Source: a virus. Taken from it: a stretch of 61,919 nucleotides of DNA. The notes under the pieces were generated by a model, which had not been told where the DNA came from, ran no database searches, and was given only the letters and a program-made list of their open reading frames with translations. Both the position numbers and the translations under genes were made by a program. Each line of letters starts with the position of its first letter. The stretch's first letter is position 1. The stretch covers positions 1 through 61,919 of the IMG/VR virus record IMGVR_UViG_3300034025_000033, one strand, 5' to 3'. Below are positions 1-61,919 of this stretch, in pieces.

Positions 1-127
1 GGGCAGCCGGGCCGGAGTTGCGCCGGGTGGCGCATGGAGACAGACAAGCCCGACAAGAAAAAAGCCCGGCGAACCGGGCTTCTGTCTATATTTCCTACCG
101 GAACAGTAGGGATGATGCTTGTAGGAA
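1..127. repeat. Terminal direct repeat, copy 1 (identical to 61793..61919)
   Basis: The first 127 nt (gggcagccgggccggagttg...gatgatgcttgtaggaa) recur base-for-base as the last 127 nt of the window. Consistent with a circular-assembly overlap or a short terminal redundancy. Confidence 0.95.
58..80 (-). terminator. Intrinsic terminator in the late-operon leader (second copy at 61850..61872)
   Basis: Minus strand reads AGCCCGG-TTCG-CCGGGCT followed by TTTTTCTTG: a 7-bp GC-rich stem, a UUCG tetraloop and a U-run. It lies between the last early/middle gene (stop 137) and the first late gene (start 61760 across the circular junction). Confidence 0.8.
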
Positions 128-140
128 TTAATGCTGTCAA
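112..140 (-). promoter_or_regulatory. Putative late promoter (sigma70-like)
   Basis: Minus strand: TTGACA (140..135), a 17-nt spacer, then CATCAT (117..112). The -35 overlaps the stop codon of the 75-aa ORF. The terminator at 58..80 follows about 25 nt after the predicted start site. Confidence 0.5.
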
Positions 141-364
141 TCAGCAATTTGGGTCTTACATCCGCTGTTTCTTTGCGCGCGTTGTTCGATCACCAATAGT
201 TCGCGCTCCAGTTCCTCGTGCTTGCCTGCCATGTGCAGCTTGTACAGGCGGCTCTTGTACATCGTCGCCAAGTCGACGCCCACCTGCTTGGCGGCGGCAT
301 ACGGCGTCATGCTGCCCAGCAGGCGCATTGCCTTGGCCATCTTCGGGCCGGGTTGTCCTGCCAT
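137..364 (-). CDS. Small HTH-like protein (75 aa), last gene of the nin-like operon
   Basis: The ATG directly follows the stop of the upstream small ORF (TGAATG). Helix-turn-helix-like stretch TPYAAAKQVGVDLATMYKS. Function unknown. Confidence 0.6.
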   Translation of the reverse strand: MAGQPGPKMAKAMRLLGSMTPYAAAKQVGVDLATMYKSRLYKLHMAGKHEELERELLVIEQRAQRNSGCKTQIAD

Positions 365-541
365 TCATGCCTCCTTTTCGGTTTTGCGGCGTTCGCCGCG
401 GCGGCGCCCGGTCGGCACGCTGGCGAACATCACCGCGATCAGGCTGCGCCAGGTGCGGCGCTCCTGCTGGCGACGCTCGATGCGGACAGGGCATGTTCGG
501 CCCTGCTGGCAATTGCCGTGGCAGCACTCGCGCGGCTTCAC
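365..541 (-). CDS. Small Cys-rich protein (58 aa), below the ORF-track cutoff
   Basis: Hand translation gives VKPRECCHGNCQQGRTCPVRIERRQQERRTWRSLIAVMFASVPTGRRRGERRKTEKEA. The GTG start overlaps the upstream stop (GTGA at 541..538). The stop abuts the next ATG. It exactly fills an otherwise non-coding gap. Confidence 0.45.
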   Translation of the reverse strand: MKPRECCHGNCQQGRTCPVRIERRQQERRTWRSLIAVMFASVPTGRRRGERRKTEKEA

Positions 542-1059
542 TTCCCGCTCCCGGTTATTTTGTGAGCTTCAATAGCAGCGTCGATTTTGCTGTCGAGCAG
601 TTCGCCGATGTAGTGGAACGCGCTTGCCTGCGGCTCGGTCTTGGCGAATCCCTCCTTGAACCACTTCGCCTCGCGCAGGAACCGATACCGTGCCGCATCT
701 TTCGCATCATCTGGCAGCGCACCGGCCCCGGCCTTGCGACGGCGGATTTCGGCGGCGATGTTTTCGCTTGCAGCCTGTTCGCCAAACCAGCGGCCAGTAA
801 TGGTGGCGCTTGGGTTCATGGTTACAATCGGGCGGCTTGGACCGTAGTTCTCGGCAATCGTGGCCGCAATTTCGAGTGCTGCATCATGGATCGCGCTCGG
901 CTCGGTGCTGGCTTCGCGCTGCTGCATGGCTGCGCACCAGCCCTGCCAGCGCAACTCGATTGCACCGATGTAGTGCCCGGTATCGAGCCGAATGGTGGGC
1001 AGGTCCTTGCTAATCAACCACGCCTCAAAGCCTACCCGGTACTGCTCGACGGCGCTCAT
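538..1059 (-). CDS. Hypothetical protein (173 aa)
   Basis: ATGA start/stop overlap with the upstream gene at 1056..1059. Protein-like composition. No family recognised. Confidence 0.7.
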   Translation of the reverse strand: MSAVEQYRVGFEAWLISKDLPTIRLDTGHYIGAIELRWQGWCAAMQQREASTEPSAIHDAALEIAATIAENYGPSRPIVTMNPSATITGRWFGEQAASENIAAEIRRRKAGAGALPDDAKDAARYRFLREAKWFKEGFAKTEPQASAFHYIGELLDSKIDAAIEAHKITGSGK

Positions 1060-1367
1060 GCTGCTGCCTTTCTGCCGCGCTTGGCGGCTTTCCTTGCATC
1101 GACAGCGGCATTCCAGGCGTCGCGCTCGGTGTTGGGGCGCGGCCGGATCGCAGGTGCGGCGTTGGTCATGTAGACGCGCCGGCGATCTTCCGGCGACAGC
1201 TCGCCTTGATCGTGATACAGCAGCCCACGTTCACCTGCCTCGCTACGAGTCAGCACCTCGTACTGCTCGGCCCCTACCTTGCCGGCCAGCATGCGCGCGA
1301 TCTCGGCGCCGTTGTCCGCGCCGCCGGTAATGAGGATGACGCGCTCGGGCTTGTCTTCGGTGCTCAC
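1056..1367 (-). CDS. Hypothetical protein (103 aa, GTG start)
   Basis: GTG at 1367 overlaps the upstream stop (GTGA) and is preceded by AGGAAAG. The C-terminal tail ERDAWNAAVDARKAAKRGRK is paralogous to the tail of the upstream 81-aa ORF. Confidence 0.55.
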   Translation of the reverse strand: MSTEDKPERVILITGGADNGAEIARMLAGKVGAEQYEVLTRSEAGERGLLYHDQGELSPEDRRRVYMTNAAPAIRPRPNTERDAWNAAVDARKAAKRGRKAAA

Positions 1368-1609
1368 AGTTCTTTCCTTTCTGCGCCTACTGGCGATGAA
1401 TCCGAAACTTTGGCTGCGCGCTTTGCCGCTTTCTTGGCCTCGACCTGCTTGTTCCATTCGTCGCGCTCGCGGATAGCCAATTGCCGGGGCGTCGGCGGCG
1501 TGACCGTCGCGGTGCGCGCGGCGTCGCGCCGTACATGGCTATTGGCGCCCAGCAGAACCGTACTCATCAGCACGGCGGTTTCAAAGCTTATGTTTCGCAT
1601 GTTCCGCAT
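1364..1609 (-). CDS. Small protein with hydrophobic N-terminus (81 aa)
   Basis: The ATG immediately follows the upstream stop (TAAATG). The N-terminus ISFETAVLMSTVLLGANS looks signal-peptide-like. Basic tail ERDEWNKQVEAKKAAKRAAK. Confidence 0.6.
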   Translation of the reverse strand: MRNMRNISFETAVLMSTVLLGANSHVRRDAARTATVTPPTPRQLAIRERDEWNKQVEAKKAAKRAAKVSDSSPVGAERKEL

Positions 1610-2929
1610 TTATTCTTTCTCCTGTGTGGCGCCTACCGGCGAAGTTTCAGAAGGGGCGGCAAGAGTGCCTGTGCCTCCACAAACGCGGCAGTCCACCACT
1701 GAACCTTTGTGCTCGTAGGAGCCGTGACCGTCGCAATGTCGGCAGGCCGGCGCTGCCCCGGCATTGCTGGCGATACATGCTCTGCCGTATTCGCGCATGT
1801 CGCTTTCGGAGTAGCCATGTACGAAGCGCCTAGCATTCGGCAGCGGCGGCAGATCGCCCGGTGCAGCGGCACTGGTGGCGAGATCGTCCATGTCTTTGCG
1901 CGATACGATGAGGCGGCCTTGCCCGTCGCAGTCGTCGCATCCGATGGTCGGGCCGTGGCGACCTTGCGAAAATACCCAGCCTTCGCCCTTGCATGTAGGG
2001 CACTCTGCCGTTGTCAGGTCGGTCGGTGCGGCATTGCCTGCGGTAGCGCGCAGCTTTTCGATTTCCTCGGCCTGCCGGATGATGACTTGATTTGCGATCC
2101 TCAATTTTCCGAAGTTGAGATCGTCGCTGCTCGGGGCAGCAGTAGTGCCTGCAACGACTTTTGCCTCGATAGCGCGACCGATGCACAGGGCTTGGGGGAT
2201 CGTGCAAGACACTTCCTCATCAGCAAACGCGCCGATGATTGCCGAGTCGGTCAGGGCCGGTGCAGTAGTGCCTGCGGTAGCGCGGCGGGCGAGTGCTGCG
2301 CGAAGGTCGGCGATTTCGGCGTCGCGAGCACCAAGTGCGGCGCTGGCCCCGGTCAAGGCATAGCCGGGCGTGTTCGGGTCGCGGAACATGCCGTCCACAA
2401 TGCGCTCTTGCCACGGCTTGATCTCTTCGCCGCTCGGGGCGCGCTCTGCCTCCAGTCGCAGGATGTGCTCGTTCGCCTGCTCAAGCCGGGCCTTCAACTG
2501 CTCGCACGTCATTTCGGCCAAGCCAAGATTTACCGTTACCGCCTTCAGCGCGCGCTCTTGGGCATCCGATGCGGGAGGAGTAGAGGCGGCGAACAACTTT
2601 CGCGTGTCGTCAAAGCCGCGATGGAACCAGTAATAGGACTCGGTGTCGGGGCGGTGATTGCATTCGGTGCGCTCGCCTTCAAGGTATGCTTCTACGCCGT
2701 TCACGTAAGCCTTCCGGTAGCCTATTTTTACGGGGCGTTCGGCCTCCATCCTGTCGCTACGCGCTGGGGATGGCTTAGGGCGCGGCGCGTTCGGGCAGGT
2801 CAGCCGCGCGCCGTTGTAGCTCTCGTGCGTGTCGCAGTCGATGCAGCGGCCCGTAACGTCAAAGCGGTGCAATGCAGACGATGGCTGCGAGGCGGAGGTT
2901 TCCCCTTCGGGGGTAGGTTTGTTGGTCAT
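1610..2929 (-). CDS. Coiled-coil protein with four DnaJ-type CxxCxGxG zinc-finger repeats (439 aa)
   Basis: Trimmed from the 521-aa ORF to the ATG at 2929 (MTNKPTPEG), 4 nt after the upstream stop. Motifs: CPTCKGEG, CDDCDGQG, CRHCDGHG, CRVCGGTG. Shares the block CDDCDGQG[KR][IL]IVSRKD with the 300-aa Ea22-like ORF. Confidence 0.75.
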   Translation of the reverse strand: MTNKPTPEGETSASQPSSALHRFDVTGRCIDCDTHESYNGARLTCPNAPRPKPSPARSDRMEAERPVKIGYRKAYVNGVEAYLEGERTECNHRPDTESYYWFHRGFDDTRKLFAASTPPASDAQERALKAVTVNLGLAEMTCEQLKARLEQANEHILRLEAERAPSGEEIKPWQERIVDGMFRDPNTPGYALTGASAALGARDAEIADLRAALARRATAGTTAPALTDSAIIGAFADEEVSCTIPQALCIGRAIEAKVVAGTTAAPSSDDLNFGKLRIANQVIIRQAEEIEKLRATAGNAAPTDLTTAECPTCKGEGWVFSQGRHGPTIGCDDCDGQGRLIVSRKDMDDLATSAAAPGDLPPLPNARRFVHGYSESDMREYGRACIASNAGAAPACRHCDGHGSYEHKGSVVDCRVCGGTGTLAAPSETSPVGATQEKE

Positions 2930-2933
2930 GGTG

Positions 2934-3482
2934 TCAGTCCTTCGGCGAAAAAGTGATCTGGCCGTCCAGCAGGCCGTTGACGATAGCGTTGAATTCCCAG
3001 CTGTAGACCTGCGCCTCGACATAGACGCGCAGACCGTCGCGGTAGTCATGCTTCTTGCGCTTGATGAATGCCTCAGCGGCCTCCTTCGTGAAATGCGCGT
3101 TGACGAACTCCCAGCGCTCGTCCCAGCCCGAAACGGTGTGCTCGCGCAGCTCGCCGAGGATGTCCCATTGCACATCGGCGCTGAGCGTCAGGAACGGGCC
3201 GTCGGCTGTGTCTTTACCAAGGGCGTCGAGTTCTTCGCGCATGCCCTCGTTATCGTCCCAGTATTCCTGCGGACTGAAATACATACTTTCGTCAACGTAG
3301 ACGGCCAGCTTGTCCGTATAGGCACAGTCGATGCCGAAGATGATCCGGCGCGCCTGCACAGTGAACATCGGATCGGCCGTGTAGTGCCAGTCCACACCCT
3401 CGCCGCGCACATGGTGGCGCAGGCGCTGCACGAAGTCGTTGAACGTGTCGGCGGTCAGTTCCGCTCCGGTTGCGAGGCTCAT
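2934..3482 (-). CDS. Hypothetical conserved-looking phage protein (182 aa)
   Basis: ATGA overlap with the upstream gene at 3479..3482. Well-behaved W/Y/D/E-rich composition. No family recognised. Confidence 0.75.
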   Translation of the reverse strand: MSLATGAELTADTFNDFVQRLRHHVRGEGVDWHYTADPMFTVQARRIIFGIDCAYTDKLAVYVDESMYFSPQEYWDDNEGMREELDALGKDTADGPFLTLSADVQWDILGELREHTVSGWDERWEFVNAHFTKEAAEAFIKRKKHDYRDGLRVYVEAQVYSWEFNAIVNGLLDGQITFSPKD

Positions 3483-4381
3483 TGGTCGCCCCCTTGTTGG
3501 GTGGTAGGGGTGGCGAGAGCAGCAATACGAATAACGTGGCGCTCAAGCGCAAGACTGATTTCCGTCCGCATATCCGCCAACGCATCGAACACCGCTTTTT
3601 CTGCCGCTGCGCGCTCGGGCATCGCCACCAGTGCGCCCACAGGCTGCGGTGCTACGTAATCTTCGCGCTTCAAATCCCATTTGCGAAAATCGTGCGGGAA
3701 CTCGCTCGCCTGATCCTGCTGCTCGGTTTCTCCTACCGCTACGGGAGGAGTGGCGAGGGATTCCAGCAGGTCGGCTGCGCGGTCGAGCATGAATACATCG
3801 CAGGCCGAACCGCCCGCCGCGTCAGCGCGCAGGCGCTCGACCAGTTCCGGAATGGTCAGACGGTCGGCATACTCCTTGTGAGGATGCTGCACTGCCCCTC
3901 CAGGCACAGCGGCAGGCTGGGCGGCTTCCGCAAGGTCTTTACGCGAAACGATGATCTTGCCTTGACCGTCGCAGTCGTCGCAGCCTTCTCCGTGCTCCTG
4001 ATAGCTTTCGGCAGTCTGTCCCGAGTGCCCGCCGATCAGGCCATGTCCATTGCAGGACGGGCAGTTCATGGTTGTCAGGTCCGATTGCACTTCGGCAGCA
4101 TGGGGAGCAGTGGCGCGGCGGGCCTGCTCGATCAGGGCGATAACGGTGGCAGGGTTGGCCGCAGCGATGAAAGCTCCGTTTGCGTCAGCCTGTGGCTGAA
4201 AGCCCTCGCCGGTCACCACATGGGCCAGCATCAAGCCGCGCGTGCCGATTACAGGCATATTGTTGGGACCGCGCGTTGCCTCGGCCCACGGTCCAGGCGT
4301 TGCCGCGCGCGCCAGTGCTTCCAGCTTGTCGATGTCGAGGTCAGGGGCGCCTTGCGCCTGGCTTTGGGTGTCGTCATGCAT
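3479..4381 (-). CDS. Ead/Ea22-like protein with DnaJ-type zinc finger (300 aa)
   Basis: ATPGPWAEA...ANGAFIAAANPATVIALIEQ matches the lambdoid Ead/Ea22 signature as I recall it. It also carries CPSCNGHG and CDDCDGQG (CxxCxGxG). Confidence 0.75.
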   Translation of the reverse strand: MHDDTQSQAQGAPDLDIDKLEALARAATPGPWAEATRGPNNMPVIGTRGLMLAHVVTGEGFQPQADANGAFIAAANPATVIALIEQARRATAPHAAEVQSDLTTMNCPSCNGHGLIGGHSGQTAESYQEHGEGCDDCDGQGKIIVSRKDLAEAAQPAAVPGGAVQHPHKEYADRLTIPELVERLRADAAGGSACDVFMLDRAADLLESLATPPVAVGETEQQDQASEFPHDFRKWDLKREDYVAPQPVGALVAMPERAAAEKAVFDALADMRTEISLALERHVIRIAALATPTTQQGGDQ

Positions 4382-4976
4382 TGCGGCTCTCCTTGGCGCA
4401 GTTCAGAAAGTCGATCGCCGCCTGCACCATCGCCTTGCGGATGGCGTGGCCGACGGTTGGGTGTTCGGCATAGCGGGCGATGTTGTAGACCAGCATGCCT
4501 TCGGCTTCGATTCGCACCGTTACCTGGCCGTCCTCGTCGTCGCGCAAAATCGACAGCGGCAGGCGCTCCATCAGGTCGCCCATCGCGCTCTTGTCGCGCC
4601 GCCAGCGCGGAATCGGGCCGCGCTCCAGCCGCGCCTGGGTGCCGCGCGCGCCCTTGTCGGTGCCGAAAATCCAGTAGTTGTCGACCACGCCGCTGTTCAT
4701 CGCCAGGTCGCCGAAGCGCAGCAGCTTGGCCAGCGCCATGTCGTCGTTAATCATGCCCTGGATGTAGTCGCCTTCGTCGCCGATCAGTTCGATCGTCAGG
4801 CGGTCCAGCCCCTGCGCCACCGTCAGGCCGGCGGCAGCACAGGCGGCTGCGTAGTTGGTGTGGCCGGCGCGGCGCGCGATCTGGTCGAGCGCGGCGATTT
4901 CGCTGATGGCGGCAACGACTTCCGGTTCAGCATTGCCGTCGCCGTCCTTTTGCGTGATCTTGTAGCGGTTTTTCAT
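4374..4976 (-). CDS. Hypothetical protein (200 aa)
   Basis: Start chosen at ATG 4976 (MKNRYKITQKDG), 7 nt after GGAGA. The longer ORF extension to 5060 is Ala/Ser-rich shadow sequence. Confidence 0.65.
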   Translation of the reverse strand: MKNRYKITQKDGDGNAEPEVVAAISEIAALDQIARRAGHTNYAAACAAAGLTVAQGLDRLTIELIGDEGDYIQGMINDDMALAKLLRFGDLAMNSGVVDNYWIFGTDKGARGTQARLERGPIPRWRRDKSAMGDLMERLPLSILRDDEDGQVTVRIEAEGMLVYNIARYAEHPTVGHAIRKAMVQAAIDFLNCAKESRNA

Positions 4977-5019
4977 TGTCATTCTCCGGTCAGGCGCATC
5001 TGCGTGCGCGGTTGTGAAA

Positions 5020-5334
5020 CTACTTGCTCCACATGAGGATGCAGCGGCGCCGCAACTCATGCGAATAAGGATTGTCGTAATTGCCTTGCGCCGACAGCGC
5101 GGTGGCCTTCTGCGTCAGTTCATCCATGCCCATGGAGCGGACCTGGCGGCGCTGCCGCCAGACACGGATGCCCTGAAAGGTGGCCGGTACGCCCACCACG
5201 ACCGTCAATTCAAGAATCATGATTCGAACCTCGCGGGTTATATGGAACCGCATGATTGCGCCCATGAACATCATCATTACCCATAACGCCATATATTGCA
5301 AGATGAATTTGATGGGCGTTCTGATGCGTGGCAA
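5020..5334 (-). CDS. Small membrane protein in a lower-GC islet (up to 104 aa)
   Basis: Hydrophobic segments ALWVMMMFMGAIM and IMILELTVVVGV. Local sequence is visibly more AT-rich than the flanks. The true start may be an internal Met (5292). Confidence 0.5.
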   Translation of the reverse strand: MPRIRTPIKFILQYMALWVMMMFMGAIMRFHITREVRIMILELTVVVGVPATFQGIRVWRQRRQVRSMGMDELTQKATALSAQGNYDNPYSHELRRRCILMWSK

Positions 5335-5390
5335 TTCGTGGACGAAAAAACGGCGCCGGGCGAACAGGTCGCGGCGGCGCCGAAGGGAGA

Positions 5391-6062
5391 TCAGTCCTGG
5401 CGGTCGCTGCGGCGCCGGCCCTGGTTCAGGGCATTGTGGCGGTTGCTCATGTTGTGCGGGTCTTCGCGGCGATCGGTGTTGAAGGCGACCTTTTCCGGTG
5501 TCGGCCAGGCGATCTTCGGCAGTTCGGGCAGCGCCTTGTAGTCGACTCCGGACTGCATGCCGTGGCGCGTCAGGATCGTCGTCGCGCTGCGCAGCATATG
5601 GTCGTTCGGGCTGTGCAGCGCCAGCGCGTGCGCCAGGCGCGCCACCATCAAGCCGAGATCCTGCACCGCCAGGTCTTTCGACGGGAAGCGCGGCGGGCGG
5701 TCGTCCGGGTTCGGTTCCTGCCCGTGCAGCACCGCCATCAGCGAGCGGTAGGCGCGGCCCGCATCCTCGATCCTGGCGCCGGCGTAGGTCATGCCGGCCT
5801 CGTCGATGCAGATGGCACCGAAGACGAATTGCTGCTTCATCGGCGGCAGGCTGACGATGCTTCCCAGCGGCTCGTGCGCGGCGATCATCACGGCCAAGTC
5901 GTTGATCGGGTCCGACTCTGCGCCCGGCGTGCGCAGGGTCTGGCCGGTGGGGCAGCGGCAGAACGCCGTCTGCAGCACCGAATTGCCGGTCACGACACCA
6001 CAGTCATCGCACGCCAGGCAGGCCGGCGCGGTGAGGATGCTTGCACTTTTCATGGCTTCCAT
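5391..6062 (-). CDS. Hypothetical protein with Cys-rich N-terminus (223 aa)
   Basis: N-terminus CLACDDCGVVTGNSVLQTAFCRCPTG suggests metal binding. No family recognised. Confidence 0.65.
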   Translation of the reverse strand: MEAMKSASILTAPACLACDDCGVVTGNSVLQTAFCRCPTGQTLRTPGAESDPINDLAVMIAAHEPLGSIVSLPPMKQQFVFGAICIDEAGMTYAGARIEDAGRAYRSLMAVLHGQEPNPDDRPPRFPSKDLAVQDLGLMVARLAHALALHSPNDHMLRSATTILTRHGMQSGVDYKALPELPKIAWPTPEKVAFNTDRREDPHNMSNRHNALNQGRRRSDRQD

Positions 6063-6076
6063 GGTTTCCCTTATCG

Positions 6077-6325
6077 TTATTGCACTGCGGTTTGATGGGT
6101 GTTGCGCTCTTGATGCTCCAGGTGCATGCGGGCGATCGCCGCCGCTTCGCTTTCCTCCAGGTGACTGGGTTGAAAGGCATGGCGCAGGTCCAGATCGTCG
6201 ATCCAGCCGTCGTATTGCTTTTCCAGGTAGCGGTCGATCAGCCAGGCGCCGACGATCATCACGGCCACGATCCCGATCAGGATCCAGAAGCCGGGAACAT
6301 TGCTCAAACGCTCCAGGTCACGCAT
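6077..6325 (-). CDS. Small single-pass membrane protein (82 aa)
   Basis: ATG at 6325 overlaps the upstream gene end by 8 nt. TM segment GFWILIGIVAVMIVGAWLI. Confidence 0.6.
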   Translation of the reverse strand: MRDLERLSNVPGFWILIGIVAVMIVGAWLIDRYLEKQYDGWIDDLDLRHAFQPSHLEESEAAAIARMHLEHQERNTHQTAVQ

Positions 6326-6875
6326 GTTCGGCCTCCAGCATCGGCAGGTCCAGGCGCTGCGCCAGCGTCGCCAGCGCGTTCTCGTGGATCTCGCCGTCGA
6401 GCTTTTCCAGCAGCGCGATCGCCTTGTGCAGCTTGTTGTAGCCGATCTTGAATTCGCTGGCGATGTCCTCGACCGTCCAGCCCTGGCCGCGGTCGCGCTC
6501 GGCGATGTAGTGGCGCGAGACGATCCGGTCGACCAGCTGCGGGTTGCCCGCCACATGCGACAGCTGGACGTGGTAGTGGTTCTGCAGCCAGGCCGTCACG
6601 GTGCGCCGCTCTTCCCAGTCGGTCGAATAGTGCGCGGTCAGGACCGCCCTTTCCGTGCTCATCATGCCCAGCGCCACCGCCCCCAGCACGGCCGCGCCGA
6701 ACTGGCCGATCATGCGCAGGGTCGGCGCGTCGAGCAGCACGGCCGGCACGTTGGTGCCCGCCTCGCGTAGCGCCATGCGCACCTGCTGCTCGTGCGAGAT
6801 CTGCGGCGTCTCCGGGCCGGTGCCGAGCAGGAAGGCGAATTTCACCGCCTGCTGATAACTGTCAAAAATTTTCAT
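6318..6875 (-). CDS. Putative transcriptional regulator with C-terminal HTH (185 aa)
   Basis: The C-terminal WTVEDIASEFKIGYNKLHKAIALLEKL resembles a sigma70 region-4 / LuxR-type HTH. It sits just downstream of RusA, where lambdoid phages keep late regulators. Function is inferred only. Confidence 0.6.
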   Translation of the reverse strand: MKIFDSYQQAVKFAFLLGTGPETPQISHEQQVRMALREAGTNVPAVLLDAPTLRMIGQFGAAVLGAVALGMMSTERAVLTAHYSTDWEERRTVTAWLQNHYHVQLSHVAGNPQLVDRIVSRHYIAERDRGQGWTVEDIASEFKIGYNKLHKAIALLEKLDGEIHENALATLAQRLDLPMLEAEHA

Positions 6876-6922
6876 GTCTGTCTCTCCAGATTATTGTTCA
6901 GCTTGCTAAAAGATCGCACGAA

Positions 6923-7357
6923 TTATGCGGACTCGCCATCAATTTCTGACACCGTGACCAGGGCGCCGGGAACCTCGCCGTAGTCCTTGCTCAACTCGAT
7001 GCGCACCACCTGCGCATCGTCGCGCCAGACGATGCCGTTGCAGCCGTCCTTGATCCCTTTCAGGACGTTGTCGGCGTCGGGCTTCTTCGTGGCGCGGATC
7101 GCGCCGGCCAGCGCCAGCGCGCGCCGCTTGTTCGACCAACTCGCCGGCACCTGTAGCGTCAGCGCGACAGTCAGGCGCACCGGGCGGCCGGTTGGATCGG
7201 ATCCCTTCATCGCCACCGCCGCCACCAGCTTGACCAGGTTTTCGTAGCTGGCGGTCTTTTGCGGCGTATAGGCGACGACATTGGCGCCGCGGCGCGCGAA
7301 CTTCGGGCGCCCCTTCGCCACCGGCTGGCCGGGGATCGTGAATGTCGCCAGCGCCAT
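6923..7357 (-). CDS. rusA: RusA-family Holliday junction resolvase (144 aa)
   Basis: MALATFTIPGQPVAKGRPKF...YTPQKT...KKPDADNVLKGIKDGCNGIVWRDDAQV matches the RusA signature. ATGA overlap with the upstream ORF at 7357. Confidence 0.85.
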   Translation of the reverse strand: MALATFTIPGQPVAKGRPKFARRGANVVAYTPQKTASYENLVKLVAAVAMKGSDPTGRPVRLTVALTLQVPASWSNKRRALALAGAIRATKKPDADNVLKGIKDGCNGIVWRDDAQVVRIELSKDYGEVPGALVTVSEIDGESA

Positions 7358-7668
7358 CACTCGACTCCGCCCTTCTTCGGCAGCAGGTCGGAATAATGCG
7401 GCGCCTCGTGCGTGTTCTCGCTCAGTTCTGGCGGGATCGGGTGGCGCACGATGTCGGCCTGCGGTTTCAGGAAGCGCATGGTTTCGGCAAGCGCGCGCTG
7501 CGCCCATTCGGGCCGACCCGCCGGAACATCGCAAATTCCGCAGATCTTGTGCGCCTCATCTTCCATGGCTTTCATCATCGCCAGCACGTTTGCGGGCATC
7601 GGATTGTCTGGCGCCATCCATACCTGCCCGGCCAGCAGCTCGATGTCGTTGTCTTTTTCGTCGTTCAC
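7357..7668 (-). CDS. Hypothetical protein (103 aa, GTG start)
   Basis: GGGAGG sits 6 nt before the GTG at 7668, which overlaps the upstream stop (GTGA). The 5' part of the 230-aa ORF (7669..8049) is Arg/Ala shadow sequence. Confidence 0.55.
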   Translation of the reverse strand: MNDEKDNDIELLAGQVWMAPDNPMPANVLAMMKAMEDEAHKICGICDVPAGRPEWAQRALAETMRFLKPQADIVRHPIPPELSENTHEAPHYSDLLPKKGGVE

Positions 7669-8111
7669 TTGCTGCCTCCCTCGGTCATCTTGTCGGCGAA
7701 ATAATTGGCCCAGGCCCACCACTTTTCCTCTCGCCTCTCCATGTGCCAGGCGTTGAATTCCTTGCGCTGGTTTTGCACGCGCTGCCAGCGCACCATGAAG
7801 TCCTGCACCGGCCTGGACAGGCCGGCGAAGTCGGTTGCCGCGCCGGCTGTCCAGGCGGCCAGTTCCTGCTGCTGGCCGGGCGTCAATTCTTCCTCGGGCA
7901 GCAGCTCGGGCGGGTTCGGCGGCGGCGCGCCTTCGGCCTTGTTGCGGAACCACTTCGGCACCTCGGGCGCGTTCGTGATGAACCATTCGCGGCGCGAGAT
8001 CAGGCTGGCGCTGGCCGGCACTGCCTTGGCCTGCTGGCGCAACTCCCACACCTCGCGCGTGCCATCGCGCGGGAAGATCGGCAGGCCGCTGTTATCAATC
8101 AGGTGGCTCAT
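7665..8111 (-). CDS. Hypothetical protein (148 aa)
   Basis: ATG at 8111 (MSHLIDNSG) in ATGA overlap with the upstream gene. W-rich C-terminus. Confidence 0.65.
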   Translation of the reverse strand: MSHLIDNSGLPIFPRDGTREVWELRQQAKAVPASASLISRREWFITNAPEVPKWFRNKAEGAPPPNPPELLPEEELTPGQQQELAAWTAGAATDFAGLSRPVQDFMVRWQRVQNQRKEFNAWHMERREEKWWAWANYFADKMTEGGSK

Positions 8112-8638
8112 GCCGTCACCCGCTGGTAAATGGCCATCAGCATGTCGTCGGGCAGCTTGTCCAGCTCCATCTCGTGCCATTCGTGCCAGCCCATATCGCC
8201 CATGTAGGTCAGCCCGCGCGCCTCGTATTCCTTGGTCATCTGGTCGGGCACGCCGGTGCCGCAGATCGCATGCACCAGCATCTGGCGCGGAATATCCAGC
8301 GGCAGCGGCGCATACTTCGCGTCCGGGTCGATCGCGAACGGCTCGCCCGTCTCGCGCTTGACGATGTGCGAGACGAATTCGCCGCGGGTCGGCATGCGCG
8401 CACCGAACGGGGCACCCGGGATGCTACCGGCGGCGGCCGCGTTGGCGAAGTCGTCGAACACGGCCTTGATCTCGGCGCGGCCCGGGATCTGCCCGACCGG
8501 CATGATCGCGGTGAGCTTGCCCATCTGCTCGCCCGGCAGGCGCACATAGACCGTCACCAGCACCTCGACCGGCGCGTGCATTTCCAGGCTGGCCAGGTCG
8601 ATCTTTTCCAGGCCGTTGAATTTTTCAGGCTGCGACAT
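8108..8638 (-). CDS. Hypothetical protein (176 aa)
   Basis: ATG at 8638 (MSQPEKFNG) preceded by AAGGAAAA. Overlaps the methyltransferase 3' end by 14 nt. Confidence 0.7.
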   Translation of the reverse strand: MSQPEKFNGLEKIDLASLEMHAPVEVLVTVYVRLPGEQMGKLTAIMPVGQIPGRAEIKAVFDDFANAAAAGSIPGAPFGARMPTRGEFVSHIVKRETGEPFAIDPDAKYAPLPLDIPRQMLVHAICGTGVPDQMTKEYEARGLTYMGDMGWHEWHEMELDKLPDDMLMAIYQRVTA

Positions 8639-8651
8639 TTTGGTTTTCCTT
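8625..8651. repeat. 27-bp direct repeat, downstream copy flanking the methyltransferase gene
   Basis: Minus-sense AAGGAAAACCAAAATGTCGCAGCCTGA versus AAGGAAAACGAACATGTCGCAGCCTGA at 9412..9438 (25/27 identical). Each copy contains an SD, an ATG, the codons MSQP, and the preceding gene's TGA. Confidence 0.9.
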
Positions 8652-9425
8652 GTTGGTTGCAAATAGGTCGTCTTGCGAATAGCTGCCGGTTTCGATCGGA
8701 CCGGCCATGCGCTTCTCGGCGGTAGCAAAGTGGTCAGCGTCCGTTTCCATGCCGATGTAGTTGCGCCCGGCAATGCGCGCGGCCATGCCGATGCTGGCCG
8801 ACCCCATGAACGGGTCGAGCACCACGCCGCCTGCCGGCACCGAGTAGCGCACCAGCGGCAGGCACAGTTCGACCGGCTTTTGCGTCGGGTGCAGCGCGCC
8901 GCCGTGCTCGTTCGGGTGAAACAGCACGCTGCGCATCATGCGTGGCCCGCCGTCTTCGCTGACGTAGTGGCCGGCATCGATGTCGCCCCAATGCGCGGCG
9001 CGCGTCTTGCGACGAACCGTCTTGGCGGTGGCGTCCTGCGTGTACTGCGTTTCGCGGTACAGGTCCGCCCAGGCGCCGCGGTAGAACATGACGGCGTGTT
9101 CGTGCACGCGGCGGAACCGATCGTTGTGAAATCCGGTGCCGTTCTGCTTCTCCCACACGATGTCCTGGCTGTACTTGAAACCCAGCGCTTCCATCTGTGC
9201 AAACAGCGGCGCCAGAAAACGCATGCTGCCGAAAATCCAGATCGGTGCCGTCGGCTTGAGCACGCGCGCCACGTCCGCCAGCCAGCCGCCCACGATCACG
9301 TCCCATTCCAGCGACGTGTCGCCGTATGGCGGATCGGTAATGCAGGCATCCACGCTGGCATCGGCCATGGTGCGCAGAACGTCGCGGCAATCGCCGAAGT
9401 GCAGGGCGATATCAGGCTGCGACAT
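8625..9425 (-). CDS. DNA N6-adenine/N4-cytosine methyltransferase (beta-class, 266 aa)
   Basis: An N-terminal DPPY motif (ACITDPPYGDT) precedes the AdoMet motif VLDPFMGSASIG, the order typical of the N6_N4_Mtase family. No cognate endonuclease is adjacent. Confidence 0.9.
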   Translation of the reverse strand: MSQPDIALHFGDCRDVLRTMADASVDACITDPPYGDTSLEWDVIVGGWLADVARVLKPTAPIWIFGSMRFLAPLFAQMEALGFKYSQDIVWEKQNGTGFHNDRFRRVHEHAVMFYRGAWADLYRETQYTQDATAKTVRRKTRAAHWGDIDAGHYVSEDGGPRMMRSVLFHPNEHGGALHPTQKPVELCLPLVRYSVPAGGVVLDPFMGSASIGMAARIAGRNYIGMETDADHFATAEKRMAGPIETGSYSQDDLFATNKENQNVAA

Positions 9426-9438
9426 GTTCGTTTTCCTT
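9412..9438. repeat. 27-bp direct repeat, upstream copy flanking the methyltransferase gene
   Basis: See 8625..8651. The two copies are 787 bp apart and bracket exactly one ORF. Confidence 0.9.
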
Positions 9439-9816
9439 TGCAAAGACATTCGTTTTCATCAGCTGCTTGACCAGGTCCGGCATCGCCGACCCATAGCCCC
9501 AGTCTTCCTGCAGGTGCGCGAACGGCACCTGCTCGCCCTTGCGAATGAATTTCTCCAGCGCCTCGATCAGGGCTTGCCCCTTCTCGCCCACGCTGCAGCC
9601 GATCCAGGGGCGCGTCAGCGGCGCGAACTGCATGCCGGTCAGGTGGTCGACGAACCAGGCCTGCTCGAACTCGTCGAGGTAGAAGCGCGCCACGCGCTCG
9701 TTCGCCGGGCTGAAAAACAGCTGGCGGCCGGTGCCGGCGATCGCGGCCAGCACCGCGTTGGCCGCTTCCTCGCGCTTGGCGATGGGTTTCTTTTTTACGT
9801 TGTCCATTGTTGTCAC
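9412..9816 (-). CDS. Hypothetical protein (134 aa)
   Basis: ATGA-type coupling with the upstream gene (9813..9816). It ends ...KENEHVAA inside the direct repeat. Confidence 0.65.
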   Translation of the reverse strand: MTTMDNVKKKPIAKREEAANAVLAAIAGTGRQLFFSPANERVARFYLDEFEQAWFVDHLTGMQFAPLTRPWIGCSVGEKGQALIEALEKFIRKGEQVPFAHLQEDWGYGSAMPDLVKQLMKTNVFAKENEHVAA

Positions 9817-10067
9817 TCTCCTATTTGTAGTTGTCGATCATCGCGCACGGCCAGCACGTACACCACGCCGTCCTCGCAATCCTTCATGCCGGCACGCGCC
9901 GCCAGTTCGCTGGCCTTGTTGCATACCGCTACCCACTGGCCGCGAAACAGGCAGCCGCGACATCCGGCGCCGTGCGGCCTGGCGGTAAAATCGAGCGCCG
10001 CCGGATCCAGCGCTTCGGCATCGCGCGGGCCGCGCCAGTCGATCAGGGCGGTGTACTTTTCGCCCAT
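9813..10067 (-). CDS. Hypothetical protein (84 aa)
   Basis: Compact ORF 3 nt after the upstream stop. Several Cys residues (CRGC...C...C). Confidence 0.6.
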   Translation of the reverse strand: MGEKYTALIDWRGPRDAEALDPAALDFTARPHGAGCRGCLFRGQWVAVCNKASELAARAGMKDCEDGVVYVLAVRDDRQLQIGE

Positions 10068-10070
10068 GGA

Positions 10071-10256
10071 TCAGCCCTTCTGTTTCGTCTTCAAAACGAA
10101 CAACTCCCACAGGCCCGCCGGCATGACCGTCTTGCGGCTGGTCTGCCCCTCCCAGCGCGCCCAGGTCAACGGCTTGACGCCAACGAGCGCCGCCGCCTGC
10201 GCGCATGTCATATCCACCGCCTTGCGCGCCGCCTTGATTTCCTTCTGAGTTGGCAC
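10071..10256 (-). CDS. Small HTH regulator (61 aa, GTG start)
   Basis: GGAGG sits 4 nt before the GTG. The XRE/Cro-like segment MTCAQAAALVGVKPLTWARWE is present. It is the first gene behind the TATAAT/palindrome promoter. Confidence 0.7.
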   Translation of the reverse strand: MPTQKEIKAARKAVDMTCAQAAALVGVKPLTWARWEGQTSRKTVMPAGLWELFVLKTKQKG

Positions 10257-10285
10257 CTTTCCTCCGGTCTTGTTGGCTAATCTTT

Positions 10286-10305
10286 ATTATATCCGAAGGA
10301 TATAA
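10286..10305 (-). promoter_or_regulatory. Perfect -10 (TATAAT) overlapped by an 8-3-8 palindrome (operator-like)
   Basis: Minus-strand TATAAT is at 10291..10286. The inverted repeat TTATATCC-gaa-GGATATAA spans 10287..10305. The -35 candidate is weak (TTACCT/TACCTA). Confidence 0.6.
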
Positions 10306-10312
10306 ACGTAGG

Positions 10313-10342
10313 TAAATAAAAGGCCGTGTTGCAAAACGGCCT
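10313..10342 (-). terminator. Intrinsic terminator after the replication module
   Basis: Minus strand AGGCCGT-tttgcaac-ACGGCCT followed by TTTTATTT, 9 nt after the stop of the 217-aa gene. Confidence 0.8.
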
Positions 10343-10350
10343 CATCATAT

Positions 10351-11004
10351 TTACTGAACCAGCGGGCCGGCCAGCCGGGCAATCGGATCGCCCATATTCA
10401 CCCTGACAAGCCCGCCGGCGCCAGCGTTGCCGCGTTTGAATACCTGCTTCGCCTTTTCCTGGTCGCCCACCAGAATCATCGGCAGTAGCGGCAGGTTGTG
10501 CGCCTCGTTATGCGCGTTGCCGGTGCCGGTCAGCTTGGCCGGGTAGTCGGGAAGCTCGCCGCGCATGCGGAAACTGCGGTAGCGCGTCTGGAATTCCTTG
10601 CCGGCGAAGTGCAGGTCTTTCGGGTCGGGAATGCCGGCCACCTTTACCCAGCCGCCCATGTCGGCGATGACGCGGTGGATCAGCGGGTCATCGAAGATCA
10701 GGTCGTCCCATATGCCGCGCGTGCGCACCGCTGTCTCAACTTTCGACCATGCCACCGCCGCCTGGTCGACCGTGCTGCCCTCGATCATCTTGATGATGTC
10801 GGAATTGCGCGGCATCCAGCGCCCGGCCTCGTCAGGCAGTTGCGTGTGCGCCCAGCAGGCGCGCTCGATCGCCTCGTAGTCGTACTGCTTCAGCCCTTGC
10901 CAGTAGATGCCGGCCACGGCCTTGGAAATCTCCGACTTGTAATAGTCGGACAGGGCGGTGAGCAGCGCGGCGAAGCGGCGCCGTTCCTCGATGTTATCGT
11001 CCAC
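10351..11004 (-). CDS. Lambda-P-like replication protein / helicase-loader candidate (217 aa)
   Basis: The N-terminal pattern ...GIYWQGLKQYDYEAIERACWAHTQLPDEAGRWMPRNSDIIKMI resembles the lambda P / G39P-type motif (W..L...V..A......FxPsP..i) as I recall it. Its position fits a replication module. Confidence 0.5.
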   Translation of the reverse strand: MDDNIEERRRFAALLTALSDYYKSEISKAVAGIYWQGLKQYDYEAIERACWAHTQLPDEAGRWMPRNSDIIKMIEGSTVDQAAVAWSKVETAVRTRGIWDDLIFDDPLIHRVIADMGGWVKVAGIPDPKDLHFAGKEFQTRYRSFRMRGELPDYPAKLTGTGNAHNEAHNLPLLPMILVGDQEKAKQVFKRGNAGAGGLVRVNMGDPIARLAGPLVQ

Positions 11005-11317
11005 TTTCGTAATCCTCCAGCCAGTCCTGCAGGTTGTTGGCCGTCGCCTGGCCGTGCTTGCCCAGCGCCGGGAATGTGGAGCGGTGCGTTTTTGCCGGGT
11101 CTGCGCGCCGCTCCGCGATCGCGAACAGACCCTGCCACGAATTCATCACCGACTGATCGATGACAGCTTCAATATTCTGCCCCTCGGCGCGCAGTTTTTC
11201 CAGCACGCCGATCTGCAGCTTGATGGCGCGGTCGGTCATCGGCTTCTTGATCTTCTTGCGCATCTCGACGTAGCCGGCCCAGGCTTCGGCGGGGATCCAG
11301 TCAGGAATGGCGCTCAT
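10994..11317 (-). CDS. Replication-module protein of unknown function (107 aa)
   Basis: IPDWIPAEAWAGYVEMRKKIKKPMTDRAIKLQIGVLEKLRAEGQNIEAVIDQSVMNSWQGLF is a motif I associate with phage replication/initiator-associated proteins. ATGA coupling upstream. Confidence 0.55.
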   Translation of the reverse strand: MSAIPDWIPAEAWAGYVEMRKKIKKPMTDRAIKLQIGVLEKLRAEGQNIEAVIDQSVMNSWQGLFAIAERRADPAKTHRSTFPALGKHGQATANNLQDWLEDYESGR

Positions 11318-11520
11318 TGTGGCACCTCTTCACCCAGCGCGCGGGCAGTGGCTTCGTTCACGGCGCGGTTGATTGCGCCGATGATGGCCTGTGCGTGCTC
11401 GGGCCAGAAGGAGATGTACTGGATCGCCTCGCCTGGAACATTACAGTCCTGCTCGATGACGATTTCGCCCGAGTCGTTTGTGTGAATTTCGATCATTTCT
11501 TGTGCCCTCACCGCGATCAT
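11314..11520 (-). CDS. Hypothetical protein (68 aa)
   Basis: ATG at 11520 in ATGA overlap with the antirepressor stop. Acidic small protein. Confidence 0.55.
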   Translation of the reverse strand: MIAVRAQEMIEIHTNDSGEIVIEQDCNVPGEAIQYISFWPEHAQAIIGAINRAVNEATARALGEEVPQ

Positions 11521-12203
11521 ACTTGTCCCTTGATTTGATGTTTTGCCCACTCGCCCGCGATCCAGGTGATGCCCTTGGGGGTGAAGCGGGCAGAGTTGTA
11601 AGCATGGCCGCTGACTTCTGCCGTGCCGGCACGTACCTCAAAGCGCCCGGCGTCGAGCTGGTCGGCATACGGCACCCACTCGCCGCCCAGCTTGTACATG
11701 ATTTTGCGTTCTTCCAGGAAGGCGCGGAAATCTCCCTCTTTCGCCTTGAGCAGCTTGCAGACCTGACGGAATCCTTTCGATCCGGTCGAGTCCACGTAAC
11801 GGTCGACGAAGTCCAGCGCAGGCCTGGCCGCCTCCAGTTCAGCCGCCAGCCGGATACGCTCGCGTTCGGACTGCACGCCCATTTCCAGAAGTTGAAGAGT
11901 CGATAACTCTAGGTTATGGGACGTTTTTGCCTCCAACTCTTGCCAGCGGTCGACCAGGCGCGCAGTGAACTCGGGCGACAGTTGCGCGACGACGACATAG
12001 GAGTCTCGTTTGCACAAACGATACTCCCCTGCTGGACGCCCCAAAGTATCGAGGTATTCCCCCAATGGGGGATCACTGATGAGGCCGCTTTTTACCAAAC
12101 GCTCGATGCTTTGTTTGACCTTGTCGTGCCGCGATTCGACCAGATCGGCGATTTCTCGGCTGGTCATGGTTTTTTCTGTCTGATGTATTGCCATTTGATT
12201 CAT
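11517..12203 (-). CDS. Antirepressor: Rha N-terminal domain plus KilAC/ANT C-terminal domain (228 aa)
   Basis: MTSREIADLVESRHDKVKQSIERL is Rha-like. FRQVCKLLKAKEGDFRAFLEERKIMYKLGGEWVPYADQLDAGRFEV is KilAC-like. AGGAG sits 5 nt before the ATG at 12203. Confidence 0.85.
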   Translation of the reverse strand: MNQMAIHQTEKTMTSREIADLVESRHDKVKQSIERLVKSGLISDPPLGEYLDTLGRPAGEYRLCKRDSYVVVAQLSPEFTARLVDRWQELEAKTSHNLELSTLQLLEMGVQSERERIRLAAELEAARPALDFVDRYVDSTGSKGFRQVCKLLKAKEGDFRAFLEERKIMYKLGGEWVPYADQLDAGRFEVRAGTAEVSGHAYNSARFTPKGITWIAGEWAKHQIKGQV

Positions 12204-12476
12204 CACGACTCCTATCTGCCAATAAGTTAATGTTTCAGGTGAATCAAGCAAGTACGTATTCCTAAGGGGCTTGAGCGAGACTCAGACTTAGCCCGAGCCT
12301 TCACATAAACGTTCCTGTGGGGAATCGCTATGACCCGTCAGCCTTGCGCATGTGAGGTGCTAACTTCGACGCCTCATTGGGTGCTTCCCATGCTTTGCCC
12401 ACAGTACCCAGTTCCCCCGATGCCCCTGGTGCTTGCGTTCCCAGGCAGTCGGTAGTTGATGCGGCAGAAATGACAA

Positions 12477-12580
12477 AAGCCCTATAAGTCTCGGCGCTTT
12501 TCATCGTGGCAGCGATCTGGGATTCAACCCAAGAAAAACGCCGAAGCTTATAGGGCTTCGGTATCTGTCAATGCTGCCAC
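12477..12580 (-). promoter_or_regulatory. Structured RNA element with mutually exclusive folds (candidate attenuator or immunity RNA)
   Basis: Helix GTGGCAGC/GCTGCCAC (12580..12573 with 12513..12506) encloses a terminator hairpin. A 20-bp long-range helix (12558..12539 with 12496..12477) competes for the same nucleotides and ends in CUUUUG. Confidence 0.45.
12534..12561 (-). terminator. Intrinsic terminator inside the ORF-free region
   Basis: Minus strand CCGAAGC-CCTATAA-GCTTCGG followed by CGTTTTTCTT. Confidence 0.7.
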
Positions 12581-12621
12581 ATCAACGGGTGAATAGTAAA
12601 GAAGTTTCCAAAGTTGCGCCA

Positions 12622-12755
12622 TGTCTATTTCTGTCTATAACTATTCTGATTTATATCAAAAAGCTATAAATCAAAAGTTGGGACAAAAATCGGGCAGATT
12701 GTGGACAAATTTCGGACGACCGTTCAACGAGGAGTCAACGGTCGGTCAACGGTCG
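12622..12755. repeat. AT-rich tract with phased short repeats (iteron-like; origin or operator-array candidate)
   Basis: TGTCTAT x2 (12622, 12632). TCAAAA(A)G x2. GGACAAAAATCGG / GGACAAATTTCGG 22 bp apart (12681, 12703). Perfect tandem GTCAACGGTCG x2 (12734..12755) plus an inverted CGACCGTT (12717..12724). Confidence 0.6.
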
Positions 12756-12763
12756 TTGAAATG

Positions 12764-12785
12764 AAAAAGCCCCATCAAAGGGGCT
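12764..12785 (-). terminator. Intrinsic terminator after the Ref-like gene
   Basis: Minus strand AGCCCC-tttgat-GGGGCT followed by TTTTCATTTC, 35 nt after the stop at 12821. Confidence 0.75.
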
Positions 12786-12787
12786 TA

Positions 12788-12829
12788 GAAGGGTATCGAA
12801 AGGGTTAGCGAAGGGTTCCGCTACCCTTC
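12788..12829. repeat. GAAGGGT motif array
   Basis: GAAGGGT (12788), GAAAGGGT (12798), GAAGGGT (12810) and an inverted ACCCTTC (12823) at 10-13-bp spacing. The last pair forms a 7-bp palindrome across the Ref-like stop codon. Confidence 0.6.
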
Positions 12830-13303
12830 TGGCGGCGAGAAATCCAGCAGCGCATACAGCTCGGCCAGCATCTGCTGCTCGGTGCCGTACATCTGGCCGA
12901 ATATCTTCTTGGCGCCGTGCAGGCTGACGCGCTCCAGCGGGTCGGTGTCGTCCGGCTGGTGGTGCGGGCCGCACAGGGGCAGCACGAGGAAATGCGCGCC
13001 CGGCTTGGTCCTGCCGTCGACGTGGTGCAGGCTGATGTGGCGGTTCTCGCGCCCGTCCTTCGTGCACGCCATGCACGGCACCTGGCCGGCCCGGTCCATG
13101 AAGGCGCGTTCTGCCGCCGTCGGCGCGCGGCCCTTCAAGCCGCGGCTGCGCTTTTTTGGCGCGCGCTGCTTGACCTCGGCCACTGGTGCGGCTTTCGGCG
13201 TGGCCGCGCGCTTAATCGGCGTTCTGGCCAGCGTGGCGGTGCCGCGCGCCATGGGCGAGCGCTTCAAGCCATTGGTGCCGGGCTGGATCGGCGACCTTTT
13301 CAT
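12821..13303 (-). CDS. Ref-type (P1 recombination enhancement function / DUF968-like) HNH nuclease (160 aa)
   Basis: A basic N-terminus is followed by ERAFMDRAGQVPCMAC...HHVDG...PLCGPHH, the Cys/His arrangement I associate with RecA-dependent Ref nucleases. Confidence 0.7.
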   Translation of the reverse strand: MKRSPIQPGTNGLKRSPMARGTATLARTPIKRAATPKAAPVAEVKQRAPKKRSRGLKGRAPTAAERAFMDRAGQVPCMACTKDGRENRHISLHHVDGRTKPGAHFLVLPLCGPHHQPDDTDPLERVSLHGAKKIFGQMYGTEQQMLAELYALLDFSPPEG

Positions 13304-13337
13304 GTGCGGCGGCGCTGGTTGCGCCCGTAGCGGCGGC

Positions 13338-13799
13338 TCATGCTGCGCTCCCGGTTTCGTCAGGCACGGTGTCGCCGAATTTACTGGCCACGTAGGCGCG
13401 CATGGCGGCCACCAGCGGGGTAGCCGCGCTTTCTTGCCAGCTGTCTAGCGTCCTACCACTCCAACTAGCCACATTCCCCAATTCCGGCCGCCACGGCATC
13501 AACTGTATGCGCTCGCGCTCGATGATCGGCCCGCCCTGCGCCCAGTCGGTCGAGAAATTCGGCACGCCATCTCCGAAGAATCCGATCTGGATGTCGGCGA
13601 ACGTCAACGCTTCGGTGTAGCGCTCCTTCTGCGCCTCCCAGTCGCGCCTTCCTCTCCAGGGTTCACGCGCGCCAGGAGGCTGCTGCACGCACAGCGTATA
13701 GGACTCGCGCATGCCGCGCGTTTCTTTCCAGAATCGGTATCCCAGCGCCCGCGCCACCCAATAATTCAGCAACTCGCCGGTCAAGTCTTTCGTCTGCAT
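13338..13799 (-). CDS. DUF2591-like phage protein (153 aa)
   Basis: The N-terminus MQTKDLTGELLNYWVARALGY matches the DUF2591 opening motif. GGAG RBS. Confidence 0.7.
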   Translation of the reverse strand: MQTKDLTGELLNYWVARALGYRFWKETRGMRESYTLCVQQPPGAREPWRGRRDWEAQKERYTEALTFADIQIGFFGDGVPNFSTDWAQGGPIIERERIQLMPWRPELGNVASWSGRTLDSWQESAATPLVAAMRAYVASKFGDTVPDETGSAA

Positions 13800-13854
13800 T
13801 GTCTTTCTCCTTATTGTCTATATGGGGCGCCGCCCTGGTTGAGCGGCGCCTAGA

Positions 13855-14226
13855 TTACGGTCGCATTCTGATTGCGCGGGCACGGCCGTGGCCCAGTGTG
13901 ATGTAGCCCTTGCGCTCCAGCGCCAGCAGATGGTCCTGTGCGGCGTTGGCCGATCTGAAACCGAGTCCGTCCGCGATTTCGCGGTGAGTCGGTGCCATGG
14001 CGTTGTCGCGGATGTACCGGAACAGGAAAGCGAAGACTTCCCGCTGCCGGTCCGTCAGCGCCGGGCGTTTGTCGCACGCCTGTGCTGGCGCCGGATCAGC
14101 AGCAGTATCGGCGATGAAATCGAGAATGGCGGCCTTCCTCTGTTCCCGCTCATCACCTTCGGGCGCCATGGAAAAGCGCCGTACCAGAAGCCAGAACTCG
14201 GGTCGATCAAGTTTCTGCTTTATCAT
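13855..14226 (-). CDS. LexA N-terminal DNA-binding-domain-only protein (123 aa)
   Basis: ALTDRQREVFAFLFRYIRDNAMAPTHREIADGLGFRSANAAQDHLLALERKGYITLGHGRARAIRM parallels E. coli LexA residues ~3-68. The ORF stops at the linker, with no cleavage site and no S24 peptidase domain. It has a 55-aa novel N-terminal extension. Confidence 0.8.
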   Translation of the reverse strand: MIKQKLDRPEFWLLVRRFSMAPEGDEREQRKAAILDFIADTAADPAPAQACDKRPALTDRQREVFAFLFRYIRDNAMAPTHREIADGLGFRSANAAQDHLLALERKGYITLGHGRARAIRMRP

Positions 14227-14969
14227 GCTGCCTCCAGCAGGTTCAGTTGTGCAGGCAGGTTGCCTGCATTGGGATTTCCCCACTGTGCCGCCATGGCATC
14301 GGCGATGCCATGAAAGGTGCGGCTGCGATCTCGCCAGCGCTCCGGGCCGGGCGATGCCAGATGCACGGCCGACCATTTCTTGTGCTCTGGCGTGCCCGGC
14401 TTTGGCGGTGTCAGGCGGTTCGTCGCCACCAGCGGCGGCAGGCGGTCCAGCTCAAATCCGGTTGCCTTGAACGCCTCTTCACCGAACCACCACGGCTGCA
14501 CGATCTGGCGCGGACCCGGCTGAATCAGTTCGCGTGCATGGCAGTGCATGATCGGGTTTTCGATCGCCTTGCCCTTCTTTGCCCTGACCTTTTTGAACAG
14601 CTTGTAGAACTCGGCGCCTTGGCGCAGCTCGTCCCACATGAACGCCAGCCGCTGGTCGCGCGACATGCTGGCATATGCAGCCACCACCGCGGCCGGGTAT
14701 TGCCACGGTGCCAGCTTTTTCGGCGGCTCGATCAGCCAGCGCGCGCCGGCATTGGTCAGACGGGTGCAGGTCGGGTGGGCGATGATGATGTCCCAGTAGT
14801 CATCGATCAGCACATCGCGCACGTCGCCTTTGTAGTGCGGCCCCGGTCTTTCAGTATCGAGCAGGTCGCACGACATGGCCCGGCATCCAGCCCTGATAAA
14901 AGCGTCGCGCCCGATGCCGGACGATTCGCAGGCGATCAGGACGTTCAGGGGCATCTTGTTGTTGTCCAT
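14223..14969 (-). CDS. DNA C5-cytosine methyltransferase-like protein (248 aa)
   Basis: LIACESSGIGRDAF (motif I-like), AHPTCTRL (PCQ-like catalytic Cys) and IENP (ENV-like). It is short, with no obvious target-recognition domain. Confidence 0.6.
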   Translation of the reverse strand: MDNNKMPLNVLIACESSGIGRDAFIRAGCRAMSCDLLDTERPGPHYKGDVRDVLIDDYWDIIIAHPTCTRLTNAGARWLIEPPKKLAPWQYPAAVVAAYASMSRDQRLAFMWDELRQGAEFYKLFKKVRAKKGKAIENPIMHCHARELIQPGPRQIVQPWWFGEEAFKATGFELDRLPPLVATNRLTPPKPGTPEHKKWSAVHLASPGPERWRDRSRTFHGIADAMAAQWGNPNAGNLPAQLNLLEAA

Positions 14970-14995
14970 GTTTTACTCCTTGAGTAGTGGTGCCA

Positions 14996-15655
14996 TCACA
15001 GGCCCAGCGCTGCGAAGATGTCCTGCGGCCTCGTGACCGTCGGCGCGTGCTTTACTGGCGGCTTGCGCAGCGATTCCCAGCGCGGCGCGGCGCCGACCTT
15101 GCCACTGATCGCGATGTCCGCATCTGCGCGCAGCATCGTCAGTGCGTACTTGACGGCCCGTTCGTTCGCGCCGAGCGCCCCGACGATCATTGCCGTCGTG
15201 TAGCCTGGATGCTCGGCCACGAAGTCACTGACCTGTTGCGGCAGTGGCGGGTCATAGTGGCGGCGGTCGCGCTTGATGTCGGTTTTCGCCGGGCGGATGC
15301 GCGTTACCTTGGCCTTTGCGCGGTGCTCCAGAATGCCGGCATAGCGCGCCGGGTCGCTGCGCACTTCATCCCATTTTTCCTTATTCGTCTTGCGCCGGCG
15401 CGGCGCGTCGTCGCTGTCGCCGAGCGCATAAACCGGCGTGCGGACCTGCCCGACCAGAGGCCAGTCGGCGATGAACACCGAGCGCGGCGCCTGGCGCATG
15501 TGGGCCAGGTAGCGAACTACCATCGACGGATCGAGGCAAATCCTGGCGCCGAGCTGGTCCGAGGATAACCACTCCCCACCGGCCAGCGCCCGCTGAATGC
15601 GCCGCATCTGGATCTTGGCGCGCTTGCTGGTGAACTTGTAGTCCGCGCGCGCCAT
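14996..15655 (-). CDS. Hypothetical early protein (219 aa)
   Basis: ATG at 15655 in ATGA overlap with the Cro-like gene. Two winged-helix-like stretches. The 298-aa track ORF merges it with an out-of-frame shadow of the Cro-like gene. Confidence 0.65.
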   Translation of the reverse strand: MARADYKFTSKRAKIQMRRIQRALAGGEWLSSDQLGARICLDPSMVVRYLAHMRQAPRSVFIADWPLVGQVRTPVYALGDSDDAPRRRKTNKEKWDEVRSDPARYAGILEHRAKAKVTRIRPAKTDIKRDRRHYDPPLPQQVSDFVAEHPGYTTAMIVGALGANERAVKYALTMLRADADIAISGKVGAAPRWESLRKPPVKHAPTVTRPQDIFAALGL

Positions 15656-15864
15656 CAGGCACCGTCCTTCGCCAGCTTCTTGTCGACCTTCTTGAAATGC
15701 GCGGTCAATTTCTCGACCGTGCCCAAGCTCGGCTTCGCGCCGGTCATGACGGCGTAGATGGTGCGGTAGCTGATGCCACTGTCGCTGGCGATGCGCGTCA
15801 GACGCCCGCGCTGCTCCTTCGCTTCGTTCAGCCGCTTGATAATCTTCTGCAGTTCGTCGTCCAT
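15655..15864 (-). CDS. Cro-like HTH regulator (69 aa), first gene of the leftward early operon
   Basis: GGAG sits 6 nt before the ATG. HTH segment LTRIASDSGISYRTIYAVMTG. It lies immediately downstream of the early promoter. Confidence 0.8.
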   Translation of the reverse strand: MDDELQKIIKRLNEAKEQRGRLTRIASDSGISYRTIYAVMTGAKPSLGTVEKLTAHFKKVDKKLAKDGA

Positions 15865-15890
15865 GTGGGTCTCCGTGTGAAAGTGACTCC

Positions 15891-15919
15891 ATACTAGAGC
15901 GTCATCGCTCCGTCGTCAA
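15891..15919 (-). promoter_or_regulatory. Leftward early promoter
   Basis: Minus strand TTGACG (15919..15914), a 17-nt spacer, TAGTAT (15896..15891), then about 20 nt to the GGAG of the Cro-like gene. Confidence 0.6.
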
Positions 15920-15920
15920 C

Positions 15921-15950
15921 ATGCAACTTGCAAGAAAAAGACTTGCAAAC
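15921..15950. promoter_or_regulatory. Operator-like TTGCAA repeats in the divergent control region
   Basis: ACTTGCAA at 15926..15933 and 15941..15948 (15-bp spacing) plus ATGCAA at 15921. TTGCAA is self-complementary. The repeats abut the -35 of the leftward promoter. Confidence 0.45.
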
Positions 15951-16006
15951 AACAGCCGATATGTGGCACGATGGATTCCGTAGTCAAACAAACAGGGAGC
16001 ACGACA

Positions 16007-16600
16007 ATGGATGTGAAGGACGATGCGGCGCCGAACTTGGAGTTGGAAGAGGTATGGAAAGCGATTCCCGGTCTTGAGCAGTTTTATGAAGCAAGTACGC
16101 ATGGGCGGATTCGCAGCCTTTCTCGCACTGTTCGTCAAAAGACGGGTAAGCAATATTTGCAAGCTGGCCGGGTAATGAAGCCAGCGCTGGGAATCAAGAA
16201 CAAATATTTTTCGCTTCGCCTTACCAATCAGGTAGAAACCGTAACGCGCTATGTCCACCATCTGGTGCTCATTACTTTCGTCGGGCCGGCGCCAGAAGGG
16301 ATGGAAGGTTGCCATGGCGACGGCGATAGGGCTAACAACCGGATTTCTAACCTGCGCTGGGACACTCGATCAAACAACCATGCCGATAAGGCATTGCATG
16401 GGACTGACCACAAGGGCGAACGGCATCCTGGGTCGAAATTGACTGAATCGGATGTTAAGAATCTACGAAAGCGCCGGCTAGACGGCTTGTCGTATGCCGC
16501 GCTAGCAAAAGAATTTGGCGTGACAACGATGACCGTATACAGAGCGGTTAAAGGTAAAAACTGGAGCCACGTCCCACAGGAAAATAAGGAGGCAACATGA
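16007..16600 (+). CDS. HNH homing endonuclease (NUMOD4 + HNH_3 type, 197 aa)
   Basis: EEVWKAIPGLEQFYEASTHGRIRS (NUMOD4-like), VHHLVL...CHGDGDRANNRISNLRWDT (HNH) and a C-terminal HTH. AGGGAG precedes the ATG at 16007. Lower GC than the flanks. Confidence 0.85.
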   Translation: MDVKDDAAPNLELEEVWKAIPGLEQFYEASTHGRIRSLSRTVRQKTGKQYLQAGRVMKPALGIKNKYFSLRLTNQVETVTRYVHHLVLITFVGPAPEGMEGCHGDGDRANNRISNLRWDTRSNNHADKALHGTDHKGERHPGSKLTESDVKNLRKRRLDGLSYAALAKEFGVTTMTVYRAVKGKNWSHVPQENKEAT

Positions 16601-17529
16601 AACAGCAAGAAACCCCGATCGCAGTCATCGGCAAGATTGTCTACGGTGTCGAGCGCGAGTTCAACGAAGTGCTGGTCGACCAGAGCATCAACTTCCGCCG
16701 TGAAGCCGAGTTCGCCATGCAGATCATCGAGGGCAACAGCTACATGCTGACGACCGCGATGAAGAATCAGCAGTCCGTCGTCAACGCCGTGAAGAACATC
16801 GCGGCCATCGGCATCAGCTTGAACCCGGCGAAGAAGCAGGCGTATCTCGTGCCACGCCGACCGAAGGCAGGCGCCGACACGGCCATCTGCTTGGACATCA
16901 GCTACATGGGTCTGATCGACCTGGCTGTCGAATCCGGTTCGATCCGCTGGGCGCAGGCCAAGCTGGTGCGCGAGAACGACGAATACGAAAGCCAGGGTAT
17001 CGACAAGCCGCCCGTGCACAAGTACAAGGCATTCGCCAGCGCGCTCGATCGCGGCCAGATCATCGGCGTGTATGTGGTCGTGAAGACGGTCGACGGTGAC
17101 TTCCTGACGCATGAAATGGGGCTTGAGGAAGTGCATGCGATCCGCGACCGCTCCGAGTCGTGGAAGGCTTACGTCAAGGACGAAACCAAGAAATGCCCAT
17201 GGGTGACGGACGCCGGCGAAATGATTAAGAAGACCGTCATCAAGCAGGCGGCGAAAACCTGGCCGCGCGGCTCGGGTCGGCTGGAGCAGGCGATCCACCA
17301 CCTGAACACCGACGGCGGCGAGGGATTGGTCGACATCAACGAGCCTCCAGTGCATAGCGATCCCGAACCGACAAAACTGCTGGTTGAGGCGCGTGTTGCG
17401 GCGGATGCTGGCCGTGAGCAATTTGGCGTGTTCTGGAAAGGTCTGAACGGAGCCAAGCGCACGCAACTCGGGCCTCACCTCGGCGACTTGCAGGCGCGCG
17501 CCGACAAAATCGACGGAGTGCCCAAGTAA
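16597..17529 (+). CDS. recT: RecT-family single-strand annealing recombinase (310 aa)
   Basis: [20 protein letters not shown]... and the overall RecT pattern. AAGGAGG RBS. ATGA overlap with the HNH stop. Confidence 0.9.
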
Positions 17530-18146
17530 TGCCGCGCTTTCTCGATGCACCGCAGGGTTCGGATGCTTGGTTTTCCTACAGGGCAGGCCACGCTACCGCC
17601 AGCCGTTTCGTCGACGTCATCGGCAGCAAGCAAACCCGTGAAGCCTATCTGTGGGAATTGGTGGGCGAGCGCTTGATGGGCGGTCCGCGGCGCGACGGCG
17701 GCGGACGAGCGAAGGAGTGGGGCCACCTGTCCGAACCGAAATCGCGCCTGGCGTACCAGATCCGCAGCGGCAACCTAGTACGCGAAGTCGGTTTCGCTTT
17801 GCACGACCGGATCAAGTGGCTGGGCTGCTCCAGCGACGGACTGATTGGCGAAGACGGGGCAATTGAATCAAAAAGCCCTTTTAATTCGGCCATCCATGCG
17901 CGCACGCTGGCCAAGGGCATGCCGGAAGAGCACCGGCCGCAAGTAATGGGGAATCTGCTCGTGCTGGAACGGAAGTGGATCGCGTTTTTGTCGTATGACG
18001 AGCATTTCCCGGCGCCATACGACCTGTATGACCAAGTGATCGAGCGCGATCAGAAATACATCGATTACCTGGAAGTCGAAGTAAAAAAATTCCTCGCCGA
18101 AGTGAACATCGCCGTGCGAGACATCAAAGCCACCCACAATAAATAA
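17529..18146 (+). CDS. YqaJ-type (lambda Exo-like) exonuclease (205 aa)
   Basis: GSDAWFSYRAGHATASRF... and SSDGLIGEDGAIESKSP match the YqaJ recombinase-exonuclease motifs. Coupled to recT (TAATG). Confidence 0.85.
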   Translation: MPRFLDAPQGSDAWFSYRAGHATASRFVDVIGSKQTREAYLWELVGERLMGGPRRDGGGRAKEWGHLSEPKSRLAYQIRSGNLVREVGFALHDRIKWLGCSSDGLIGEDGAIESKSPFNSAIHARTLAKGMPEEHRPQVMGNLLVLERKWIAFLSYDEHFPAPYDLYDQVIERDQKYIDYLEVEVKKFLAEVNIAVRDIKATHNK

Positions 18147-18156
18147 GGAAACGACA

Positions 18157-19476
18157 ATGCAAACCGCTACCAACAACACAGACCTGAATCCAGCCGACGA
18201 CGGCAAAACCATCGACGGCGAAATCACCGTCGTGACCGAACAGTTCCAGGCGCTGGTCAACATCGACGCGCCCGAATTCGTCGCCCAGGTATTCGCGCCC
18301 TTCCGCAAGGAGCTGACCACGCTCAAGCGCCGGGCCGCGAAGGATGCAAACTACGACATCACCACGCCGGCCGGCATGGCGACTGCGAAGGATCTGAAAA
18401 AGCAGTTCGCCAAGATCCGCACCACGGCCGAGAACATCCGCAAGGAGCGCAAGGCGCCGATCGTCGAGATCGGCAAGCTGCTCGATACCGAATACAAGAA
18501 GCTGGAAACGGACGTGCGCGAGCACGAAGACCGGCACGCGCTGGCGATCGAGCAGGAAGCGCAACGCCTGGCCGAGATCGAACGCCAGAAGATCGAAGCC
18601 GAGCGCGTGCGCGTCGAGCAGATCGAATCCCGCCTTGCCTCGATCCGCGGCCTGCCGATGAAATACGCGCAAGCCGATTCGGAAACGCTGGCGATTACCG
18701 TGCAGGAACTGGTCGAAAAGCGGTTGGACCCTGCCATGTACGAGGAATATCTTGAAGACGCGGTGCGCGCGCTGAACACCTCGATCGAAGAACTGAACCA
18801 GCTGCACGCTGCAGCGCTTGGCCGCGAAGCCGCCGCCCGCCAGGCCGAAGCCGACCGCCAGGAACTGGCGCGCCTGAAAGCCGAGCAGGCCGAGCGCGAG
18901 CGCATCGCCGCCGAAGAAAAGGCCGAGCGTGATCGTCAGGCCCGCCTCGACCGCGAAGCTGCCGAAGCACAGGCGAAGGAACTGGCCGCGCAACAGGTCG
19001 CCGTCCAGCGCCAGCAGCAGCAGATGCAGGAGATCATGGAGATCAAGGCCATGGCCGACGCGCTGCAGGCGACCGGCGAGCGCACCCGCGAATCGCTGCA
19101 GGCGGCAATCAACAAGGTGCGCGCATTCGAACCGGGCACCTACGGCACGATGGCGGCCATGGCGGCGATGGTGCGCGACGCAGCGCTGCCGATCCTGGAA
19201 GACCTGCTGGCGGACATGCCGACGCCGACGGCGTGGGAAGCACCGCCAGCACCGGCGCTGGTGACGCCTGATGTCGTCACGTTCTCGCCGCCATGCCAGC
19301 ACTTCGCGCCGGAATTTCGCGCCCCAGCCGAGCCAGCGGTGCAACTGGACGACAGCCAGGCGCTGGCCGAACTGCGCGGCGCGGTGATCGACCTGCATGC
19401 CACCCGCGACAGCGCCGCGATCCTGGAACTGGTGTCGGACCTGCTCGACGAACTCGACGCCGGCGAAGGCAAGTAA
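18157..19476 (+). CDS. Long coiled-coil protein (439 aa), possibly DUF1351-like
   Basis: Highly charged E/A/R/Q heptad-like middle region. Its position next to RecT/Exo is as in many siphophage and lambdoid recombination modules. The family call is tentative. Confidence 0.7.
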   Translation: MQTATNNTDLNPADDGKTIDGEITVVTEQFQALVNIDAPEFVAQVFAPFRKELTTLKRRAAKDANYDITTPAGMATAKDLKKQFAKIRTTAENIRKERKAPIVEIGKLLDTEYKKLETDVREHEDRHALAIEQEAQRLAEIERQKIEAERVRVEQIESRLASIRGLPMKYAQADSETLAITVQELVEKRLDPAMYEEYLEDAVRALNTSIEELNQLHAAALGREAAARQAEADRQELARLKAEQAERERIAAEEKAERDRQARLDREAAEAQAKELAAQQVAVQRQQQQMQEIMEIKAMADALQATGERTRESLQAAINKVRAFEPGTYGTMAAMAAMVRDAALPILEDLLADMPTPTAWEAPPAPALVTPDVVTFSPPCQHFAPEFRAPAEPAVQLDDSQALAELRGAVIDLHATRDSAAILELVSDLLDELDAGEGK

Positions 19477-19479
19477 TCC

Positions 19480-19770
19480 ATGCAACGCACACCCGCCCAA
19501 AACCGCAAGTTTTCCGCGCTGGTGGGCGAGGTGGCCGGCGCGCGCATGATCGGGCCGTGGAAGAAGGTAATTACGCGCGAAGCCTGGAAAAGATGGTTCC
19601 TAGCCAAGTATTGCCGCGAAGCGCGCATCGAAGCGTATGCGAACGGCTGGCCGGATCCGTTTCCCGAACTGACGGCGAAGTCCAGCGAACTCGACACCGC
19701 ACAGATGGCGGAACTGATCGAGTGCACCTATGCCTATGCTGCTCAGCAGCTTGGCCTTATCTTGGAATGA
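19480..19770 (+). CDS. ninB: NinB-like recombination protein (96 aa)
   Basis: RTPAQNRKFSALVGEVA / EAWKRWFLAKY / SSELDTAQMAELIECTYAYA parallel lambda NinB RSLDQNRKLWACLGDVS / ESWKCVFTAAL / STSRMRVGEFAELLELIQAFG (recalled from memory). Confidence 0.7.
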   Translation: MQRTPAQNRKFSALVGEVAGARMIGPWKKVITREAWKRWFLAKYCREARIEAYANGWPDPFPELTAKSSELDTAQMAELIECTYAYAAQQLGLILE

Positions 19771-20375
19771 ATAACGGAGGAAATATGCAAAGCATTTTGA
19801 AAACCATGGGACCTGTGCCTTTCGCGCAACACATCGGCGAGCGCGTCTATATGCGCGAATTCACCCAGCGCGGCGGACTGCCGGAATCGCTGGTGCGCTG
19901 GCAGCCGACCGTCGATGCCATGCTGCGCGAAGTTGATGCGCCCGGCCCGATTTACCTGATGATCGACCAGAGCACGGTGCGCGCCGGCGCCAGCCACCGC
20001 CGCCCTGGCGTGCACATCGATGGCTACTGGCTGCCGTCGATACAGGCGCACGGCGATGGCCGGCACGTCGCCGGGCCGGGCGCATGGGATACGGGTAGCG
20101 GACGCTGGAAGAATGGAGCCTATGCGGATGCCGAGGCTATCATTTTGGCGTCGGATGTAGCTGCTGCGCGCGCCTTCATCGGCGAATTCGACGGCGTGCC
20201 GGGCGAGGGTGGCGACTGCCGCCACATCGACACCAAAAGCCTGATTGCGGTGCCGATGCAAGCCGGGATCGCCTACGCCGGCAATGTCACGCTACTGCAT
20301 GAATCGATGCCGGTTGCTGCTGACTGCTTGCGCACCGTCGTGCGCCTGAATGTGCCGGGCTGGACGCCGAAGTAA
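19767..20375 (+). CDS. Hypothetical protein with 2OG-Fe(II)-oxygenase-like HxD...H...R spacing (202 aa; alternative start 19785)
   Basis: The ATG at 19767 is in ATGA overlap with ninB. The ATG at 19785 sits 4 nt after GGAGG. Motifs: RRPGVHIDGYW, NVTLLHES, CLRTVVR. The fold assignment is a hypothesis. Confidence 0.65.
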   Translation: MNNGGNMQSILKTMGPVPFAQHIGERVYMREFTQRGGLPESLVRWQPTVDAMLREVDAPGPIYLMIDQSTVRAGASHRRPGVHIDGYWLPSIQAHGDGRHVAGPGAWDTGSGRWKNGAYADAEAIILASDVAAARAFIGEFDGVPGEGGDCRHIDTKSLIAVPMQAGIAYAGNVTLLHESMPVAADCLRTVVRLNVPGWTPK

Positions 20376-20410
20376 AAAAATGGGTGCGGAACCGCTACAG
20401 GACCGCACCC
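20374..20410 (-). terminator. Minus-strand-oriented intrinsic terminator inside the plus-strand operon
   Basis: Minus strand GGGTGCGG-13 nt-CCGCACCC followed by ATTTTTTTAC. No U-run follows it on the plus strand. Confidence 0.7.
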
Positions 20411-20448
20411 GAATGCCTTACCCCAAACTCTACCGGAGATAGACGACA

Positions 20449-20724
20449 ATGAATCAACAGAATACCACCCCTGCCGAGATCGAAGTATTTTCTGATAATC
20501 CGATGGACATCGTGCGCGTGATCGCGGGCCTGGCGGCGCAGTATGCAGCGATGCCGGAAGAAGTGCGCCGCGGCCAGCCCTCGCCGGTGCGCCCCGACTC
20601 CCCCATCGTACTGGCGGCAAAAAGGCTGTGCACGATCCACGGCTATGCGCAGGACGGCAACGAGCTGCCGGGCTTCATGGAGCGGGCTGCGCGCGCCACG
20701 CTTGAAGGAGGTAAAAATGTCTGA
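20449..20724 (+). CDS. Hypothetical protein (91 aa)
   Basis: GGAG upstream of the ATG. Plausible composition. Confidence 0.6.
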   Translation: MNQQNTTPAEIEVFSDNPMDIVRVIAGLAAQYAAMPEEVRRGQPSPVRPDSPIVLAAKRLCTIHGYAQDGNELPGFMERAARATLEGGKNV

Positions 20725-21061
20725 ACGCGGATCTTTCGTTACCGAATACATCTACTGCAGCAAGTGCTTTGAAGCCGCCAAGAGCGTTCTTCTTGGCCGC
20801 GAAAAATACCTGTGCAGCACAATAATCCCGCAATGGGACAAGAGTGGAACCGAAATCCCGGTCATCGCCGGCAAATGCGGCGCGGGCTGGTCGGGCGGTG
20901 AGTTGTCGCTGTTTGAAGACGAGCTTGGCCCTGAGCTTGAAGCATTGATCTGTTGCGAGGTGCGCATTGCCGTGCTGGCCGAGAACGGCAACGCGATTTT
21001 CAAATTTAAGCCGGGCGGTGGATCAGATCGCATTGTTTTGCGCGAGGCGGACAGATTTTAA
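20717..21061 (+). CDS. Hypothetical Cys-containing protein (114 aa)
   Basis: GGAGG sits 6 nt before the ATG at 20717 and overlaps the upstream stop. YCSKCF...CST...CCEV. Confidence 0.65.
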   Translation: MSERGSFVTEYIYCSKCFEAAKSVLLGREKYLCSTIIPQWDKSGTEIPVIAGKCGAGWSGGELSLFEDELGPELEALICCEVRIAVLAENGNAIFKFKPGGGSDRIVLREADRF

Positions 21062-21223
21062 TGACGCAGCAGCACCGCGCCTTCTGGCGCGGCACAAGTA
21101 AGGCGCTCGGCAGTGGTTAATCCATCAACCGCTCAGAATTTCGGGGGAAATCGCCGGGCGCCTTACCTGTGTTATCGGGAAGCCGCGCCCCGAATTGCGC
21201 GGCACAACAACAGGAAAAATCCC

Positions 21224-21439
21224 ATGAAAATCCGGTTCCAGTTCAAAGACCCCGACAATATCCACGAAGTCCTGAATGCGGCCCACCCGCTACCGGATGA
21301 CGAAGACGACATCACGCCCCGCATGGAAAAGGAGCGCGACGAGTTCTGCGAAAAATACTTCGAATACGGCGACTACGGCCAGTTCGAACTCGACACCGAA
21401 ACCATGACGGCGCGCCTGCTGCCACGCGCTGAATGGTGA
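21224..21439 (+). CDS. Small acidic protein (71 aa)
   Basis: ATG at 21224 (MKIRFQFKDPDN). The stop lies 1 nt from the convergent stop of the late operon. Confidence 0.55.
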   Translation: MKIRFQFKDPDNIHEVLNAAHPLPDDEDDITPRMEKERDEFCEKYFEYGDYGQFELDTETMTARLLPRAEW

Positions 21440-21440
21440 T

Positions 21441-24400
21441 TTAATCGCCAGCAGTAGCAAACCTGCCGAGGTCGCGCACATCGGCGTGCTTCTTCGGCAG
21501 GTAGACGCCGTCTTCAGCTTCGCGAATGCGCTTGTTGCGGTTGCGCAGGCTCTGCACCAGGGACGGCATCGTGATGCGGCGGCCCGGGTTCTTCGCGTTG
21601 AACTTCTGCACTGCCTCCCACACTTCGGCCGCGCCTTCCTCGTCGTCCGCCATACGCGCATGCGCCCACTGTTCGACCAGCGCCTGGCGCCTGTCGGTCA
21701 GCACGCGCTCGGCGCGGTACACCGCCGACTTGCCTTCCATCGCCTCACGCGAGCGCGAGGGAGAAAAACCGATCAGCTGCCCGATTTCCTCGATCGCGCT
21801 GGTGTCGTCCAGGATCGGAATGCCAGTCTTGTCCTTGACGCCTTCGCCGTTCAGGCGCAGCGCCTTGATCGGGTTGCGCACCGACACCGGCATCATGTCT
21901 TCCAGCCCGCGCAGGTAGTTGCCCTGTGCGATGTTGGCCGCGCCCTTGGCCGCCGACAGGCCGATACCGGCCACCGGCCCCAGCGCCGCCGTCATCCACG
22001 ACTCGGCCGCGCGCGCCCCTTCCAGCCCTTCCTGCACGTCCGGTAGGATCAGCTTGTCCAGGCCCACGCGGCCCGAAATATCGAACGGCGTCAGGCGCGA
22101 GAAGCCGTGCATCATCACCTCGGCCGGCTTTTGCCCGATCAGGTCCGCGATGTAATTGCGCAGCGCGATCTTCGCATCCCACGGTTCATCATCATCGCCG
22201 CCGATCAGCGTGGCCGCCGACAGCAGCGTGCCCACCACCGGCAGGCCCAGCACGCCGGCCGCCATCGCGTGCGACAGCAGCAGGCCCGACAGGGTGCGCA
22301 GCGCCACCTTGTCGCCCTTGGCCGCCAGCACCGCGTTACGTACAAGCGTGTATGTCATATTCTGGGCATATTGCTTAAATAACAACACAACCCGAGCAAC
22401 TGGACCTTGCATGACACGCGCTCGATTTCCACTGGAGTAATCAAAGTGGGATGCATAGACCTCGTCAACGGCCGATTTATAAGCCGCGTCGTGCGCCATG
22501 CCGGCGCCGCGCGCGAGGCGGTAGGCGGCGAGCAGGGATGCCTGGCGGTTGAATTTCTCGCCGTGGTGGAACATGAACGACGCCCACTTCATCACCGGGC
22601 GCAGCTTGCCGTGCGCCTTGGTGTCGTCGCCCGAGGCGATACCGGCCAGGTCGTGCGCCATCGATACGTCGATCACGCCGGCGTCGACCGCCTGCTGGTA
22701 GGCGCGCAGCTCGTCGCCTTGCAATACCTTGCTGATGTCGTTCTTGGCGCCGGCGGTCTGCTTTGCAGCAGTCAAGAGCGCGGCGGACGCTTTTGCGAAC
22801 CCGTGCTTGGCGGCCAGCATCGGCAGGGTGACGAGCGGCGTCTGCGTCAGGTTGACGACCGCCGACGCCGGCGACAGGCCCAGGTAAAACAGGAAGCCGA
22901 CCGATGTGAGCGCGTTCGACAGACTGTTCCCCTGCGGACTCATATAGGCGTCGTGGCGCTTGTTCATTTCGTCGACCACCTGCTGCGCGCGCACGGAATC
23001 GTAATCAGCGTTCGCTGCCTGCGAATCGACATGGTCCTGCATTTCGTCGAGGAAGTCGGCCAGGCGGTCGCCGTAGCGCAGTTTCGCCAGATACCGGGCA
23101 CCGTGGAACAGATTCTGCGCGAACGCGCGGCGCGCGTCCTGGCTGAAGCCGGGCGTGCCCTTGCGGTGGATGCCGTGCTTGGTCCAGGACAGGTCCGGCA
23201 TCGACTGCAGGTACAGCTGGTTGATGTCGTCCTGCAGTTCCTCGGCGCCGTCGTACTGGTCGAGCACGCCGAACAGTTCCTGCATGAAGCCGCGCGAGAC
23301 CGCGTCGCGGCCGGCGTTGAATTCCTTCTTCTTCGTGATTTTCGACACCACATGCCCGTCGGCGGCCGGGAATTTCTTCACCAGTTCGCGGCGCAGGGCT
23401 TCTGCCTCGTTGGTCGTCTCGGCAAAGTTCACGGACAGGCGCGTGCCGTCGCGGTCAGTCACGGAGACGACGTAGTCGCCGAAGCGCGCCAGCGGGAAGT
23501 AGACGCCTTTGACTTTTTCGTAGAACGTGGCGTCCATCTTTTCCAGCAGCTTGGCGCGGCGCGCGTTGTCGGGCATGGCGCGCTCGATGCGGCTCCGGAT
23601 CTCGGCCCGGACCTTCATCCAGTGCTTGTGGTAGGCGTCGCGCGCCTCGGCGTAGATCGCGCGCGCGTCCGGCGACAGCACCGCCAGCCGGGCCTGCAAT
23701 GCCTTGTGCGCGGCGCGGTCGTCGCCGGCCACGTAATCCTTGGCCGGGTCGATCTGCGCCAGGGTCGAATCGTGCATCAGGTCGGCCAGCTTGTCGGCGT
23801 CGGCCAGCTTGCCCCAGCGGTCGGCGATGCCGTCGGCCTCGGCGCCGGCTTCGTTTTTATCCGCGTCCATCTGCTGCATCAGGTCGCTGTAGCGCGCGAG
23901 CGTCGATCCCTTGACGCCGTCGAACTGGTCTGCGTACAGGTCAACGAGCTGGCGCCTGCCCAGGAACTGCAGGCCCACGTTGCGGAAATCCTTGAGGCGG
24001 TTCGCCGCCATCTTCGGCAGGTCGGTCAGCGTGGCCGCGCTCAAGCCGTTGCCGATCGCGTCCGCCAGGCGGCTCGGCATCGATGCGCGCAAGCCGCTCT
24101 CTCCGATCGGCCCGGTGGCGCGGTTCTCGGCGAACAGGTCCGGCGTGATCGCCATGACGCGCGCCAGCACGTTCTCGCGCGCGGCCGGCATGCCCAGCAG
24201 CATGCGCACGATGCCGACCAGCTTCTGCCAGACCGATAGCTTGGTTCCCGGCGCCGGCGTGTCGGCCAACTGCTGGCGAAAACTCGGGCTGGTCAATGCT
24301 TCGGTGATGAATTCTTCCGGATCGGTGATGCCGTAGTAGCCCTCAAAACTCGGCATGGCGGCCACGTACTTGTGCAGTTCCTTGATCTGGCGCGCCGCCA

Positions 24401-25787
24401 GACCGCCGCGGCCGAGTGCGCGCAGCGTGGCCGCGTGGGTCAGTTCATGCAGCGCCGTCTGCACCGCGCCGACTTCCTTGCCGACGAACGCAGTGTCGTC
24501 GGACTGGCGATAGGCGCCGTTCGCCTGCTCGGCGCTGCCGCTGACGTATTGACCGCTCGGCGTGCCGAATTCGATCGTCGTTTTCAGGTTCTGGCGGCGC
24601 AGGGCCGCGGCCAGGTCGCGCTGCGCGGCGTCGCTCGATTCGGACTCGATCAGCGCCAGCAACTTGTCGACCGTCGTGCCGTCACGGATGACCTGCGCCA
24701 CCTGGCCGTCGATGTCGCTGGCGATGCTGTCGCCTGCGGCGCGCGTGTCCTCGCCCGGTTCGACGATCGGGCGCCCCTTCTCGTCGACCGGGCCGGTGTA
24801 GCTCTTCCAGAATTCGACCTGCGCCATGAAGTCCGGCGCCACCAGTTCGCCCAGGCTGTTCCTGATCGGGCGGCGCACGCCGTCGACCTCGATCGTGCGG
24901 GTGTCGGTCAGGCTGGCGCGCAGCGAATCCTCGTCGATCTTGGCGTTGGCGTCGCGCTCCATCTGCTGGAATTCCTTCCAGCGCGATTCTGCCTTGATGA
25001 GATCCAGGCGCAGGCTGCCCGCGCCCAGCGGATCGGCCTTGATCTGCTCGCGCAGTTTCTTGACCTGCTTGTAGGCGGCAGCCTTGTTTTCCTTGGCCGT
25101 AGCGAGCATGCCCTGCGCCGTGCTTTCCACGTCCTTGCGCGCGATTTTCTTGTCTCGCGCTTGTAGGGCTGGTGCTTTGGGTTTTTCTTCAGCAGCAGGT
25201 GCGGGCGCATTCGGGTCTTCAATGGCCGTGATTTTCTTGTTGTAGGTGAACAGGCGGTAATTTCCGGACTGCTCAACAAAAACAGGGAATTCGCCAACGA
25301 CAGCAGGCTTGTTCACGTCACGGCTGCGAATTGTCTTTGCACTGCCGACCAGCTTTGCGTCGCTCGACTTGAATTGCTTGCCGTCGGCGGTCGTCACGAT
25401 CTGCTCTGCCTTCTTCGGCGCGGCTGGCGGCGCTGGCTGTTCAGCTGGCGCTTCTTCATTTGGTGCTGGCGCAGTATCTGCCGGCGCTGGCTTCGGCTCG
25501 GCGGGTTGTTCCGCCGCCACTGGTGCTGCAACTGGTGCTGGTGCCGGTGCCAATTCTGGCACTTTTTTCGCCCCGCCCTGCGCTTCCCATTGCCCGCGCA
25601 CGGTCTTGACGATGCCCGCCCTTTCCATCTGCGCCATCTGCAGCTGTTCTTCGACGGCGCGCTGCATGGCCGCGCCTGGGGACATGCCTTGCTGCTCCTG
25701 GTACTGTTTGGCGGTGGCGCGCAGCGCATCGGCGGGCACGGCGTCGCGCAGGTTCAGCGACACGAGGCAGGAATCGAATTTAGACAT
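21441..25787 (-). CDS. Giant PLxRFG-domain virion/ejection protein with HExxH motif (1448 aa)
   Basis: PLARFG is at 23478..23495 and HELTH at 24435..24449 (both hand-verified). Start taken at ATG 25787 (MSKFDSCLVSL), which aligns with the 172-aa paralogue's N-terminus. It is the last gene of the late operon. Confidence 0.85.
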   Translation of the reverse strand: MSKFDSCLVSLNLRDAVPADALRATAKQYQEQQGMSPGAAMQRAVEEQLQMAQMERAGIVKTVRGQWEAQGGAKKVPELAPAPAPVAAPVAAEQPAEPKPAPADTAPAPNEEAPAEQPAPPAAPKKAEQIVTTADGKQFKSSDAKLVGSAKTIRSRDVNKPAVVGEFPVFVEQSGNYRLFTYNKKITAIEDPNAPAPAAEEKPKAPALQARDKKIARKDVESTAQGMLATAKENKAAAYKQVKKLREQIKADPLGAGSLRLDLIKAESRWKEFQQMERDANAKIDEDSLRASLTDTRTIEVDGVRRPIRNSLGELVAPDFMAQVEFWKSYTGPVDEKGRPIVEPGEDTRAAGDSIASDIDGQVAQVIRDGTTVDKLLALIESESSDAAQRDLAAALRRQNLKTTIEFGTPSGQYVSGSAEQANGAYRQSDDTAFVGKEVGAVQTALHELTHAATLRALGRGGLAARQIKELHKYVAAMPSFEGYYGITDPEEFITEALTSPSFRQQLADTPAPGTKLSVWQKLVGIVRMLLGMPAARENVLARVMAITPDLFAENRATGPIGESGLRASMPSRLADAIGNGLSAATLTDLPKMAANRLKDFRNVGLQFLGRRQLVDLYADQFDGVKGSTLARYSDLMQQMDADKNEAGAEADGIADRWGKLADADKLADLMHDSTLAQIDPAKDYVAGDDRAAHKALQARLAVLSPDARAIYAEARDAYHKHWMKVRAEIRSRIERAMPDNARRAKLLEKMDATFYEKVKGVYFPLARFGDYVVSVTDRDGTRLSVNFAETTNEAEALRRELVKKFPAADGHVVSKITKKKEFNAGRDAVSRGFMQELFGVLDQYDGAEELQDDINQLYLQSMPDLSWTKHGIHRKGTPGFSQDARRAFAQNLFHGARYLAKLRYGDRLADFLDEMQDHVDSQAANADYDSVRAQQVVDEMNKRHDAYMSPQGNSLSNALTSVGFLFYLGLSPASAVVNLTQTPLVTLPMLAAKHGFAKASAALLTAAKQTAGAKNDISKVLQGDELRAYQQAVDAGVIDVSMAHDLAGIASGDDTKAHGKLRPVMKWASFMFHHGEKFNRQASLLAAYRLARGAGMAHDAAYKSAVDEVYASHFDYSSGNRARVMQGPVARVVLLFKQYAQNMTYTLVRNAVLAAKGDKVALRTLSGLLLSHAMAAGVLGLPVVGTLLSAATLIGGDDDEPWDAKIALRNYIADLIGQKPAEVMMHGFSRLTPFDISGRVGLDKLILPDVQEGLEGARAAESWMTAALGPVAGIGLSAAKGAANIAQGNYLRGLEDMMPVSVRNPIKALRLNGEGVKDKTGIPILDDTSAIEEIGQLIGFSPSRSREAMEGKSAVYRAERVLTDRRQALVEQWAHARMADDEEGAAEVWEAVQKFNAKNPGRRITMPSLVQSLRNRNKRIREAEDGVYLPKKHADVRDLGRFATAGD

Positions 25788-26130
25788 GCAGGGCAAGCTC
25801 CATCAGGAATGCGAGGGTGATTTCTTCGTCGTCGAGGTCGAGCGCGGCGCGCGCGTCTTGCTCGTAAGCACGACTATGATAAGGGCTTGCCTCCGCTTGC
25901 GGCGAAATTTTGGCAACCGTCGCCACTCTTGCCGCACTGGTGCGGCGCACGCGGCCGCCGCTGACGATCGCTTCGGCCTCGTCGTCGTGGTTGTCGTTCG
26001 GATTGGCGCGCACGTCCATCTCGGCCCAGCCGACGCACGGGCGCGACGGCCGGGTATCGAACTCGGCCCAGCCGATCTTCGGCGTCGGCGCCAGCGCATC
26101 GAATACGGCAAAGCCGATGCGGGCGGCCAT
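25780..26130 (-). CDS. Small acidic protein with (I/V)GWxE(F/M)D repeats (116 aa)
   Basis: IGWAEFDT and VGWAEMDV, plus the tail DDEEITLAFLMELALHV. Paralogue of 33406..33705. Its stop overlaps the next gene's ATG (CATGTCTAA). Confidence 0.7.
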   Translation of the reverse strand: MAARIGFAVFDALAPTPKIGWAEFDTRPSRPCVGWAEMDVRANPNDNHDDEAEAIVSGGRVRRTSAARVATVAKISPQAEASPYHSRAYEQDARAALDLDDEEITLAFLMELALHV

Positions 26131-26919
26131 TTATTGAGCCTCGAAGCGCAGGCGCAGATCGGTGTAGTCGGTGATGCTGTCGCACTGGATCGGCGTCAGT
26201 GCCTGCGCAAACTCGGTCGGCGTCGTCGGCAGCACCGGATGATCCCACCTGGCGATCATGGCCGCGCCCTGCATCAGCCTGACGACCATGCCCCCGGCGC
26301 CTTCGTCCCATACCTGATAACGCACCTTCTGGCCTGCGCTCGATTCCGGATCTTTTACTGGCCCCAGCCGGATCTCGCAATAAGCATTCGGGTTCGGTTC
26401 CGGCGCATAAATAAAATCGCTGCTTTTCGGATTCGGCTCGTCGATCATCGACGCCAGCGTGGCGCCGGCCTGCGACGGCAGCCAGTTGCCTGTTGCCACG
26501 TCGGCATAGGGCCGTGCAAAGCGCGCCGCCGTTTCCACCTCGTCGGGCGGATTGATGATCGCTTTCGTGATGACGGCCAGCGCCAGCGCGGCCGATACGA
26601 GATTGCCGCTGTCGCGCGCACGCACGCGGGTCTGGTACGTGGTCGCCGGCTGGCGCCCGCCAAACGTGGCATTGAGAACGTTGCCCACGTCGCCCCATGT
26701 TGCGCCACCGTCCAGGCTGACTTCGTAAGTGGCGACACCGACATCATCGGTCGCCGGTGGCCACGCCAGCGTAAAACTGTTGGTGCCGACAACGGGTGCG
26801 GTCAGTTCGCCGGCGAGGAAGGGCGGCGCATTGGCCGGGCCGCCGCCGTTGTCGACAAGGCCCTGGTCAACGAATACCGCGTCGTCGCCGCTGCGGTTGG
26901 GCAGGAACAGGCGGTCCAT
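26131..26919 (-). CDS. Tail-associated protein: FN3 domain plus conserved 130-aa C-terminal domain (262 aa)
   Basis: FTLAWPPATDDVGVATYEVSLDGG...YQTRVRARDSGN is FN3-like. The C-terminal 130 aa are paralogous to the C-terminus of the 513-aa protein. Confidence 0.75.
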   Translation of the reverse strand: MDRLFLPNRSGDDAVFVDQGLVDNGGGPANAPPFLAGELTAPVVGTNSFTLAWPPATDDVGVATYEVSLDGGATWGDVGNVLNATFGGRQPATTYQTRVRARDSGNLVSAALALAVITKAIINPPDEVETAARFARPYADVATGNWLPSQAGATLASMIDEPNPKSSDFIYAPEPNPNAYCEIRLGPVKDPESSAGQKVRYQVWDEGAGGMVVRLMQGAAMIARWDHPVLPTTPTEFAQALTPIQCDSITDYTDLRLRFEAQ

Positions 26920-29393
26920 TATTCCACCACCACCGGGCCGGAAAACGCTTTGTGATTGATCGCCGGGTTGCCGGTGTCATCACTCACATCGAGGCGTCCG
27001 ATGTCGCCGACCCAAAGGCTTGAATTCGGCAGCGGGATCAGGATTTCGCCGTTCGCATCCGTTGTCTCCGTTGCCCCCTTATCGGTCGGCGCTCCGATCA
27101 GATCCAGCGTCGGCTGGTCGAACCACGCATAGCGCAGGCCCGCCAGGTTCGGGATCGGCACCTTGACGCCGCCTACGAACTGGGTCAGCCGGAAGCGCAC
27201 AAACGGCGCGCGCGGCGTGAACGATTCCGATGGCTCCGACGGCTCGCTGGCGCCGACTTCATTGATGGCAACGACCGTCACCGTGGCGGCAACGTCGCGC
27301 GGCAGGTTGATGCGTACCGGGCTGTCCTTCCCCTCTGCCGTTTGTCCGCTTGATGCAGTCACGCGGAACGAGTTGACAGGCCAGCCGCCATCGTTGACGG
27401 GCGCGGTGAAGAACACGAGCGCATAACCGTTGCGCGCCTGCACCGTCACGTCGGTCGGGGCGTCTGGCGCGCTGCCCGGCGTGACCGGCTGCGACGGCAG
27501 GGATGCCGGCCCCGGACCGTTGGCGTTGATGGCAACGACGGTTGCCGTCACTACCGTGCCGTCTCCAGCCTCGACGACGATCGGGCTGCTGCTGCTGCTG
27601 GCCGTCTCGCCGTCCGATGTGGTGACGCGGTATTCGATGACAGGAGAACCGCCGTCGGAGAGGGGCGGCAGGAAGCTGACGAGGATGGCGCCGTTGAGGG
27701 CCGACGCGGAGACGTTGCGCGGCGCGCCGGGCACGCCAGGGGCGGGCGTAACCTGGTTGGAAGGTGCCGACTCGGGACCGAAGCCGACGACGTTTTCAGC
27801 GGCCACGGTAACGGTCAGCGACGCGCCGTTCGGGGCATTCAGCGGAATCGGGCTGGCCTGCCCGGTTGCCACCTGGCCGGTCGAGGCGGTGACGCGGTAG
27901 CCGGTAATTTCCGCGCCGCCGTTGCTGGCCGGCTCGGTGAACGACACCCTGACAATGCCGTTTCCGGCGGTAGCCGTGACGTTGGACGGGGCGCCGGGCG
28001 CTACGGCGTTCGGGGCGGTGCCAGGGCCGGAGCCGCCGCCGGCCACGCCCATGATGGAAAACGGCGTACCGTTCGCCGTGACATCGCCCGATTCGTTCGT
28101 TGCCGTGACGACGACATCGTATTTGCCCGGCGCCACCGCTTCAAACTGCGCCGGCACGGTGGCGGCATTGACGCTGTAACTTGGCGTCACGGTCAGCGAG
28201 CGGCTGACGGCGCCATCGCCTTTTGCCACCAGGTCCACCACCAGCGTTCTGGCGCGCTGGAAGGCGATCGACAGGCTGACGTTCTGGCCGTCGGGCGGGT
28301 CTTGTGTCGCCACGCTGACGCTCGGCCTGGGCGGCGCGGTCGTGACGGTGATGCTGTCGACCAGGGACGTGTTGTTCGAATAGCGCACTTCCAGCAGGCC
28401 GGTCGATGGCGTTGTGGCCGGCATCGTCCCGGAGAAGCTGCCGCCCGACGGGCTGGCCACCAGCGTTACCCAAGTTCCGCCCTTGAAGCGCGCCTGGATG
28501 CTCGTCGGCGTGCTGCCGGAATAAGTGCCGGAAACCAGGAACCCTTCGCTGTTGACGGTTGCATTCGGCACCGGGCCGGTGATCTTGATGCCCGGCGCCA
28601 CCACGGCCATGTTGTCGTAGCCGGCGTATGGGTCGCGCCGGTGCTGGATGACTTCGGCCTGGCTCAGTGCCCGGTTCCATACCGTATCGTCGATCAGGAT
28701 CAGGTCGCTGGTGGAGCTGCCGGCATAGCCGTGATAGGTGCCGGACGACGCGCCGGTCCATGGTCCGCCGCCGGTATTCAGGCTGTTCGACGTGCCGGCA
28801 ACAGCCAGCACGTCGTTGACGTAGACGCTGACGGTGGTTCCGTCGCGCACCATGTACAGGTCGACGATCGAGCCGAACGGGACGCGCAGATTTTCAGCCG
28901 TGCGCGCCGAGACGACGGGGAAGGACGTATGTTCGCCGAATATCCAGAAGAAGCACACATAGCCATCGGCTGATTCAACGGTCGACAGCGTGATCTTTAC
29001 GCCGCTGGCGTTGGAATAGCGGGCGATGGCGCGTACCGACGTGGTCGTGAAAGCCGACGGCGCCCGGTAGCGGTGATGGAGGGTGAACGGCCCGTTGTCG
29101 CCGATTCCCAGCCTTGACAGGTCCATGCCGCGGTACGCCTGCACGGCGCCGCTCTTGTTCTGGCTGATGTCGCGGCCGTAGATGCCGGGCGCTGCCAGCA
29201 CGGTCGGGAAGTTCGCGCCGGCGTCCTTGGTCAGCGCATGGGTGCCGGCGTGCGGCGCGCCGTCACCGCCGGCAAACCCGCTACTCGGGTCGCCCGCATA
29301 GTCGAACGCGGACGTGATCCCGGCATTGAGCGAATACTGGGTCGGCGTCTTGAGTTTAAGGGGATAGATGCGCAGGTTGCGGTCAATAGCCAT
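26919..29393 (-). CDS. Tail fibre/spike-like protein: LamG-like domain plus three FN3 domains (824 aa)
   Basis: ...VYVNDVLAVAG...LILIDDTVWNRALSQAEVIQH is Laminin_G_3-like. Three consecutive ~88-aa FN3 units follow. Confidence 0.8.
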   Translation of the reverse strand: MAIDRNLRIYPLKLKTPTQYSLNAGITSAFDYAGDPSSGFAGGDGAPHAGTHALTKDAGANFPTVLAAPGIYGRDISQNKSGAVQAYRGMDLSRLGIGDNGPFTLHHRYRAPSAFTTTSVRAIARYSNASGVKITLSTVESADGYVCFFWIFGEHTSFPVVSARTAENLRVPFGSIVDLYMVRDGTTVSVYVNDVLAVAGTSNSLNTGGGPWTGASSGTYHGYAGSSTSDLILIDDTVWNRALSQAEVIQHRRDPYAGYDNMAVVAPGIKITGPVPNATVNSEGFLVSGTYSGSTPTSIQARFKGGTWVTLVASPSGGSFSGTMPATTPSTGLLEVRYSNNTSLVDSITVTTAPPRPSVSVATQDPPDGQNVSLSIAFQRARTLVVDLVAKGDGAVSRSLTVTPSYSVNAATVPAQFEAVAPGKYDVVVTATNESGDVTANGTPFSIMGVAGGGSGPGTAPNAVAPGAPSNVTATAGNGIVRVSFTEPASNGGAEITGYRVTASTGQVATGQASPIPLNAPNGASLTVTVAAENVVGFGPESAPSNQVTPAPGVPGAPRNVSASALNGAILVSFLPPLSDGGSPVIEYRVTTSDGETASSSSSPIVVEAGDGTVVTATVVAINANGPGPASLPSQPVTPGSAPDAPTDVTVQARNGYALVFFTAPVNDGGWPVNSFRVTASSGQTAEGKDSPVRINLPRDVAATVTVVAINEVGASEPSEPSESFTPRAPFVRFRLTQFVGGVKVPIPNLAGLRYAWFDQPTLDLIGAPTDKGATETTDANGEILIPLPNSSLWVGDIGRLDVSDDTGNPAINHKAFSGPVVVE
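27213..28001 (-). repeat. Three tandem FN3-encoding units
   Basis: Units at 27744..28001, 27477..27743 and 27213..27476. Each reads AP..P.NV.a....g...VsF..P..dGG..i..YrVt.s.G......sP......g...tvtVvA.N..G.g..S.ps..vtP. Confidence 0.8.
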
Positions 29394-32200
29394 TAGAGAG
29401 TCTCCACGTCGTCTGGATTAGGGGATTGCAGGAACGCATAAGCCGTCGGGATGGACCACTCCATAAGTGCCAGCGAGCGCTGGGTGGTGCCGCTCGCTGC
29501 TGCGCTCTTGATGCGGTCGTCCCATTGCTTGTGGAAGTCTTCGACGATGTCGGCCGCCTCCTGCACTTCATCCCACGAATACAGGCACGGGATGTCGTGG
29601 AAGAATTCAAGCCGGAGCTTCGGCCAGCTGGCGCGCAGCTGCTCCGACGAGTCCGGGCCGCGGAATGATCCATCCGAACGGTGAATCCAGTCTTCCTGCC
29701 CGGCCCCAGGGTATTTGCGATCGCGCCAGTCGCCCCAGTTCAGGGGAATGTCGGGGTTGTTCAGGACGGTATGGTCGATCGGGATGAAGGGCGCGCCGTT
29801 ATACACGTCGCCGTTGCCGCCGATATAGCTGCCGCGCGTCTGCGTGAACCACTGGATCGATCCGGCGTCGAGCATGCGGATAAGCATCAGCAGGGCTTTC
29901 TGCGACGCCTCGCTCTGGTTCCACATCTTGTTGAACAGGCCGAACTGGCGCATCTTGAGCAGGGCGCCTGCCATGTAGAAGGTCAGGCCGAACGAGGTCG
30001 AACCCCAGCGGCTGCCATTCCACCTGTGCGGCACGCCGAACCGCTTCATGATGACGAAGTGCGGATCCTGGCTGTTTTCCACGTACATCGGAAGGTAGTA
30101 TTCCTGATAAACCTGGTTCAGCTCGATCGCCAGGCGTGCTTCGATGTCGGACTGGCGCACGCCCAGCACCGGATGGTCGGACGCCAGCTTCCACATGGTC
30201 GAATGCTGGAGAATCTTCCAGGCGTGCTCGCGGCTGCCGACATAACCGCCCGCCGACGTGGTCGGGCGGCTTTCGCCCAGTCCGATCATCAGGTGCGCGA
30301 TATAGCGATGCTTGGCCGAGAAGGCGTGCGCCGGGCTGTTGTAGTGCATGGCCACGTCGCCCGGGGTCTGGTAGTTGTGCAGGTTATCCGGAGCGTAACC
30401 GTTCCATGGCAAACGGTAGTTGGCGTCGCAGAACTGGCCGCCATGCGGGCGTTGCCCGTTCGACGCGAAGCTGCCCAGGCGCGAGGCGAACAGGGGAACG
30501 GCGTAGTTGGTGCCGCCGGACGTGTAGCTGGAATTCGGACCGTAGAAGGTCCGGCAGTAGCTCCAGTCGCCTGCGAGAAGTTCGTTCAACGGCAGCGTCG
30601 TCATGTTGCGCACGTCCGTGAAGTAGTGGCATCCCTGGTTGAAGTAGCCCAGCTTCCAGTGCTCAAACATTTCCGAGATCGGCGTGTTGTCGCGCAGATG
30701 CACCCAGTTCGGATCCGTCAGGGCGATCATCAGCGGACCGGCCCATACGCCACGGTCAATGCGCACGCCGCCCGGTCCGGTGGTCTGGTCGTGCATGCAG
30801 TAGCTGCCCGGCTCGTAGCCCCAGCCCATGACGCGCGCGGCGCCGTAGCTGACTTCCCCGAAGTCCGACGCGGGGATGCCGTGCACTGCCGCCCAGTCGG
30901 GCGTCTGCATGTAGTTGTTGACCGTGCTGCCGGGGTTGATCGGGTACAGGTACGGGTCCAGCGACAGGTCGGCGCGCACGGCGTCCTCGTTGGCGGCGTT
31001 GGCCCACTTGCCGCTGGCGAACCAGTGCTGCCAGCCGTGGTTTCCGCCCGAATTGCCGGCCATCGGCATCACGCCGGCATAGGCGGCTTTTTCCTTGCCG
31101 AGACTTGGGCGCACGGCGCGCATGTCCATACCGGGGAACCACTTCTTCGATTTCGCGCTCATCTTCGGCTTGTGCGACTGCCAGAACAGCATCTGTCCGC
31201 AATGCATGTGCGGGCGCAGCGGCTTGGTCTTGGTCGGCACTTCCGACAACTGCGACGAGTTGATCGGCAAATTGTCGCGGTTCATGTCCCAGGTGTGCAT
31301 CAGGGCATTGCTGCCGTTGTACAGCTTGGCCTTGAACGCTTCGGGGAAGGTGTTGGAGACGCCATACGTGACCGGAGCGTCGAACGTCTTGGAGCCGAGC
31401 CGGTAGCCGCTGTAACGCGGGTAGTTCGGCCAGTTCTGGCCCGGTCCGCTGGTCGGCTTCATCATCACCAGAACCTGGTGCAGCGTGCGCCCGCCTTCGG
31501 CATTGGCGGCGGCGTTCATGGAGAACATGATGGCGCCGAATTCGATGTCGATATAGGTGACGATGCCGGTCGAATTCGTCACGCGCACATCACCCATGCC
31601 GGCGGCGATTTCCGGATCGGTGAACGTCCAGTTGTCCAGGCGGTTGTTGAACGGGATGCGGCCCACTTCGACCACGTTCTGCGGGTTGCGCCAGTCCTCG
31701 ATGACCACGTAGGCCGGGGCATCGTCGCCCAGCGCCGGCGGCGAGTAGCCGGTGCCCGACGGCAGGAACGGCGGCGGCTTGATGCGCAGGTTCGGCGTCA
31801 CCGCGATGCTGTTGGTGGTGGTCGGGTTTTCCGGCACCAGGAAGTCCGCATTCGATCCGGCCAGGCCCAGTCTGCCCTCGATCCAGTTGCCGTTGCCTTC
31901 GATGCGCAGGACGGCCACGCCGGCGGCAAGGTCGGCCGCCAGGGCAGTCGTTAGGTTCGACGTGGTGCCGTAGGAAGTGACGATGCCGCCCTCGATTGCC
32001 ATGTCGCCGCTGATGGCGGCGTCGCGGAATTTCGTGCCGCTGGCGTAGGCGTTTTCTTCCGGCGTGCCGGCAGGAGCAATCTTGCAGGTCACGCGCCGAC
32101 TGGCGCCCAGCCCGTTTTTGAATGCTGCCGACCACGCATTGTTGCTGATCGTTGCCGCGCTCAGGCTTGCGGCAAATGTAGGATTGACGCGAAGTGTCAT
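29393..32200 (-). CDS. Large W/Y/H-rich virion protein, candidate polysaccharide depolymerase / tailspike (935 aa)
   Basis: An N-terminal beta-rich region is followed by about 650 aa with enzyme-like composition (many W, H, Y, N, G). It is flanked by receptor-binding-type genes. No motif was recognised with certainty. Confidence 0.7.
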   Translation of the reverse strand: MTLRVNPTFAASLSAATISNNAWSAAFKNGLGASRRVTCKIAPAGTPEENAYASGTKFRDAAISGDMAIEGGIVTSYGTTSNLTTALAADLAAGVAVLRIEGNGNWIEGRLGLAGSNADFLVPENPTTTNSIAVTPNLRIKPPPFLPSGTGYSPPALGDDAPAYVVIEDWRNPQNVVEVGRIPFNNRLDNWTFTDPEIAAGMGDVRVTNSTGIVTYIDIEFGAIMFSMNAAANAEGGRTLHQVLVMMKPTSGPGQNWPNYPRYSGYRLGSKTFDAPVTYGVSNTFPEAFKAKLYNGSNALMHTWDMNRDNLPINSSQLSEVPTKTKPLRPHMHCGQMLFWQSHKPKMSAKSKKWFPGMDMRAVRPSLGKEKAAYAGVMPMAGNSGGNHGWQHWFASGKWANAANEDAVRADLSLDPYLYPINPGSTVNNYMQTPDWAAVHGIPASDFGEVSYGAARVMGWGYEPGSYCMHDQTTGPGGVRIDRGVWAGPLMIALTDPNWVHLRDNTPISEMFEHWKLGYFNQGCHYFTDVRNMTTLPLNELLAGDWSYCRTFYGPNSSYTSGGTNYAVPLFASRLGSFASNGQRPHGGQFCDANYRLPWNGYAPDNLHNYQTPGDVAMHYNSPAHAFSAKHRYIAHLMIGLGESRPTTSAGGYVGSREHAWKILQHSTMWKLASDHPVLGVRQSDIEARLAIELNQVYQEYYLPMYVENSQDPHFVIMKRFGVPHRWNGSRWGSTSFGLTFYMAGALLKMRQFGLFNKMWNQSEASQKALLMLIRMLDAGSIQWFTQTRGSYIGGNGDVYNGAPFIPIDHTVLNNPDIPLNWGDWRDRKYPGAGQEDWIHRSDGSFRGPDSSEQLRASWPKLRLEFFHDIPCLYSWDEVQEAADIVEDFHKQWDDRIKSAAASGTTQRSLALMEWSIPTAYAFLQSPNPDDVETL

Positions 32201-32901
32201 TGTTTTGGCTCGCTGGTAGTTGCTGGGTGCAAGGTAAAGGACTCGATGCGCTTCTTGCTGTCGCGCTTGGCGATGGCGCGGTAGCGCTTGCCGTCCTTCG
32301 TGATCGTCAGTTCGCTAATGCGGTCGGACAGGTCGCGCGTGACGCCGGCCTGCATGGTGACGGCGCCGGTGATGGAGACGGCGGCGAGCCGGTCCTTCTT
32401 GTCGCGGGCGACGGTGGCCACGATCGGGCCGGTGGGCGCGGGCTTCGCGGCGGGCGCCGGTTCGGTCTTGGCGATCGGCACGGCCGCGCCAGGCGGGCGT
32501 AGGGGCATGTCGATGAAGCGCGGCGGCGCGGCTGGTGCTGGCTCAGGTTGAGGCGCTGGCGCTGGCGCTGGTGGCGGTGGCGGTGGCGGCGCGGCGGGCG
32601 CGGGCGCGGGCGCGGGCTGCTGCGCCTGCTTTGCGATCGCTTCGACCAGGCTGCGCACGGCTTCGTTCGTGGCGCGCACGGTGTCGGCGGTGGCGCGCAG
32701 CAGGGCGCGCGCTTCGTGGTCGACGACCGGGGCGGCTGGTGCTGGTGGCGCAGGCTTAGGCGCAGGCGCTGGTGGAGGCGGCGGCGGCGGCGCTGGCGGT
32801 GGTGGCGGTGGTGGCGGTGGCGCGGGTGGCGCGGGCGGCGGCGCGCGGCCCGTTACCTTGTGCAGCTCGGCAGTACTCTTGACGCGGATCGTCGCCATCA
32901 T
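32197..32901 (-). CDS. Extreme proline-rich protein (234 aa)
   Basis: ATGATG is at 32901..32896, in ATGA overlap with the upstream stop. Two Pro/Ala runs are present, including PPPPPPPPP and PPPPPPP. The C-terminal ...RDSKKRIESF is paralogous to the 95-aa ORF tail. Confidence 0.7.
   Translation of the reverse strand: MMATIRVKSTAELHKVTGRAPPPAPPAPPPPPPPPPAPPPPPPPAPAPKPAPPAPAAPVVDHEARALLRATADTVRATNEAVRSLVEAIAKQAQQPAPAPAPAAPPPPPPPAPAPAPQPEPAPAAPPRFIDMPLRPPGAAVPIAKTEPAPAAKPAPTGPIVATVARDKKDRLAAVSITGAVTMQAGVTRDLSDRISELTITKDGKRYRAIAKRDSKKRIESFTLHPATTSEPKQ
32521..32616 (-). repeat. Hexanucleotide tandem repeats encoding Pro/Ala run 2
   Basis: Plus strand (ggcgct)x3, (ggtggc)x3 and (gcgggc)x3 in direct succession. 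Confidence 0.85.
32728..32841 (-). repeat. Tri/hexanucleotide repeats encoding Pro/Ala run 1
   Basis: Plus strand ggcggcggcggcggc and (ggtggc)n / gcgggtggc blocks. They encode a 38-aa stretch of P, A and one K. Confidence 0.85.
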
Positions 32902-33416
32902 CCGCCCTTCATGCACTTCAGGAGCGCGGTCAGGTTGGCAATGTCGTCGTTCACGGCGGCCAGCACTTGGTCGGCGGGAATCTGTTCCTGCGTCGTGATG
33001 CCGGTTTCCTCGTTGAACACGTCGGTGCCGATGCGGACCCTGGCATAGAACGCCAGCGGGATGTCTTCGCCGGTGTCGGGCGCTTCCTCGACGGCTGGCG
33101 CTGGTTCGGCGGGTTCGGCGGCCGGCTCTGGTTCTGGTTGCGGCGCCGGTTGCGGCTCAGGCTCAGGTGCAGGCGCGGCAGCAGGTTCTGGCTGCGGGCG
33201 CCTGGCGCCGCCCTGCGCCTCGTACTGCTCGCGCACCAGGCGGATGATTTTCTGCTCTTCCATGCGCGCCAGCGCCAGCTTGTCGCGCACGACCTGACGG
33301 AGCGCTTCTTCCGGCTCCATGCCGGCCGCTTGGTATTTCCCGGCCAGCGCGCGCAACTCGGCAATGGGCAACTTCTTGTTCAGGCCCAGCGAGCGGACGC
33401 AAGTATTAAAAGACAT
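32898..33416 (-). CDS. Chimeric virion protein: N-domain of the PLxRFG protein plus C-domain of the 985-aa protein (172 aa)
   Basis: The N-terminal 71 aa (MSFNTCVRSLGL...VREQYEAQGGA) align with 1448-aa residues 1-73. The C-terminal 59 aa (DIPLAFY...DDIANLTALLKCMKGG) align with the 985-aa C-terminus. A Pro/Glu/Ala linker lies between them. Confidence 0.75.
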   Translation of the reverse strand: MSFNTCVRSLGLNKKLPIAELRALAGKYQAAGMEPEEALRQVVRDKLALARMEEQKIIRLVREQYEAQGGARRPQPEPAAAPAPEPEPQPAPQPEPEPAAEPAEPAPAVEEAPDTGEDIPLAFYARVRIGTDVFNEETGITTQEQIPADQVLAAVNDDIANLTALLKCMKGG

Positions 33417-33705
33417 GGGCGATGATCTCCATCAGGATGGCGTGGATGATTTCCTCTTCGTCGTCCGGCTCGACGTTGAGCGGAATATCGTATTGCCGAC
33501 TGGAATCGTAATGATATCGCGCAACCCCGGCGCCGGGGTGGTAAATCGGCACCGGCTCGGCTGTTGGTGACTTCGCGTCGAGTTCGGACCAGCCGACATG
33601 GACGCGAAACGGCCGGGCCTGCACGTCGAGCTGTGACCAGCCGACGTTGACGCGCATGGGCGACGCTTGAACATCCAGGCCGCCCCAGCCGACGAAGACG
33701 GCCAT
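33406..33705 (-). CDS. Small acidic protein with VGWxxLD repeats (99 aa)
   Basis: VGWGGLDV, VGWSQLDV and VGWSELDA, plus the tail DDEEEIIHAILMEIIAHVF. TAATG junction upstream. It overlaps the next ATG (CATGTCTTTTAA). Confidence 0.7.
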   Translation of the reverse strand: MAVFVGWGGLDVQASPMRVNVGWSQLDVQARPFRVHVGWSELDAKSPTAEPVPIYHPGAGVARYHYDSSRQYDIPLNVEPDDEEEIIHAILMEIIAHVF

Positions 33706-35246
33706 TACAGCGCCTCGAACTGGTGGCGCAGGTCGGAATAATTCGTGATGCTCGCCGCCTGCGCCAGCGTCAGGCGCTGCGCGTAGATGGTCGGCGTGGC
33801 CGGCAGCGTCGCATGCACCCATTCGGCGATCTGGCGGTTGCCCTGCATCAGACGCACCACGATACCGTCGCCGGTGTCGCTCCATACCTGGTAACGCATG
33901 ACGTGGCCTTCGTCCGTGCCCGGATCGAATACTGGGTTCAGCAGCACTTCGCACAGGCCCGGCGTTGACGCGCGGATGTAGGTTGTGGCATCGGCGCTCG
34001 GCTCGGACAGCATGGCAGCGAGAGAATTGCCAGCCGAAGGCAGCCAGACGCCGGGCGTGCCGATCTGCAGCACATCTTCTGCGGGCCGTCCATAGCGCTT
34101 GTCGACGTTGCTCGTGACCTCGGCGCTGTCTCCCTCGTTGGACTGCGTGCCGTTGCTGCCGCCCAGGTTCTGCGCTTGCGTGATGGCGCCGCCCGTGCCG
34201 CTGTTGCCTTGTTCGCCATCGGTGCCCTGGACCTGCTGCTGCGCGACGATATCGACGGCGCCGCCAGTGCCGGTGTTGTCCTGGTTGCCGTCGCTTCCGG
34301 CCAGATTCTGTTCCTGGCCAATGGCGCCAGCGCTGCCGGTGTTGGCAATCGCGCCGTTTGTGCCGCCGAGATTTTGCGCCTGTGTGATCGTCCCGCTGGT
34401 GCCGGTCGCTCCCTGCGATCCGTCGGTGCCGACCAGGTTCAGGGGCGGCGTCGTAGTAACCGGAGCAAGTCGGGAGTAAGGAAAGACGGGAGGCGCCGCC
34501 ATGATTTGCTGCGGGTTGCGGTAGAAGTTGTCGATCTCCCGCTCGGCCAGCGCCCGGCCGCCGATGAATGTCGCGTTGAACAGCTGCGCATTCATCGACT
34601 GGAAGCCGTACGTGCCGCCGCCCATCAAGTCCAGCGGTATGGTGTCCCCAGTGGCCAGCGGCCCGGACAGGGTCGACGTGAAGGACCGGGACACGACGCC
34701 CTGCGGCGTTCCATCGTTGAGAAACACACGACAGTGCGAGCGAATCTTGATCTGCGTGCCGCCATCGTAGGTAATCCCCAGAAAGACGCGCGCGTAGGTT
34801 CCGCTCTGACTCCACAGGTCATAGTTGAAGTCCTGGCTATACGTGGCCAGTTGGATACGCCGGAATGCTGTAGCGGTCAGCAGAGTGAACTGAGTGCGGG
34901 GCCGGGCTGAACTGTCGCCGAAACTGAATACGCACTTGCCGCCACTGTATGAAACGTCGCCTTGCCAGAATTCGACAATGATCGTGCGCGCAACGGCACC
35001 GGCCATGCCCAGTTCGGACGGCAGCAGGCCGGTGCTGATTTTGCCGACGCCGGTTCCCATGGCAGCCTTGCCCATCGGGTCGGGCTGCAGGACCGGGCCA
35101 GTCGATACCCCCAGGCCGGGCCGGCCGCGCACTGCTGATTTAAAATCGCGCACCAGCGGAAAATGCGCGGTGACACTGCGGCCAATTGGCGTGCCCGCCG
35201 AAACCTTCGTGCCGGCTGGCAGTCGGCGTGAATAGTCGCGGGCCAT
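33705..35246 (-). CDS. Tail-associated protein: LamG-like domain, Q/N/G quasi-repeats and the conserved 130-aa C-terminal domain (513 aa)
   Basis: ...FNATFIGGRALAEREIDNFYRNP is LamG-like. Repeats QAQNLGGTNG / QEQNLAGSDG / QAQNLGGSNG lie at about 34130..34440. The C-terminal domain is shared with 26131..26523. Confidence 0.8.
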   Translation of the reverse strand: MARDYSRRLPAGTKVSAGTPIGRSVTAHFPLVRDFKSAVRGRPGLGVSTGPVLQPDPMGKAAMGTGVGKISTGLLPSELGMAGAVARTIIVEFWQGDVSYSGGKCVFSFGDSSARPRTQFTLLTATAFRRIQLATYSQDFNYDLWSQSGTYARVFLGITYDGGTQIKIRSHCRVFLNDGTPQGVVSRSFTSTLSGPLATGDTIPLDLMGGGTYGFQSMNAQLFNATFIGGRALAEREIDNFYRNPQQIMAAPPVFPYSRLAPVTTTPPLNLVGTDGSQGATGTSGTITQAQNLGGTNGAIANTGSAGAIGQEQNLAGSDGNQDNTGTGGAVDIVAQQQVQGTDGEQGNSGTGGAITQAQNLGGSNGTQSNEGDSAEVTSNVDKRYGRPAEDVLQIGTPGVWLPSAGNSLAAMLSEPSADATTYIRASTPGLCEVLLNPVFDPGTDEGHVMRYQVWSDTGDGIVVRLMQGNRQIAEWVHATLPATPTIYAQRLTLAQAASITNYSDLRHQFEAL

Positions 35247-35249
35247 GGC

Positions 35250-35621
35250 TTACGGCACCTGGCGCGCCAGGTAGACCTCGACCGTTACGTTCTGCGACGT
35301 GTTGCCGAATGCCTTGGCGGTATAGCTGGGATAGGCACCGGTAACAGTGATCGAACCGCTCTGGCTGTCGCTCGCTATCACGCTGCCCGTCACGCGGTCC
35401 AGTTCATAGAGGCGCCCGGCGGCGCTGACGCCGTAGAATATCAGCGTGACACCCGTACCAGGGGGCGTGGCGCCGTTGGTAATACGGTAAGAGAAGCTGA
35501 CGGTATAGTCAGCGAACGGGCCGACGGTTGCGCCAACGCCGGCGACATTGGGCGCCGCCTCGGTCCCACCGAACGGAATGACGGTGCCAGCAGCGAGAAT
35601 GGTTGCTTCTTGCAGGTTCAT
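35250..35621 (-). CDS. Virion-module hypothetical protein (123 aa)
   Basis: ATGA-type coupling (35618..35621). Beta-rich G/T/V/A composition. Confidence 0.7.
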   Translation of the reverse strand: MNLQEATILAAGTVIPFGGTEAAPNVAGVGATVGPFADYTVSFSYRITNGATPPGTGVTLIFYGVSAAGRLYELDRVTGSVIASDSQSGSITVTGAYPSYTAKAFGNTSQNVTVEVYLARQVP

Positions 35622-36127
35622 TGTGCGCTCGCTTCAATTTGATCGATGGCCGCTTCCACCTGGAGGCGATCGACGACGACAGGCACGCGGGCGCTCCCCT
35701 TGAGGATCGACACCGCGGCGCCGTACTTGGTCGGGTTGGTCGCGGCGATCAGGTCCATCATCTGCTGCGTCCTTTCCGACCCTATGTCGAGTCCGTCGCT
35801 GTCCTCCAGCCAGTTATGCGCGCTGGCCAGGGTGTCGAGGTAGGCGAAGTGATGTTCCGCCGGCACCTTCATCTGCGTGAGCACGACGACGAATTCGGGT
35901 GGCAGTTCGCTCGCCGTGCTCAGTTGCCTGAGCAGGATCAGGAAGTTTGCCGCGTCGAGCACCGGCAGCAGCCCGCGCACGCCGCGCGAAGTAATATGCT
36001 TCGGAGCCAGTTCGGTGACGCCTTCGGCGTTGAGCGCGTCTGCCAGCAGGTCCAGTTCGCGCGCAGCGATCAGGTCGGCCAGGTCGGGGCGCGCAAGCAG
36101 GCGCGCGCTGATGGTGGGCGTGGCCAT
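35618..36127 (-). CDS. Virion-module hypothetical protein (169 aa)
   Basis: Start at ATG 36127 (MATPTISARLL), 4 nt after the upstream stop. The longer track ORF upstream is Pro/Arg/Ser shadow sequence. Confidence 0.65.
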   Translation of the reverse strand: MATPTISARLLARPDLADLIAARELDLLADALNAEGVTELAPKHITSRGVRGLLPVLDAANFLILLRQLSTASELPPEFVVVLTQMKVPAEHHFAYLDTLASAHNWLEDSDGLDIGSERTQQMMDLIAATNPTKYGAAVSILKGSARVPVVVDRLQVEAAIDQIEASAQ

Positions 36128-36131
36128 GGCG

Positions 36132-36521
36132 TCAGGTCGGGTAATTGCTGGTGTACGACAGGGCCGGGAAATTGATCGTATTGCCGGCCGTGACGGGCAT
36201 GTCGGTCGATTCGTCGGTGACGTACAGCACGCGGTTGTCGGACGAGACGAAGGCGAAAGCCAGGTCGGCGCCGGTGATGGTCGCCGTTGCGGTCGAGCCG
36301 GCTTTGCCGTTGAACGTGCAGCGGCGATTGTCGCCGACGCTGGTGATCGCGCCGAAGTCGGCGGCCGTGATCGCCGCTTCGGCCAGCTTGCTCGCTTCCA
36401 CACTGGCATAGCTGGCGTTCTTGACGTAGTTCGGCACCAGGAGGATGCGCGAAGCGGTCGCTTTCAGGTAGGCGCAGCCGTTGTCGAGCAGGTCGGGGTG
36501 GGCGTGGCGTGCAATGGTCAT
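36132..36521 (-). CDS. Virion-module hypothetical protein (129 aa)
   Basis: Clean ORF with beta-rich composition. Confidence 0.7.
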   Translation of the reverse strand: MTIARHAHPDLLDNGCAYLKATASRILLVPNYVKNASYASVEASKLAEAAITAADFGAITSVGDNRRCTFNGKAGSTATATITGADLAFAFVSSDNRVLYVTDESTDMPVTAGNTINFPALSYTSNYPT

Positions 36522-36529
36522 GGTGGTCC

Positions 36530-36817
36530 TTATTCGATAACGTGAACGATGATGCGCGACAGCCTGCCTTTGCTGTCGCGCTCGGGAATGGCTTCCAGAC
36601 GCGACGGCCTGGCGGGCGGTTTCAGGGTGGCCAGCATCTGCGGCAGCGCAGCCATGTGCTCGGCCATGTGCGTGATGGCCTGCTGCATGGCGACTATCTG
36701 CGCGCTGTTGTCGGGCACGGCCGGCACGGGAAGCGGCGCCGGTGCTGGCGCGGATGGTGCCGGGGTGGGCTTGACGCCCCGGGCGCGATTGATGTCGTCG
36801 CGGGTCTTTACCAGCAT
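36530..36817 (-). CDS. Proline-rich small protein (95 aa), short paralogue of 32197..32901
   Basis: It starts 1 nt after the ...ALLKCMGG stop. KPTPAPSAPAPAPLPVPAVP. The tail RDSKGRLSRIIVH compares with RDSKKRIESFTLH. Confidence 0.65.
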   Translation of the reverse strand: MLVKTRDDINRARGVKPTPAPSAPAPAPLPVPAVPDNSAQIVAMQQAITHMAEHMAALPQMLATLKPPARPSRLEAIPERDSKGRLSRIIVHVIE

Positions 36818-36818
36818 G

Positions 36819-39776
36819 TCAGCCTCCCATGCACTTTAAAAGCGCTTCCAGGTGCGCGATGTCGTCGCGCGTGGACTGGAGCGCATCGCCGGCGGCGACA
36901 TCGATCGTTTCGGTGCCGGCCTCGCCCTCGATGTGGACTTCGTGCGGCACCTTCACCTGGAAGTAGAAGGCCAGGGGGATGTCGGCGCCGTCGTCGCGGG
37001 CGGGTTCGGCTTCGACAGGGGCGGGTGCTGGCGCGGCTTCCTCGCTTCGCGCTGGCGTGGCTTCTGGCGTGGCGGCGGCTTCTGGTTGCGCATTCGGTTG
37101 CTCCTTTGCGGCGCCTTTATCGCGCCTCTTTACCTTCGCATCCCCCGATGCCGCAAGATCGCGGATTGCTTGTTCGGGAGAATTGGCCATTACTGATCCG
37201 ACGCGCTCGCCGTCTTTGTTGCTGACTTGATAGGTATCAGCGCCGATGTCTTTCGCGGTCCATCCGTCGGTTGCGCCTGGCTCTACCTGCGCGGCGCGCG
37301 CTGCGGCGTTGTCATTCGCGGTTTTCAGCTGCCCGGCCAGCTTCGCTTCCTTGTCGGCGGTGGCCTGGCGCCAGTCCGGTTTTTTCGCTTCCGGGTCTGC
37401 TTTCGCGCGCCGGTTGTCGAGCGCTTTCTGCAGCTTCGGCGTGCGCTTGTGGGTCGGGCCGTAGTGCTCGATCGCCGCTTCCAGTTCGGCGTCGGACATG
37501 GCCGGGATCAGTTTGTCGCGCCAGGCCGGTTCTGCCGTCAGTGCAGGGTCGGCGTCGGCGCCGCCAGCTGCGCGAACAGGATCAGGTTCACCAGTTGCCA
37601 CTGCTGCGTCGTCAGCGGTTCCGCGTGCTCCCGGCTGCGCTTGAGCAGCGCCAGTTCCGCCGGTTTCGCCGCTCCCAGCAGGATCAGCAAGTTGATCGCC
37701 TGTTCCTCGGGCAGCGCCATCTGGCGCCGCCAATACTGCGTTGTCGCCTGCATCGGGCGCTCCTGTGGGTGCATCGTTCGGTTGCAGGACAAAGCCGCCT
37801 TGCACGGGCAGCACAGTATGCGTATCGGTGAGCGCATCGGCCTTCTGCTTGCGCCGCGCCGCCATTTCAGACTTGAACGGCTCGCCTGCCGGGTTCATGA
37901 CCGTGAACGGGTCCATGATGTCGGTCAGCGTGGGGATCTCGGGAAGGTCGCTGGAATTCGGGATCCGGTCGGTGAGCATCGGGATTTCCGGGCGGTTCAG
38001 CGGGCTGCTGTTGGGCAGTTCCTCGTCCAGTGTCGGCACGTCCGGCAGCGGGCTGGACGATGGCAGCGTGTCGGTAAGGGTCGGGATGTCTTGCGGCTGG
38101 CCGATCTTGTCGTTCAAGACCGGGATGCCGTCGGCAGGTGCCAGCGTATCGGTCAAGGTCGGGATCGGTCCGGCCTGTTGCGCAGCCTGACGCGGGCCAT
38201 GCGGCGCCGGCTTGCCCAGTGCCTGCTCGCGCTCGGCCAACAGCGAGGCGGCGGCCTGCTGATCGCGTTGCTCCTTGCCGGTGCGGACCTGCTCGCCATA
38301 GGTTTCTGGTGCTGCTTCGCCGTTGGCATCGACGCGGATTGCGCCGCCCGGTGCTTCGCGGTCCGGTCCCGGCAGCATGCCCTGGTCACCCTTTTGCAGG
38401 GCGTCGAACTGCGCCTGCGTGTGCAGGGTCAGCCACTTCGACGGGATCACCGTGAACAGCTTGCCCTTCGGGTGCGGCACGATCATCAGGCCCATGCCCT
38501 TCGCGCCCGGCGAGCGCACCAGCGACTGGGCGTAATCGAGCGGCACGCCGTCGTGGCGCTGCCCCCATGCCTGCAGGTTCTGCTGCTCCGCTTCCTCGCT
38601 GGAGACGAATTTCTGTTCGGGTTCCGGTTCCGGCTCGATGCGCTTGCCCGTTTCCGGGTCGCGCCCCATGATCTCGCGCTCCTTGCGGGTGCGCTCTTCT
38701 GGGTCGGTGAACTGCGACAGGTAGGCAGCCAGATCCTGCTTGTGACCGACCGAGCCATCAGGGAACGAGATCAAAGGCTGCGGATCGTAGCCCAGTTGCA
38801 GAACCTGCTGCTCGATGGCGGCATTGGCCGCACGGGTAAGTGGACCGGATTCCTGCACTTTCTGCGAGCGTAAGACCGATGCCGCGCCGCCGGCGCCGCC
38901 ACCGACCAGCCCCACGCCGACAGAATCGACGTAATCGCGGATGGCGTCGGCCGTGCTCAGTTCCTGGCCCGCGCCATAGCGCTCGATGCCAGTCTGGATG
39001 CCTTCGGTGACTCCTTCGCGTGCCATGGCGCCGGGCACCTCGCGCACGCCGGCGCGCAGCATCGATTCGCCGGGCTTACGCGCACCCTTGAGCACGCGGC
39101 CCATCATCAGCGCGTCCATCGCGGTATCGACGCCGGCGGCGGCCACTGCCGAGCCGACCACGCGCGCCTTGTCCATGCCGTCGAGTTCGCGGCCTTCCTT
39201 GGCCGCTTCGTTGAGTGCTTCGGGGTAGATCGATCCGGCTTCCTGCGCCAGGTTGTTGCCCAGCAGGGCAGCGCCTGCGCCCCACTTCGCGCCCTGTGCC
39301 GCGACTTTGGACGCGACCTCGCGGGCAGCGAGCGAATTGGCGCCGCGCGCGACGACGCCGGCAATGCCGCGCTTGGCCAGCTGCGAACCGATGAAGCCGC
39401 CGACGCCGCCGGTGGCGAGCGCCTGCACCGCCTGGCCGGCGACATAGCCGCCCGTGTTGGCGAGCCAGTCGCTGCCGGACGCATCGCCTTCCAGCACGTT
39501 CGACAGGGAGTCGGAATCCTTCGTGATCGCCTGGATCTTCTCGCTGTTCTTCTGATACATGCTCAGGCCGACTTCCTTCAGCCCTTCCGAGCCGGCCAGG
39601 TCGCCGACCAGCGCGGCGCTGCCGCCGAGCGTCTGCGGCACCTGCAGCATGGCCTTTTCAAAACCGCGCGAGAAATTGCCCTGTTCCTTCTCGGGCTTCG
39701 GCGCCTGCTCCGCGCTGGCGTCCGACAGCGGGCGGTAGACAATGCCCTGCTTGGCGAGATCGGCAAATTTGCTCAT
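36819..39776 (-). CDS. Large internal-virion/ejection-type protein (985 aa)
   Basis: Gly/Ala-rich N-terminal region, six (I/V)P(T/V/M)L(T/N/D)(D/E) repeats, and a C-terminal DIPLAFY...ALLKCMGG domain. It sits in the block of large proteins after the tail genes. Confidence 0.8.
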   Translation of the reverse strand: MSKFADLAKQGIVYRPLSDASAEQAPKPEKEQGNFSRGFEKAMLQVPQTLGGSAALVGDLAGSEGLKEVGLSMYQKNSEKIQAITKDSDSLSNVLEGDASGSDWLANTGGYVAGQAVQALATGGVGGFIGSQLAKRGIAGVVARGANSLAAREVASKVAAQGAKWGAGAALLGNNLAQEAGSIYPEALNEAAKEGRELDGMDKARVVGSAVAAAGVDTAMDALMMGRVLKGARKPGESMLRAGVREVPGAMAREGVTEGIQTGIERYGAGQELSTADAIRDYVDSVGVGLVGGGAGGAASVLRSQKVQESGPLTRAANAAIEQQVLQLGYDPQPLISFPDGSVGHKQDLAAYLSQFTDPEERTRKEREIMGRDPETGKRIEPEPEPEQKFVSSEEAEQQNLQAWGQRHDGVPLDYAQSLVRSPGAKGMGLMIVPHPKGKLFTVIPSKWLTLHTQAQFDALQKGDQGMLPGPDREAPGGAIRVDANGEAAPETYGEQVRTGKEQRDQQAAASLLAEREQALGKPAPHGPRQAAQQAGPIPTLTDTLAPADGIPVLNDKIGQPQDIPTLTDTLPSSSPLPDVPTLDEELPNSSPLNRPEIPMLTDRIPNSSDLPEIPTLTDIMDPFTVMNPAGEPFKSEMAARRKQKADALTDTHTVLPVQGGFVLQPNDAPTGAPDAGDNAVLAAPDGAARGTGDQLADPAGSGETGGTGAAQAQPGARGTADDAAVATGEPDPVRAAGGADADPALTAEPAWRDKLIPAMSDAELEAAIEHYGPTHKRTPKLQKALDNRRAKADPEAKKPDWRQATADKEAKLAGQLKTANDNAAARAAQVEPGATDGWTAKDIGADTYQVSNKDGERVGSVMANSPEQAIRDLAASGDAKVKRRDKGAAKEQPNAQPEAAATPEATPARSEEAAPAPAPVEAEPARDDGADIPLAFYFQVKVPHEVHIEGEAGTETIDVAAGDALQSTRDDIAHLEALLKCMGG
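37915..38172 (-). repeat. Six IPTLTD-type peptide repeats
   Basis: GPIPTLTDTL, DGIPVLNDKI, QDIPTLTDTL, PDVPTLDEEL, PEIPMLTDRI and PEIPTLTDIM. Visible on the plus strand as a recurring tcggt(c/g/a)a(g/a)(c/g)(g/a)t(g/c)gggat. Confidence 0.85.
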
Positions 39777-39865
39777 CGGCTGGAATCTTTATTACTGGAA
39801 AGGGACACCCGCGATGGTATGCGGGCGCTTGATTTTGGGCAATCTATTTATTGCGCAGTGGCACA

Positions 39866-41419
39866 TCAGTTGCGCACGCGCTCCATGGCGCCGATCAGTC
39901 GCTGCTGTTCGGCTGCGCTGCGGCGGCGGTACTCGGCACCGTATTTCTGCTCCCATTCGGTATAGGCTGGCGTGACGACATGCTTGTTGCCGACCCACTC
40001 CTTTTCTTTCGGCGGGCTTGGAATGTTTGCCGAATTCGCAGCGGCTGCCGGGCGGGCGCCGGCGCCGACAGAGGCGGCCACCGGGTTCGGCACCATCTTG
40101 GCGGGCGGCTTGTAGCCTTTGGCAACCAGATCCTGGTCGGTCAGGCCGATGGTTTTGGCTTCGTTCCACGCCTGCGCATAGCCGGGCGAACCCGGATCCT
40201 TGCCGCCCAGTTCAGATTTCAGCGCGGCGTCGACCTGCAGGTTGTCGCGCGCGGCCGTCATGTCGCGCTCCAGGTTGGCGCGGAAGGTGGCGATCTGCGC
40301 CGTGGTGGCGTTCGGGGTGTTCTCCTGGTAGGTCTTCACCGCCGACTCGACGATTTTTGCGCCCACCGCGTCCGCGTCCTTGACGCCCTTGCCCGGCTTG
40401 ATCCCGGCCAGCACCTTCTTTTCGTCGGCCGTCAGCTTCACGCCGGTGGCAGCCTCGATGTCGGCGATCTGGCCGACCAGTCCCTGCTTCTTGAAGCTTT
40501 GCTTCTCCATGTTCAGGCGCTGCTGCGCGATGCCGCGCTGCGCGGCCGAATCGGCGATCGAGGCGTTCACGCGCTTTTCGTCGAGGCGTTCGGCCACGCC
40601 GTTGTGGCGCGACTGCTCGGCCTGCTGCTGCGCGCTCAAGAAGGTGCGCTGGTCGTCGTTCTGCGCCGCCATGCGCTCTTTCACCGACAGCAGCATGCGC
40701 GAAGCGTTGTGCACGTCGTCGACGACCGGCTTGCCGTCTTTCCCCAGCACGCGCTGGTTGACGAATTCGCGGCCGGTGGCGTCCTTGTCGACGAAGTGCT
40801 CGACCATCGTATCGGCCGACACCTTCCACTTTCCGCCGACCTGGTTGAACGTTTCGGCGGCCTGCTGGCCGACCGTGCCGGCCACTTTCCCGCCTGCCTT
40901 CTTGACCGCGTCGAGCGGCGGCGCCGACGACTGGATCGCGCCCAGGATCTGGTCGGTGCCTTCGCCGATCGCCTTGGCCGCGAATTCCTCCATCTGGCGT
41001 GCACGGTCGATCATGGCCGGGTCGCCCGAGGTGCGCAGCACCTGCGCGGCGCGGCGGTCCTTCTCGGCGCGCGAGTTCGCGCCGTGCAGCGCCGCCTGCG
41101 CCGCGGCCTGGTCGGCGAACGTCTGGCCGCCGGCCTTGTAGGCAACCGTCGGCTGCTTGCTCGGGTCGCCACCATTCATCTGGCTGATGTCGTAGGACGG
41201 CACGTTCTCGACGACCTGATCCTGCTGGGAGGTGACCAGGTTCGTTTCCAGTTCGTCCGCCTTGGCCTGCTTGGCCTGGCCGCGCGCATACTGCTCGTCC
41301 TCGCGCGCGTCCGTTACCTTGCGCCGCTCGTTGTTCTGGCGGATCTCCTGCCCTTTGGCGTAGCCGCTCATGCCGGCGCCGAGCGCCGCCAGAATCGATG
41401 CCAGTCCTTTTGCGCTCAT
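39866..41419 (-). CDS. Internal-virion-type protein (517 aa)
   Basis: ATG at 41419 in ATGA overlap with the upstream stop. Charged, Ala/Gln/Lys-rich and helical. The N-terminus SILAALGAGMSGYA is hydrophobic. Confidence 0.7.
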   Translation of the reverse strand: MSAKGLASILAALGAGMSGYAKGQEIRQNNERRKVTDAREDEQYARGQAKQAKADELETNLVTSQQDQVVENVPSYDISQMNGGDPSKQPTVAYKAGGQTFADQAAAQAALHGANSRAEKDRRAAQVLRTSGDPAMIDRARQMEEFAAKAIGEGTDQILGAIQSSAPPLDAVKKAGGKVAGTVGQQAAETFNQVGGKWKVSADTMVEHFVDKDATGREFVNQRVLGKDGKPVVDDVHNASRMLLSVKERMAAQNDDQRTFLSAQQQAEQSRHNGVAERLDEKRVNASIADSAAQRGIAQQRLNMEKQSFKKQGLVGQIADIEAATGVKLTADEKKVLAGIKPGKGVKDADAVGAKIVESAVKTYQENTPNATTAQIATFRANLERDMTAARDNLQVDAALKSELGGKDPGSPGYAQAWNEAKTIGLTDQDLVAKGYKPPAKMVPNPVAASVGAGARPAAAANSANIPSPPKEKEWVGNKHVVTPAYTEWEQKYGAEYRRRSAAEQQRLIGAMERVRN

Positions 41420-42525
41420 GCCTTTGCTCCCTTGGCCACGATGCCGGCCAGTTTCGTTACCTTCTTGTCCAGCGCCTTGGTCGCCGCCATGTTCGCGCCG
41501 ACGGCCGAGATCACGTCGACGAGCTTGCCGCCCGGCGCGACCTTGTCGCCCAGGTTCTTCTGCATGTCCTGCGCCATCGCGCCGATGTGCGGCTGGCCGC
41601 CGTCGGCGCCGGGCGAATCGTCCTTGTAGCTCCACGACTCGATCGGCGTCTTGCGCACGCCTTCCAGCATTTCCTCGTCGTCGACCGGCGCGCGGTTTTC
41701 CTTGGCGTTCTTGTCCGACAGGACCACGCCCATCGCGCCCAGGCCCGAGCCGAGCGACCCGGCCGCACCCATGATTTCACCCAGGCCACCGCCGGAATTG
41801 GCCGATTGCGTGCTGTACTGCTGGTTCAGGATCGACGCGGCCGAATTGTTCGCGCCCACCGCGCCGTTGAAACCGGCGCCCATGCTCGCCGCGATGCTGT
41901 TGGCCGAGCCGATCGCACTACCGACCGCGCCCGCCGCCTGGCCGCCAGCAGCAGAGGCGACGCCGTAGGTCTGCGCTGCCGTGCCGGGCATGCCGCGCGC
42001 CGCGCTCGCCGCATCCTTGCGCAGCATGATCCCCTGCAGTTCGCGGTCGGTGCGCGCCTTGTTCATGGCCGCCGCCGTGCCCAGTGCGCCCGTGCTGGCC
42101 ATGTCCTGTTCCATCGACAGCGCGCGGCCGTCGGCAGGATTGACGCCCATGCGCTGCTGCGTGCGCCGCTGCATGTCGGAGGCGGCGGACAGCTGCGCGG
42201 CAGCGTCGGTGCCGGCCTGGCCTGCAGCGCGTTCCTTCGCTTCTTCGCTGTCGTACTCGGTGGCGTCGCGCATCATCGCGTTTTCCATCGGCACGCCGGT
42301 TTCCTGGTAGCGGCGCCACAATTCCTGCGCCTGCGCGTCGTTGCGCCTGGAAGATGCGATCTGTTGCTGCGCCACCTCGGTGGTCAGCTTGTCCATCGCT
42401 TCCTGGCGCGGCGCCTGCTGTTTGTCCTTCTCCTTGAAATAGTCGATCATGTCTTTCGACAGTTGGACGTTGGCAAGGGCTGCCTTGCCGATATTTGGAT
42501 CCGGATCCGGCGAACTGGAACACAT
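41416..42525 (-). CDS. Virion protein with C-terminal S74-type intramolecular chaperone domain (369 aa)
   Basis: LSDKNAKENRAPVDDEEMLEGVRKTPIESWSYKDD...PHIGAMAQDMQKNLGDKV matches the Peptidase_S74 / endosialidase-chaperone signature. Confidence 0.75.
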   Translation of the reverse strand: MCSSSPDPDPNIGKAALANVQLSKDMIDYFKEKDKQQAPRQEAMDKLTTEVAQQQIASSRRNDAQAQELWRRYQETGVPMENAMMRDATEYDSEEAKERAAGQAGTDAAAQLSAASDMQRRTQQRMGVNPADGRALSMEQDMASTGALGTAAAMNKARTDRELQGIMLRKDAASAARGMPGTAAQTYGVASAAGGQAAGAVGSAIGSANSIAASMGAGFNGAVGANNSAASILNQQYSTQSANSGGGLGEIMGAAGSLGSGLGAMGVVLSDKNAKENRAPVDDEEMLEGVRKTPIESWSYKDDSPGADGGQPHIGAMAQDMQKNLGDKVAPGGKLVDVISAVGANMAATKALDKKVTKLAGIVAKGAKA

Positions 42526-42529
42526 GGTT

Positions 42530-43141
42530 TTACCTCCTGATGATCTTGATGAATTCGTTTGCGACGTGCTCGTATCCCATGAAGGCGAGCAGCTTGTGGG
42601 TTCCGTTGACGACCTTCGTGTTCGCGCGGATCTCGGTCACGCCCACCACGTCGCGCAGCATGCCCTCGGTGTAGCGCAGGAAGTTGATCGCGTTGCGCCC
42701 GCGGCGCGCCGGCGGCGACAGGTAGAACGTGTCTTCCTGCGCGAACAGTTCGCCCGTGTGCAGGCTGCGGTTGACGTACATGCGCAGGTTGCCCACCAGG
42801 GCGCCGGCCTCGTCGCGTGCCGTGAACTGCAGCAGCGCGCCCATCCTCTCGCGCTCGGCCATGTAGTCGTAGTCGGGCGCCAGCTTGAAGCCGGCCAGGT
42901 GGCGCTCGGTTTCAAGGAAGTGCGCCGCGTGCAGCGGCTTCAATTCCTCCAGCACGTCACGGAACGACTCGACCGCGAACGTCAGCGTGCCGCGCGTCTC
43001 GGGCGCGAAGCGGGCCGGGTCGATAGCGCGGTCCTCGCGATCGATGGCCGCGCACACGATCGCCGCGCAGGCTTCAGGCGTGAGCACCGAGCCCAGGTGC
43101 CCCACCAGCGCATCGCGCAAACTTTCGACCGTGATCCGCAT
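42530..43141 (-). CDS. GNAT-like acetyltransferase (203 aa)
   Basis: ...FYLSPPARRGRNAINFLRYTEGMLRD resembles GNAT motif A (R/Q-x-x-G-x-A/G) in a beta-alpha context. Start at ATG 43141 (MRITVESL). Confidence 0.55.
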   Translation of the reverse strand: MRITVESLRDALVGHLGSVLTPEACAAIVCAAIDREDRAIDPARFAPETRGTLTFAVESFRDVLEELKPLHAAHFLETERHLAGFKLAPDYDYMAERERMGALLQFTARDEAGALVGNLRMYVNRSLHTGELFAQEDTFYLSPPARRGRNAINFLRYTEGMLRDVVGVTEIRANTKVVNGTHKLLAFMGYEHVANEFIKIIRR

Positions 43142-43198
43142 CCCAACTCCTTTTCCGTTGTGCAAGATTATAGGGTGAATGCGGACGTAAAAATGCGG

Positions 43199-43642
43199 TC
43201 AGGCAACGACTGGGGTGGATTTATTCATGCCCAGCACCACGCCCAGCGTCGCAGGATCGAAGCGCCACGGGTCGGAAATTCCGAGTGCGGCGGCCACGGC
43301 TTCGGAGCAGAACCACTTGCGGCCGTCGCTCGGGATGCGCGCGATGATGAACTGCAGGTTGCCCATCAGGTCGTATTTCTGGCCGCGGTGCGCGTTGAAC
43401 CAGGCGTATGCCGCCTCTTCGCGCTCGGCCGGCAGGGCGATGAAATCCCAGTGCTCCGGTTCAAACTCGATCCACTTGAAGCGCACGCCGCCGTCGGCGA
43501 ACGATGACGATGCGGCGATGCCGTCCGAGAACACCAGCTCGCAGTGCGAGTACGGGCTGCGCGTCCACCAGCGCACGAGGCGGTTGTAGATGCCGGGCAG
43601 GCCGGGGCGGGTTCCCTTGTACAGAGCGAGGCGAAACGGCAT
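43199..43642 (-). CDS. Permuted papain-like (YiiX/C92-type) amidase-like protein (147 aa)
   Basis: SPYSHCELVF ... GQKYD ... KWFCSEAVAAALG follows the His-before-Cys order of permuted NlpC/P60-like amidases. Confidence 0.5.
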   Translation of the reverse strand: MPFRLALYKGTRPGLPGIYNRLVRWWTRSPYSHCELVFSDGIAASSSFADGGVRFKWIEFEPEHWDFIALPAEREEAAYAWFNAHRGQKYDLMGNLQFIIARIPSDGRKWFCSEAVAAALGISDPWRFDPATLGVVLGMNKSTPVVA

Positions 43643-43653
43643 GGGTTCTCCAG

Positions 43654-44226
43654 TTACCAGGTGATGGCGTCGATGTCGGCGGGCGTGGTGGCGAGCGCAA
43701 GTGCCGCCTTGAGTTCTTGCGCGCGTTTGAAGTGGGCGGTGCCGCGGTCGGCGATGGCCAGATTGAATGCCGTCCAGGCCGCGAGATCAGGCAGCGGCGC
43801 CCAGGTGTTGTCGATCGCCTTCCATGCGGCCGGCCAGTCCGGATGCGCCGGCATGGCGCCGGTCAGCAGCACGACGTTGTTGATGGCCTGGATCTCGACG
43901 CGGTCCGAATCGGTGTAGGCGATCTTCTTGCCGGCGAATTCGAAGTACGTATTGTTCGCCTCCAGCTTCCAGGCGTTGATCTGCGCGTTGCGCGCCGCGC
44001 GCAGTTCGTCGATCGTGGACGTTTCCTCCCAGTGGTAGGAGCCGCCGTTCCAGCGCATCACGCTCGTCTCGCTCGGCTTGCCGCTCCAGTCGATCGGCTC
44101 GTCGATCCAGTGCCAGGTATAGCCCTCAACTTCTGGCGGCGGCATCTGCGGGCCTTGCTGGTCTTGCTCGGGGCGCCCGCTCTGCGCTTCGACGATGTCG
44201 GTTTCGTTGTTGACGATGGCGTACAT
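43654..44226 (-). CDS. DUF4376-like tail-fibre-associated protein (190 aa)
   Basis: Start at ATG 44226 (MYAIVNNETDIV). ...FEFAGKKIAYTDSDRVEIQAINNVVLL...WKAIDNTWAPL...AHFKRAQELKAAL fits the DUF4376 pattern. Confidence 0.6.
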   Translation of the reverse strand: MYAIVNNETDIVEAQSGRPEQDQQGPQMPPPEVEGYTWHWIDEPIDWSGKPSETSVMRWNGGSYHWEETSTIDELRAARNAQINAWKLEANNTYFEFAGKKIAYTDSDRVEIQAINNVVLLTGAMPAHPDWPAAWKAIDNTWAPLPDLAAWTAFNLAIADRGTAHFKRAQELKAALALATTPADIDAITW

Positions 44227-44234
44227 GGGACCCC

Positions 44235-46253
44235 TTACAGGTGCTCGGCGTGAATCGGACGCGAAACGGTCGCCACCCGGTTGTCCATCCCGACGACGTT
44301 GCAGGTCAAAATGCCGTAGACGTTGCCGGGGTTGGTGACGATGTTGCTGCGGACGGTGACGGTTTGCGAGGTGGCGTTTTGCAGTGACAGCGTGCCGCCG
44401 ACCATGTCCGACAACAACCACTGCACGCTGCTGTAAGCGCCGGTGATCGATGCTCCGATCGAGCCGACCAGGATCGACTTGCCGCTGGCGGCGCCATAGA
44501 ACTCGTTGTTGCCGCCAATACTGACGGAAAGGGGGTCGAATACCGGGGCGATGAGGCGCATGCCGCTCGTTTCAAACGTGTTGGTCGCTGGCCGGAATCG
44601 CACGTAGTTGCCATTTCCCGAGCGTGCGCTGAAATACGGATCGTCCGCCGCATTCGTGCCCAGGCGCAGGCCGACGCCGGTATCGTAGGCGGTCTGTCCG
44701 GTCCACAGGGCGCCGCCAGCGCCCAGTTGGACGCTGCCGAAGAAGGCGGCCAGCACGTCGAGCGTGTCGCCCTTGATGTGCCGTGCTTCAATGTCGCCGT
44801 CGACAATCAAGGATGCATCGGTAGCGCGCTCTAGGCGCAAGTCCTGTGCGCTTTGCGTATAGCTTCCCGCGCCATCACCTGTGTACTGGAACCACACACC
44901 GATCCTGGCGGTTCTGGCATTGAAGGGGATGGCGCGACCAGCAACTTTGAACCCGAACTGACCACCTTGCCTTGAAAACGTGTTGGTTGGTGGCGCGCCG
45001 CCGTACACGTAACCCGATCTAGAACCGCCCCATCCAGTGCCCGTAATAACCACTCCGTCCTTATCAAAAAAATCAATGTAGATGAACATGCTGCGATTGT
45101 TTCCAGCGCCGGCATAAAGGCTCGCCGATAATCGGTACGTGCTGGCCGGGTCAATCACGTAGGCCCGAGCACTCTCGTAGACCTGCGCCGGCGCGCCGGT
45201 ATAGGTCGGCGCCGTGATGTAGTTGCGGCATGCCGCGCCAGGCGTATTAAAGGTGTCAACCACACGTACCAACCCGGGCGACACCAGCCACGCACTCATA
45301 TCATCCAACTCTGGAGAATCATTGATGCAGGAACCGCCACCTGATACGAGCAGATTACGAGCCTTGACCAGACCGTTGAACACGATTTTGTCTTCTTCCA
45401 GCGTCACGAGCTGCTTTGTGCCGTTGTTGGTATAGAAGCCGAACTTCTCGGCCATGAATACCAGAGCACTGGTGCCCGGCCCGGCGATCGGGTCTTCCAC
45501 CGACAGGGCGATGCCGGCGATGACCGGCGGCTGCCCGTTGACCGGGTTGGTCTGGATCTTGAGGCTGTACTGCCCTTTCAAGCCGTTGACCGCGTCGGCG
45601 ATCGCCGTAATCTGCTGCTGCACCTCGACGCCACCGCCGCCGGCTTCCAGTTCGGCCGCCACCTGCTCCACCCGGGTGGCGACGGCGCGCAGGTCGTCGG
45701 CGTAGGTGGCGCTGTATTCACGCGCGCCGGCAGCGGCCTGATTGAGCGACGACGTGATTTCTTCCAGGCGCCAGGCGAGCGCCTTCTGCTCGTTGGCGAA
45801 CTTCGATTCGATCGTGCGAATGTCGTTGCCGCGCTGGTGCGCCACATCGATCAGGGCTTCGCGCAGCTGCGCGCTGATCTGCTCGGGCAGACTTTCCAGT
45901 TCCTCGACGCTGCCGATGCGCGTCATCAGGTCTTTGTAGGCGCTTGACTCGCGCAGGGCCGCGTCGATGTCGAACGTGGCGCCGCCGTCGGTCGTGATCT
46001 GGCCGGTGCCCGGGTTGAAGATGGCGGCCGTGCCGACCATGCCGGGTATGAAGCCGCCCAGGCCGCCGGCCTGCAGGTCGCGGAAGGTCACGGCGCGGTC
46101 CCACTGCGAGCCGCGGCGCCCCAGCTGCGTCTCGATGATCTCCTTGATCTTGGCGATGTATTCGACCGACACTTCCGGCGCACCCAGCGCCGGCAGGCGC
46201 GCGGCGCTGGCGCTGGCGACTTCGTTGCCGATCAGGTCCTGGCCCGCCATCAC
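44235..46253 (-). CDS. Tail fibre / host-specificity protein (672 aa)
   Basis: Coiled-coil N-terminal third, YSLKIQTNPVNGQPPVIAGIALS...ALVFMAEKFGFY (lambda J C-terminal-like) and a beta-rich distal domain. Confidence 0.75.
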   Translation of the reverse strand: MMAGQDLIGNEVASASAARLPALGAPEVSVEYIAKIKEIIETQLGRRGSQWDRAVTFRDLQAGGLGGFIPGMVGTAAIFNPGTGQITTDGGATFDIDAALRESSAYKDLMTRIGSVEELESLPEQISAQLREALIDVAHQRGNDIRTIESKFANEQKALAWRLEEITSSLNQAAAGAREYSATYADDLRAVATRVEQVAAELEAGGGGVEVQQQITAIADAVNGLKGQYSLKIQTNPVNGQPPVIAGIALSVEDPIAGPGTSALVFMAEKFGFYTNNGTKQLVTLEEDKIVFNGLVKARNLLVSGGGSCINDSPELDDMSAWLVSPGLVRVVDTFNTPGAACRNYITAPTYTGAPAQVYESARAYVIDPASTYRLSASLYAGAGNNRSMFIYIDFFDKDGVVITGTGWGGSRSGYVYGGAPPTNTFSRQGGQFGFKVAGRAIPFNARTARIGVWFQYTGDGAGSYTQSAQDLRLERATDASLIVDGDIEARHIKGDTLDVLAAFFGSVQLGAGGALWTGQTAYDTGVGLRLGTNAADDPYFSARSGNGNYVRFRPATNTFETSGMRLIAPVFDPLSVSIGGNNEFYGAASGKSILVGSIGASITGAYSSVQWLLSDMVGGTLSLQNATSQTVTVRSNIVTNPGNVYGILTCNVVGMDNRVATVSRPIHAEHL

Positions 46254-47875
46254 AGCACCGCTTTCAGTTCGTTCGTCGTCGACGCCAGCACGATGCCGTT
46301 CACATCAGACGCCGATTCGACATCCACCGTCCAGTCATGGTGGCGCCCGGGTGGCAGCCGCAGCGGCGCTCGGTCGGCCACGGTTGCCGTGTGGTGCAGC
46401 ACGCCGTCGGCGTAGATGCGCACCGTCACGGCACCGGCGGCGAAGTCGGAGTCGACATGCAGCCAGAAGAACGCCTGCGGCTTGGCCAGCCGGAATGCCT
46501 TGCTCTTCCAGGTGCCGCTGCGCGCGGCGCCGTCGGCCGGCAGGGCGTTGAGGATCTGCGTGCCGTCGAGCACATACAGCCCGTTCTGGTTGGCGAAGAC
46601 GGCGTCGGCCGGCTGCGCCATTTCGGCGATCGTGCGGCTTTTGTAGTCGAACACGAGGCAGCCGCGCGTGGCGTCACCCTTCGTGTAGAAGGCGAAGTAT
46701 CGGCCGTCGAAGCCGGCGCCGCGCATCGAAGCCGGGTTATATCTCGCCCAGTCGGCGCGGTCGATGATGCCTTCAGTGACGACGGCCACGGCGCCGTTCT
46801 CGTACAGGGCCAGGCCGTCCGGGCTGGCGTAGAAGACGGAGTTCGCCACCGGCACCATCGACGCGGCAGAGACGCACGGCACCAGGGTCGGCAGTTTTTG
46901 TTCCGTCAGGCTCATCGAATCCGAGCCGCTGACCAGGTAGGGGAATCCTGTCGTGCCCACCAGCACGCTCTGGCCGATCGCCGCCGTGCCCATGATCTTG
47001 TGCGGCAGCGGCTTGTCGTACTTCGCCGGCCAGGCGTATGGCGCGTAGGGTTCGCAGGCGTGCAGCGTGCTGCCGACGTAGCCGACCATGATCCCGTTGG
47101 ACATGCCGGTCAGTCCTTGCAGGCCATTCGGCGGCTCCAGCCAGCCGGTCGTGGCCAGCACGTCGGGCAGCAACTGCTCGTCGCTCTTGTCGTCGGCGAT
47201 CAGGGTCTGCGTTGCCGGGTATTCGCCCTGCAGGCGCCATACCGCGCTGTTGGTGGTCGTGGCCGAGCGGTACAGGCGGCGCTTCGTGATGAAGCGCCCC
47301 GCTGGCGCGGCGCTGCCGGTGACGTTGGCGGTGTCGTTCTGGTCGAGCGTGGCCAGGGCGGCGGCCGGCGACGGCGCCGACTCTTCGCCGCGGTCGGTGA
47401 CGAACGTTTCGACGTAGGAGCGCGTCACCTGCTGCAGCTTGATGCCGGTGATCGACTCGGACAGCGCGGTGCTGAACGCGGTCTTGAGCATTGCATTGAC
47501 GCCGTCCTGAAAGGAACGGTATGCCGAATCGGCCTTGCGCACTTCGCCCTCGATCTGCGCCTGCAGGTCGATCAGCTGGTTCGTCACATCGACGTTGACG
47601 GCGCCGGTTTCGCCGCGCGGGTAGTCGTCGCGGGTGCGGAAGGCTTCGCGCCCGATCGAGTTTTGCAGCGTCTGCGCGATCGCGCGCGCCGTCTCGCTCT
47701 TCGACGTAAGCGAGGCGCCGCCGCCCTGAATGGCGCTGAACTGTGCCGCCAGCCAGGCGCTCAGGCCGTCGACGTTGACGCGCTTGCTGCCGTCGCTGTC
47801 GGTGTAGATGAAGCCGCGCACGGCGGAATATACGTCTACGCTGGGCGAATCTTCGTCGATGGTGCTGGGGATCAT
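46250..47875 (-). CDS. Tail structural protein (541 aa)
   Basis: Large conserved-looking structural ORF (…LHACEPYAPYAWPAKYD…) in ATGA overlap with the fibre gene. The exact role (tubular/nozzle) is not assignable by eye. Confidence 0.75.
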   Translation of the reverse strand: MIPSTIDEDSPSVDVYSAVRGFIYTDSDGSKRVNVDGLSAWLAAQFSAIQGGGASLTSKSETARAIAQTLQNSIGREAFRTRDDYPRGETGAVNVDVTNQLIDLQAQIEGEVRKADSAYRSFQDGVNAMLKTAFSTALSESITGIKLQQVTRSYVETFVTDRGEESAPSPAAALATLDQNDTANVTGSAAPAGRFITKRRLYRSATTTNSAVWRLQGEYPATQTLIADDKSDEQLLPDVLATTGWLEPPNGLQGLTGMSNGIMVGYVGSTLHACEPYAPYAWPAKYDKPLPHKIMGTAAIGQSVLVGTTGFPYLVSGSDSMSLTEQKLPTLVPCVSAASMVPVANSVFYASPDGLALYENGAVAVVTEGIIDRADWARYNPASMRGAGFDGRYFAFYTKGDATRGCLVFDYKSRTIAEMAQPADAVFANQNGLYVLDGTQILNALPADGAARSGTWKSKAFRLAKPQAFFWLHVDSDFAAGAVTVRIYADGVLHHTATVADRAPLRLPPGRHHDWTVDVESASDVNGIVLASTTNELKAVL

Positions 47876-47890
47876 GCGTGTCCTGTCAGG

Positions 47891-48976
47891 TTATGGAACG
47901 CCGGTCACGGGCAGGTTCGTGTTGTTGGCGCCGGCATAGCCGCGCATGGCGCTGTAGGCGGTCGAGACGGCGCGCGTGATGGCCGCTTCGACCAGCTTGT
48001 CGATGTCGGCGCGCGCATAGAACTGCTGGATCTGGCCGCGCACCATGGGCGAACCGGCGTCGCCGCTGTCGGCCAGGCTGGTGAACCTGTTGACCAGGTC
48101 GCGGATGCGCGCCACTGACTGATCGCGGACCTGGTTCGGCACCTTGATGCGCTCGCTGATGTTGTCGACCACGCTTTGCGCCAGGTCGGTCTTGATGATC
48201 GGTTCGAACGTGATCGGGTGCAGGGTGCCGGTCAGGCTCGACAGCATGTTCGAACCGACCTCCGGGCTGTCGATGCGCACCAGGAGCGGCACGAACGCCG
48301 TCATCACACTGTCGATCAGTTCCAGGCGAAAGCCCAGGCGCGGGTCGTTCAGGTTGTTGTGCGACGGATTGGTCGGAATGAAGCCGGACCCGGACATGGC
48401 GCCGGGGATCTTGAAGGCCGCATACGGCACATTCAGGATGTATGACGGCAGGCTCTGGATGAACTTCGTGCCCAGTTCGGCATTCGTCGGCCCGACATAG
48501 TTGCCGGTGATGCTGCCGCGCCCGAGGCCGTTCAAGACGCTGAGCTTGATGCGCTCCAGCACCTCGTTGCGCGCGGCGACGGCGTCGGCTTCGCTGAATT
48601 CGTCGTTCACGATGGTCTGCACGGTCGGCGCGTTTGCCGGCGCGGGCACGCCCAACTGGCGCACCGATCCGTTCAGGTCGATGACCTTGGGCGCGCCGTC
48701 GCCGCTGTAATAGGTGCGCTCGGTCGGGTCGTTCGGGATCGGGCCGCGCACGAAGTTGACCACGCCGGGGCGGGTGATGAAGATGCCGTTGCCCTCCATC
48801 TTGTAGAGCGTGGCGCCGGCGCTGGCCGTGCCGATGTTCTGCGCGCCCGCCAGCGGGCGGAAGTCGCCGAAGCGCAGGTCCAAGTTGCGCACGTAGGTGG
48901 CCGCCGCCTCGGGCAGGCTTTTCGGGTTCGCCGACGGCGCCATGCCGCCGAAGTTGCGCAGGACGATCGATGCCAT
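47891..48976 (-). CDS. Tail structural protein (361 aa)
   Basis: Clean ORF between the adaptor-like and tail genes. TAATG-type junction upstream. Confidence 0.75.
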   Translation of the reverse strand: MASIVLRNFGGMAPSANPKSLPEAAATYVRNLDLRFGDFRPLAGAQNIGTASAGATLYKMEGNGIFITRPGVVNFVRGPIPNDPTERTYYSGDGAPKVIDLNGSVRQLGVPAPANAPTVQTIVNDEFSEADAVAARNEVLERIKLSVLNGLGRGSITGNYVGPTNAELGTKFIQSLPSYILNVPYAAFKIPGAMSGSGFIPTNPSHNNLNDPRLGFRLELIDSVMTAFVPLLVRIDSPEVGSNMLSSLTGTLHPITFEPIIKTDLAQSVVDNISERIKVPNQVRDQSVARIRDLVNRFTSLADSGDAGSPMVRGQIQQFYARADIDKLVEAAITRAVSTAYSAMRGYAGANNTNLPVTGVP

Positions 48977-49614
48977 CAGGCCGCCTCGACTTTCTCTTCG
49001 GCCGTGCCCTTGGCACCCAGCAGGTTCAGGAACTCGGCGCGGTGCGCCATGGCGCCGGCGTTGTCCATCATTTCGCCTTCCTTCAGGTAGGCGCGATAGA
49101 TCACGTAATTGGTCAGTGCCGTCTTGTAGATGTCGTCGAGCGCGATTGCGGCGTTCTCGTTCGCCAGTTCGGGCGGCGTGGCGGCGAACACGATCTCTCC
49201 CTTGCCTGGCACGGCCGGTTGCGGCGGCGAGACATAGAAGCGTTTCGGGTCGCGGCCATCGAAGGCGTATTCCATCACGGTGATGTTTGACGGATCGCTG
49301 TGCCAGTTCGGGTTTTGCTGGTCCATCGACAGCAGGTCGATCAGCCGCGGCGCGCGGGCGCGCTTGCCGGCGGCGTCGACGTTGCAGACGAAGCGGATGA
49401 ATGCGGTGCCGTTCACCGGCAGTTCCTGGCGCGTGCCTTCGACCAGCTGCAGCGCCTCGTTCTTCACGTAGGCGTCGATTTTCACGATGCAGGTGTCGCG
49501 CTGGCCGTCGTTCAGGTAGGCCAGCAACTCGGGGCGCTTCCAGGTGGTGTTGCTGCTGTCCTGCAGCGTGGCCGCCGCGTCGTCGATGATCTGTTTTGCG
49601 AGGATGGTGCCCAT
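48976..49614 (-). CDS. Head-tail connector/adaptor-like protein (212 aa)
   Basis: GGAGA sits 6 nt before the ATG at 49614 (MGTILAKQIID). Function assigned by position only. Confidence 0.65.
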   Translation of the reverse strand: MGTILAKQIIDDAAATLQDSSNTTWKRPELLAYLNDGQRDTCIVKIDAYVKNEALQLVEGTRQELPVNGTAFIRFVCNVDAAGKRARAPRLIDLLSMDQQNPNWHSDPSNITVMEYAFDGRDPKRFYVSPPQPAVPGKGEIVFAATPPELANENAAIALDDIYKTALTNYVIYRAYLKEGEMMDNAGAMAHRAEFLNLLGAKGTAEEKVEAA

Positions 49615-49775
49615 GCGGTATCTCCAGGTTTCATTCAGGTGGCCGGGGATGCCCGGTCGGAAAGTACAGAGCATCCCCCGCTCATCGTCCGTTATCGTCG
49701 GCGCAGGCACGGTTCGCTCGCCTGCTGGTGCTCGCACCTGCGCGGCCCTCGCCGCGCAACCGCCCGCAACGCGCG

Positions 49776-50372
49776 TTACATCATGTTGGCCTTGACGCGG
49801 ATCGGGGCGCTGTTGGAAGCGCGCCCGACGTTGGTGATGGCCTTCATGATCTCGACTTCGAAGCGCCCGCGCTCGTCCAGGGCGGCATCCATGTCGGAAA
49901 AGGGTTGCTGCTTCATGCCGTACAGTTCGGCCTTGGCGCCGATGCCGATCGCGCGGCCGTAGCGATCGAACAGGGCGTCGTCGATGCTGCTGGCCGTGTG
50001 CGACGGCTTGACGGCGCACAGGAAAACGATCTTCTGGCCGGCGGCCAGCGCCGGGTAGACGGTGAAGCTGCGTTCGTCGTGCACCAGGATGCCGTGCGCG
50101 CCCGGCCCGGCCTGTTCGGGCATGAGCAGGGGTGCGTCGCGCCCGTCGATCGTGGCCGAGATGGTGCGCACGATGCGCATGTCGGCATCAGGCGCGAACA
50201 GGTAGTCCGATTGACCGGCCACGGCCAGCTGCACCGGCAATTTGACCTTCCAGGCACGGGTGCGCTCGCAGAAGTCCTGCGCCGCCATGCGCAGCGCGCG
50301 CAGGCCCAGCGTGAACGTGCAGCCCCGAACGTCGTTCAGGTAAAAGTCGTACAGGGTTTGCAGTGGGGTCAT
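49776..50372 (-). CDS. Head-completion-type hypothetical protein (198 aa)
   Basis: Clean ORF downstream of the capsid genes. Confidence 0.7.
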   Translation of the reverse strand: MTPLQTLYDFYLNDVRGCTFTLGLRALRMAAQDFCERTRAWKVKLPVQLAVAGQSDYLFAPDADMRIVRTISATIDGRDAPLLMPEQAGPGAHGILVHDERSFTVYPALAAGQKIVFLCAVKPSHTASSIDDALFDRYGRAIGIGAKAELYGMKQQPFSDMDAALDERGRFEVEIMKAITNVGRASNSAPIRVKANMM

Positions 50373-50387
50373 GGCCGGCGCTCGGGT

Positions 50388-50867
50388 TTATTCGTCTGCG
50401 GGGGTGGCGCGCATCGCTTCGACGATCTTGGCGATGATGTTCTGCGACTTCCACTTCGGATGGACCTTGATCTGGAAGTTCTCGGCGGCGAACTGCGCCA
50501 GTTCCGGGCGTTCCATTTCGGTCAGGTTGATGTCCTTGCCGTCCGGGCTTTTGATGATGACCGGCGCGCTGGCTGGCTCGTCTTCGGCGCCCGCCTTGTC
50601 GGCGTGGATGGTCTGGCCGCGCTCGGCTTTCGGTGCTGCTGGCAGTTCGGCGTCCTTGTCGACCAGCTGATAGCCCTTGATCGACAGCAGGCGGTGGATC
50701 TGGCGCGCGTGCTCGTTCGGGATGGCGGCGATGTGCGGCGCCTTCGGATCGGCTTCGCGGCCGGCTTCGGGCTTGAAGTGGTAGTGCTCGCCATAGACTT
50801 CGACTTCGCTGCCGCCGGCGCGCTTCAACAGGCATTCGATCAGGGTGGATGGTTTTGCGGTGGACAT
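50388..50867 (-). CDS. Hypothetical structural-module protein (159 aa)
   Basis: Clean ORF with mixed charged composition. Confidence 0.7.
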   Translation of the reverse strand: MSTAKPSTLIECLLKRAGGSEVEVYGEHYHFKPEAGREADPKAPHIAAIPNEHARQIHRLLSIKGYQLVDKDAELPAAPKAERGQTIHADKAGAEDEPASAPVIIKSPDGKDINLTEMERPELAQFAAENFQIKVHPKWKSQNIIAKIVEAMRATPADE

Positions 50868-50931
50868 TGCGCTGCTCCGATTCAGGGGTGAGGGAAAAGA
50901 CGGGCGCGTGCTGCGCCCGCCTGGCTTGCGA

Positions 50932-51384
50932 TTACGAAGTCGCGGTCAGGACGACGGCGATTTTCTTGCCTGCGCCGGCAAAGGTGGCCGGGCCGGCGAC
51001 GACCTTGATGCCCAGCTTGCGCGGCACGTTCGATGCGCCCGACAGGTAGGCGTTCGCGGTGGTGGCTGCTGCATGGCCGCCGGTCTGCGCGACGGTCGAG
51101 GCGGCGATGAAGGTGCTGGTCGCAGCCGCATCGATGTCGGTCTTGGCCGCGTTCAGGATGCCCACGGTCAGGGTGATCGTCGGCGTGCCGTTGGTGTCCA
51201 GGTCGTCCGACAGCAGCGTGACGTTGAACGGTTTCACGCCCGCCTCGATGGTGCCCAGTTCGATGATGTCGCCGGCGGCCAGGGTGGCGTCGGTGACGTA
51301 TTCGAACGGAATGCCGCAGGTGACGGCCGACCAGACCGATGGGACCGGGGTCTGGCCCAGCGCGGTTTTCGATTGTTTCAGCAT
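50932..51384 (-). CDS. Capsid-associated (decoration-like) protein (150 aa)
   Basis: Ala/Thr/Gly-rich beta protein immediately after the major capsid gene. Confidence 0.65.
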   Translation of the reverse strand: MLKQSKTALGQTPVPSVWSAVTCGIPFEYVTDATLAAGDIIELGTIEAGVKPFNVTLLSDDLDTNGTPTITLTVGILNAAKTDIDAAATSTFIAASTVAQTGGHAAATTANAYLSGASNVPRKLGIKVVAGPATFAGAGKKIAVVLTATS

Positions 51385-51448
51385 GTGATTCTCCTAATAG
51401 ACGGGATGCGATAACAGGCGGACCGTTTCAGGCCCGCCCATCAGGCGA

Positions 51449-52567
51449 TTAGTTCGGGTCGACCACTGCGGTGTCGAGCGCGATCACGCCCGAGTCGCGC
51501 GAGACGCCATCGATCACGAACGCGGTCTTCTTGATGCCGAAGATCGAGGACGTGGTGATGACGACCTGGTTGCCGCGGTCTTCCTGCTCTTCGTTCCAGT
51601 CGAAGCGCAGGCCGGTGCCGGCCGAGCCGAAGGCGACGACAGCAGCCTGGGCGCCCATGAACAGCGCACGCGCCGACTTGACGTTCGAACCCGCGCCGTA
51701 GTCTTCCGACAGGATCACCGCCTTGTGGGTGTGCAGGATGGTGTTGTTGTACATGCCCGTGTTGCCCTTGAACATCGGCGAATTGCGGCCCTCGGCGCCG
51801 GCGGCAGCCTTCTGGATGTCCATCCACTGGCCGGTCGCGGTGTTGGTGCGCATCGCATATTCCTGGTACGGGTGCATCACGATGACGTGGTGCTCTTCGC
51901 CATCAATGCGGCATGGGCTGATCGCCGGGACGCCGCCGGTGCCGCCGCCCATGGTCTGCGCGCGGGTCTGTGCACGGTCGATCAGTTTCAGATCGAACAC
52001 GTCGGCTGCGGTCAGGTTCGCCTTCGCGGTGGCTGCGCCGCCATACATCAGATGCAGGTCGTCCGGCGCCACGAGCTGGTTGCCCGCGAAGCCGGCATAA
52101 TCCTTGCCGTAGATGAAATCGCTGTTCGAACCGCGGCGCCCCGACAGGTACATGAAGAACAGTTCGTCGAAGACGCGCGCCCACCACTGGGTCTGGCGTT
52201 GGCGCGCGATCTTGCGCAGGTCGTGCAGGGTACGCTTGCGGCTCATCTTGCCGCCGGTGTTGACGCCGCCGCGTGCCTGGTCGATCGAGATGGAGTCCGT
52301 GTAGAACTTCAGGTCTTCTTCCTTGCCGCGCAGCTGGTTGTCGCCTTCGACCGGCTGCATTTTCAGCGACATCACCAGGTCGTAGGTGACGGTGTCACCG
52401 GCGTCGTTCTGCAGTTCCAGCAGGGTCTGGATCGGGGTTTGGGCATCTTCGCCCACGCCCATGAACTTCTTGTTGAAGTAGGACTCGCGACCCACATCGA
52501 CGGCGAGGAAGCCGCCGAACTTCTTTACAGCTTTCGGGTCATTGACACCGACGATAGTTTGCGCCAT
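51449..52567 (-). CDS. Major capsid protein, N4-gp56-like family (372 aa)
   Basis: MAQTIVGVNDPKAVKKFGGFLAVDVGRESYFNKKFMG...AGDTVTYDLVMSLKMQPVEGDNQLRGKEEDLKFYTDSISIDQ matches my recollection of the N4-gp56 capsid family opening. It follows the scaffold gene. Confidence 0.85.
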   Translation of the reverse strand: MAQTIVGVNDPKAVKKFGGFLAVDVGRESYFNKKFMGVGEDAQTPIQTLLELQNDAGDTVTYDLVMSLKMQPVEGDNQLRGKEEDLKFYTDSISIDQARGGVNTGGKMSRKRTLHDLRKIARQRQTQWWARVFDELFFMYLSGRRGSNSDFIYGKDYAGFAGNQLVAPDDLHLMYGGAATAKANLTAADVFDLKLIDRAQTRAQTMGGGTGGVPAISPCRIDGEEHHVIVMHPYQEYAMRTNTATGQWMDIQKAAAGAEGRNSPMFKGNTGMYNNTILHTHKAVILSEDYGAGSNVKSARALFMGAQAAVVAFGSAGTGLRFDWNEEQEDRGNQVVITTSSIFGIKKTAFVIDGVSRDSGVIALDTAVVDPN

Positions 52568-52654
52568 GGCAATATCTCTCTCAAAAGGTTAATTGAAAGA
52601 GCACTGCTGCGCTCAAACTACTGCGGGCTTGAACTGGCCCGCTACTGCTCCCGC

Positions 52655-52852
52655 CTAAGCGGCTTTGGGGTCTGCCGCCCGGGGCTGCTGACGCCGCTCC
52701 AGGCCGACATACGCTACTTTCGCGCCCCGGTGTTCCACCTTCAACCGCGCCAGCTGGCCGGACTTGGCTTCCAGCGTGATGACCGTGTTGCCGTCGATGG
52801 TGAGGGCTTGCCCCACCTTCAACTCCATGAACACACGTTGCACATCAGCCAT
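52655..52852 (-). CDS. CsrA-like small protein (65 aa; alternative start 52828)
   Basis: MELKVGQALTIDGNTVITLEAKSGQLARLKVEHRGAKVAYV parallels CsrA [39 protein letters not shown] (recalled from memory). TAATG junction with the scaffold gene. Confidence 0.55.
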   Translation of the reverse strand: MADVQRVFMELKVGQALTIDGNTVITLEAKSGQLARLKVEHRGAKVAYVGLERRQQPRAADPKAA

Positions 52853-53808
52853 TACATCGAACTCCAGCGGTCACGTTGTTCCGGCGACATGCGGGCAATC
52901 GCTTGCTCGTAGGCCATGCCGGAAAGTTTGTCCAGGTGCGCGAATTCGCCCCCATCGCCACCAGATGCAGGTGCTGCAGCTGGCAACCCGCCAAGTGTAG
53001 GGGGAATTGCCGACAAATTGGGGGTTCGGGCAGTCTTTGGAGCAACTTTTTTTCCATCGGCAACGTTTTTCGCGCCGTTTTGTGCTTGTTTCGCGGCCGG
53101 CGGGGCGATGTCGAACTCGGCCATCACCTTTTTGTGCGCCTGTTCCAGCACCCAGGTGTCGCTGGCGCCGGCCGGAATGCCCTTGCTGGCGATGCGTTTG
53201 ATCCAGTCGTCGAACGACGAGAATTTTTCGTCGTCCTTGAAGTAGTTCACGCCCGATTCCTGCGCGGCCTTGATCTGGAAGTTGTGCACGGTGCTGAACC
53301 ACGCCTTGGTGGTGGCCAGGGTTTCGCGCATCGCGTCGCGCTCGCGCAGCGTTTGCGCGTCGATCTTGGCGTAGTCGGCAGCCGTGATCTCGCCGTCCAT
53401 CATCTTCTGCATTGCCTCGGCGCGCTTCGCGTCGATCGACTCCAGGCCGGTTTCCAGTTGGCCGTCCAGGTGCGACAGGTCCAGCGGCGGCGCGACGAAG
53501 TCAGGATCGGCGGCTGGCGCTGGCTCTTCCTGCGGCTGTTCGGCAGGCGCCGGCGCTGGAATGTCGGCGGGAACAGGCGCCCCTTCTTCTTCTTCTTCCT
53601 CTTCCTCTTCTTCCTCTTCGTCGTCGGGCAGTTCTCCGCTCTCGACTTCGGGCAGGCCCGGCACTTCGACGGCATCGCCTTTGTTGAGGATGCTGTTGAT
53701 GATCGCGTCTTCGTCTTCTTCGCCGCCGAGCATGCCTTTCAGCTCGTTGGCCGACAGCAGCAGGGCCGATTCGCGGAAGTCCTGCGCTTCTTCTTGGGTC
53801 ATTGCCAT
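52852..53808 (-). CDS. Scaffolding protein (318 aa)
   Basis: It lies between the portal and capsid genes. It is acidic and helical, with a run of 12 Glu. Confidence 0.75.
   Translation of the reverse strand: MAMTQEEAQDFRESALLLSANELKGMLGGEEDEDAIINSILNKGDAVEVPGLPEVESGELPDDEEEEEEEEEEEEGAPVPADIPAPAPAEQPQEEPAPAADPDFVAPPLDLSHLDGQLETGLESIDAKRAEAMQKMMDGEITAADYAKIDAQTLRERDAMRETLATTKAWFSTVHNFQIKAAQESGVNYFKDDEKFSSFDDWIKRIASKGIPAGASDTWVLEQAHKKVMAEFDIAPPAAKQAQNGAKNVADGKKVAPKTARTPNLSAIPPTLGGLPAAAPASGGDGGEFAHLDKLSGMAYEQAIARMSPEQRDRWSSM
53584..53619 (-). repeat. (GAA/GAG)12 poly-Glu codon run
   Basis: Plus strand (ttc/ctc)x12, in frame with the scaffold ORF and preceded by two Asp codons. Confidence 0.9.
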
Positions 53809-53820
53809 GGTTCTCTCCGG

Positions 53821-56151
53821 TTATTGTGGTGGGATGATCGAATCTGCGGCCGGCGTCTCGATGCCTTGCATGGCGCCGTCAGCCTGCTGCAGTTCGGGGA
53901 TGTTGTGCTGCAGTTGCTCGGGTGGCGGCAGCATCGCGGGTGCGCCAGTCTCGGGGATCGGCGCCGGCGTGCCGTTCTTGTCCTCGTAGCCGGCGCCGGC
54001 CAGGATCGCATCGGCCACCGGCGTGATGCCCGGCATCTGTCCGACGATCTGCCCGGCCTGCATCGCCTGGAAGGCTGCGCGCACGCCCAATTCGACGGCG
54101 GCGGCGATGGTCTTCTCGGTTTCGGCGGCCGTGTGCTGCGCTTTCGCCAGGATGGCCTGCGCCTCGTTCTGCACCTTCGCCAGTTCGGCGCGCATGGTGT
54201 CCATCTGCATCTGCTTGGCTTCCTGCTGCTCGGCCTGCGCCGCCTGCTGTGCGGCCTGCTCTTCCGGCGTCGGCTTGCGGCTCGGGTCGGCCTGTCCATT
54301 CAGCTTGCGGATGCGCGCGACGATCTCTTCCTTGTTCGGCACGTCGGCGAAGTCGATCACCATGTCGAGGATCGACAGCCCGGTTTCAGGCGGCAGCTTG
54401 CCTACCAGTTCCATCATCGATTCGAACATCGCCTGCCTGGTGCTGGCGCGGAAGTCCTGTTCGCCGATGATGAAGTCGGCCTTCGATTTCGTGATGTCGT
54501 TGAGGTATTTGCCCTCGGTTTCATCCCATTCGTTGACGCGCTCCCACTCGGTTGGCTTGTTTTCGCCCAGCACGCGGAAGGCTTTTGGGGCGCTGTAGAA
54601 CTGCTCCATCAGCGACAGGCGTTTCTCGTTCGCGATCTGGTCTGCCAGGCGCAGGTTGTCGAACAGGATCGCCGTCACGATCGTGCCCTGGTCCTGCAGC
54701 TTGCCGATTGCCTTGCCCGACAGGCTCGCGTCGTCCTTGCCCAGGTTCTGGTCGGTCACGCCGCCCACGTCGCGGATGATCTGGCCATCGATCATCATCA
54801 GCTTGATGTGCTCTTCGGCCAGCGCCTTGTCGTTGTCGATCTCAAAACGGTGATTCTTCTTGACCTGGATGATCGCGTCGGGCCGCGCCACCTCCGCGCG
54901 CACCTCGTTGATGTCCTCGACGGCTCCCTCTTCCATGATGACGCGCACCGTGGACAGGATGAACAGCGCCTTCGATGCGCGCTTGTTGTAGTCGATCTGC
55001 GCATCGCGCACGTCGCGCACCACGCCATAGGGCAGGCCGTCGCGGTGGCGGCGGTAGCACCAGGCCGGCGTGAACGGGAAGCGGTTGTGCTTGTACGGGC
55101 TTTTCGCGTCGTACAGCAGGTGGTTCTCCGTCATCAGCGCGCAGCGCATTTCCTGGTACTGGTGGGTTGCCACCGACAGGAAACCCTCAAGGCGCAGCTG
55201 CTCGACATCCGCATCCTGCGGGTCGTATTCCTCGCCATCCAGATGACGCGCCTCGGGGTCCATCGAACGGATGATCTTGCGCGACGCCGGCACGGTGTAC
55301 CAGCATTCGATCAGTTTGACGCGCTCGCGGCCGAGATCGACACCGCTGCCGGCCATGCCGATGCCGCCGCGGCGGCTGGCGCCGGCGTAATCGCCGCTTG
55401 AGGACGTGTTGATGCGCGAGCCGAGGTAATAGACATCGTCCTCGTCGGCGCCCATCTGCGTCTCGTCGATCGCCTCGTTCTCCAGCAGCAGCTTGAAGTC
55501 GGGGCACATGGCCTGCGCCTGGTCCAGGTCGACATACGACCAGCGGAAGATATAGCGCGCATCCGACAGGTCCATTTCCTTGGCGTTGGAGTCGTGATAG
55601 ATCGTCTTCCAGTCCGCAAAGCGGGTGCACATCAGTTCTTCGGTCGGGTCCGGGTTGATGCAGTCCTCGATCCAGCCCAGGCCGGCGATGATCTGCGACA
55701 TGAACATGCGCGAGCGCGACCAGGGCGTGCGGTTCACGTCCGACAGGTATTTCAGCAGCTTCTGTTTGACTTCGGCCGCTTCCTCGTCGCCTTCCTCGCG
55801 CGGCAAGACCTTGCCTTCGATGCGCGTGCGACGCTCGGTGCCCAGCATCCAGTTGATCGTCGGCTTGATCTGGTTGAACACGAGCGGCGCCTGACCGCGC
55901 TCCATCAGCGCCTGCACGTCTTCGTCCGACCATTGCAGGCCGTCGTAGAAGTCTTCGTCGGTGGCCTGCTCGGCGCGGTTATCGGCCTGCTTGCTGCGCT
56001 CCTGCAGCAGCCAGTTCATCAGGCGGCCGTGCAGGCGCTTCCTCTTCTCGTCGTTCAGTTTGCTCGGCGCCGTGGCCGCGGCCTTTGGCGCGGTGCCGCC
56101 GAAGCGGGCCGGGTCGTTCATCGCCTTGCTGGACTGGACGTTCTCGATCAT
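53821..56151 (-). CDS. Portal protein (776 aa)
   Basis: Size, position after the terminase genes, and ...DEDFYDGLQWSDEDVQALMERGQAPLVFNQIKPTINW... are typical of podovirus-type portals. Confidence 0.85.
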   Translation of the reverse strand: MIENVQSSKAMNDPARFGGTAPKAAATAPSKLNDEKRKRLHGRLMNWLLQERSKQADNRAEQATDEDFYDGLQWSDEDVQALMERGQAPLVFNQIKPTINWMLGTERRTRIEGKVLPREEGDEEAAEVKQKLLKYLSDVNRTPWSRSRMFMSQIIAGLGWIEDCINPDPTEELMCTRFADWKTIYHDSNAKEMDLSDARYIFRWSYVDLDQAQAMCPDFKLLLENEAIDETQMGADEDDVYYLGSRINTSSSGDYAGASRRGGIGMAGSGVDLGRERVKLIECWYTVPASRKIIRSMDPEARHLDGEEYDPQDADVEQLRLEGFLSVATHQYQEMRCALMTENHLLYDAKSPYKHNRFPFTPAWCYRRHRDGLPYGVVRDVRDAQIDYNKRASKALFILSTVRVIMEEGAVEDINEVRAEVARPDAIIQVKKNHRFEIDNDKALAEEHIKLMMIDGQIIRDVGGVTDQNLGKDDASLSGKAIGKLQDQGTIVTAILFDNLRLADQIANEKRLSLMEQFYSAPKAFRVLGENKPTEWERVNEWDETEGKYLNDITKSKADFIIGEQDFRASTRQAMFESMMELVGKLPPETGLSILDMVIDFADVPNKEEIVARIRKLNGQADPSRKPTPEEQAAQQAAQAEQQEAKQMQMDTMRAELAKVQNEAQAILAKAQHTAAETEKTIAAAVELGVRAAFQAMQAGQIVGQMPGITPVADAILAGAGYEDKNGTPAPIPETGAPAMLPPPEQLQHNIPELQQADGAMQGIETPAADSIIPPQ

Positions 56152-56399
56152 TACAGCAGTTCCTTCAATTCGGTGAGGCGTTCGGCCAGGCTTTCGCGGC
56201 CCAGTGCGATCAGTTTCGACGCTTCGGCCAGGTCGCCGTCGCAGATGGCGCGGTCGACCGCTTCCAGGGTGTCGTCGGCGTCGGCCACGGCGTCATGGAA
56301 GGCGACTAGGCGCGCATTGCCGCTTGGGGTGTCCGCCCAACTGTCGAACGACAGCTTTTCCATCTTTTGCAGCAGGCGATACAGCCAGGCGCGGATCAC
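56151..56399 (-). CDS. Hypothetical protein (82 aa, GTG start)
   Basis: GTGA overlap with the upstream stop at 56396..56399. TAATG-type junction with the portal gene. Confidence 0.5.
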   Translation of the reverse strand: MIRAWLYRLLQKMEKLSFDSWADTPSGNARLVAFHDAVADADDTLEAVDRAICDGDLAEASKLIALGRESLAERLTELKELL

Positions 56400-56860
56400 A
56401 GTTGCACCTCGGCGATCACCTTGCCGTCGATCTTGATGCACAGTTCGTCGTTGCCGGTGCTCGGGCGGTTCGCCACCTCGATCGCCTTCGGCTCGGGCGG
56501 CATTTTCAAGAGGATGTCCATGCCTTCGACGATCACGTCGATGATGCGGTAGATGCTGGCCTTGTCGTGCTCGACGCCGATCGCCTGCGCCGCTTCCATG
56601 CACAGCTTCGACAGCAGCGCCTTGGTCGGGCCGCCGTTGCTCATCGCGTACTGGTGCGCATCCTTCATTTCGATCATGTACGCCGGCGTGTTCCGCCCCA
56701 GCACCCGCTTGTAGATCAGCATGATCGGCTCGCCATTGCGCCACTTGTACTCGTGCGTGATGTCGCCTTTGGTCAGCTGCTCGTACACATCGCCGCCCAG
56801 CATGACCATTTCCTGGCCGCTGGCGTGCAACAGGTTCGTTCGTAGGATGTCGGTGCTCAT
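56396..56860 (-). CDS. Hypothetical protein (154 aa)
   Basis: Clean ORF coupled to both neighbours. Confidence 0.7.
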   Translation of the reverse strand: MSTDILRTNLLHASGQEMVMLGGDVYEQLTKGDITHEYKWRNGEPIMLIYKRVLGRNTPAYMIEMKDAHQYAMSNGGPTKALLSKLCMEAAQAIGVEHDKASIYRIIDVIVEGMDILLKMPPEPKAIEVANRPSTGNDELCIKIDGKVIAEVQL

Positions 56861-57117
56861 CAGTGGGTAACGCCGGTGGTGTTTTCGGGAATGGTCGAGT
56901 CGGCCAGCACTTCATCGCTATGCGCGTCGATCAGCATTGCGATGCGCCCGTCAACCTGGAGCGTCTTGCGTGCAGCTTCAACACGCTTTTGCGCATCTGC
57001 GTCGCTGGTTGCCCACAATTCGATGCCGAAGCGCTTGCCGTCCGCATCGGTATAGCTGCATGTGTACTTGAACCAGGCTTCGCCGCTATGGTCGGTGAAT
57101 TCGATTTTTTCGCTCAT
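56860..57117 (-). CDS. Hypothetical protein (85 aa)
   Basis: Clean ORF after terL. Confidence 0.65.
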   Translation of the reverse strand: MSEKIEFTDHSGEAWFKYTCSYTDADGKRFGIELWATSDADAQKRVEAARKTLQVDGRIAMLIDAHSDEVLADSTIPENTTGVTH

Positions 57118-57198
57118 GCTGCTCTCCGTTTTATATTTCCTGCGGGAATGGCGAAGATTATAGGCGAATAATCTTGCCTGTAAGCTCTATTTGTGATG

Positions 57199-58626
57199 TC
57201 AAACAACGCGCCAGTTGCTTGTCGGGCGCTTCTTGCTGCTGGTGCTGGTGCGGTTGCGTTCGATCTGTCCCCACTGGCGGAAGGCGTCGGCATAGTTCGA
57301 ATAGCGGTCGTGCAGCGGCGTTTCGGTGTAAACGTCCTGCTTTTCGTTGTATTTCTTCTTGTAGTTGTCGAGCGCGGCCAGGCCGTCGGCGCAGCCGTCC
57401 TCGTCAAAGTAGACCGGGCCGGTCATCTTGAGGCGGGTCTGCTGGATGCCCGACAGCACGCTTTCGACGCGCGGCACGATTTCGAACTTGTGCCCGGGTA
57501 GCAACTCCATCAGGATCATTTCGACGCTTTTCCCGGTCTGCAGGCTCTTGTTGGCCGCGTCGTGCGGCAGGTAGTGGGTGCCGAACGTCCAGCCGCGCGA
57601 CAGCAGGAACTGCGCATAGTGCTCCAGGCTCTCGCCCGAATTCTCGTATGTCAGCAGGAACCGCTCTTCGCCGGCGGCGTGCTGCTTGAACCAGATGGCG
57701 GTGGTGTCGTTGAAGCCGAGATCCCAATAGGTATCGACCGGGATGCCGGCTTGGTGGGGAACGCGGCGGATGTGGCCGGCGTTGCGCAGCTTCTGCATCT
57801 CGTTGAGGTAGTAGGCACCCTTTACGCGCGAACCCTTCCACAGGCCGCGCAGCAGCGCCTCTCGCTCTTCCGGACCCATCTGCAGCAGCGCTTCGCGGTA
57901 GCCGGTGCCGGTCAGGTGCTTGTTGTCGGACAGTTTTGCGGGGATGAAGCGGCGTCGGACCGTCATGACCGTGCCCATTTCCTCGTCGACGATCTCCACC
58001 GGCAGGTTCGTCTCCAGCCCGCTTGGCTGGATGCCCCAGCGCCCCATCACCCATTTCTGGCCAGGGCCGTCGGGGTTCGTGGTGGCGCGGATGTAGCGCG
58101 GCAGCGAACGGTCGGTCGAGCGGCAGCGCGAGAACAAGTACAGGTAGCACACGTCGGTCGGCCACAGCGTCAGTTCGTCGAACCCGATGTAGTTCCAGGC
58201 ACGGCCGCGGTATTTCAGCCGATCGTTGTCGTGCTGCAGGTAGCCGAATTCGACCTTGGCGCCGCTCGGGAAGGTCCAGACCTTCTCTGTCTGGTTGTAG
58301 ACCGCGCCTTCGACGATCAACGGGTACAGCTCCAGCGCGCGGTCGATCAGGTCGCGCAATTCAGGGAAGGAGCGGCGGAACAGTACGGCACGGTGGTGCG
58401 CGTTGTCCGGACCGCCATGCTGCAGGCACAGGGCGTCGATCAGAAGCGCATCGGACTTGCCGCCGCCGGCCGCGCCGCCGTACAACACTTCGAAGTCGTC
58501 GCACGCCAGGAAGGCGGATTGCCGCTCGGTCGGCTCCCACACGACATCTTCGGCCGCCTGCGCGATCTCGGTCTTCGGCAGCGGGATGTCCGCCAGCGGC
58601 GTCTGCAGCGTCCAGCCCTTAGCCAT
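57199..58626 (-). CDS. terL: Terminase large subunit (475 aa)
   Basis: Walker A YGGAAGGGKSDA, Walker B NYIGFDELT, and a C-terminal nuclease-type region. It overlaps terS by 8 nt. Confidence 0.9.
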   Translation of the reverse strand: MAKGWTLQTPLADIPLPKTEIAQAAEDVVWEPTERQSAFLACDDFEVLYGGAAGGGKSDALLIDALCLQHGGPDNAHHRAVLFRRSFPELRDLIDRALELYPLIVEGAVYNQTEKVWTFPSGAKVEFGYLQHDNDRLKYRGRAWNYIGFDELTLWPTDVCYLYLFSRCRSTDRSLPRYIRATTNPDGPGQKWVMGRWGIQPSGLETNLPVEIVDEEMGTVMTVRRRFIPAKLSDNKHLTGTGYREALLQMGPEEREALLRGLWKGSRVKGAYYLNEMQKLRNAGHIRRVPHQAGIPVDTYWDLGFNDTTAIWFKQHAAGEERFLLTYENSGESLEHYAQFLLSRGWTFGTHYLPHDAANKSLQTGKSVEMILMELLPGHKFEIVPRVESVLSGIQQTRLKMTGPVYFDEDGCADGLAALDNYKKKYNEKQDVYTETPLHDRYSNYADAFRQWGQIERNRTSTSSKKRPTSNWRVV

Positions 58627-59197
58627 CGTCGCGTTCCAGCGGTCGCACGCTCGTCTCGGCTTTGATCTTCATCGGCACCATTACGATCTTGGTCTTCACC
58701 TCGATCGGTGCTTCGGAGTCGCCCTGCAGTTTCAGCTTATCTTCGTTCCAGCCCATCATGCGGTTGATGCTGTCGAGCGCCGCACGCTTGTCCGACCATT
58801 TGATCTTGCGCGTCACGCCGATGGACGTTTCGTTGTTCCCCACGCGGATCTCGTCGACTTCCATGCCGGTCAGCGCCGCTGCGGTGTCCTGGTCCAGTTC
58901 CGTCACCTGTTTCAGCGTGCCATCGGCGTTGTAGAACGCACGCGGATCGACAAATGCCAGGCGTGCGAACTCCATCAGGACGCGCTCGCGGGTGATTTCC
59001 AGCTTGTTGGCGGTCTTTTGCCGGGCTTTTTCGATGGCAGCCGCGATGTTAGGTTTCGATAAGTTCTCGCATGCGATGACGTTGGCTGTCTTTGCGCTGT
59101 AGCCGGCGCGGATTGCGGCCTGCGTAGCGTTCAGGTCGATCAGGTATTCGTCAACGAACCGCTGCTGCTTTGGTGTCAACTTTGCATCATCGCTCAT
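58619..59197 (-). CDS. terS: Terminase small subunit (Terminase_2-like, 192 aa)
   Basis: LTPKQQRFVDEYLIDLNATQAAIRAGYSAKTANVIACENLSKPNIAAAIE is the classic small-terminase opening. Confidence 0.9.
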   Translation of the reverse strand: MSDDAKLTPKQQRFVDEYLIDLNATQAAIRAGYSAKTANVIACENLSKPNIAAAIEKARQKTANKLEITRERVLMEFARLAFVDPRAFYNADGTLKQVTELDQDTAAALTGMEVDEIRVGNNETSIGVTRKIKWSDKRAALDSINRMMGWNEDKLKLQGDSEAPIEVKTKIVMVPMKIKAETSVRPLERDDG

Positions 59198-59201
59198 GCT
59201 C

Positions 59202-59456
59202 TTATTCCTCGCGCACCAGCACGCCCTTGGCTTTCGGGATGATGTAGGTGTTCATGTGGGCGCCGATCGACTTCGATGCGCGCAAGGTGTTGTACTGCTC
59301 GACGGTGATGTCCTTGAAGCGGTACAGGCTGCCAGCGGCGTAGCGCGCGAACAGGTGCTGGCCGTCGTGGCCGATCTCGGCAATGCTGGACGACTTGACG
59401 CGCTCCATTGCGGGAATGCCTTTCGGTGCGGCTGGCTTGTCGGTGGTGCTGGTCAT
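59202..59456 (-). CDS. KTSC-domain protein (84 aa)
   Basis: VKSSSIAEIGHDGQHLFARYAAGSLYRFKDITVEQYNTLRASKSIGAHMNTYI fits the KTSC pattern. Start at ATG 59456. Confidence 0.7.
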   Translation of the reverse strand: MTSTTDKPAAPKGIPAMERVKSSSIAEIGHDGQHLFARYAAGSLYRFKDITVEQYNTLRASKSIGAHMNTYIIPKAKGVLVREE

Positions 59457-59542
59457 GGAGTTTTCCGTGTTGTCGGGTTGGTAACGTATTACGTGGAATT
59501 CAAGACCGCCGCTCTCCAGGATGAAGTAGCAGCGGTCGGTCA

Positions 59543-60091
59543 TTATTCGATGGGCGCCGTGCAAGCGATGCGCAGGCGCTCGTAGCGGTCGACTACTTCG
59601 CCGTGCTTGCGGATTGCTTCGTCGCCGCGGTGGAGGAGGTCGACCAGGAAGATTCCAGCGTCCGCACTAAGTTCGGCGTATCCTTCGCCGCCAGTTCCTG
59701 CGGCAACGGATCCACTTCCATCCGCGGAAGGCGCTGCAGGGCGGCGGATTGGGACGCGCAGCCGGCGATTATCGCTGCGCAGGTCAGCAATAAGCTGGTC
59801 GTCATGTTCTTTTGCATGGGTCGATTCCTCCTTGAATCTGGCGAATTCGGTGCGGTCTTCCGTGCGCAGGTCGCGCTCGCGCTGCAGCACCTTGGCAGCG
59901 GCGTCGGCTTGGTCTTTCAGTTGCTCGATGGTGTTGGCCTGCTGCTTGAAGCGTTCGCGCTCGGCGCCCACGTCGACGCAATAGATGGCCGTCAGCGCAG
60001 TCCAGACGCAGATGACGATCCAGAACGTGGGGTTGAGCAGAATGCCGAGCGGCGAAGTGCGGGCGCTCGTGGCGATGGTTTTGACGATCAT
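59543..60091 (-). CDS. rz: i-spanin (Rz-like, 182 aa)
   Basis: N-terminal TM (FWIVICVWTALTAIY), a coiled coil, and a position after the endolysin (ATGA overlap). Confidence 0.8.
   Translation of the reverse strand: MIVKTIATSARTSPLGILLNPTFWIVICVWTALTAIYCVDVGAERERFKQQANTIEQLKDQADAAAKVLQRERDLRTEDRTEFARFKEESTHAKEHDDQLIADLRSDNRRLRVPIRRPAAPSADGSGSVAAGTGGEGYAELSADAGIFLVDLLHRGDEAIRKHGEVVDRYERLRIACTAPIE
59593..59817 (-). CDS. rz1: o-spanin (Rz1-like lipoprotein) embedded in rz in the +1 frame (74 aa)
   Basis: Lipobox LLLTCAAIIAG|C. The short mature part contains Pro residues. It lies fully inside the rz ORF. Confidence 0.75.
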   Translation of the reverse strand: MQKNMTTSLLLTCAAIIAGCASQSAALQRLPRMEVDPLPQELAAKDTPNLVRTLESSWSTSSTAATKQSASTAK

Positions 60092-60573
60092 GCGGCACCT
60101 GTCAGGCAGAGGGTTTGTTCATTGGCGCGGCGCGTGGTCAAGCCCGGCAGCGGGATCATCACGCCGGCCACGCGGCTCTTGTTCCATCTTGGCAATTGGT
60201 TGCAGGCCAGCTTCAGGTTGCCCGTTGCCAGGTAGCGCGCGGCCGTCGAGGCGTCGCGGTTGCAGGCGATCGTCGGTCCCATGTTGAAGACGGCGTCGGC
60301 AAAGGCGGCCAGCACCGGCTCGGGCAGGCCCGGGTTGCAGCGCTCGACGGTGTCGATGGCCTTGAGCATGTCGGCGTTGAGCAGCGCCTTGCATTCCTCG
60401 ATGCTGTAGGTCTTGCCCTTCTGAACGTGCGCGCCGGTCGATCCAAAACACACGGTTAAAATTCCTGCTGGACAGAAATATGCTTTCTGCCTCAGCCCTT
60501 CCGCTGGCGCTGCGATGGCAACAGCAATTGCGAGCGCAGCCGCTTTGCGGGTTGGTTTTTTTACTTGCTCCAT
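60088..60573 (-). CDS. SAR endolysin, GH24 (T4/P21-type lysozyme, 161 aa)
   Basis: The weakly hydrophobic N-terminus KAAALAIAVAIAAPA is followed by EGLRQKAYFCPAGILTVCFGST (E-x8-C-x5-T triad spacing). Start taken at ATG 60573. Confidence 0.85.
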   Translation of the reverse strand: MEQVKKPTRKAAALAIAVAIAAPAEGLRQKAYFCPAGILTVCFGSTGAHVQKGKTYSIEECKALLNADMLKAIDTVERCNPGLPEPVLAAFADAVFNMGPTIACNRDASTAARYLATGNLKLACNQLPRWNKSRVAGVMIPLPGLTTRRANEQTLCLTGAA

Positions 60574-60623
60574 TATCTTTGCCCATCCATAATAATGACT
60601 CCAATACCACCGCAAGGGCATTT

Positions 60624-61175
60624 ATGGAACAGTTTCGAGAAATGACGTTCAAAGGCGTGGACTTGCTTGTTGGCTCGATGGGAACCATTAAGCTTCCAGG
60701 GCGTCAATCCACATACACCCGCACTCGGGATGGCAAAGCTCAAACCTTTGAGTACACCAGAAAGGAATCCGCCATTTCTCCATCGAAGACGAAAGGCGGC
60801 TATTTGGAAATCGACATACGCAACAGCGGGAAGCGCACGCGACAAGCCGTTCACAGGCTGGTGGCGCTGGCTTGGTGCGATGGGTATGCAGATGAACTTT
60901 GCGTAAACCACATAAACGGCATAAAGCACGACAACCGTGCCGAGAATTTGGAATGGGTCAGCCTTGCCCGCAACACTCAGCATGCATGGGAGACTGGCTT
61001 GGTTGATTTGCGAGGCGAGAAACAGCCGAACGCCAAGCTGACAAGCAAGCGCGTGGTGTACATCCGCAAACTTCTTGCTCAAGGCGTCACTCCACATGCG
61101 CTTGCCATCGTGGCCGATGTTTCCGAATCGCTGATCTACCTGATCCGCGATGGCAAGCGCTGGGATTCGGTTTAG
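60624..61175 (+). CDS. HNH homing endonuclease (HNH_3 type, 183 aa) on the opposite strand inside the lysis cassette
   Basis: VHRLVALAWC...CVNHINGIKHDNRAENLEWVS (HNH) plus a C-terminal HTH. AAGGG sits 5 nt before the ATG. Lower GC than the flanks. Confidence 0.85.
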   Translation: MEQFREMTFKGVDLLVGSMGTIKLPGRQSTYTRTRDGKAQTFEYTRKESAISPSKTKGGYLEIDIRNSGKRTRQAVHRLVALAWCDGYADELCVNHINGIKHDNRAENLEWVSLARNTQHAWETGLVDLRGEKQPNAKLTSKRVVYIRKLLAQGVTPHALAIVADVSESLIYLIRDGKRWDSV

Positions 61176-61179
61176 GCAA

Positions 61180-61422
61180 TCAGCGCCCACGCTTTTTCTC
61201 CTGGCGGCTCTTGTAGACATCACGCAACACGGCAGCGAGAACCACGAGCGGGCCGACCCATTTGTAGATGTTCTCGGGAATGAAAGGAGAGACGATCGGC
61301 AGGTTGCTGGCGATGGCGCCGGTGATCTGGTCGGCAAAGGGAAACGCGAACAGCAGCAGGATCTTGAAGCGCTTGAACACTTCGCGACGCACGCGGCCGA
61401 CGGCGGTGATGACGGCTTTCAT
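61180..61422 (-). CDS. Holin (two TM segments, 80 aa)
   Basis: GGAGG RBS. TM1 ILLLFAFPFADQITGAIA, TM2 WVGPLVVLAAVL, and a basic tail KSRQEKKRGR. It lies upstream of the endolysin. Confidence 0.7.
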   Translation of the reverse strand: MKAVITAVGRVRREVFKRFKILLLFAFPFADQITGAIASNLPIVSPFIPENIYKWVGPLVVLAAVLRDVYKSRQEKKRGR

Positions 61423-61424
61423 CG

Positions 61425-61760
61425 TCACCTCCCCGGCCAGGACCAGCCGGTGAGCTTCATCAACAGGCCGACGCCGGCAGAAATGGCAACCGCCCACTTG
61501 GCCAGCAGGCCCAGCCAGCCCAATACCTTGAAGCCGCCCTTCATGGCCTTGAAGAGTTCGATCATTTCTGCCGTGTCTTCGCGCTGCGCCTGAATTTCCT
61601 TCGTCGCAGCGTCGAGCGCCTGCGAATTATGTTCTGTTGCCTGCTCCAGCTTGGCCATGCGCTCCGATCCCGCGTGAAACTGCCTGAACACCTGGGTGCG
61701 AAACTCGACGGCTGGGTCAAGTTGGGAGGGGAGATAGCTAAAATCTGGTTTGTCGAGCAT
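61425..61760 (-). CDS. Coiled-coil protein with C-terminal membrane anchor (111 aa), first late gene
   Basis: ATG at 61760 (MLDKPDFSYL). C-terminal VLGWLGLLAKWAVAISAGVGLLM. It could be a holin partner or antiholin. Function unknown. Confidence 0.6.
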   Translation of the reverse strand: MLDKPDFSYLPSQLDPAVEFRTQVFRQFHAGSERMAKLEQATEHNSQALDAATKEIQAQREDTAEMIELFKAMKGGFKVLGWLGLLAKWAVAISAGVGLLMKLTGWSWPGR

Positions 61761-61792
61761 GGCAGCGCCTAAAAAGAACCCGACCACCTTGT

Positions 61793-61919
61793 GGGCAGCC
61801 GGGCCGGAGTTGCGCCGGGTGGCGCATGGAGACAGACAAGCCCGACAAGAAAAAAGCCCGGCGAACCGGGCTTCTGTCTATATTTCCTACCGGAACAGTA
61901 GGGATGATGCTTGTAGGAA
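61793..61919. repeat. Terminal direct repeat, copy 2 (identical to 1..127)
   Basis: See copy 1. Confidence 0.95.

Follow-up and report, generated by a model that had tools for sequence, protein, structure and literature searches.

How does a phage come to carry a small gene whose two ends each belong to a different large protein, and what might the product of such a gene do? The window (the whole 61,919-nucleotide stretch analysed, IMG/VR record IMGVR_UViG_3300034025_000033) forms, with its relatives, a group of uncultured Bcep22-like podophages. The preliminary description had proposed that this DNA encodes a 172-aa chimera, with the N-terminal domain of a PLxRFG protein and the C-terminal domain of a 985-aa protein. 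All of the open reading frames concerned are present, on the minus strand, and the joint gene is laid out as follows.

32898..33416, minus strand: the 172-aa joint gene, recognised by its open reading frame, paralogy, three full-length orthologues, dN/dS and AlphaFold2 model.
33201-33416, minus strand: N-domain, codons 1-72.
33066-33200, minus strand: Pro/Ala/Glu linker, codons 73-117.
32901-33065, minus strand: C-domain, codons 118-172.
32898-32900, minus strand: stop codon.

Alignment bears the chimera out. The PLxRFG protein aligns over its residues 5-76 with residues 3-73 (approximately 1-73) of the 172-aa product (43% identity, E 2e-15), the overlap between these two proteins being limited to the first 72 residues, and the 985-aa protein aligns over its residues 928-985 with residues 114-171, without gaps (47% identity, E 1e-12). 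When the phage's own genome was searched in six frames, N- or C-domain copies appeared in exactly three places and nowhere else. The 172-aa protein is not itself a PLxRFG/DarB-like polyvalent protein: it lacks the ~680-aa PLxRFG domain (NCBIfam NF032893) and has no match to NF032893, LPD39, DarB-like PHROGs or LPD/effector domains. An identification as TonB was also rejected (18.6 bits against a cut-off of 315), and matches to SslE, PspA, SucB and PARP were confined to the low-complexity residues 72-115.

The two terminal domains represent new, unnamed families, both of which the joint gene fits. The N-domain is a three-helix module of ~72 aa beginning at residue 1 (MSFxxC...MEE..I...VR...E..GG) and followed by a Pro/Ala-rich linker; it starts at residues 1-6 of proteins of 1.1-4.1 thousand aa in ~34 representative clusters. 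The C-domain is a helix / beta-hairpin / helix module of ~58 aa at the extreme C-terminus, preceded by a Pro/Ala/Glu-rich linker, with the motif IPxAF...V.V...AL..V.EDI..L.ALLKCM.G; it ends 0-3 residues from the protein end in ~114 representative protein clusters, and the joint gene keeps the residues conserved in this wider family (P, F, D, C and the ALLKCM motif). Neither domain is matched by Pfam, NCBIfam or PHROG models, nor was either found in GenBank phages by tblastn. Of 1.84 billion representative proteins, none outside the chimera's own cluster (at 50% identity) combines the two domains.

The surroundings of the joint gene consist of two different cassettes in tandem, in the minus-strand order X985 - p95 - 129 - 170 - 123 - 513 - v98 - [172] - p234 - 935 - 824 - 262 - v116 - PV1448, where X and PV are the large proteins that end in the C-domain and begin with the N-domain respectively.

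36819-39776, minus strand: gene for protein X, 985 aa, internal-virion-type.
36819..36995, minus strand: X985 C-domain (last 58 aa and stop), which matches the joint gene.
36530..36817, minus strand: p95, short Pro-rich partner and first gene of cassette 1, ending ERDSKGRLSRIIVHVIE.
35250..36521, minus strand: variable content of cassette 1, with orthologues in single-cassette L010 and L014; inner proteins of 129 aa (36132-36521), 170 aa (35618-36130) and 123 aa (35250-35621).
33705-35246, minus strand: gene for the 513-aa collagen-repeat fibre protein, with PHROG tail-fibre matches.
33708..34196, minus strand: its conserved C-terminal ~160-aa domain, the right-hand frame of cassette 1.
33406..33702, minus strand: v98, 98 aa, last gene of cassette 1, paralogue of v116.
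32197..32901, minus strand: p234, long Pro-rich partner and first gene of cassette 2.
26919..32200, minus strand: variable content of cassette 2, namely the 935-aa (29393-32200) and 824-aa (26919-29393) proteins.
26131-26919, minus strand: gene for the 262-aa protein.
26134..26610, minus strand: its C-terminal ~160-aa domain, which frames cassette 2 on the right and is a paralogue of the one in the 513-aa fibre.
25780..26130, minus strand: v116, last gene of cassette 2, paralogue of v98.
21441-25787, minus strand: gene for the PLxRFG/LPD39 polyvalent protein, 1448 aa.
25572..25787, minus strand: its N-domain (first 72 aa).

The PLxRFG gene starts at 25787, not at 25796 or 25790, giving a product of 1448 aa with LPD39 (E 1.2e-37), the PLxRFG domain (822 bits) and DarB-like PHROG families; the 824-aa protein has three FN3 domains and a weak Laminin_G_3. 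The duplication extends beyond what had been described, as it includes the v gene (v98 and v116, E 9e-11) and the fibre C-terminal domain (43% identical between the 513-aa and 262-aa proteins, E 1.6e-34). Five frame elements are thus present twice: C-domain, p, fibre C-terminal domain, v and N-domain. The v98 protein contains the repeat (V/I)GWxxLD three times and has an acidic helix at its C-terminus. The Pro-rich partners had been called paralogous; their pairwise match is weak (20 residues around a C-terminal RDSK(G/K)R, BLAST E 0.003), and the relationship is further backed by a profile match (hhalign probability 89%, E 2.3e-6) that covers residues 1-23, and by their shared architecture and position. 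In the p family, a Pro-rich stretch and a helix lie between an N-terminal M.V+T..-l...G+.P motif and a C-terminal RD..G/D/K-R/K-h beta motif, and both p95 and p234 carry these motifs and start at most 4 nt from a C-domain stop. The RD motif occurs three times in p234-type proteins, in p234 as RD..(D/K)R(L/I).

Single cassettes are found in at least seven relatives, none of which has the chimera (L009, L010, L013, L014, G001-G005). Their frame runs from a big protein ending in the C-domain through p, fibre genes and v to a polyvalent protein starting with the N-domain, as in L010 (X1565-p100-125-141-133-619-v128-PV4133) and L009 (X944-p214-939-1206-538-263-v103-PV1846), and in four complete IMG/VR genomes and one Ramlibacter MAG contig exactly one C-domain lies 3.6-5.7 kb upstream of a single N-domain. 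ParB-like, InPase and transglycosylase-like domains occur in X-type proteins of relatives, and L009, L010, L016 and L017/L018 also have the fibre C-terminal domain. Orthologues of the 935-aa and 824-aa proteins in L009 are 66% and 46% identical to those of the window, and p234 orthologues in L009 and L013 come after a bona fide X protein. The tandem arrangement is shared by the window and three orthologous contigs, from independent assemblies, in which full-length joint genes are found in the same synteny (55-57% identity).

We consider it probable that a segmental recombination, in which two different tail-fibre (receptor-binding) cassettes were stacked, left the 172-aa gene as its "novel joint", and that this gene is under selection. 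In the normal frame, the last ~58 aa of a large internal or ejected protein X are followed on the left by translationally coupled p, while on the right the fibre C-terminal domain is followed by a coupled v of ~100 aa and the first ~72 aa of the PLxRFG protein, with Pro/Ala/Glu-rich linkers tethering both terminal domains to their large proteins. An unequal crossover between the linker after one N-domain and the linker before one C-domain, most likely in two different parent phages, would join a type-1 "...fibre-v-N-domain" to a type-2 "C-domain-p-...", yielding a phage with both cassettes and an open reading frame of N-domain, linker and C-domain alone. Single-cassette phages provide a closer match to either half of the chimera than the window's own paralogues do, which makes such a crossover in the Pro-rich linkers likely: the C-domain is 61% identical to that of the L009 X protein vs 47% to that of X985, and the N-domain is 56% identical to that of the L010 polyvalent protein vs 43% to that of the phage's own (which is itself 78% identical to the L009 N-domain). 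Thus both marks of a mosaic joint are seen here, relatives without the joint and sides each closer to other genomes, and the trees are consistent with this, weakly supported. One clade (82/82) unites the X C-domains of the window, L004 and L005 and is separate from the chimera C-domains, in domain trees that use 58-75 residues, are poorly resolved and have no strongly supported branch. The earlier suggestion of domain shuffling between ejection-type proteins holds in so far as the chimera is real; since v and the fibre C-terminal domain are also duplicated, and single-cassette relatives lack the chimera, the event was segmental, the joint of a whole-cassette stacking and not a free domain shuffle.

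A tandem duplication in situ, running from C-domain to N-domain inside a single genome, after which the copies diverged and their inner fibre genes were replaced, would need no second parent. Its topology (a..b/a..b with a new joint b/a) and the presence of all five frame elements in duplicate fit what we see, but the inner genes of the two copies have no detectable similarity, each cassette type is found alone in other phages, and the chimera halves are 13-14 percentage points nearer to a single-cassette phage than to their own paralogues; we therefore regard this origin as unlikely. The ancestor may also have had a double cassette, the single-cassette forms having been derived by deletion. 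That the joint gene is a decaying recombination remnant, as the preliminary description had allowed, or an assembly artefact, is scarcely credible. The chimera is rare (a single cluster at 50% identity), and the window's own C-domain lies on a long branch (0.63), with some relaxed constraint on it possible; however, five independent assemblies carry the reading frame unbroken (with 55-70% identity among their proteins), four divergent lineages retain it, all changes in linker length are in frame, and the fold is predicted with confidence. Both halves of the gene appear from codon comparison to be under purifying selection, with dN/dS of 0.17-0.29 for the chimera N-domain and 0.22-0.42 for its C-domain, against 0.16-0.31 for the X C-domain and 0.14-0.38 for neighbouring genes, all rough values as dS is near saturation (0.5-2.4). 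As this range of 0.17-0.42 is like that of its neighbours, the joint gene is not decaying.

The joint gene is tightly set between its neighbours. It had been noted that the next gene starts within 1-4 nt of the stop in both places, and this is so: p95 starts 1 nt past the 985-aa stop (TGA C ATG) and the p234 start overlaps the joint gene stop (ATGA). Upstream, v98 overlaps the joint gene start by 11 nt and v116 the PLxRFG gene start by 8 nt. The GGAG that serves the joint gene as ribosome-binding site sits in the LME codons of v98, and at both joint-gene junctions ribosome-binding sites lie inside conserved terminal codons. These overlapping sites, and not protein function, account for part of the conservation at both gene ends. 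No promoter or terminator above chance was predicted in the region, and from this arrangement we infer that the joint protein would be made via translational coupling within a late operon.

What the joint protein does may be approached through its predicted fold. The AlphaFold2 model of the chimera (pLDDT 89.5, pTM 0.74) has N-domain helices at 3-10, 18-30 and 35-67 with pLDDT 95-98, and the C-domain topology is the same in two independent models; no match to this fold was found among solved or predicted viral structures. A pTM of 0.74 despite a 45-residue linker implies a single frame for both domains, which suggests that they pack together, in one AlphaFold2 run for which four sequences with both domains were available; a control chain of similar build, C-domain plus p, scored a pTM of 0.38. 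We tentatively propose, as our best guess, that the joint protein is a small two-headed docking adaptor. The N- and C-domains would be docking modules that pack on each other and, after stacking, the joint protein would give X an N-domain partner and the polyvalent protein a C-domain partner.

It is also possible, and we hold this view loosely, that each domain acts via its adjacent small gene, the N-domain binding v and the C-domain binding p; v would then also recognise the fibre C-terminal domain, and the joint protein would bridge the end of fibre set 1 to the start of set 2 during tail assembly. The proposed conservation of a C-domain / Pro-rich gene pair is upheld and favours this, as p directly follows the C-domain in 13/13 instances on 10 contigs. 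Similarly, v precedes the N-domain in 10/11 loci, always coupled, and in L015, from which the fibre C-terminal domain is absent, v no longer has GW repeats, its acidic tail beside the N-domain being retained. However, linkage alone could also give adjacency, the N-domain of L012 has no v, and physical pairing of C-domain and Pro-rich protein found no support in one weak fold test, a read-through fusion of the L010 C-domain and p that did not dock confidently (pTM 0.38; p had no alignment of its own in that run). Alternatively, the reading frame might be open merely as a translational-coupling relay from v98 to p234 in a tight late operon, its protein having no role. We think this quite improbable: both ends of the frame do overlap their neighbours, with ribosome-binding sites within the terminal codons and no internal promoter predicted, but a relay requires just an open frame, and yet four orthologues share 82/172 positions without change, clustered in the two domains, dN/dS is on a par with that of bona fide neighbouring genes, and the C-domain residues of the wider family are retained.

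The docking adaptor that we propose has parallels elsewhere. In modular polyketide and non-ribosomal peptide synthases, short docking modules on flexible linkers lie at the extreme C- and N-termini of successive proteins. The likeness to our terminal modules, also on linkers and predicted to pack together, is an analogy of working and not of descent, as there is no relation in sequence or fold and the setting here is that of virion and ejected proteins. In phage P1, small proteins encoded with the giant antirestriction protein are required for its incorporation into the virion. The P1 proteins Hdf, DarA and DdrA may offer a parallel for v, p and the joint protein, with no homology detected; they are mentioned as accessory proteins loading DarB into P1 capsids (PMC9144972), and Dar accessory homologues were not reported in Bcep22-like phages (PMC9144972). 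The DarB-like polyvalent protein of cultured Bcep22-like phages (JC1 gp69) is virion-associated by mass spectrometry (PMC9144972), and polyvalent proteins occur in both phages and conjugative elements (Iyer et al. 2017, PMC5512222). The 1448-aa donor of the N-domain is a member of this group; the 172-aa protein has no effector domains.

Phages K1-5, phi92, CBA120 and G7C carry two or more receptor-binding protein sets. Here too, multiple fibre or spike sets lie in tandem, presumably through horizontal cassette exchange with conserved anchoring parts. In those phages the conserved parts are fibre N-terminal anchor domains, whereas here the conserved frame is made of neighbouring genes (X C-terminus, p, fibre C-terminal domain, v and polyvalent N-terminus). 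Juhala, Hendrix and colleagues reportedly described mosaic "novel joints" in the lambdoid phages HK97 and HK022, formed by illegitimate recombination at gene or domain boundaries. Our joint is like these in its sharp switch of ancestry at a domain boundary, its selected product and its sides nearer to other phages; it is unlike them in being a new free-standing gene made from the terminal modules of two large proteins, and in marking the gain, by stacking, of a whole cassette and not a swap.

The 172-aa gene, whose product joins an N-domain to a C-domain, is the joint of two stacked tail-fibre cassettes. Its N-terminal part had been described as the N-terminus of the PLxRFG polyvalent protein (PV1448, 1448 aa), and its C-terminal part as the C-terminus of the 985-aa protein (X985, a large protein of internal or ejected type), and both likenesses held on alignment: residues 3-73 match the former with 43% identity (E 2e-15) and residues 114-171 match the latter, ungapped, with 47% identity (E 1e-12). 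A six-frame search of the phage genome found these three domain places and no more. Between the domains lies a linker of 45 residues, composed of Pro, Ala and Glu, which alone accounts for weak TonB, PARP and SslE matches of the protein; its matches in Pfam, NCBIfam and PHROGs were to the low-complexity linker only, and a TonB-like or PARP-like identity was rejected as linker composition. The joint gene and the small genes adjoining the domains are:

32898-33416, minus strand: 172-aa open reading frame, the joint gene
32197-32901, minus strand: p234, Pro-rich gene after the 172-aa ORF
36530-36817, minus strand: p95, Pro-rich gene after the 985-aa gene
33406-33702, minus strand: v98, upstream of the joint gene, paralogous to v116 (E 9e-11)
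25780-26130, minus strand: v116, upstream of the PLxRFG gene, paralogous to v98

Both Pro-rich genes begin, as had been claimed, within 1-4 nt of a C-domain stop: p234 overlaps that of the 172-aa ORF (ATGA) and p95 starts 1 nt after that of the 985-aa gene. The two products share the C-terminal motif RDSK(G/K)R that the preliminary description had pointed out (E 0.003), their first 23 residues are also alike in profile comparison (probability 89%), and the RD motif occurs three times in p234-type proteins. The duplication extends further than had been described, in that v and a fibre C-terminal domain are doubled as well; the 513-aa collagen-repeat fibre and the 262-aa protein, each encoded one gene upstream of v, are 43% identical over their C-terminal ~160 residues (E 1.6e-34). 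Neither p nor v matched anything in Pfam, NCBIfam or PHROGs.

In the 5'-to-3' order of the minus strand, X985 (ending in the C-domain) is followed by p95, genes of 129, 170 and 123 aa, the 513-aa fibre gene (ending in the fibre C-terminal domain), v98 and the joint gene; onward from there come p234, genes of 935, 824 and 262 aa (the last ending in the fibre C-terminal domain), v116 and PV1448, which begins with the N-domain. This gene order, together with the doubled frame elements, defines two units of ‘C-domain, p, variable genes, fibre C-terminal domain, v, N-domain’, with the 172-aa gene as their meeting point. The variable genes of unit 1 and unit 2 show no similarity to each other. Their features are of fibre type: the 513-aa protein has collagen-like repeats and matches tail-fibre PHROGs, the 824-aa protein has three FN3 domains and a weak Laminin_G_3 match, and Laminin_G_3, SASA and BNR domains occur among the variable cassette genes of relatives. 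The 935-aa protein (window 29393-32200), encoded by the first large gene of cassette 2, was without a sequence match in Pfam, PHROGs or the PDB. It is the fastest-evolving of the genes compared (50% identity and dN/dS 0.55 against the related contig L004) and a candidate for a receptor-binding protein or a depolymerase, with a new fold. Within X985, six or seven IP(T/M/V)L(T/N)D copies, spaced 10-20 residues apart, lie mid-protein at residues ~533-626 (window ~37898-38180), and this repeat region is partly kept in the X protein of locus L013.

Relatives with a single cassette show each unit standing alone, as it would have been before stacking. Locus L010 has one type-1 cassette, in the order X1565, p100, 125, 141, 133, 619, v128 and PV4133, and L009 has one of type 2, in the order X944, p214, 939, 1206, 538, 263, v103 and PV1846; the C-terminal ~880 residues of PV are 84% identical between L009 and the window, and the 939-aa protein of L009 is 66% identical to the 935-aa protein. 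L013 (type 2) and L014 (type 1) agree with these layouts. Four complete IMG/VR genomes and one contig of a Ramlibacter metagenome-assembled genome (MAG) each carry exactly one domain of either kind: the C-domain ends one large ORF and the N-domain begins another, with the C-domain 3.6-5.7 kb upstream. The chimera is absent from all of these: L009, L010, L013, L014, the four IMG/VR genomes and the Ramlibacter contig. Both cassettes and the joint gene occur in the same synteny in the window and in Logan contigs L004 and L005/L006, and the joint protein has a fourth full-length orthologue in P0004, known as a protein sequence. In the IMG/VR contig 3300009177_000010, the polyvalent gene goes out of frame after about 65 codons (L017 3001-3297), so that either the sequence contains an error or the copy is broken; in the near-identical Ramlibacter contig (L018 3001-3231) it reads through in a 1458-aa frame.

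A profile search over 1.84 billion representative proteins returned about 34 clusters for the N-domain, always starting at residues 1-6 of proteins mostly 1.1-4.1 thousand residues long, and about 114 clusters for the C-domain, always at most 3 residues from the protein end; the one cluster with both domains was that of the chimera itself. P0010, P0017, P0022 and P0025 are short N-domain proteins. The bodies of the C-domain-ending proteins differ widely, with a ParB-like DGHH motif in L005 (3-743) and L007 (3634-6177), InPase (PF18823) in L010 (4001-8698), and lysozyme or transglycosylase-like N-termini in P0013, P0108 and P0134, which makes X itself a protein of polyvalent type and the C-domain a portable end-piece. 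L012 (2600-2700) has the sole N-domain polyvalent gene with no v in front, where a 100-nt spacer keeps GGAG at the usual distance, and BNR/endosialidase-like genes lie upstream in place of the usual fibre with its conserved C-terminal domain. In L015 (2757-3011) v is only 84 aa long and has no GW repeats, but retains the acidic tail adjoining the N-domain, and the gene preceding it is without the conserved fibre C-terminal domain, a pattern suggesting that v consists of two parts, each with a partner of its own.

The domains of the chimera resemble those of other phages more than those of its own genome: its C-domain is 61% identical to that of the L009 X protein versus 47% to its own X985, and its N-domain is 56% identical to that of the L010 PV versus 43% to its own. 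The PV N-domains of the window and L009 are 78% identical. In a poorly resolved tree of 58 columns, the X C-domain of the window grouped with those of L004 and L005 in one clade (82/82) and the chimera C-domains were placed with other phages. The simplest reading is that two phages carrying different cassettes underwent an unequal crossover, which would have fallen within the Pro/Ala/Glu-rich linkers that lie behind every N-domain and before every C-domain. An old duplication in situ is also possible, as is the derivation of single-cassette phages by deletion from a double-cassette ancestor; the nature of the gene is the same under either.

The joint gene is under selection. It had been remarked that the ORF, if not expressed, would be a decaying recombination remnant. 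It is intact in all assemblies, with every change in linker length in frame, and 82 of its 172 positions are invariant across the four orthologues, mostly in the two domains and including residues conserved in the wider N- and C-domain families. Its dN/dS values, which are rough since dS is high, lie at 0.17-0.29 in the N-domain and at 0.22-0.42 in the C-domain; equally rough values for the orthologous X C-domains (0.16-0.31) and for p95, p234, v98 and the 129-aa gene (0.14-0.38) are similarly low. Decay is contradicted, and both a pseudogene and an assembly artefact were rejected.

Translation signals are present, and at both ends some of the protein conservation is dual coding, because the terminal codons that are most conserved contain the ribosome-binding sites of the downstream genes: GGAG falls in the LME codons of v, 10-11 nt before the joint-gene ATG (window 33420-33432; conserved in 10 loci), and GGGAGG or AAGGG falls in the CM(K)GG codons of the C-domain, before the p start (window 36822-36833; conserved in 13 loci). 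Promoter and terminator prediction across the operon gave nothing above chance. The stop codon of v falls on codons 3-4 of the N-domain gene, with the sequence GTC TTT TAA in the window (33403-33416), L004 and L005, and CTT TAA or CTT TAG in L010, L015 and L018. This overlap is patterned like the prfB +1 frameshift site, in which the P-site codon can re-pair one base on and is followed by a stop, and a +1 slip there would produce a fusion of v with the N-domain protein. L016 has not kept the pattern, which may be a simple consequence of the MSF start.

AlphaFold2, run on the chimera with a 21-row alignment, gave a model with mean pLDDT 89.5 and pTM 0.74, in which the N-domain comprises helices 3-10, 18-30 and 35-67, and the C-domain a helix (121-126), a hairpin (128-135/140-147) and a helix (148-169). 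As this pTM is reached despite 45 linker residues, the model fixes both domains relative to each other. In a control of like design, the L010 C-domain and p100 (whose genes are in frame there) were folded as one chain by stop-codon read-through; the C-domain took the same fold as in the chimera (pLDDT 90-96), and the chain had pTM 0.38 with no confident docking, a weak comparison in that p lacked its own alignment, p-only rows having been misplaced by MAFFT. Foldseek searches of the chimera model against PDB and BFVD returned nothing at E <= 0.001; the best BFVD match, a transglycosylase-domain phage protein (E 0.033), is probably an X-type relative.

The virus itself is a complete genome of 61,919 bp with direct terminal repeats and a G+C content of 58-68% (2-kb windows). 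Its minus-strand late genes encode terminase, portal, major capsid protein, an acetyltransferase and proteins matching a PHROG ‘internal virion protein’ family, and the 1448-aa protein matches LPD39 (E 1.2e-37), DarB-like PHROG families and, with 822 bits, the PLxRFG domain NF032893. Bcep22-like podophages have this same set of genes, and their DarB-like giant protein (JC1 gp69) is virion-associated by mass spectrometry (PMC9144972). Among GenBank phages there was no megablast match to 12 kb, and no tblastn match to the 172-aa protein, to a central N-domain or to a central C-domain; no cultured relative there has these domains. A search of IMG/VR with the chimera alignment gave no relative, a metagenome scan with a narrower C-domain alignment gave two loci only, and the single match among 400 Burkholderiales genomes was the Ramlibacter MAG. 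The phages form a clade of uncultured Bcep22-like phages, whose hosts are probably Burkholderiales.

We infer that the terminal N- and C-domains are tethered docking modules. The reading that we favour, tentatively, is that C-domain and N-domain bind each other, in which case the joint protein, through its own two domains, would connect X985 (the C-domain of cassette 1) to PV1448 (the N-domain of cassette 2). About as probable is the alternative that each domain works instead through its coupled small neighbour, v or p; that the 172-aa ORF is purely a coupling relay is less likely. A fuller version of C-domain to N-domain binding, which we put forward as a rather unlikely one, is that cognate modules tie X to PV, so that in single-cassette phages the X C-terminus would be held to the giant PV N-terminus and the two ejected proteins might form a single chain during loading or ejection. 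On this view the 172-aa protein would be a docking pair naturally built into one polypeptide, which became a bridge after stacking: the X C-domain would bind the first N-domain, the linker would join this to the second C-domain, and that in turn would bind the N-domain of PV. Such a bridge role would account for selection on both halves of the protein.

Mosaic joints are well known, as are phages that have several fibre sets. Polyvalent proteins were described by Iyer et al. 2017 (PMC5512222). What is new here is that the cassette frame sits in the ends of two neighbouring giant genes, that the two terminal domain families match no Pfam, NCBIfam or PHROGs model, and that the stacking scar is a free-standing conserved gene. 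With intermediate forms in hand, the locus shows a route by which a phage gains a second receptor-binding gene set, the sets probably being joined by crossover in low-complexity linkers of two adjacent giant genes and the scar becoming a conserved new gene. Two uncharacterised terminal domain families and the small coupled families p and v are defined, which together frame a fibre cassette and offer handles with which to recognise host-range cassettes and to swap them experimentally in laboratory phage-host pairs. If the domains do dock, they would give a testable model for the recruitment of giant antirestriction-type proteins into virions; and the docking and bridge reading, if true, would establish a new principle by which effector proteins packaged in virions are ordered, and would be one of the rare documented cases in which the scar of a recombination directly became an adaptor that is needed.

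Follow-up and report, generated by a model that had tools for sequence, protein, structure and literature searches.

A tandemly doubled fibre cassette with a chimeric junction gene and a candidate GW-repeat adaptor in an uncultured podovirus-like phage

In the fibre/chaperone cassettes of phages lambda (stf-tfa), Mu (S-U), T4 (gp37-gp38) and Alteromonas phages A5 and V22 (PMC10579305), as at the locus described here, a small gene lies directly after the fibre gene and is co-inherited and exchanged with the C-terminal domain of the fibre. Such cassettes become duplicated or swapped to alter host range (PMC10579305). In the branched receptor-binding proteins of Klebsiella podophages, an anchor or T4gp10-like branching domain is combined with a conserved docking peptide (PMC6872550, PMC13352976). 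The arrangement proposed here is similar in that a short conserved peptide would dock on a dedicated domain of another protein, two different fibre or spike sets could be mounted, and the gene order would mirror the order of assembly. Polyvalent proteins are generally held to be packaged within the capsid (PMC5512222), and the DarB-like gp69 of phage JC1, a distant relative of the g1448 protein of this locus, has been found in virions by mass spectrometry (PMC9144972).

The window is the whole stretch of DNA analysed, 61,919 nucleotides of the IMG/VR virus record IMGVR_UViG_3300034025_000033. On its minus strand, g513, g99 and g172 (35246..32898) and g262, g116 and g1448 (26919..21441) present the same series of three modules. 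These are a 130-aa domain at the C-terminus of the first protein (C-domain), a protein of about 100 aa with GW repeats, and a 75-aa domain at the N-terminus of the next protein (N-domain). The features of the two units to which these triads belong are as follows.

g985: 36819..39776, minus strand; large virion (ejection-type) protein, left boundary of unit 1; weak PHROG match to the N-terminal region of N4-type virion RNA polymerase
g985 Ct module: nt 36822..36995, minus strand; last 58 aa (DIPLAFY...LEALLKCMGG), with a Pro/Ala/Glu-rich linker before it
g95: 36530..36817, minus strand; small Pro/Ala-rich protein that opens unit 1; positional and weak sequence counterpart of g239
Variable cassette P: 35250..36521, minus strand; g129 (36132..36521), g169 (35618..36127) and g123 (35250..35621)
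g513: 33705..35246, minus strand; fibre-like protein of unit 1 with Gly-rich repeats of ~21 aa; PHROG tail fibre and collagen-like matches
g513 C-domain: nt 33708..34097, minus strand; last 130 aa; HMM E = 6e-43
g99: 33406..33705, minus strand; GW protein of unit 1, pI 4.8; its start overlaps the g513 stop (TAATG)
Parts of g99: three 16-aa VGWxxLD repeats (residues 1-46), a RYH..Y.IP segment and an acidic amphipathic helix (80-98)
g172: 32898..33416, minus strand; junction chimera; its start overlaps the g99 end (CATGTCT)
Parts of g172: N-domain, aa 1-75 (nt 33192..33416); Pro/Ala linker, 76-113; Ct module, 114-172 (nt 32901..33077)
g239: 32197..32901, minus strand; Pro/Ala-rich protein that opens unit 2; start probably the ATG at 32901, in an ATGA overlap with the g172 stop
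Variable cassette Q: 26919..32200, minus strand; g935 (29393..32200) and g824 (26919..29393)
Domains of g824: Laminin_G_3 at aa 117-248 and fn3 domains (Pfam)
g262: 26131..26919, minus strand; fn3 domain and C-domain
g262 C-domain: nt 26134..26523, minus strand; last 130 aa; HMM E = 1.5e-50; 71% identical to the C-domain of lineage L023
g116: 25780..26130, minus strand; GW protein of unit 2, with GW repeats, a longer linker and an acidic helix; abuts the g262 stop (TAA|ATG)
g1448: 21441..25787, minus strand; polyvalent 'DarB-like' virion protein, right boundary of unit 2
Parts of g1448: N-domain, aa 1-76 (nt 25560..25787); Pro/Ala linker; LPD39 (594-765); PLxRFG-type C-terminal region

The preliminary description had reported a segmental duplication spanning three genes. 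The repeat itself is genuine and was accurately placed. Between the copies, identity is 52% for the C-domain, 39% for the GW protein and ~42-43% for the N-domain, and alignment against shuffled sequences gives z = 41, 14 and 21, respectively; for the last ~130 aa of g513 against g262 the local score is 304, compared with 40 +/- 6.5 for the shuffles. The C-domains match in their DNA (BLASTN, 69% over 270 nt, E = 4e-23), the GW proteins by BLASTP (E = 4e-9) and the first ~75 aa of g172 and g1448 likewise (E = 5e-15). HMMs for the modules find each of them precisely twice in the window. Compositional similarity is ruled out by the z-scores and by position-specific motifs; the resemblance is positional, and all conserved motifs are retained in both triads. 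Both GW proteins have the (V/I)GWxx(L/F/M)D repeats and the DDEE..LME..HV tail attributed to them, and the reported CATGTCT overlap, where the GW-protein His-Val is encoded over the Met-Ser of the following gene, is present at both junctions.

The homology of the triads therefore stands, but their duplication as three genes is rejected as the event. The repeat extends beyond the bounds first reported: the C-terminus of g172 resembles that of g985, and g239 resembles g95, although this last homology is weak (pairwise E = 0.003; hhalign probability 76%). Four collinear boundary modules are present in duplicate (Ct, C-domain, GW and N-domain), with g95 and g239 as a weak fifth pair. The two units are adjacent and in the same orientation, each in the order Ct ... 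C-domain-GW-N-domain, and g172 joins the end of unit 1 to the start of unit 2, the arrangement that defines a tandem duplication. Judged from the sequence, the fibre cassette that lies between two large virion proteins is present twice in its entirety. The triad occurs in two copies here because the entire cassette sits in tandem, with the chimeric gene g172 at the junction.

The triad recurs as a unit, collinear and translationally coupled, in about 12 copies from about 11 phage genomes. In genome terms, the suggestion that the three pieces act as one unit is borne out by this synteny. At least five related lineages (L001, L010, L013, L014 and L022, of which L022 is a prophage in GCA_036677325.1) have a single unit with the same gene order. 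It is largely established that the clade is one of ~60-kb podovirus-like phages of GC-rich Proteobacteria, in which two large virion proteins flank a cassette of fibre genes. For the most part the order of this cassette has likewise been shown: a 985-type protein ending in the 58-aa Ct, a small Pro/Ala-rich protein, variable fibre genes, the C-domain (as the end of the last fibre or as its own gene), the GW protein, and a DarB-like protein opening with the N-domain. Homologues of g95 follow the Ct-bearing gene in L001, L005, L013, L014 and L022. Counterparts of the cassette P genes, for which there were no Pfam matches, have the same position in L001 (61%, 31% and 27% identity), and the cassette Q genes have orthologues in L023 (57-58% identity) with their order kept. 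PDB sequence searches with g935 and g985 gave no significant match. A divergent triad is found in L027, a phage of 51% GC.

The two copies are not closer to each other than to their orthologues. Copy A is nearest to L023 in all three parts (71/57/72% identity) and copy B is nearest to L005 in all three (75/66/79%), compared with 52/39/42% between the copies. A recent duplication within this genome is therefore rejected, and the copies are not recent paralogues. The divergence between them equals that across the whole clade, which means that the event is either ancient or the result of recombination between diverged phages.

Residues 114-171 of g172 are 46.6% identical to residues 928-985 of g985 (E = 1e-10), and this end of g172 is 58% identical to a 1871-aa protein of L001. 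The Ct module is terminal in the 985-equivalent protein of L001, L010, L014 and L022. Pro/Ala linkers adjoin both of the parental modules, and in g172, to all appearances, N-domain and Ct are fused in frame through a Pro/Ala linker of the kind present in both parental gene types. A linker common to both parents points to out-of-register recombination in GC-rich linker DNA, and the divergence points to this having taken place either between two diverged relatives or long ago. Intact orthologues of g172 are present in L005 (172 aa) and L006 (167 aa), in both cases with a g239-like gene next. Across the three lineages identity is ~62-66%, and dN/dS is 0.27-0.58 in both domains. The junction chimera is evidently retained by selection.

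The C-domain of g513 is confidently predicted to be a beta-sandwich, with an all-beta AF2 model of pLDDT 91.3 and pTM 0.85. A search with an alignment as query places it in a family of more than 1000 clusters, while the single 130-aa sequence found no match. The domain has no match in Pfam, PHROG or NCBIfam, and its profile finds nothing significant among PDB sequences. Foldseek comparison of the model with PDB folds gave no significant match (best E = 0.013, best TM 0.47), including to the folds of carbohydrate-binding modules (best TM 0.26-0.47, E >= 0.014); in BFVD, uncharacterised phage proteins matched better (TMq 0.70-0.78). Against 50,697 phage records, neither tblastn with g513, the stand-alone C-domain proteins and the GW-array protein nor megablast with the 13.8-kb region found a match. 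The C-domain is the conserved end of otherwise variable fibres, with lectin-like Laminin_G_3 domains N-terminal to it, and it is also found as a stand-alone gene. Such conservation where the rest of the fibre varies is more in keeping with anchoring than with receptor binding, and the earlier 'receptor-binding-type' label is at best putative. The weak fold resemblance of the model to carbohydrate-binding modules would, however, also fit a distal receptor-binding knob. The T4gp10-like branching domain of the Klebsiella proteins is not recognisable in the C-domain by Pfam or by PDB fold comparison; the proposed socket here would instead be a C-terminal beta-sandwich, the peptide a threefold repeat on a separate adaptor of ~100 aa, and the platform a DarB-like polyvalent protein or a 172-aa chimera.

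At 50% identity the GW repeat family comprises 147 clusters. The repeats recur regularly every 16 aa and combine alternating hydrophobic residues with a Pro, and in the AF2 monomer of g99 they are coil (pLDDT 53-60), with a helix at 80-98 of pLDDT ~80; the monomer model is uninformative for the repeats. Among 79 C-domain loci, the GW-HMM matches group into 11 independent clusters. In all 11 the match is downstream on the same strand, and in none is it upstream within the ~300 kb searched on each side; in at least 8 clusters the motif is N-terminal in the downstream protein. Pattern scans based on the GW alignment gave one locus each from the metagenome and genome collections. In L018, L020 and L097 a stand-alone C-domain gene is directly 5' of the gene for a GW-array protein, and in the natural fusion P0045 a domain resembling the C-domain (hhalign probability 92%) precedes 10 GW repeats. 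Programmed readthrough or frameshifting that would mimic this fusion is rejected, since the junctions between C-domain and GW genes differ from one relative to another: some abut in frame, others overlap by 1 or 4 nt. This is consistent with termination-reinitiation coupling rather than conserved recoding. Where a GW protein has the acidic tail, the following gene has the N-domain in every lineage, and where the tail is lacking this is never so. In L103 and L104 the acidic tail and N-domain are kept without GW repeats and C-domain.

The N-domain has no Pfam or NCBIfam model, its profile finds nothing significant among PDB sequences, and Pfam and NCBIfam searches with it, the GW protein, g95 and g239 returned only linker or low-complexity noise. 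Assignment of g1448 to the polyvalent proteins rests on its LPD39 domain (Pfam E = 1.2e-37; 130 bits against a gathering cut-off of 27) and on DarB-like and PLxRFG homology, seen in its PHROG matches (30335, and the DarB-like 10089, E = 6e-135) and by tblastn to proteins of this type from 73 phages. Like the described polyvalent proteins (PMC5512222, PMC9144972), it has the class-conserved C-terminal ~800 aa, and as in Bcep22-like (JC1) and Ralstonia GP4-like phages its gene closes the virion module. It differs from them in the type of N-domain, which is also carried by short proteins (g172 and a 194-aa protein of L017), and in the dedicated gene for a small acidic partner that overlaps its start.

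In Type III secretion, effectors are paired with small acidic chaperones. By analogy, a small acidic protein (pI ~4.8) is encoded here directly 5' of a large translocated protein and appears to be matched to its N-terminal ~75 residues. There is no homology between the systems, however, and the setting here would be virion assembly and ejection.

The best explanation of these data is a doubled fibre cassette with a two-part GW adaptor that docks fibre ends to N-domain-bearing virion proteins, to which we would give an even chance of being correct. The N-terminal 16-aa GW repeats, unfolded when modelled alone, would dock on the beta-sandwich C-domain and so anchor the end of the fibre, while the acidic C-terminal helix would dock on the N-domain of the virion-borne protein. 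Each N-domain protein would then have one fibre set, with g172 carrying g513 via g99, and g1448 carrying g262, possibly with g824, via g116. The chimera would serve as an extra socket, mounted in the virion by its Ct module as the C-terminus of g985 is mounted. Start codons overlap or abut the stop codons before them, which suggests that synthesis is coupled and equimolar. The comparative data fit an adaptor of the kind first proposed, since GW repeats are without exception located after the C-domain or joined to it, and the acidic tail is likewise always paired with the N-domain. On the other hand, the adjacency of GW and N-domain genes can be broken, as in L023, where three genes are inserted between them. 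Common descent and close linkage, rather than binding, may also account for part of the co-occurrence of the modules, and packaging of polyvalent proteins inside the capsid is awkward for a platform that holds external fibres.

An ordinary cassette of fibre and tail-fibre-assembly chaperone is an unlikely but serious alternative. The GW protein would act like Tfa, as a chaperone or a transient cap for the folding or trimerisation of the C-domain, and the N-domain would be kept only as the start of the neighbouring gene, with the duplication boundary falling behind it. The classical layout is present, in that a small gene comes right after the fibre gene, is coupled to it by start and stop codons and co-varies with its C-terminus, and co-inheritance would be explained because chaperones are specific for fibre C-termini. 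Known fibre/chaperone modules are swapped as units between distant phages (PMC10579305), and the disorder of the repeats in the lone model would also fit. However, g99 and g116 have no match to Tfa, Caudo_TAP-type or other chaperone families in Pfam, PHROGs or NCBIfam, and the GW family profile has none among PDB sequences. The GW protein is also in two parts, of which the C-terminal half tracks the N-terminus of the next gene's polyvalent protein rather than the C-domain, and persists where the C-domain is absent. Nor would a chaperone be expected to have its motif in long arrays within large fibre-type proteins, one of which bears a Peptidase_S74 domain.

Those arrays of 10-30 repeats resemble a structural shaft more than they do a docking peptide. 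The GW repeat could be the motif of a fibrous, trimeric shaft, such as a beta-spiral-like repeat of 16 residues. The small GW proteins would then extend the C-domain knob as mini-fibres or caps, with mere linkage to the N-domain. The regular period with its hydrophobic alternation and Pro favours this, as do proteins of 300-1500 aa whose arrays have 17 or more repeat stretches, each matched separately, the coiled coil on some GW variants (L025 and the L028 group) and the unfolded monomer, which is expected of an obligate oligomer. Because it leaves the strict co-occurrence of tail and N-domain unexplained, we consider it improbable. That the tandem arrangement is an evolutionary accident, with g172 a decaying fragment and the second triad without a role, is very improbable. 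Unequal recombination is expected to leave chimeric junction ORFs behind and the two copies are highly diverged, but g172 is intact and constrained in three lineages, little space separates the genes from g985 to g1448, which are GC-rich at third positions, and both triads have kept their motifs.

Comparison with other phages suggests that the three linked pieces form a previously unannotated docking system. In its most far-reaching form, C-domain, GW protein and N-domain would be an undescribed plug-and-socket system of uncultured phages. GW repeats would bind the C-domain as a socket and tether fibre ends to giant injected polyvalent effectors, host recognition would be coupled to the first-ejected anti-defence protein, and g172 would have evolved as an extra socket for a second fibre set; this version is speculative and rather unlikely. 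Whatever the mechanism, there are two sizeable unannotated protein families here, the C-domain beta-sandwich and the GW repeat, and a clean example of the gain of a second fibre cassette through out-of-register recombination in low-complexity linker DNA, the same event having made a junction chimera that was kept by selection. If the adaptor model holds, it would provide a new docking rule for the mounting of receptor-binding proteins on podovirus-like particles, with which the host range of a large group of uncultured phages could be better predicted and engineered. The model would further connect the fibres with the giant DarB-like polyvalent proteins, about whose location in the virion and delivery route little is understood.

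Two minus-strand loci of the window share three modules: copy A (g262, g116 and g1448, genes being named by their length in amino acids; 26919..21441) and copy B (g513, g99 and g172; 35246..32898). The C-domain, the last ~130 residues of g513 and g262, is shared with z = 41 against shuffled sequences, and the DNA is 69% identical over 270 nt. The GW proteins, g99 and g116, have GW repeats and an acidic tail in common (z = 14), and the first ~75 residues of g172 and g1448, the N-domain, also match (z = 21). Both junctions between GW protein and N-domain show a CATGTCT overlap. The similarity of this triad, noted in a preliminary description, is positional and real, and module HMMs run against either strand of the window find exactly two copies of each module.

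That description saw a duplication of three genes, and the repeated unit is in fact larger. The last 58 residues of g172 and g985, the Ct module, are 46.6% identical; between those of g172 and the C-terminus of the corresponding protein in a relative (1871 aa), identity is 58%. The genes that follow these two, g239 and g95, encode small, Pro/Ala-rich proteins that weakly resemble one another at either end (E = 0.003, hhalign probability 76%). The repeated unit should therefore be seen as Ct module, Pro/Ala-rich protein, variable fibre genes, C-domain, GW protein and N-domain, in that order:

Unit 1, ~3.6 kb, end of g985 to N-domain of g172
Unit 2, ~7.5 kb, Ct module of g172 to N-domain of g1448

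Within g239 (32531..32870, minus-strand coding) there is a dense GC-rich imperfect tandem repeat of GGC/GGT/GCG units that encodes long poly-Pro/Ala tracts. Other gene callers give only the last 103 codons of this gene; orthologues in the related contigs L005 and L006 favour the long form.

The junction between the units is g172 itself, composed of an N-domain, a Pro/Ala linker and a Ct module. Both parental gene types carry Pro/Ala(/Glu) linkers, 3' of the N-domain in g1448 and before the Ct module in g985. Out-of-register exchange within this GC-rich, low-complexity linker DNA would generate an in-frame chimera exactly like g172. Each of the three lineages that carry the chimera (the window, L005 and L006) has it intact, with approximate dN/dS values of 0.27–0.58 for both domains (NG86), dS being near saturation. 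The region thus comprises two fibre cassettes in tandem, joined by a conserved chimera, and across the phage clade its three-module block recurs as a unit. A plus-strand recombination module at ~15000..19500, with Pfam labels taken in part from the annotation of the same contig, contains a YqaJ-like exonuclease, a NinB-like protein, an HNH/NUMOD4 homing-endonuclease-like gene and:

16597..17529, plus strand, RecT (Pfam label)

These recombinases could promote linker-mediated exchange of the kind proposed.

The window covers approximately the entire ~62-kb phage contig, and an identical sequence is present in ENA as a 61,933-bp contig. Its virion module is on the minus strand:

57199..58626, minus strand, large terminase
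53821..56151, minus strand, portal
51449..52567, minus strand, major head protein
48976..50019, minus strand, SU10-type adaptor
Also in the module, minus strand, internal virion proteins, a tail-tip-like protein and the fibre region studied

The portal shares ~42% identity with its counterparts in Ralstonia GP4-like podoviruses, and no near-identical DNA was found among 50,697 deposited phage genomes. A related contig has been binned into a Ramlibacter MAG, which is only a hint of the host. Adjoining minus-strand ORFs of 541 and 361 aa (46250..47875 and 47891..48976) match successive stretches of phrog_511, an 'internal virion protein' profile, at positions 319-452 and then 454-861. This pair could be a split gene or reflect a domain insertion relative to the phrog_511 family.

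Single units with the same gene order are found in L001, L010, L013, L014 and L022, including:

L001, 59 kb, single unit
L010, 61.9 kb, single unit, polyvalent protein 77% identical to g1448
L022, prophage adjoining an integrase, single unit

The same triad is present in L012, where the contig stops before the Ct module, and a divergent complete triad is present in L027, a phage of 51% GC. Chimeras of 172 and 167 aa followed by a g239-like gene are found in L005 and L006, respectively, and L005 also has an upstream Ct module and g95-like gene. Copies A and B are 52/39/42% identical (C-domain/GW/N-domain), no closer to each other than to other phages, therefore the event is old or was the union of two cassettes that had already diverged. 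All three parts are closer between copy A and L023 (71/57/72%) and between copy B and L005 (75/66/79%); the triad is passed on as a block. One exception to the adjacency of the modules is L023, the closest relative of copy A, where three genes separate the GW gene from that of the N-domain. These inserted genes (L023:6036-7845) encode 91, 60 and 451 aa, the last without a Pfam match, and from this contig the GW/N-domain junction is an insertion hot spot. In L017 (2284-2868), a 194-aa protein joins an N-domain through a Pro/Ala linker to a basic tail and has no Ct module; N-domain-only proteins therefore come in more than one form. It ends the operon of this relative, and there is no polyvalent protein within that 4-kb contig.

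The C-domain alignment retrieved more than 1000 clusters, mostly stand-alone proteins of ~146 aa and none with Pfam annotation. There was no match in PHROGs or NCBIfam, and tblastn against the 50,697 deposited genomes found no cultured phage with a C-domain. Members of the family (P0153-P0272; loci L024-L102) are common in phage contigs from metagenomes. In 79 IMG/VR loci the C-domain usually forms the extreme C-terminus of its protein (150-1055 aa) and is conserved where the rest of the protein varies, with two or three such proteins in L070, L084, L089 and L092. Laminin_G_3 lectin-like domains, where found, are N-terminal to it. The AF2 model (55 sequences) is a confident beta-sandwich (pLDDT 91.3, pTM 0.85). 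Foldseek gave nothing significant against the PDB, the best being weak matches to jelly rolls of the CBM/MAM/APC10 type (TM <= 0.47, E >= 0.013). Phages of Achromobacter, Serratia, Providencia and Roseovarius gave matches to uncharacterised proteins of 316-377 aa (TMq 0.70-0.78), and there was a weaker one to an annotated virion structural protein (TMq 0.62).

The GW profile found 147 clusters among 1.84 billion representative proteins. Roughly half of them represent ~100-aa proteins carrying three repeats plus the acidic tail. In the remainder, proteins of 200-1500 aa, at least 3-17 tandem repeats of 16 aa (PRxAQVSWAELEVPxA) were matched separately, and one large array protein combines them with Peptidase_S74 and Gly-rich fibre domains. 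The GW proteins are acidic (pI 4.8) and match nothing in Pfam, PHROG, NCBIfam or the PDB. In the AF2 monomer the repeats are unstructured (pLDDT 53-60) and a C-terminal helix is the only predicted structure. A separate architectural subclass is found in contigs of 43-45% GC (L028-L034, L053) and in L025, in which 3-4 GW repeats precede a ~100-aa coiled coil with a terminal acidic motif. Each of these genes directly follows a C-domain fibre gene, precedes head genes and lacks an N-domain partner.

Six-frame GW-HMM matches near the C-domain form 11 independent clusters, all 11 on the same strand and downstream and none upstream, in 79 loci retrieved by the C-domain alone with about 300 kb covered on each side. 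One protein, P0045, naturally fuses a C-domain-like domain to ten GW repeats (hhalign probability 92%), and GW-array proteins are directly preceded by stand-alone C-domain genes in the unrelated phages L018, L020 and L097. An ordinary fibre/chaperone cassette (compare PMC10579305), the main rival explanation, accounts for this link, and the GW arrays may be shaft repeats. The cassette explanation leaves a second link unexplained. When the GW profile is divided into repeats and acidic tail (RYH..Y.IP..DEEE-helix), the tail is found in exactly those lineages with an N-domain at the start of the next gene. An N-domain was never seen after tail-less GW-repeat proteins, whether coiled-coil variants or arrays. 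In two contigs found with the N-domain query, a small protein retains, of the GW family, the acidic tail alone (hhalign probability 96%):

L103:3730-4011 and L104:3703-4011 (IMG/VR 80-kb contigs), tail protein, two 'ARhhAxQGhG'-type repeats in place of GW repeats

The reading frame of this protein overlaps the 5' end of an N-domain polyvalent gene and has no C-domain upstream. The tail is kept there with a different N-terminal repeat, so the N-terminal half of the putative adaptor looks exchangeable. All along the stretch from g985 to g1448, start and stop codons either overlap or abut. Relatives differ in the type of junction between C-domain and GW genes, a pattern that favours translational coupling over programmed recoding.

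The GW protein may thus be a two-part adaptor, close to the docking or assembly adaptor suggested in the preliminary description. Its repeats would dock on the C-domain and its acidic helix on the N-domain, so that fibre proteins would be held by their conserved C-terminal end on N-domain-bearing virion proteins. A second socket would be provided by g172, mounted through the Ct module that it has in common with g985. We infer this from gene neighbourhood and domain co-occurrence, evidence that the relatedness of the sampled phages inflates. An external platform is not easily reconciled with the usual view of polyvalent proteins as inside the capsid (PMC5512222); virion association has been demonstrated for JC1 gp69 (PMC9144972).

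Cassette duplication and fibre-plus-partner modules are already well known, as are docking-peptide systems that mount two receptor-binding proteins (PMC6872550, PMC13352976). The present case differs from these in that all of its families are without annotation, its proposed socket, a C-terminal beta-sandwich, has no homologue of solved structure, its connector is built of two parts and is partnered with a DarB-like polyvalent protein, and its junction chimera has been retained. Confirmation of the adaptor would substantially raise the significance of the triad.
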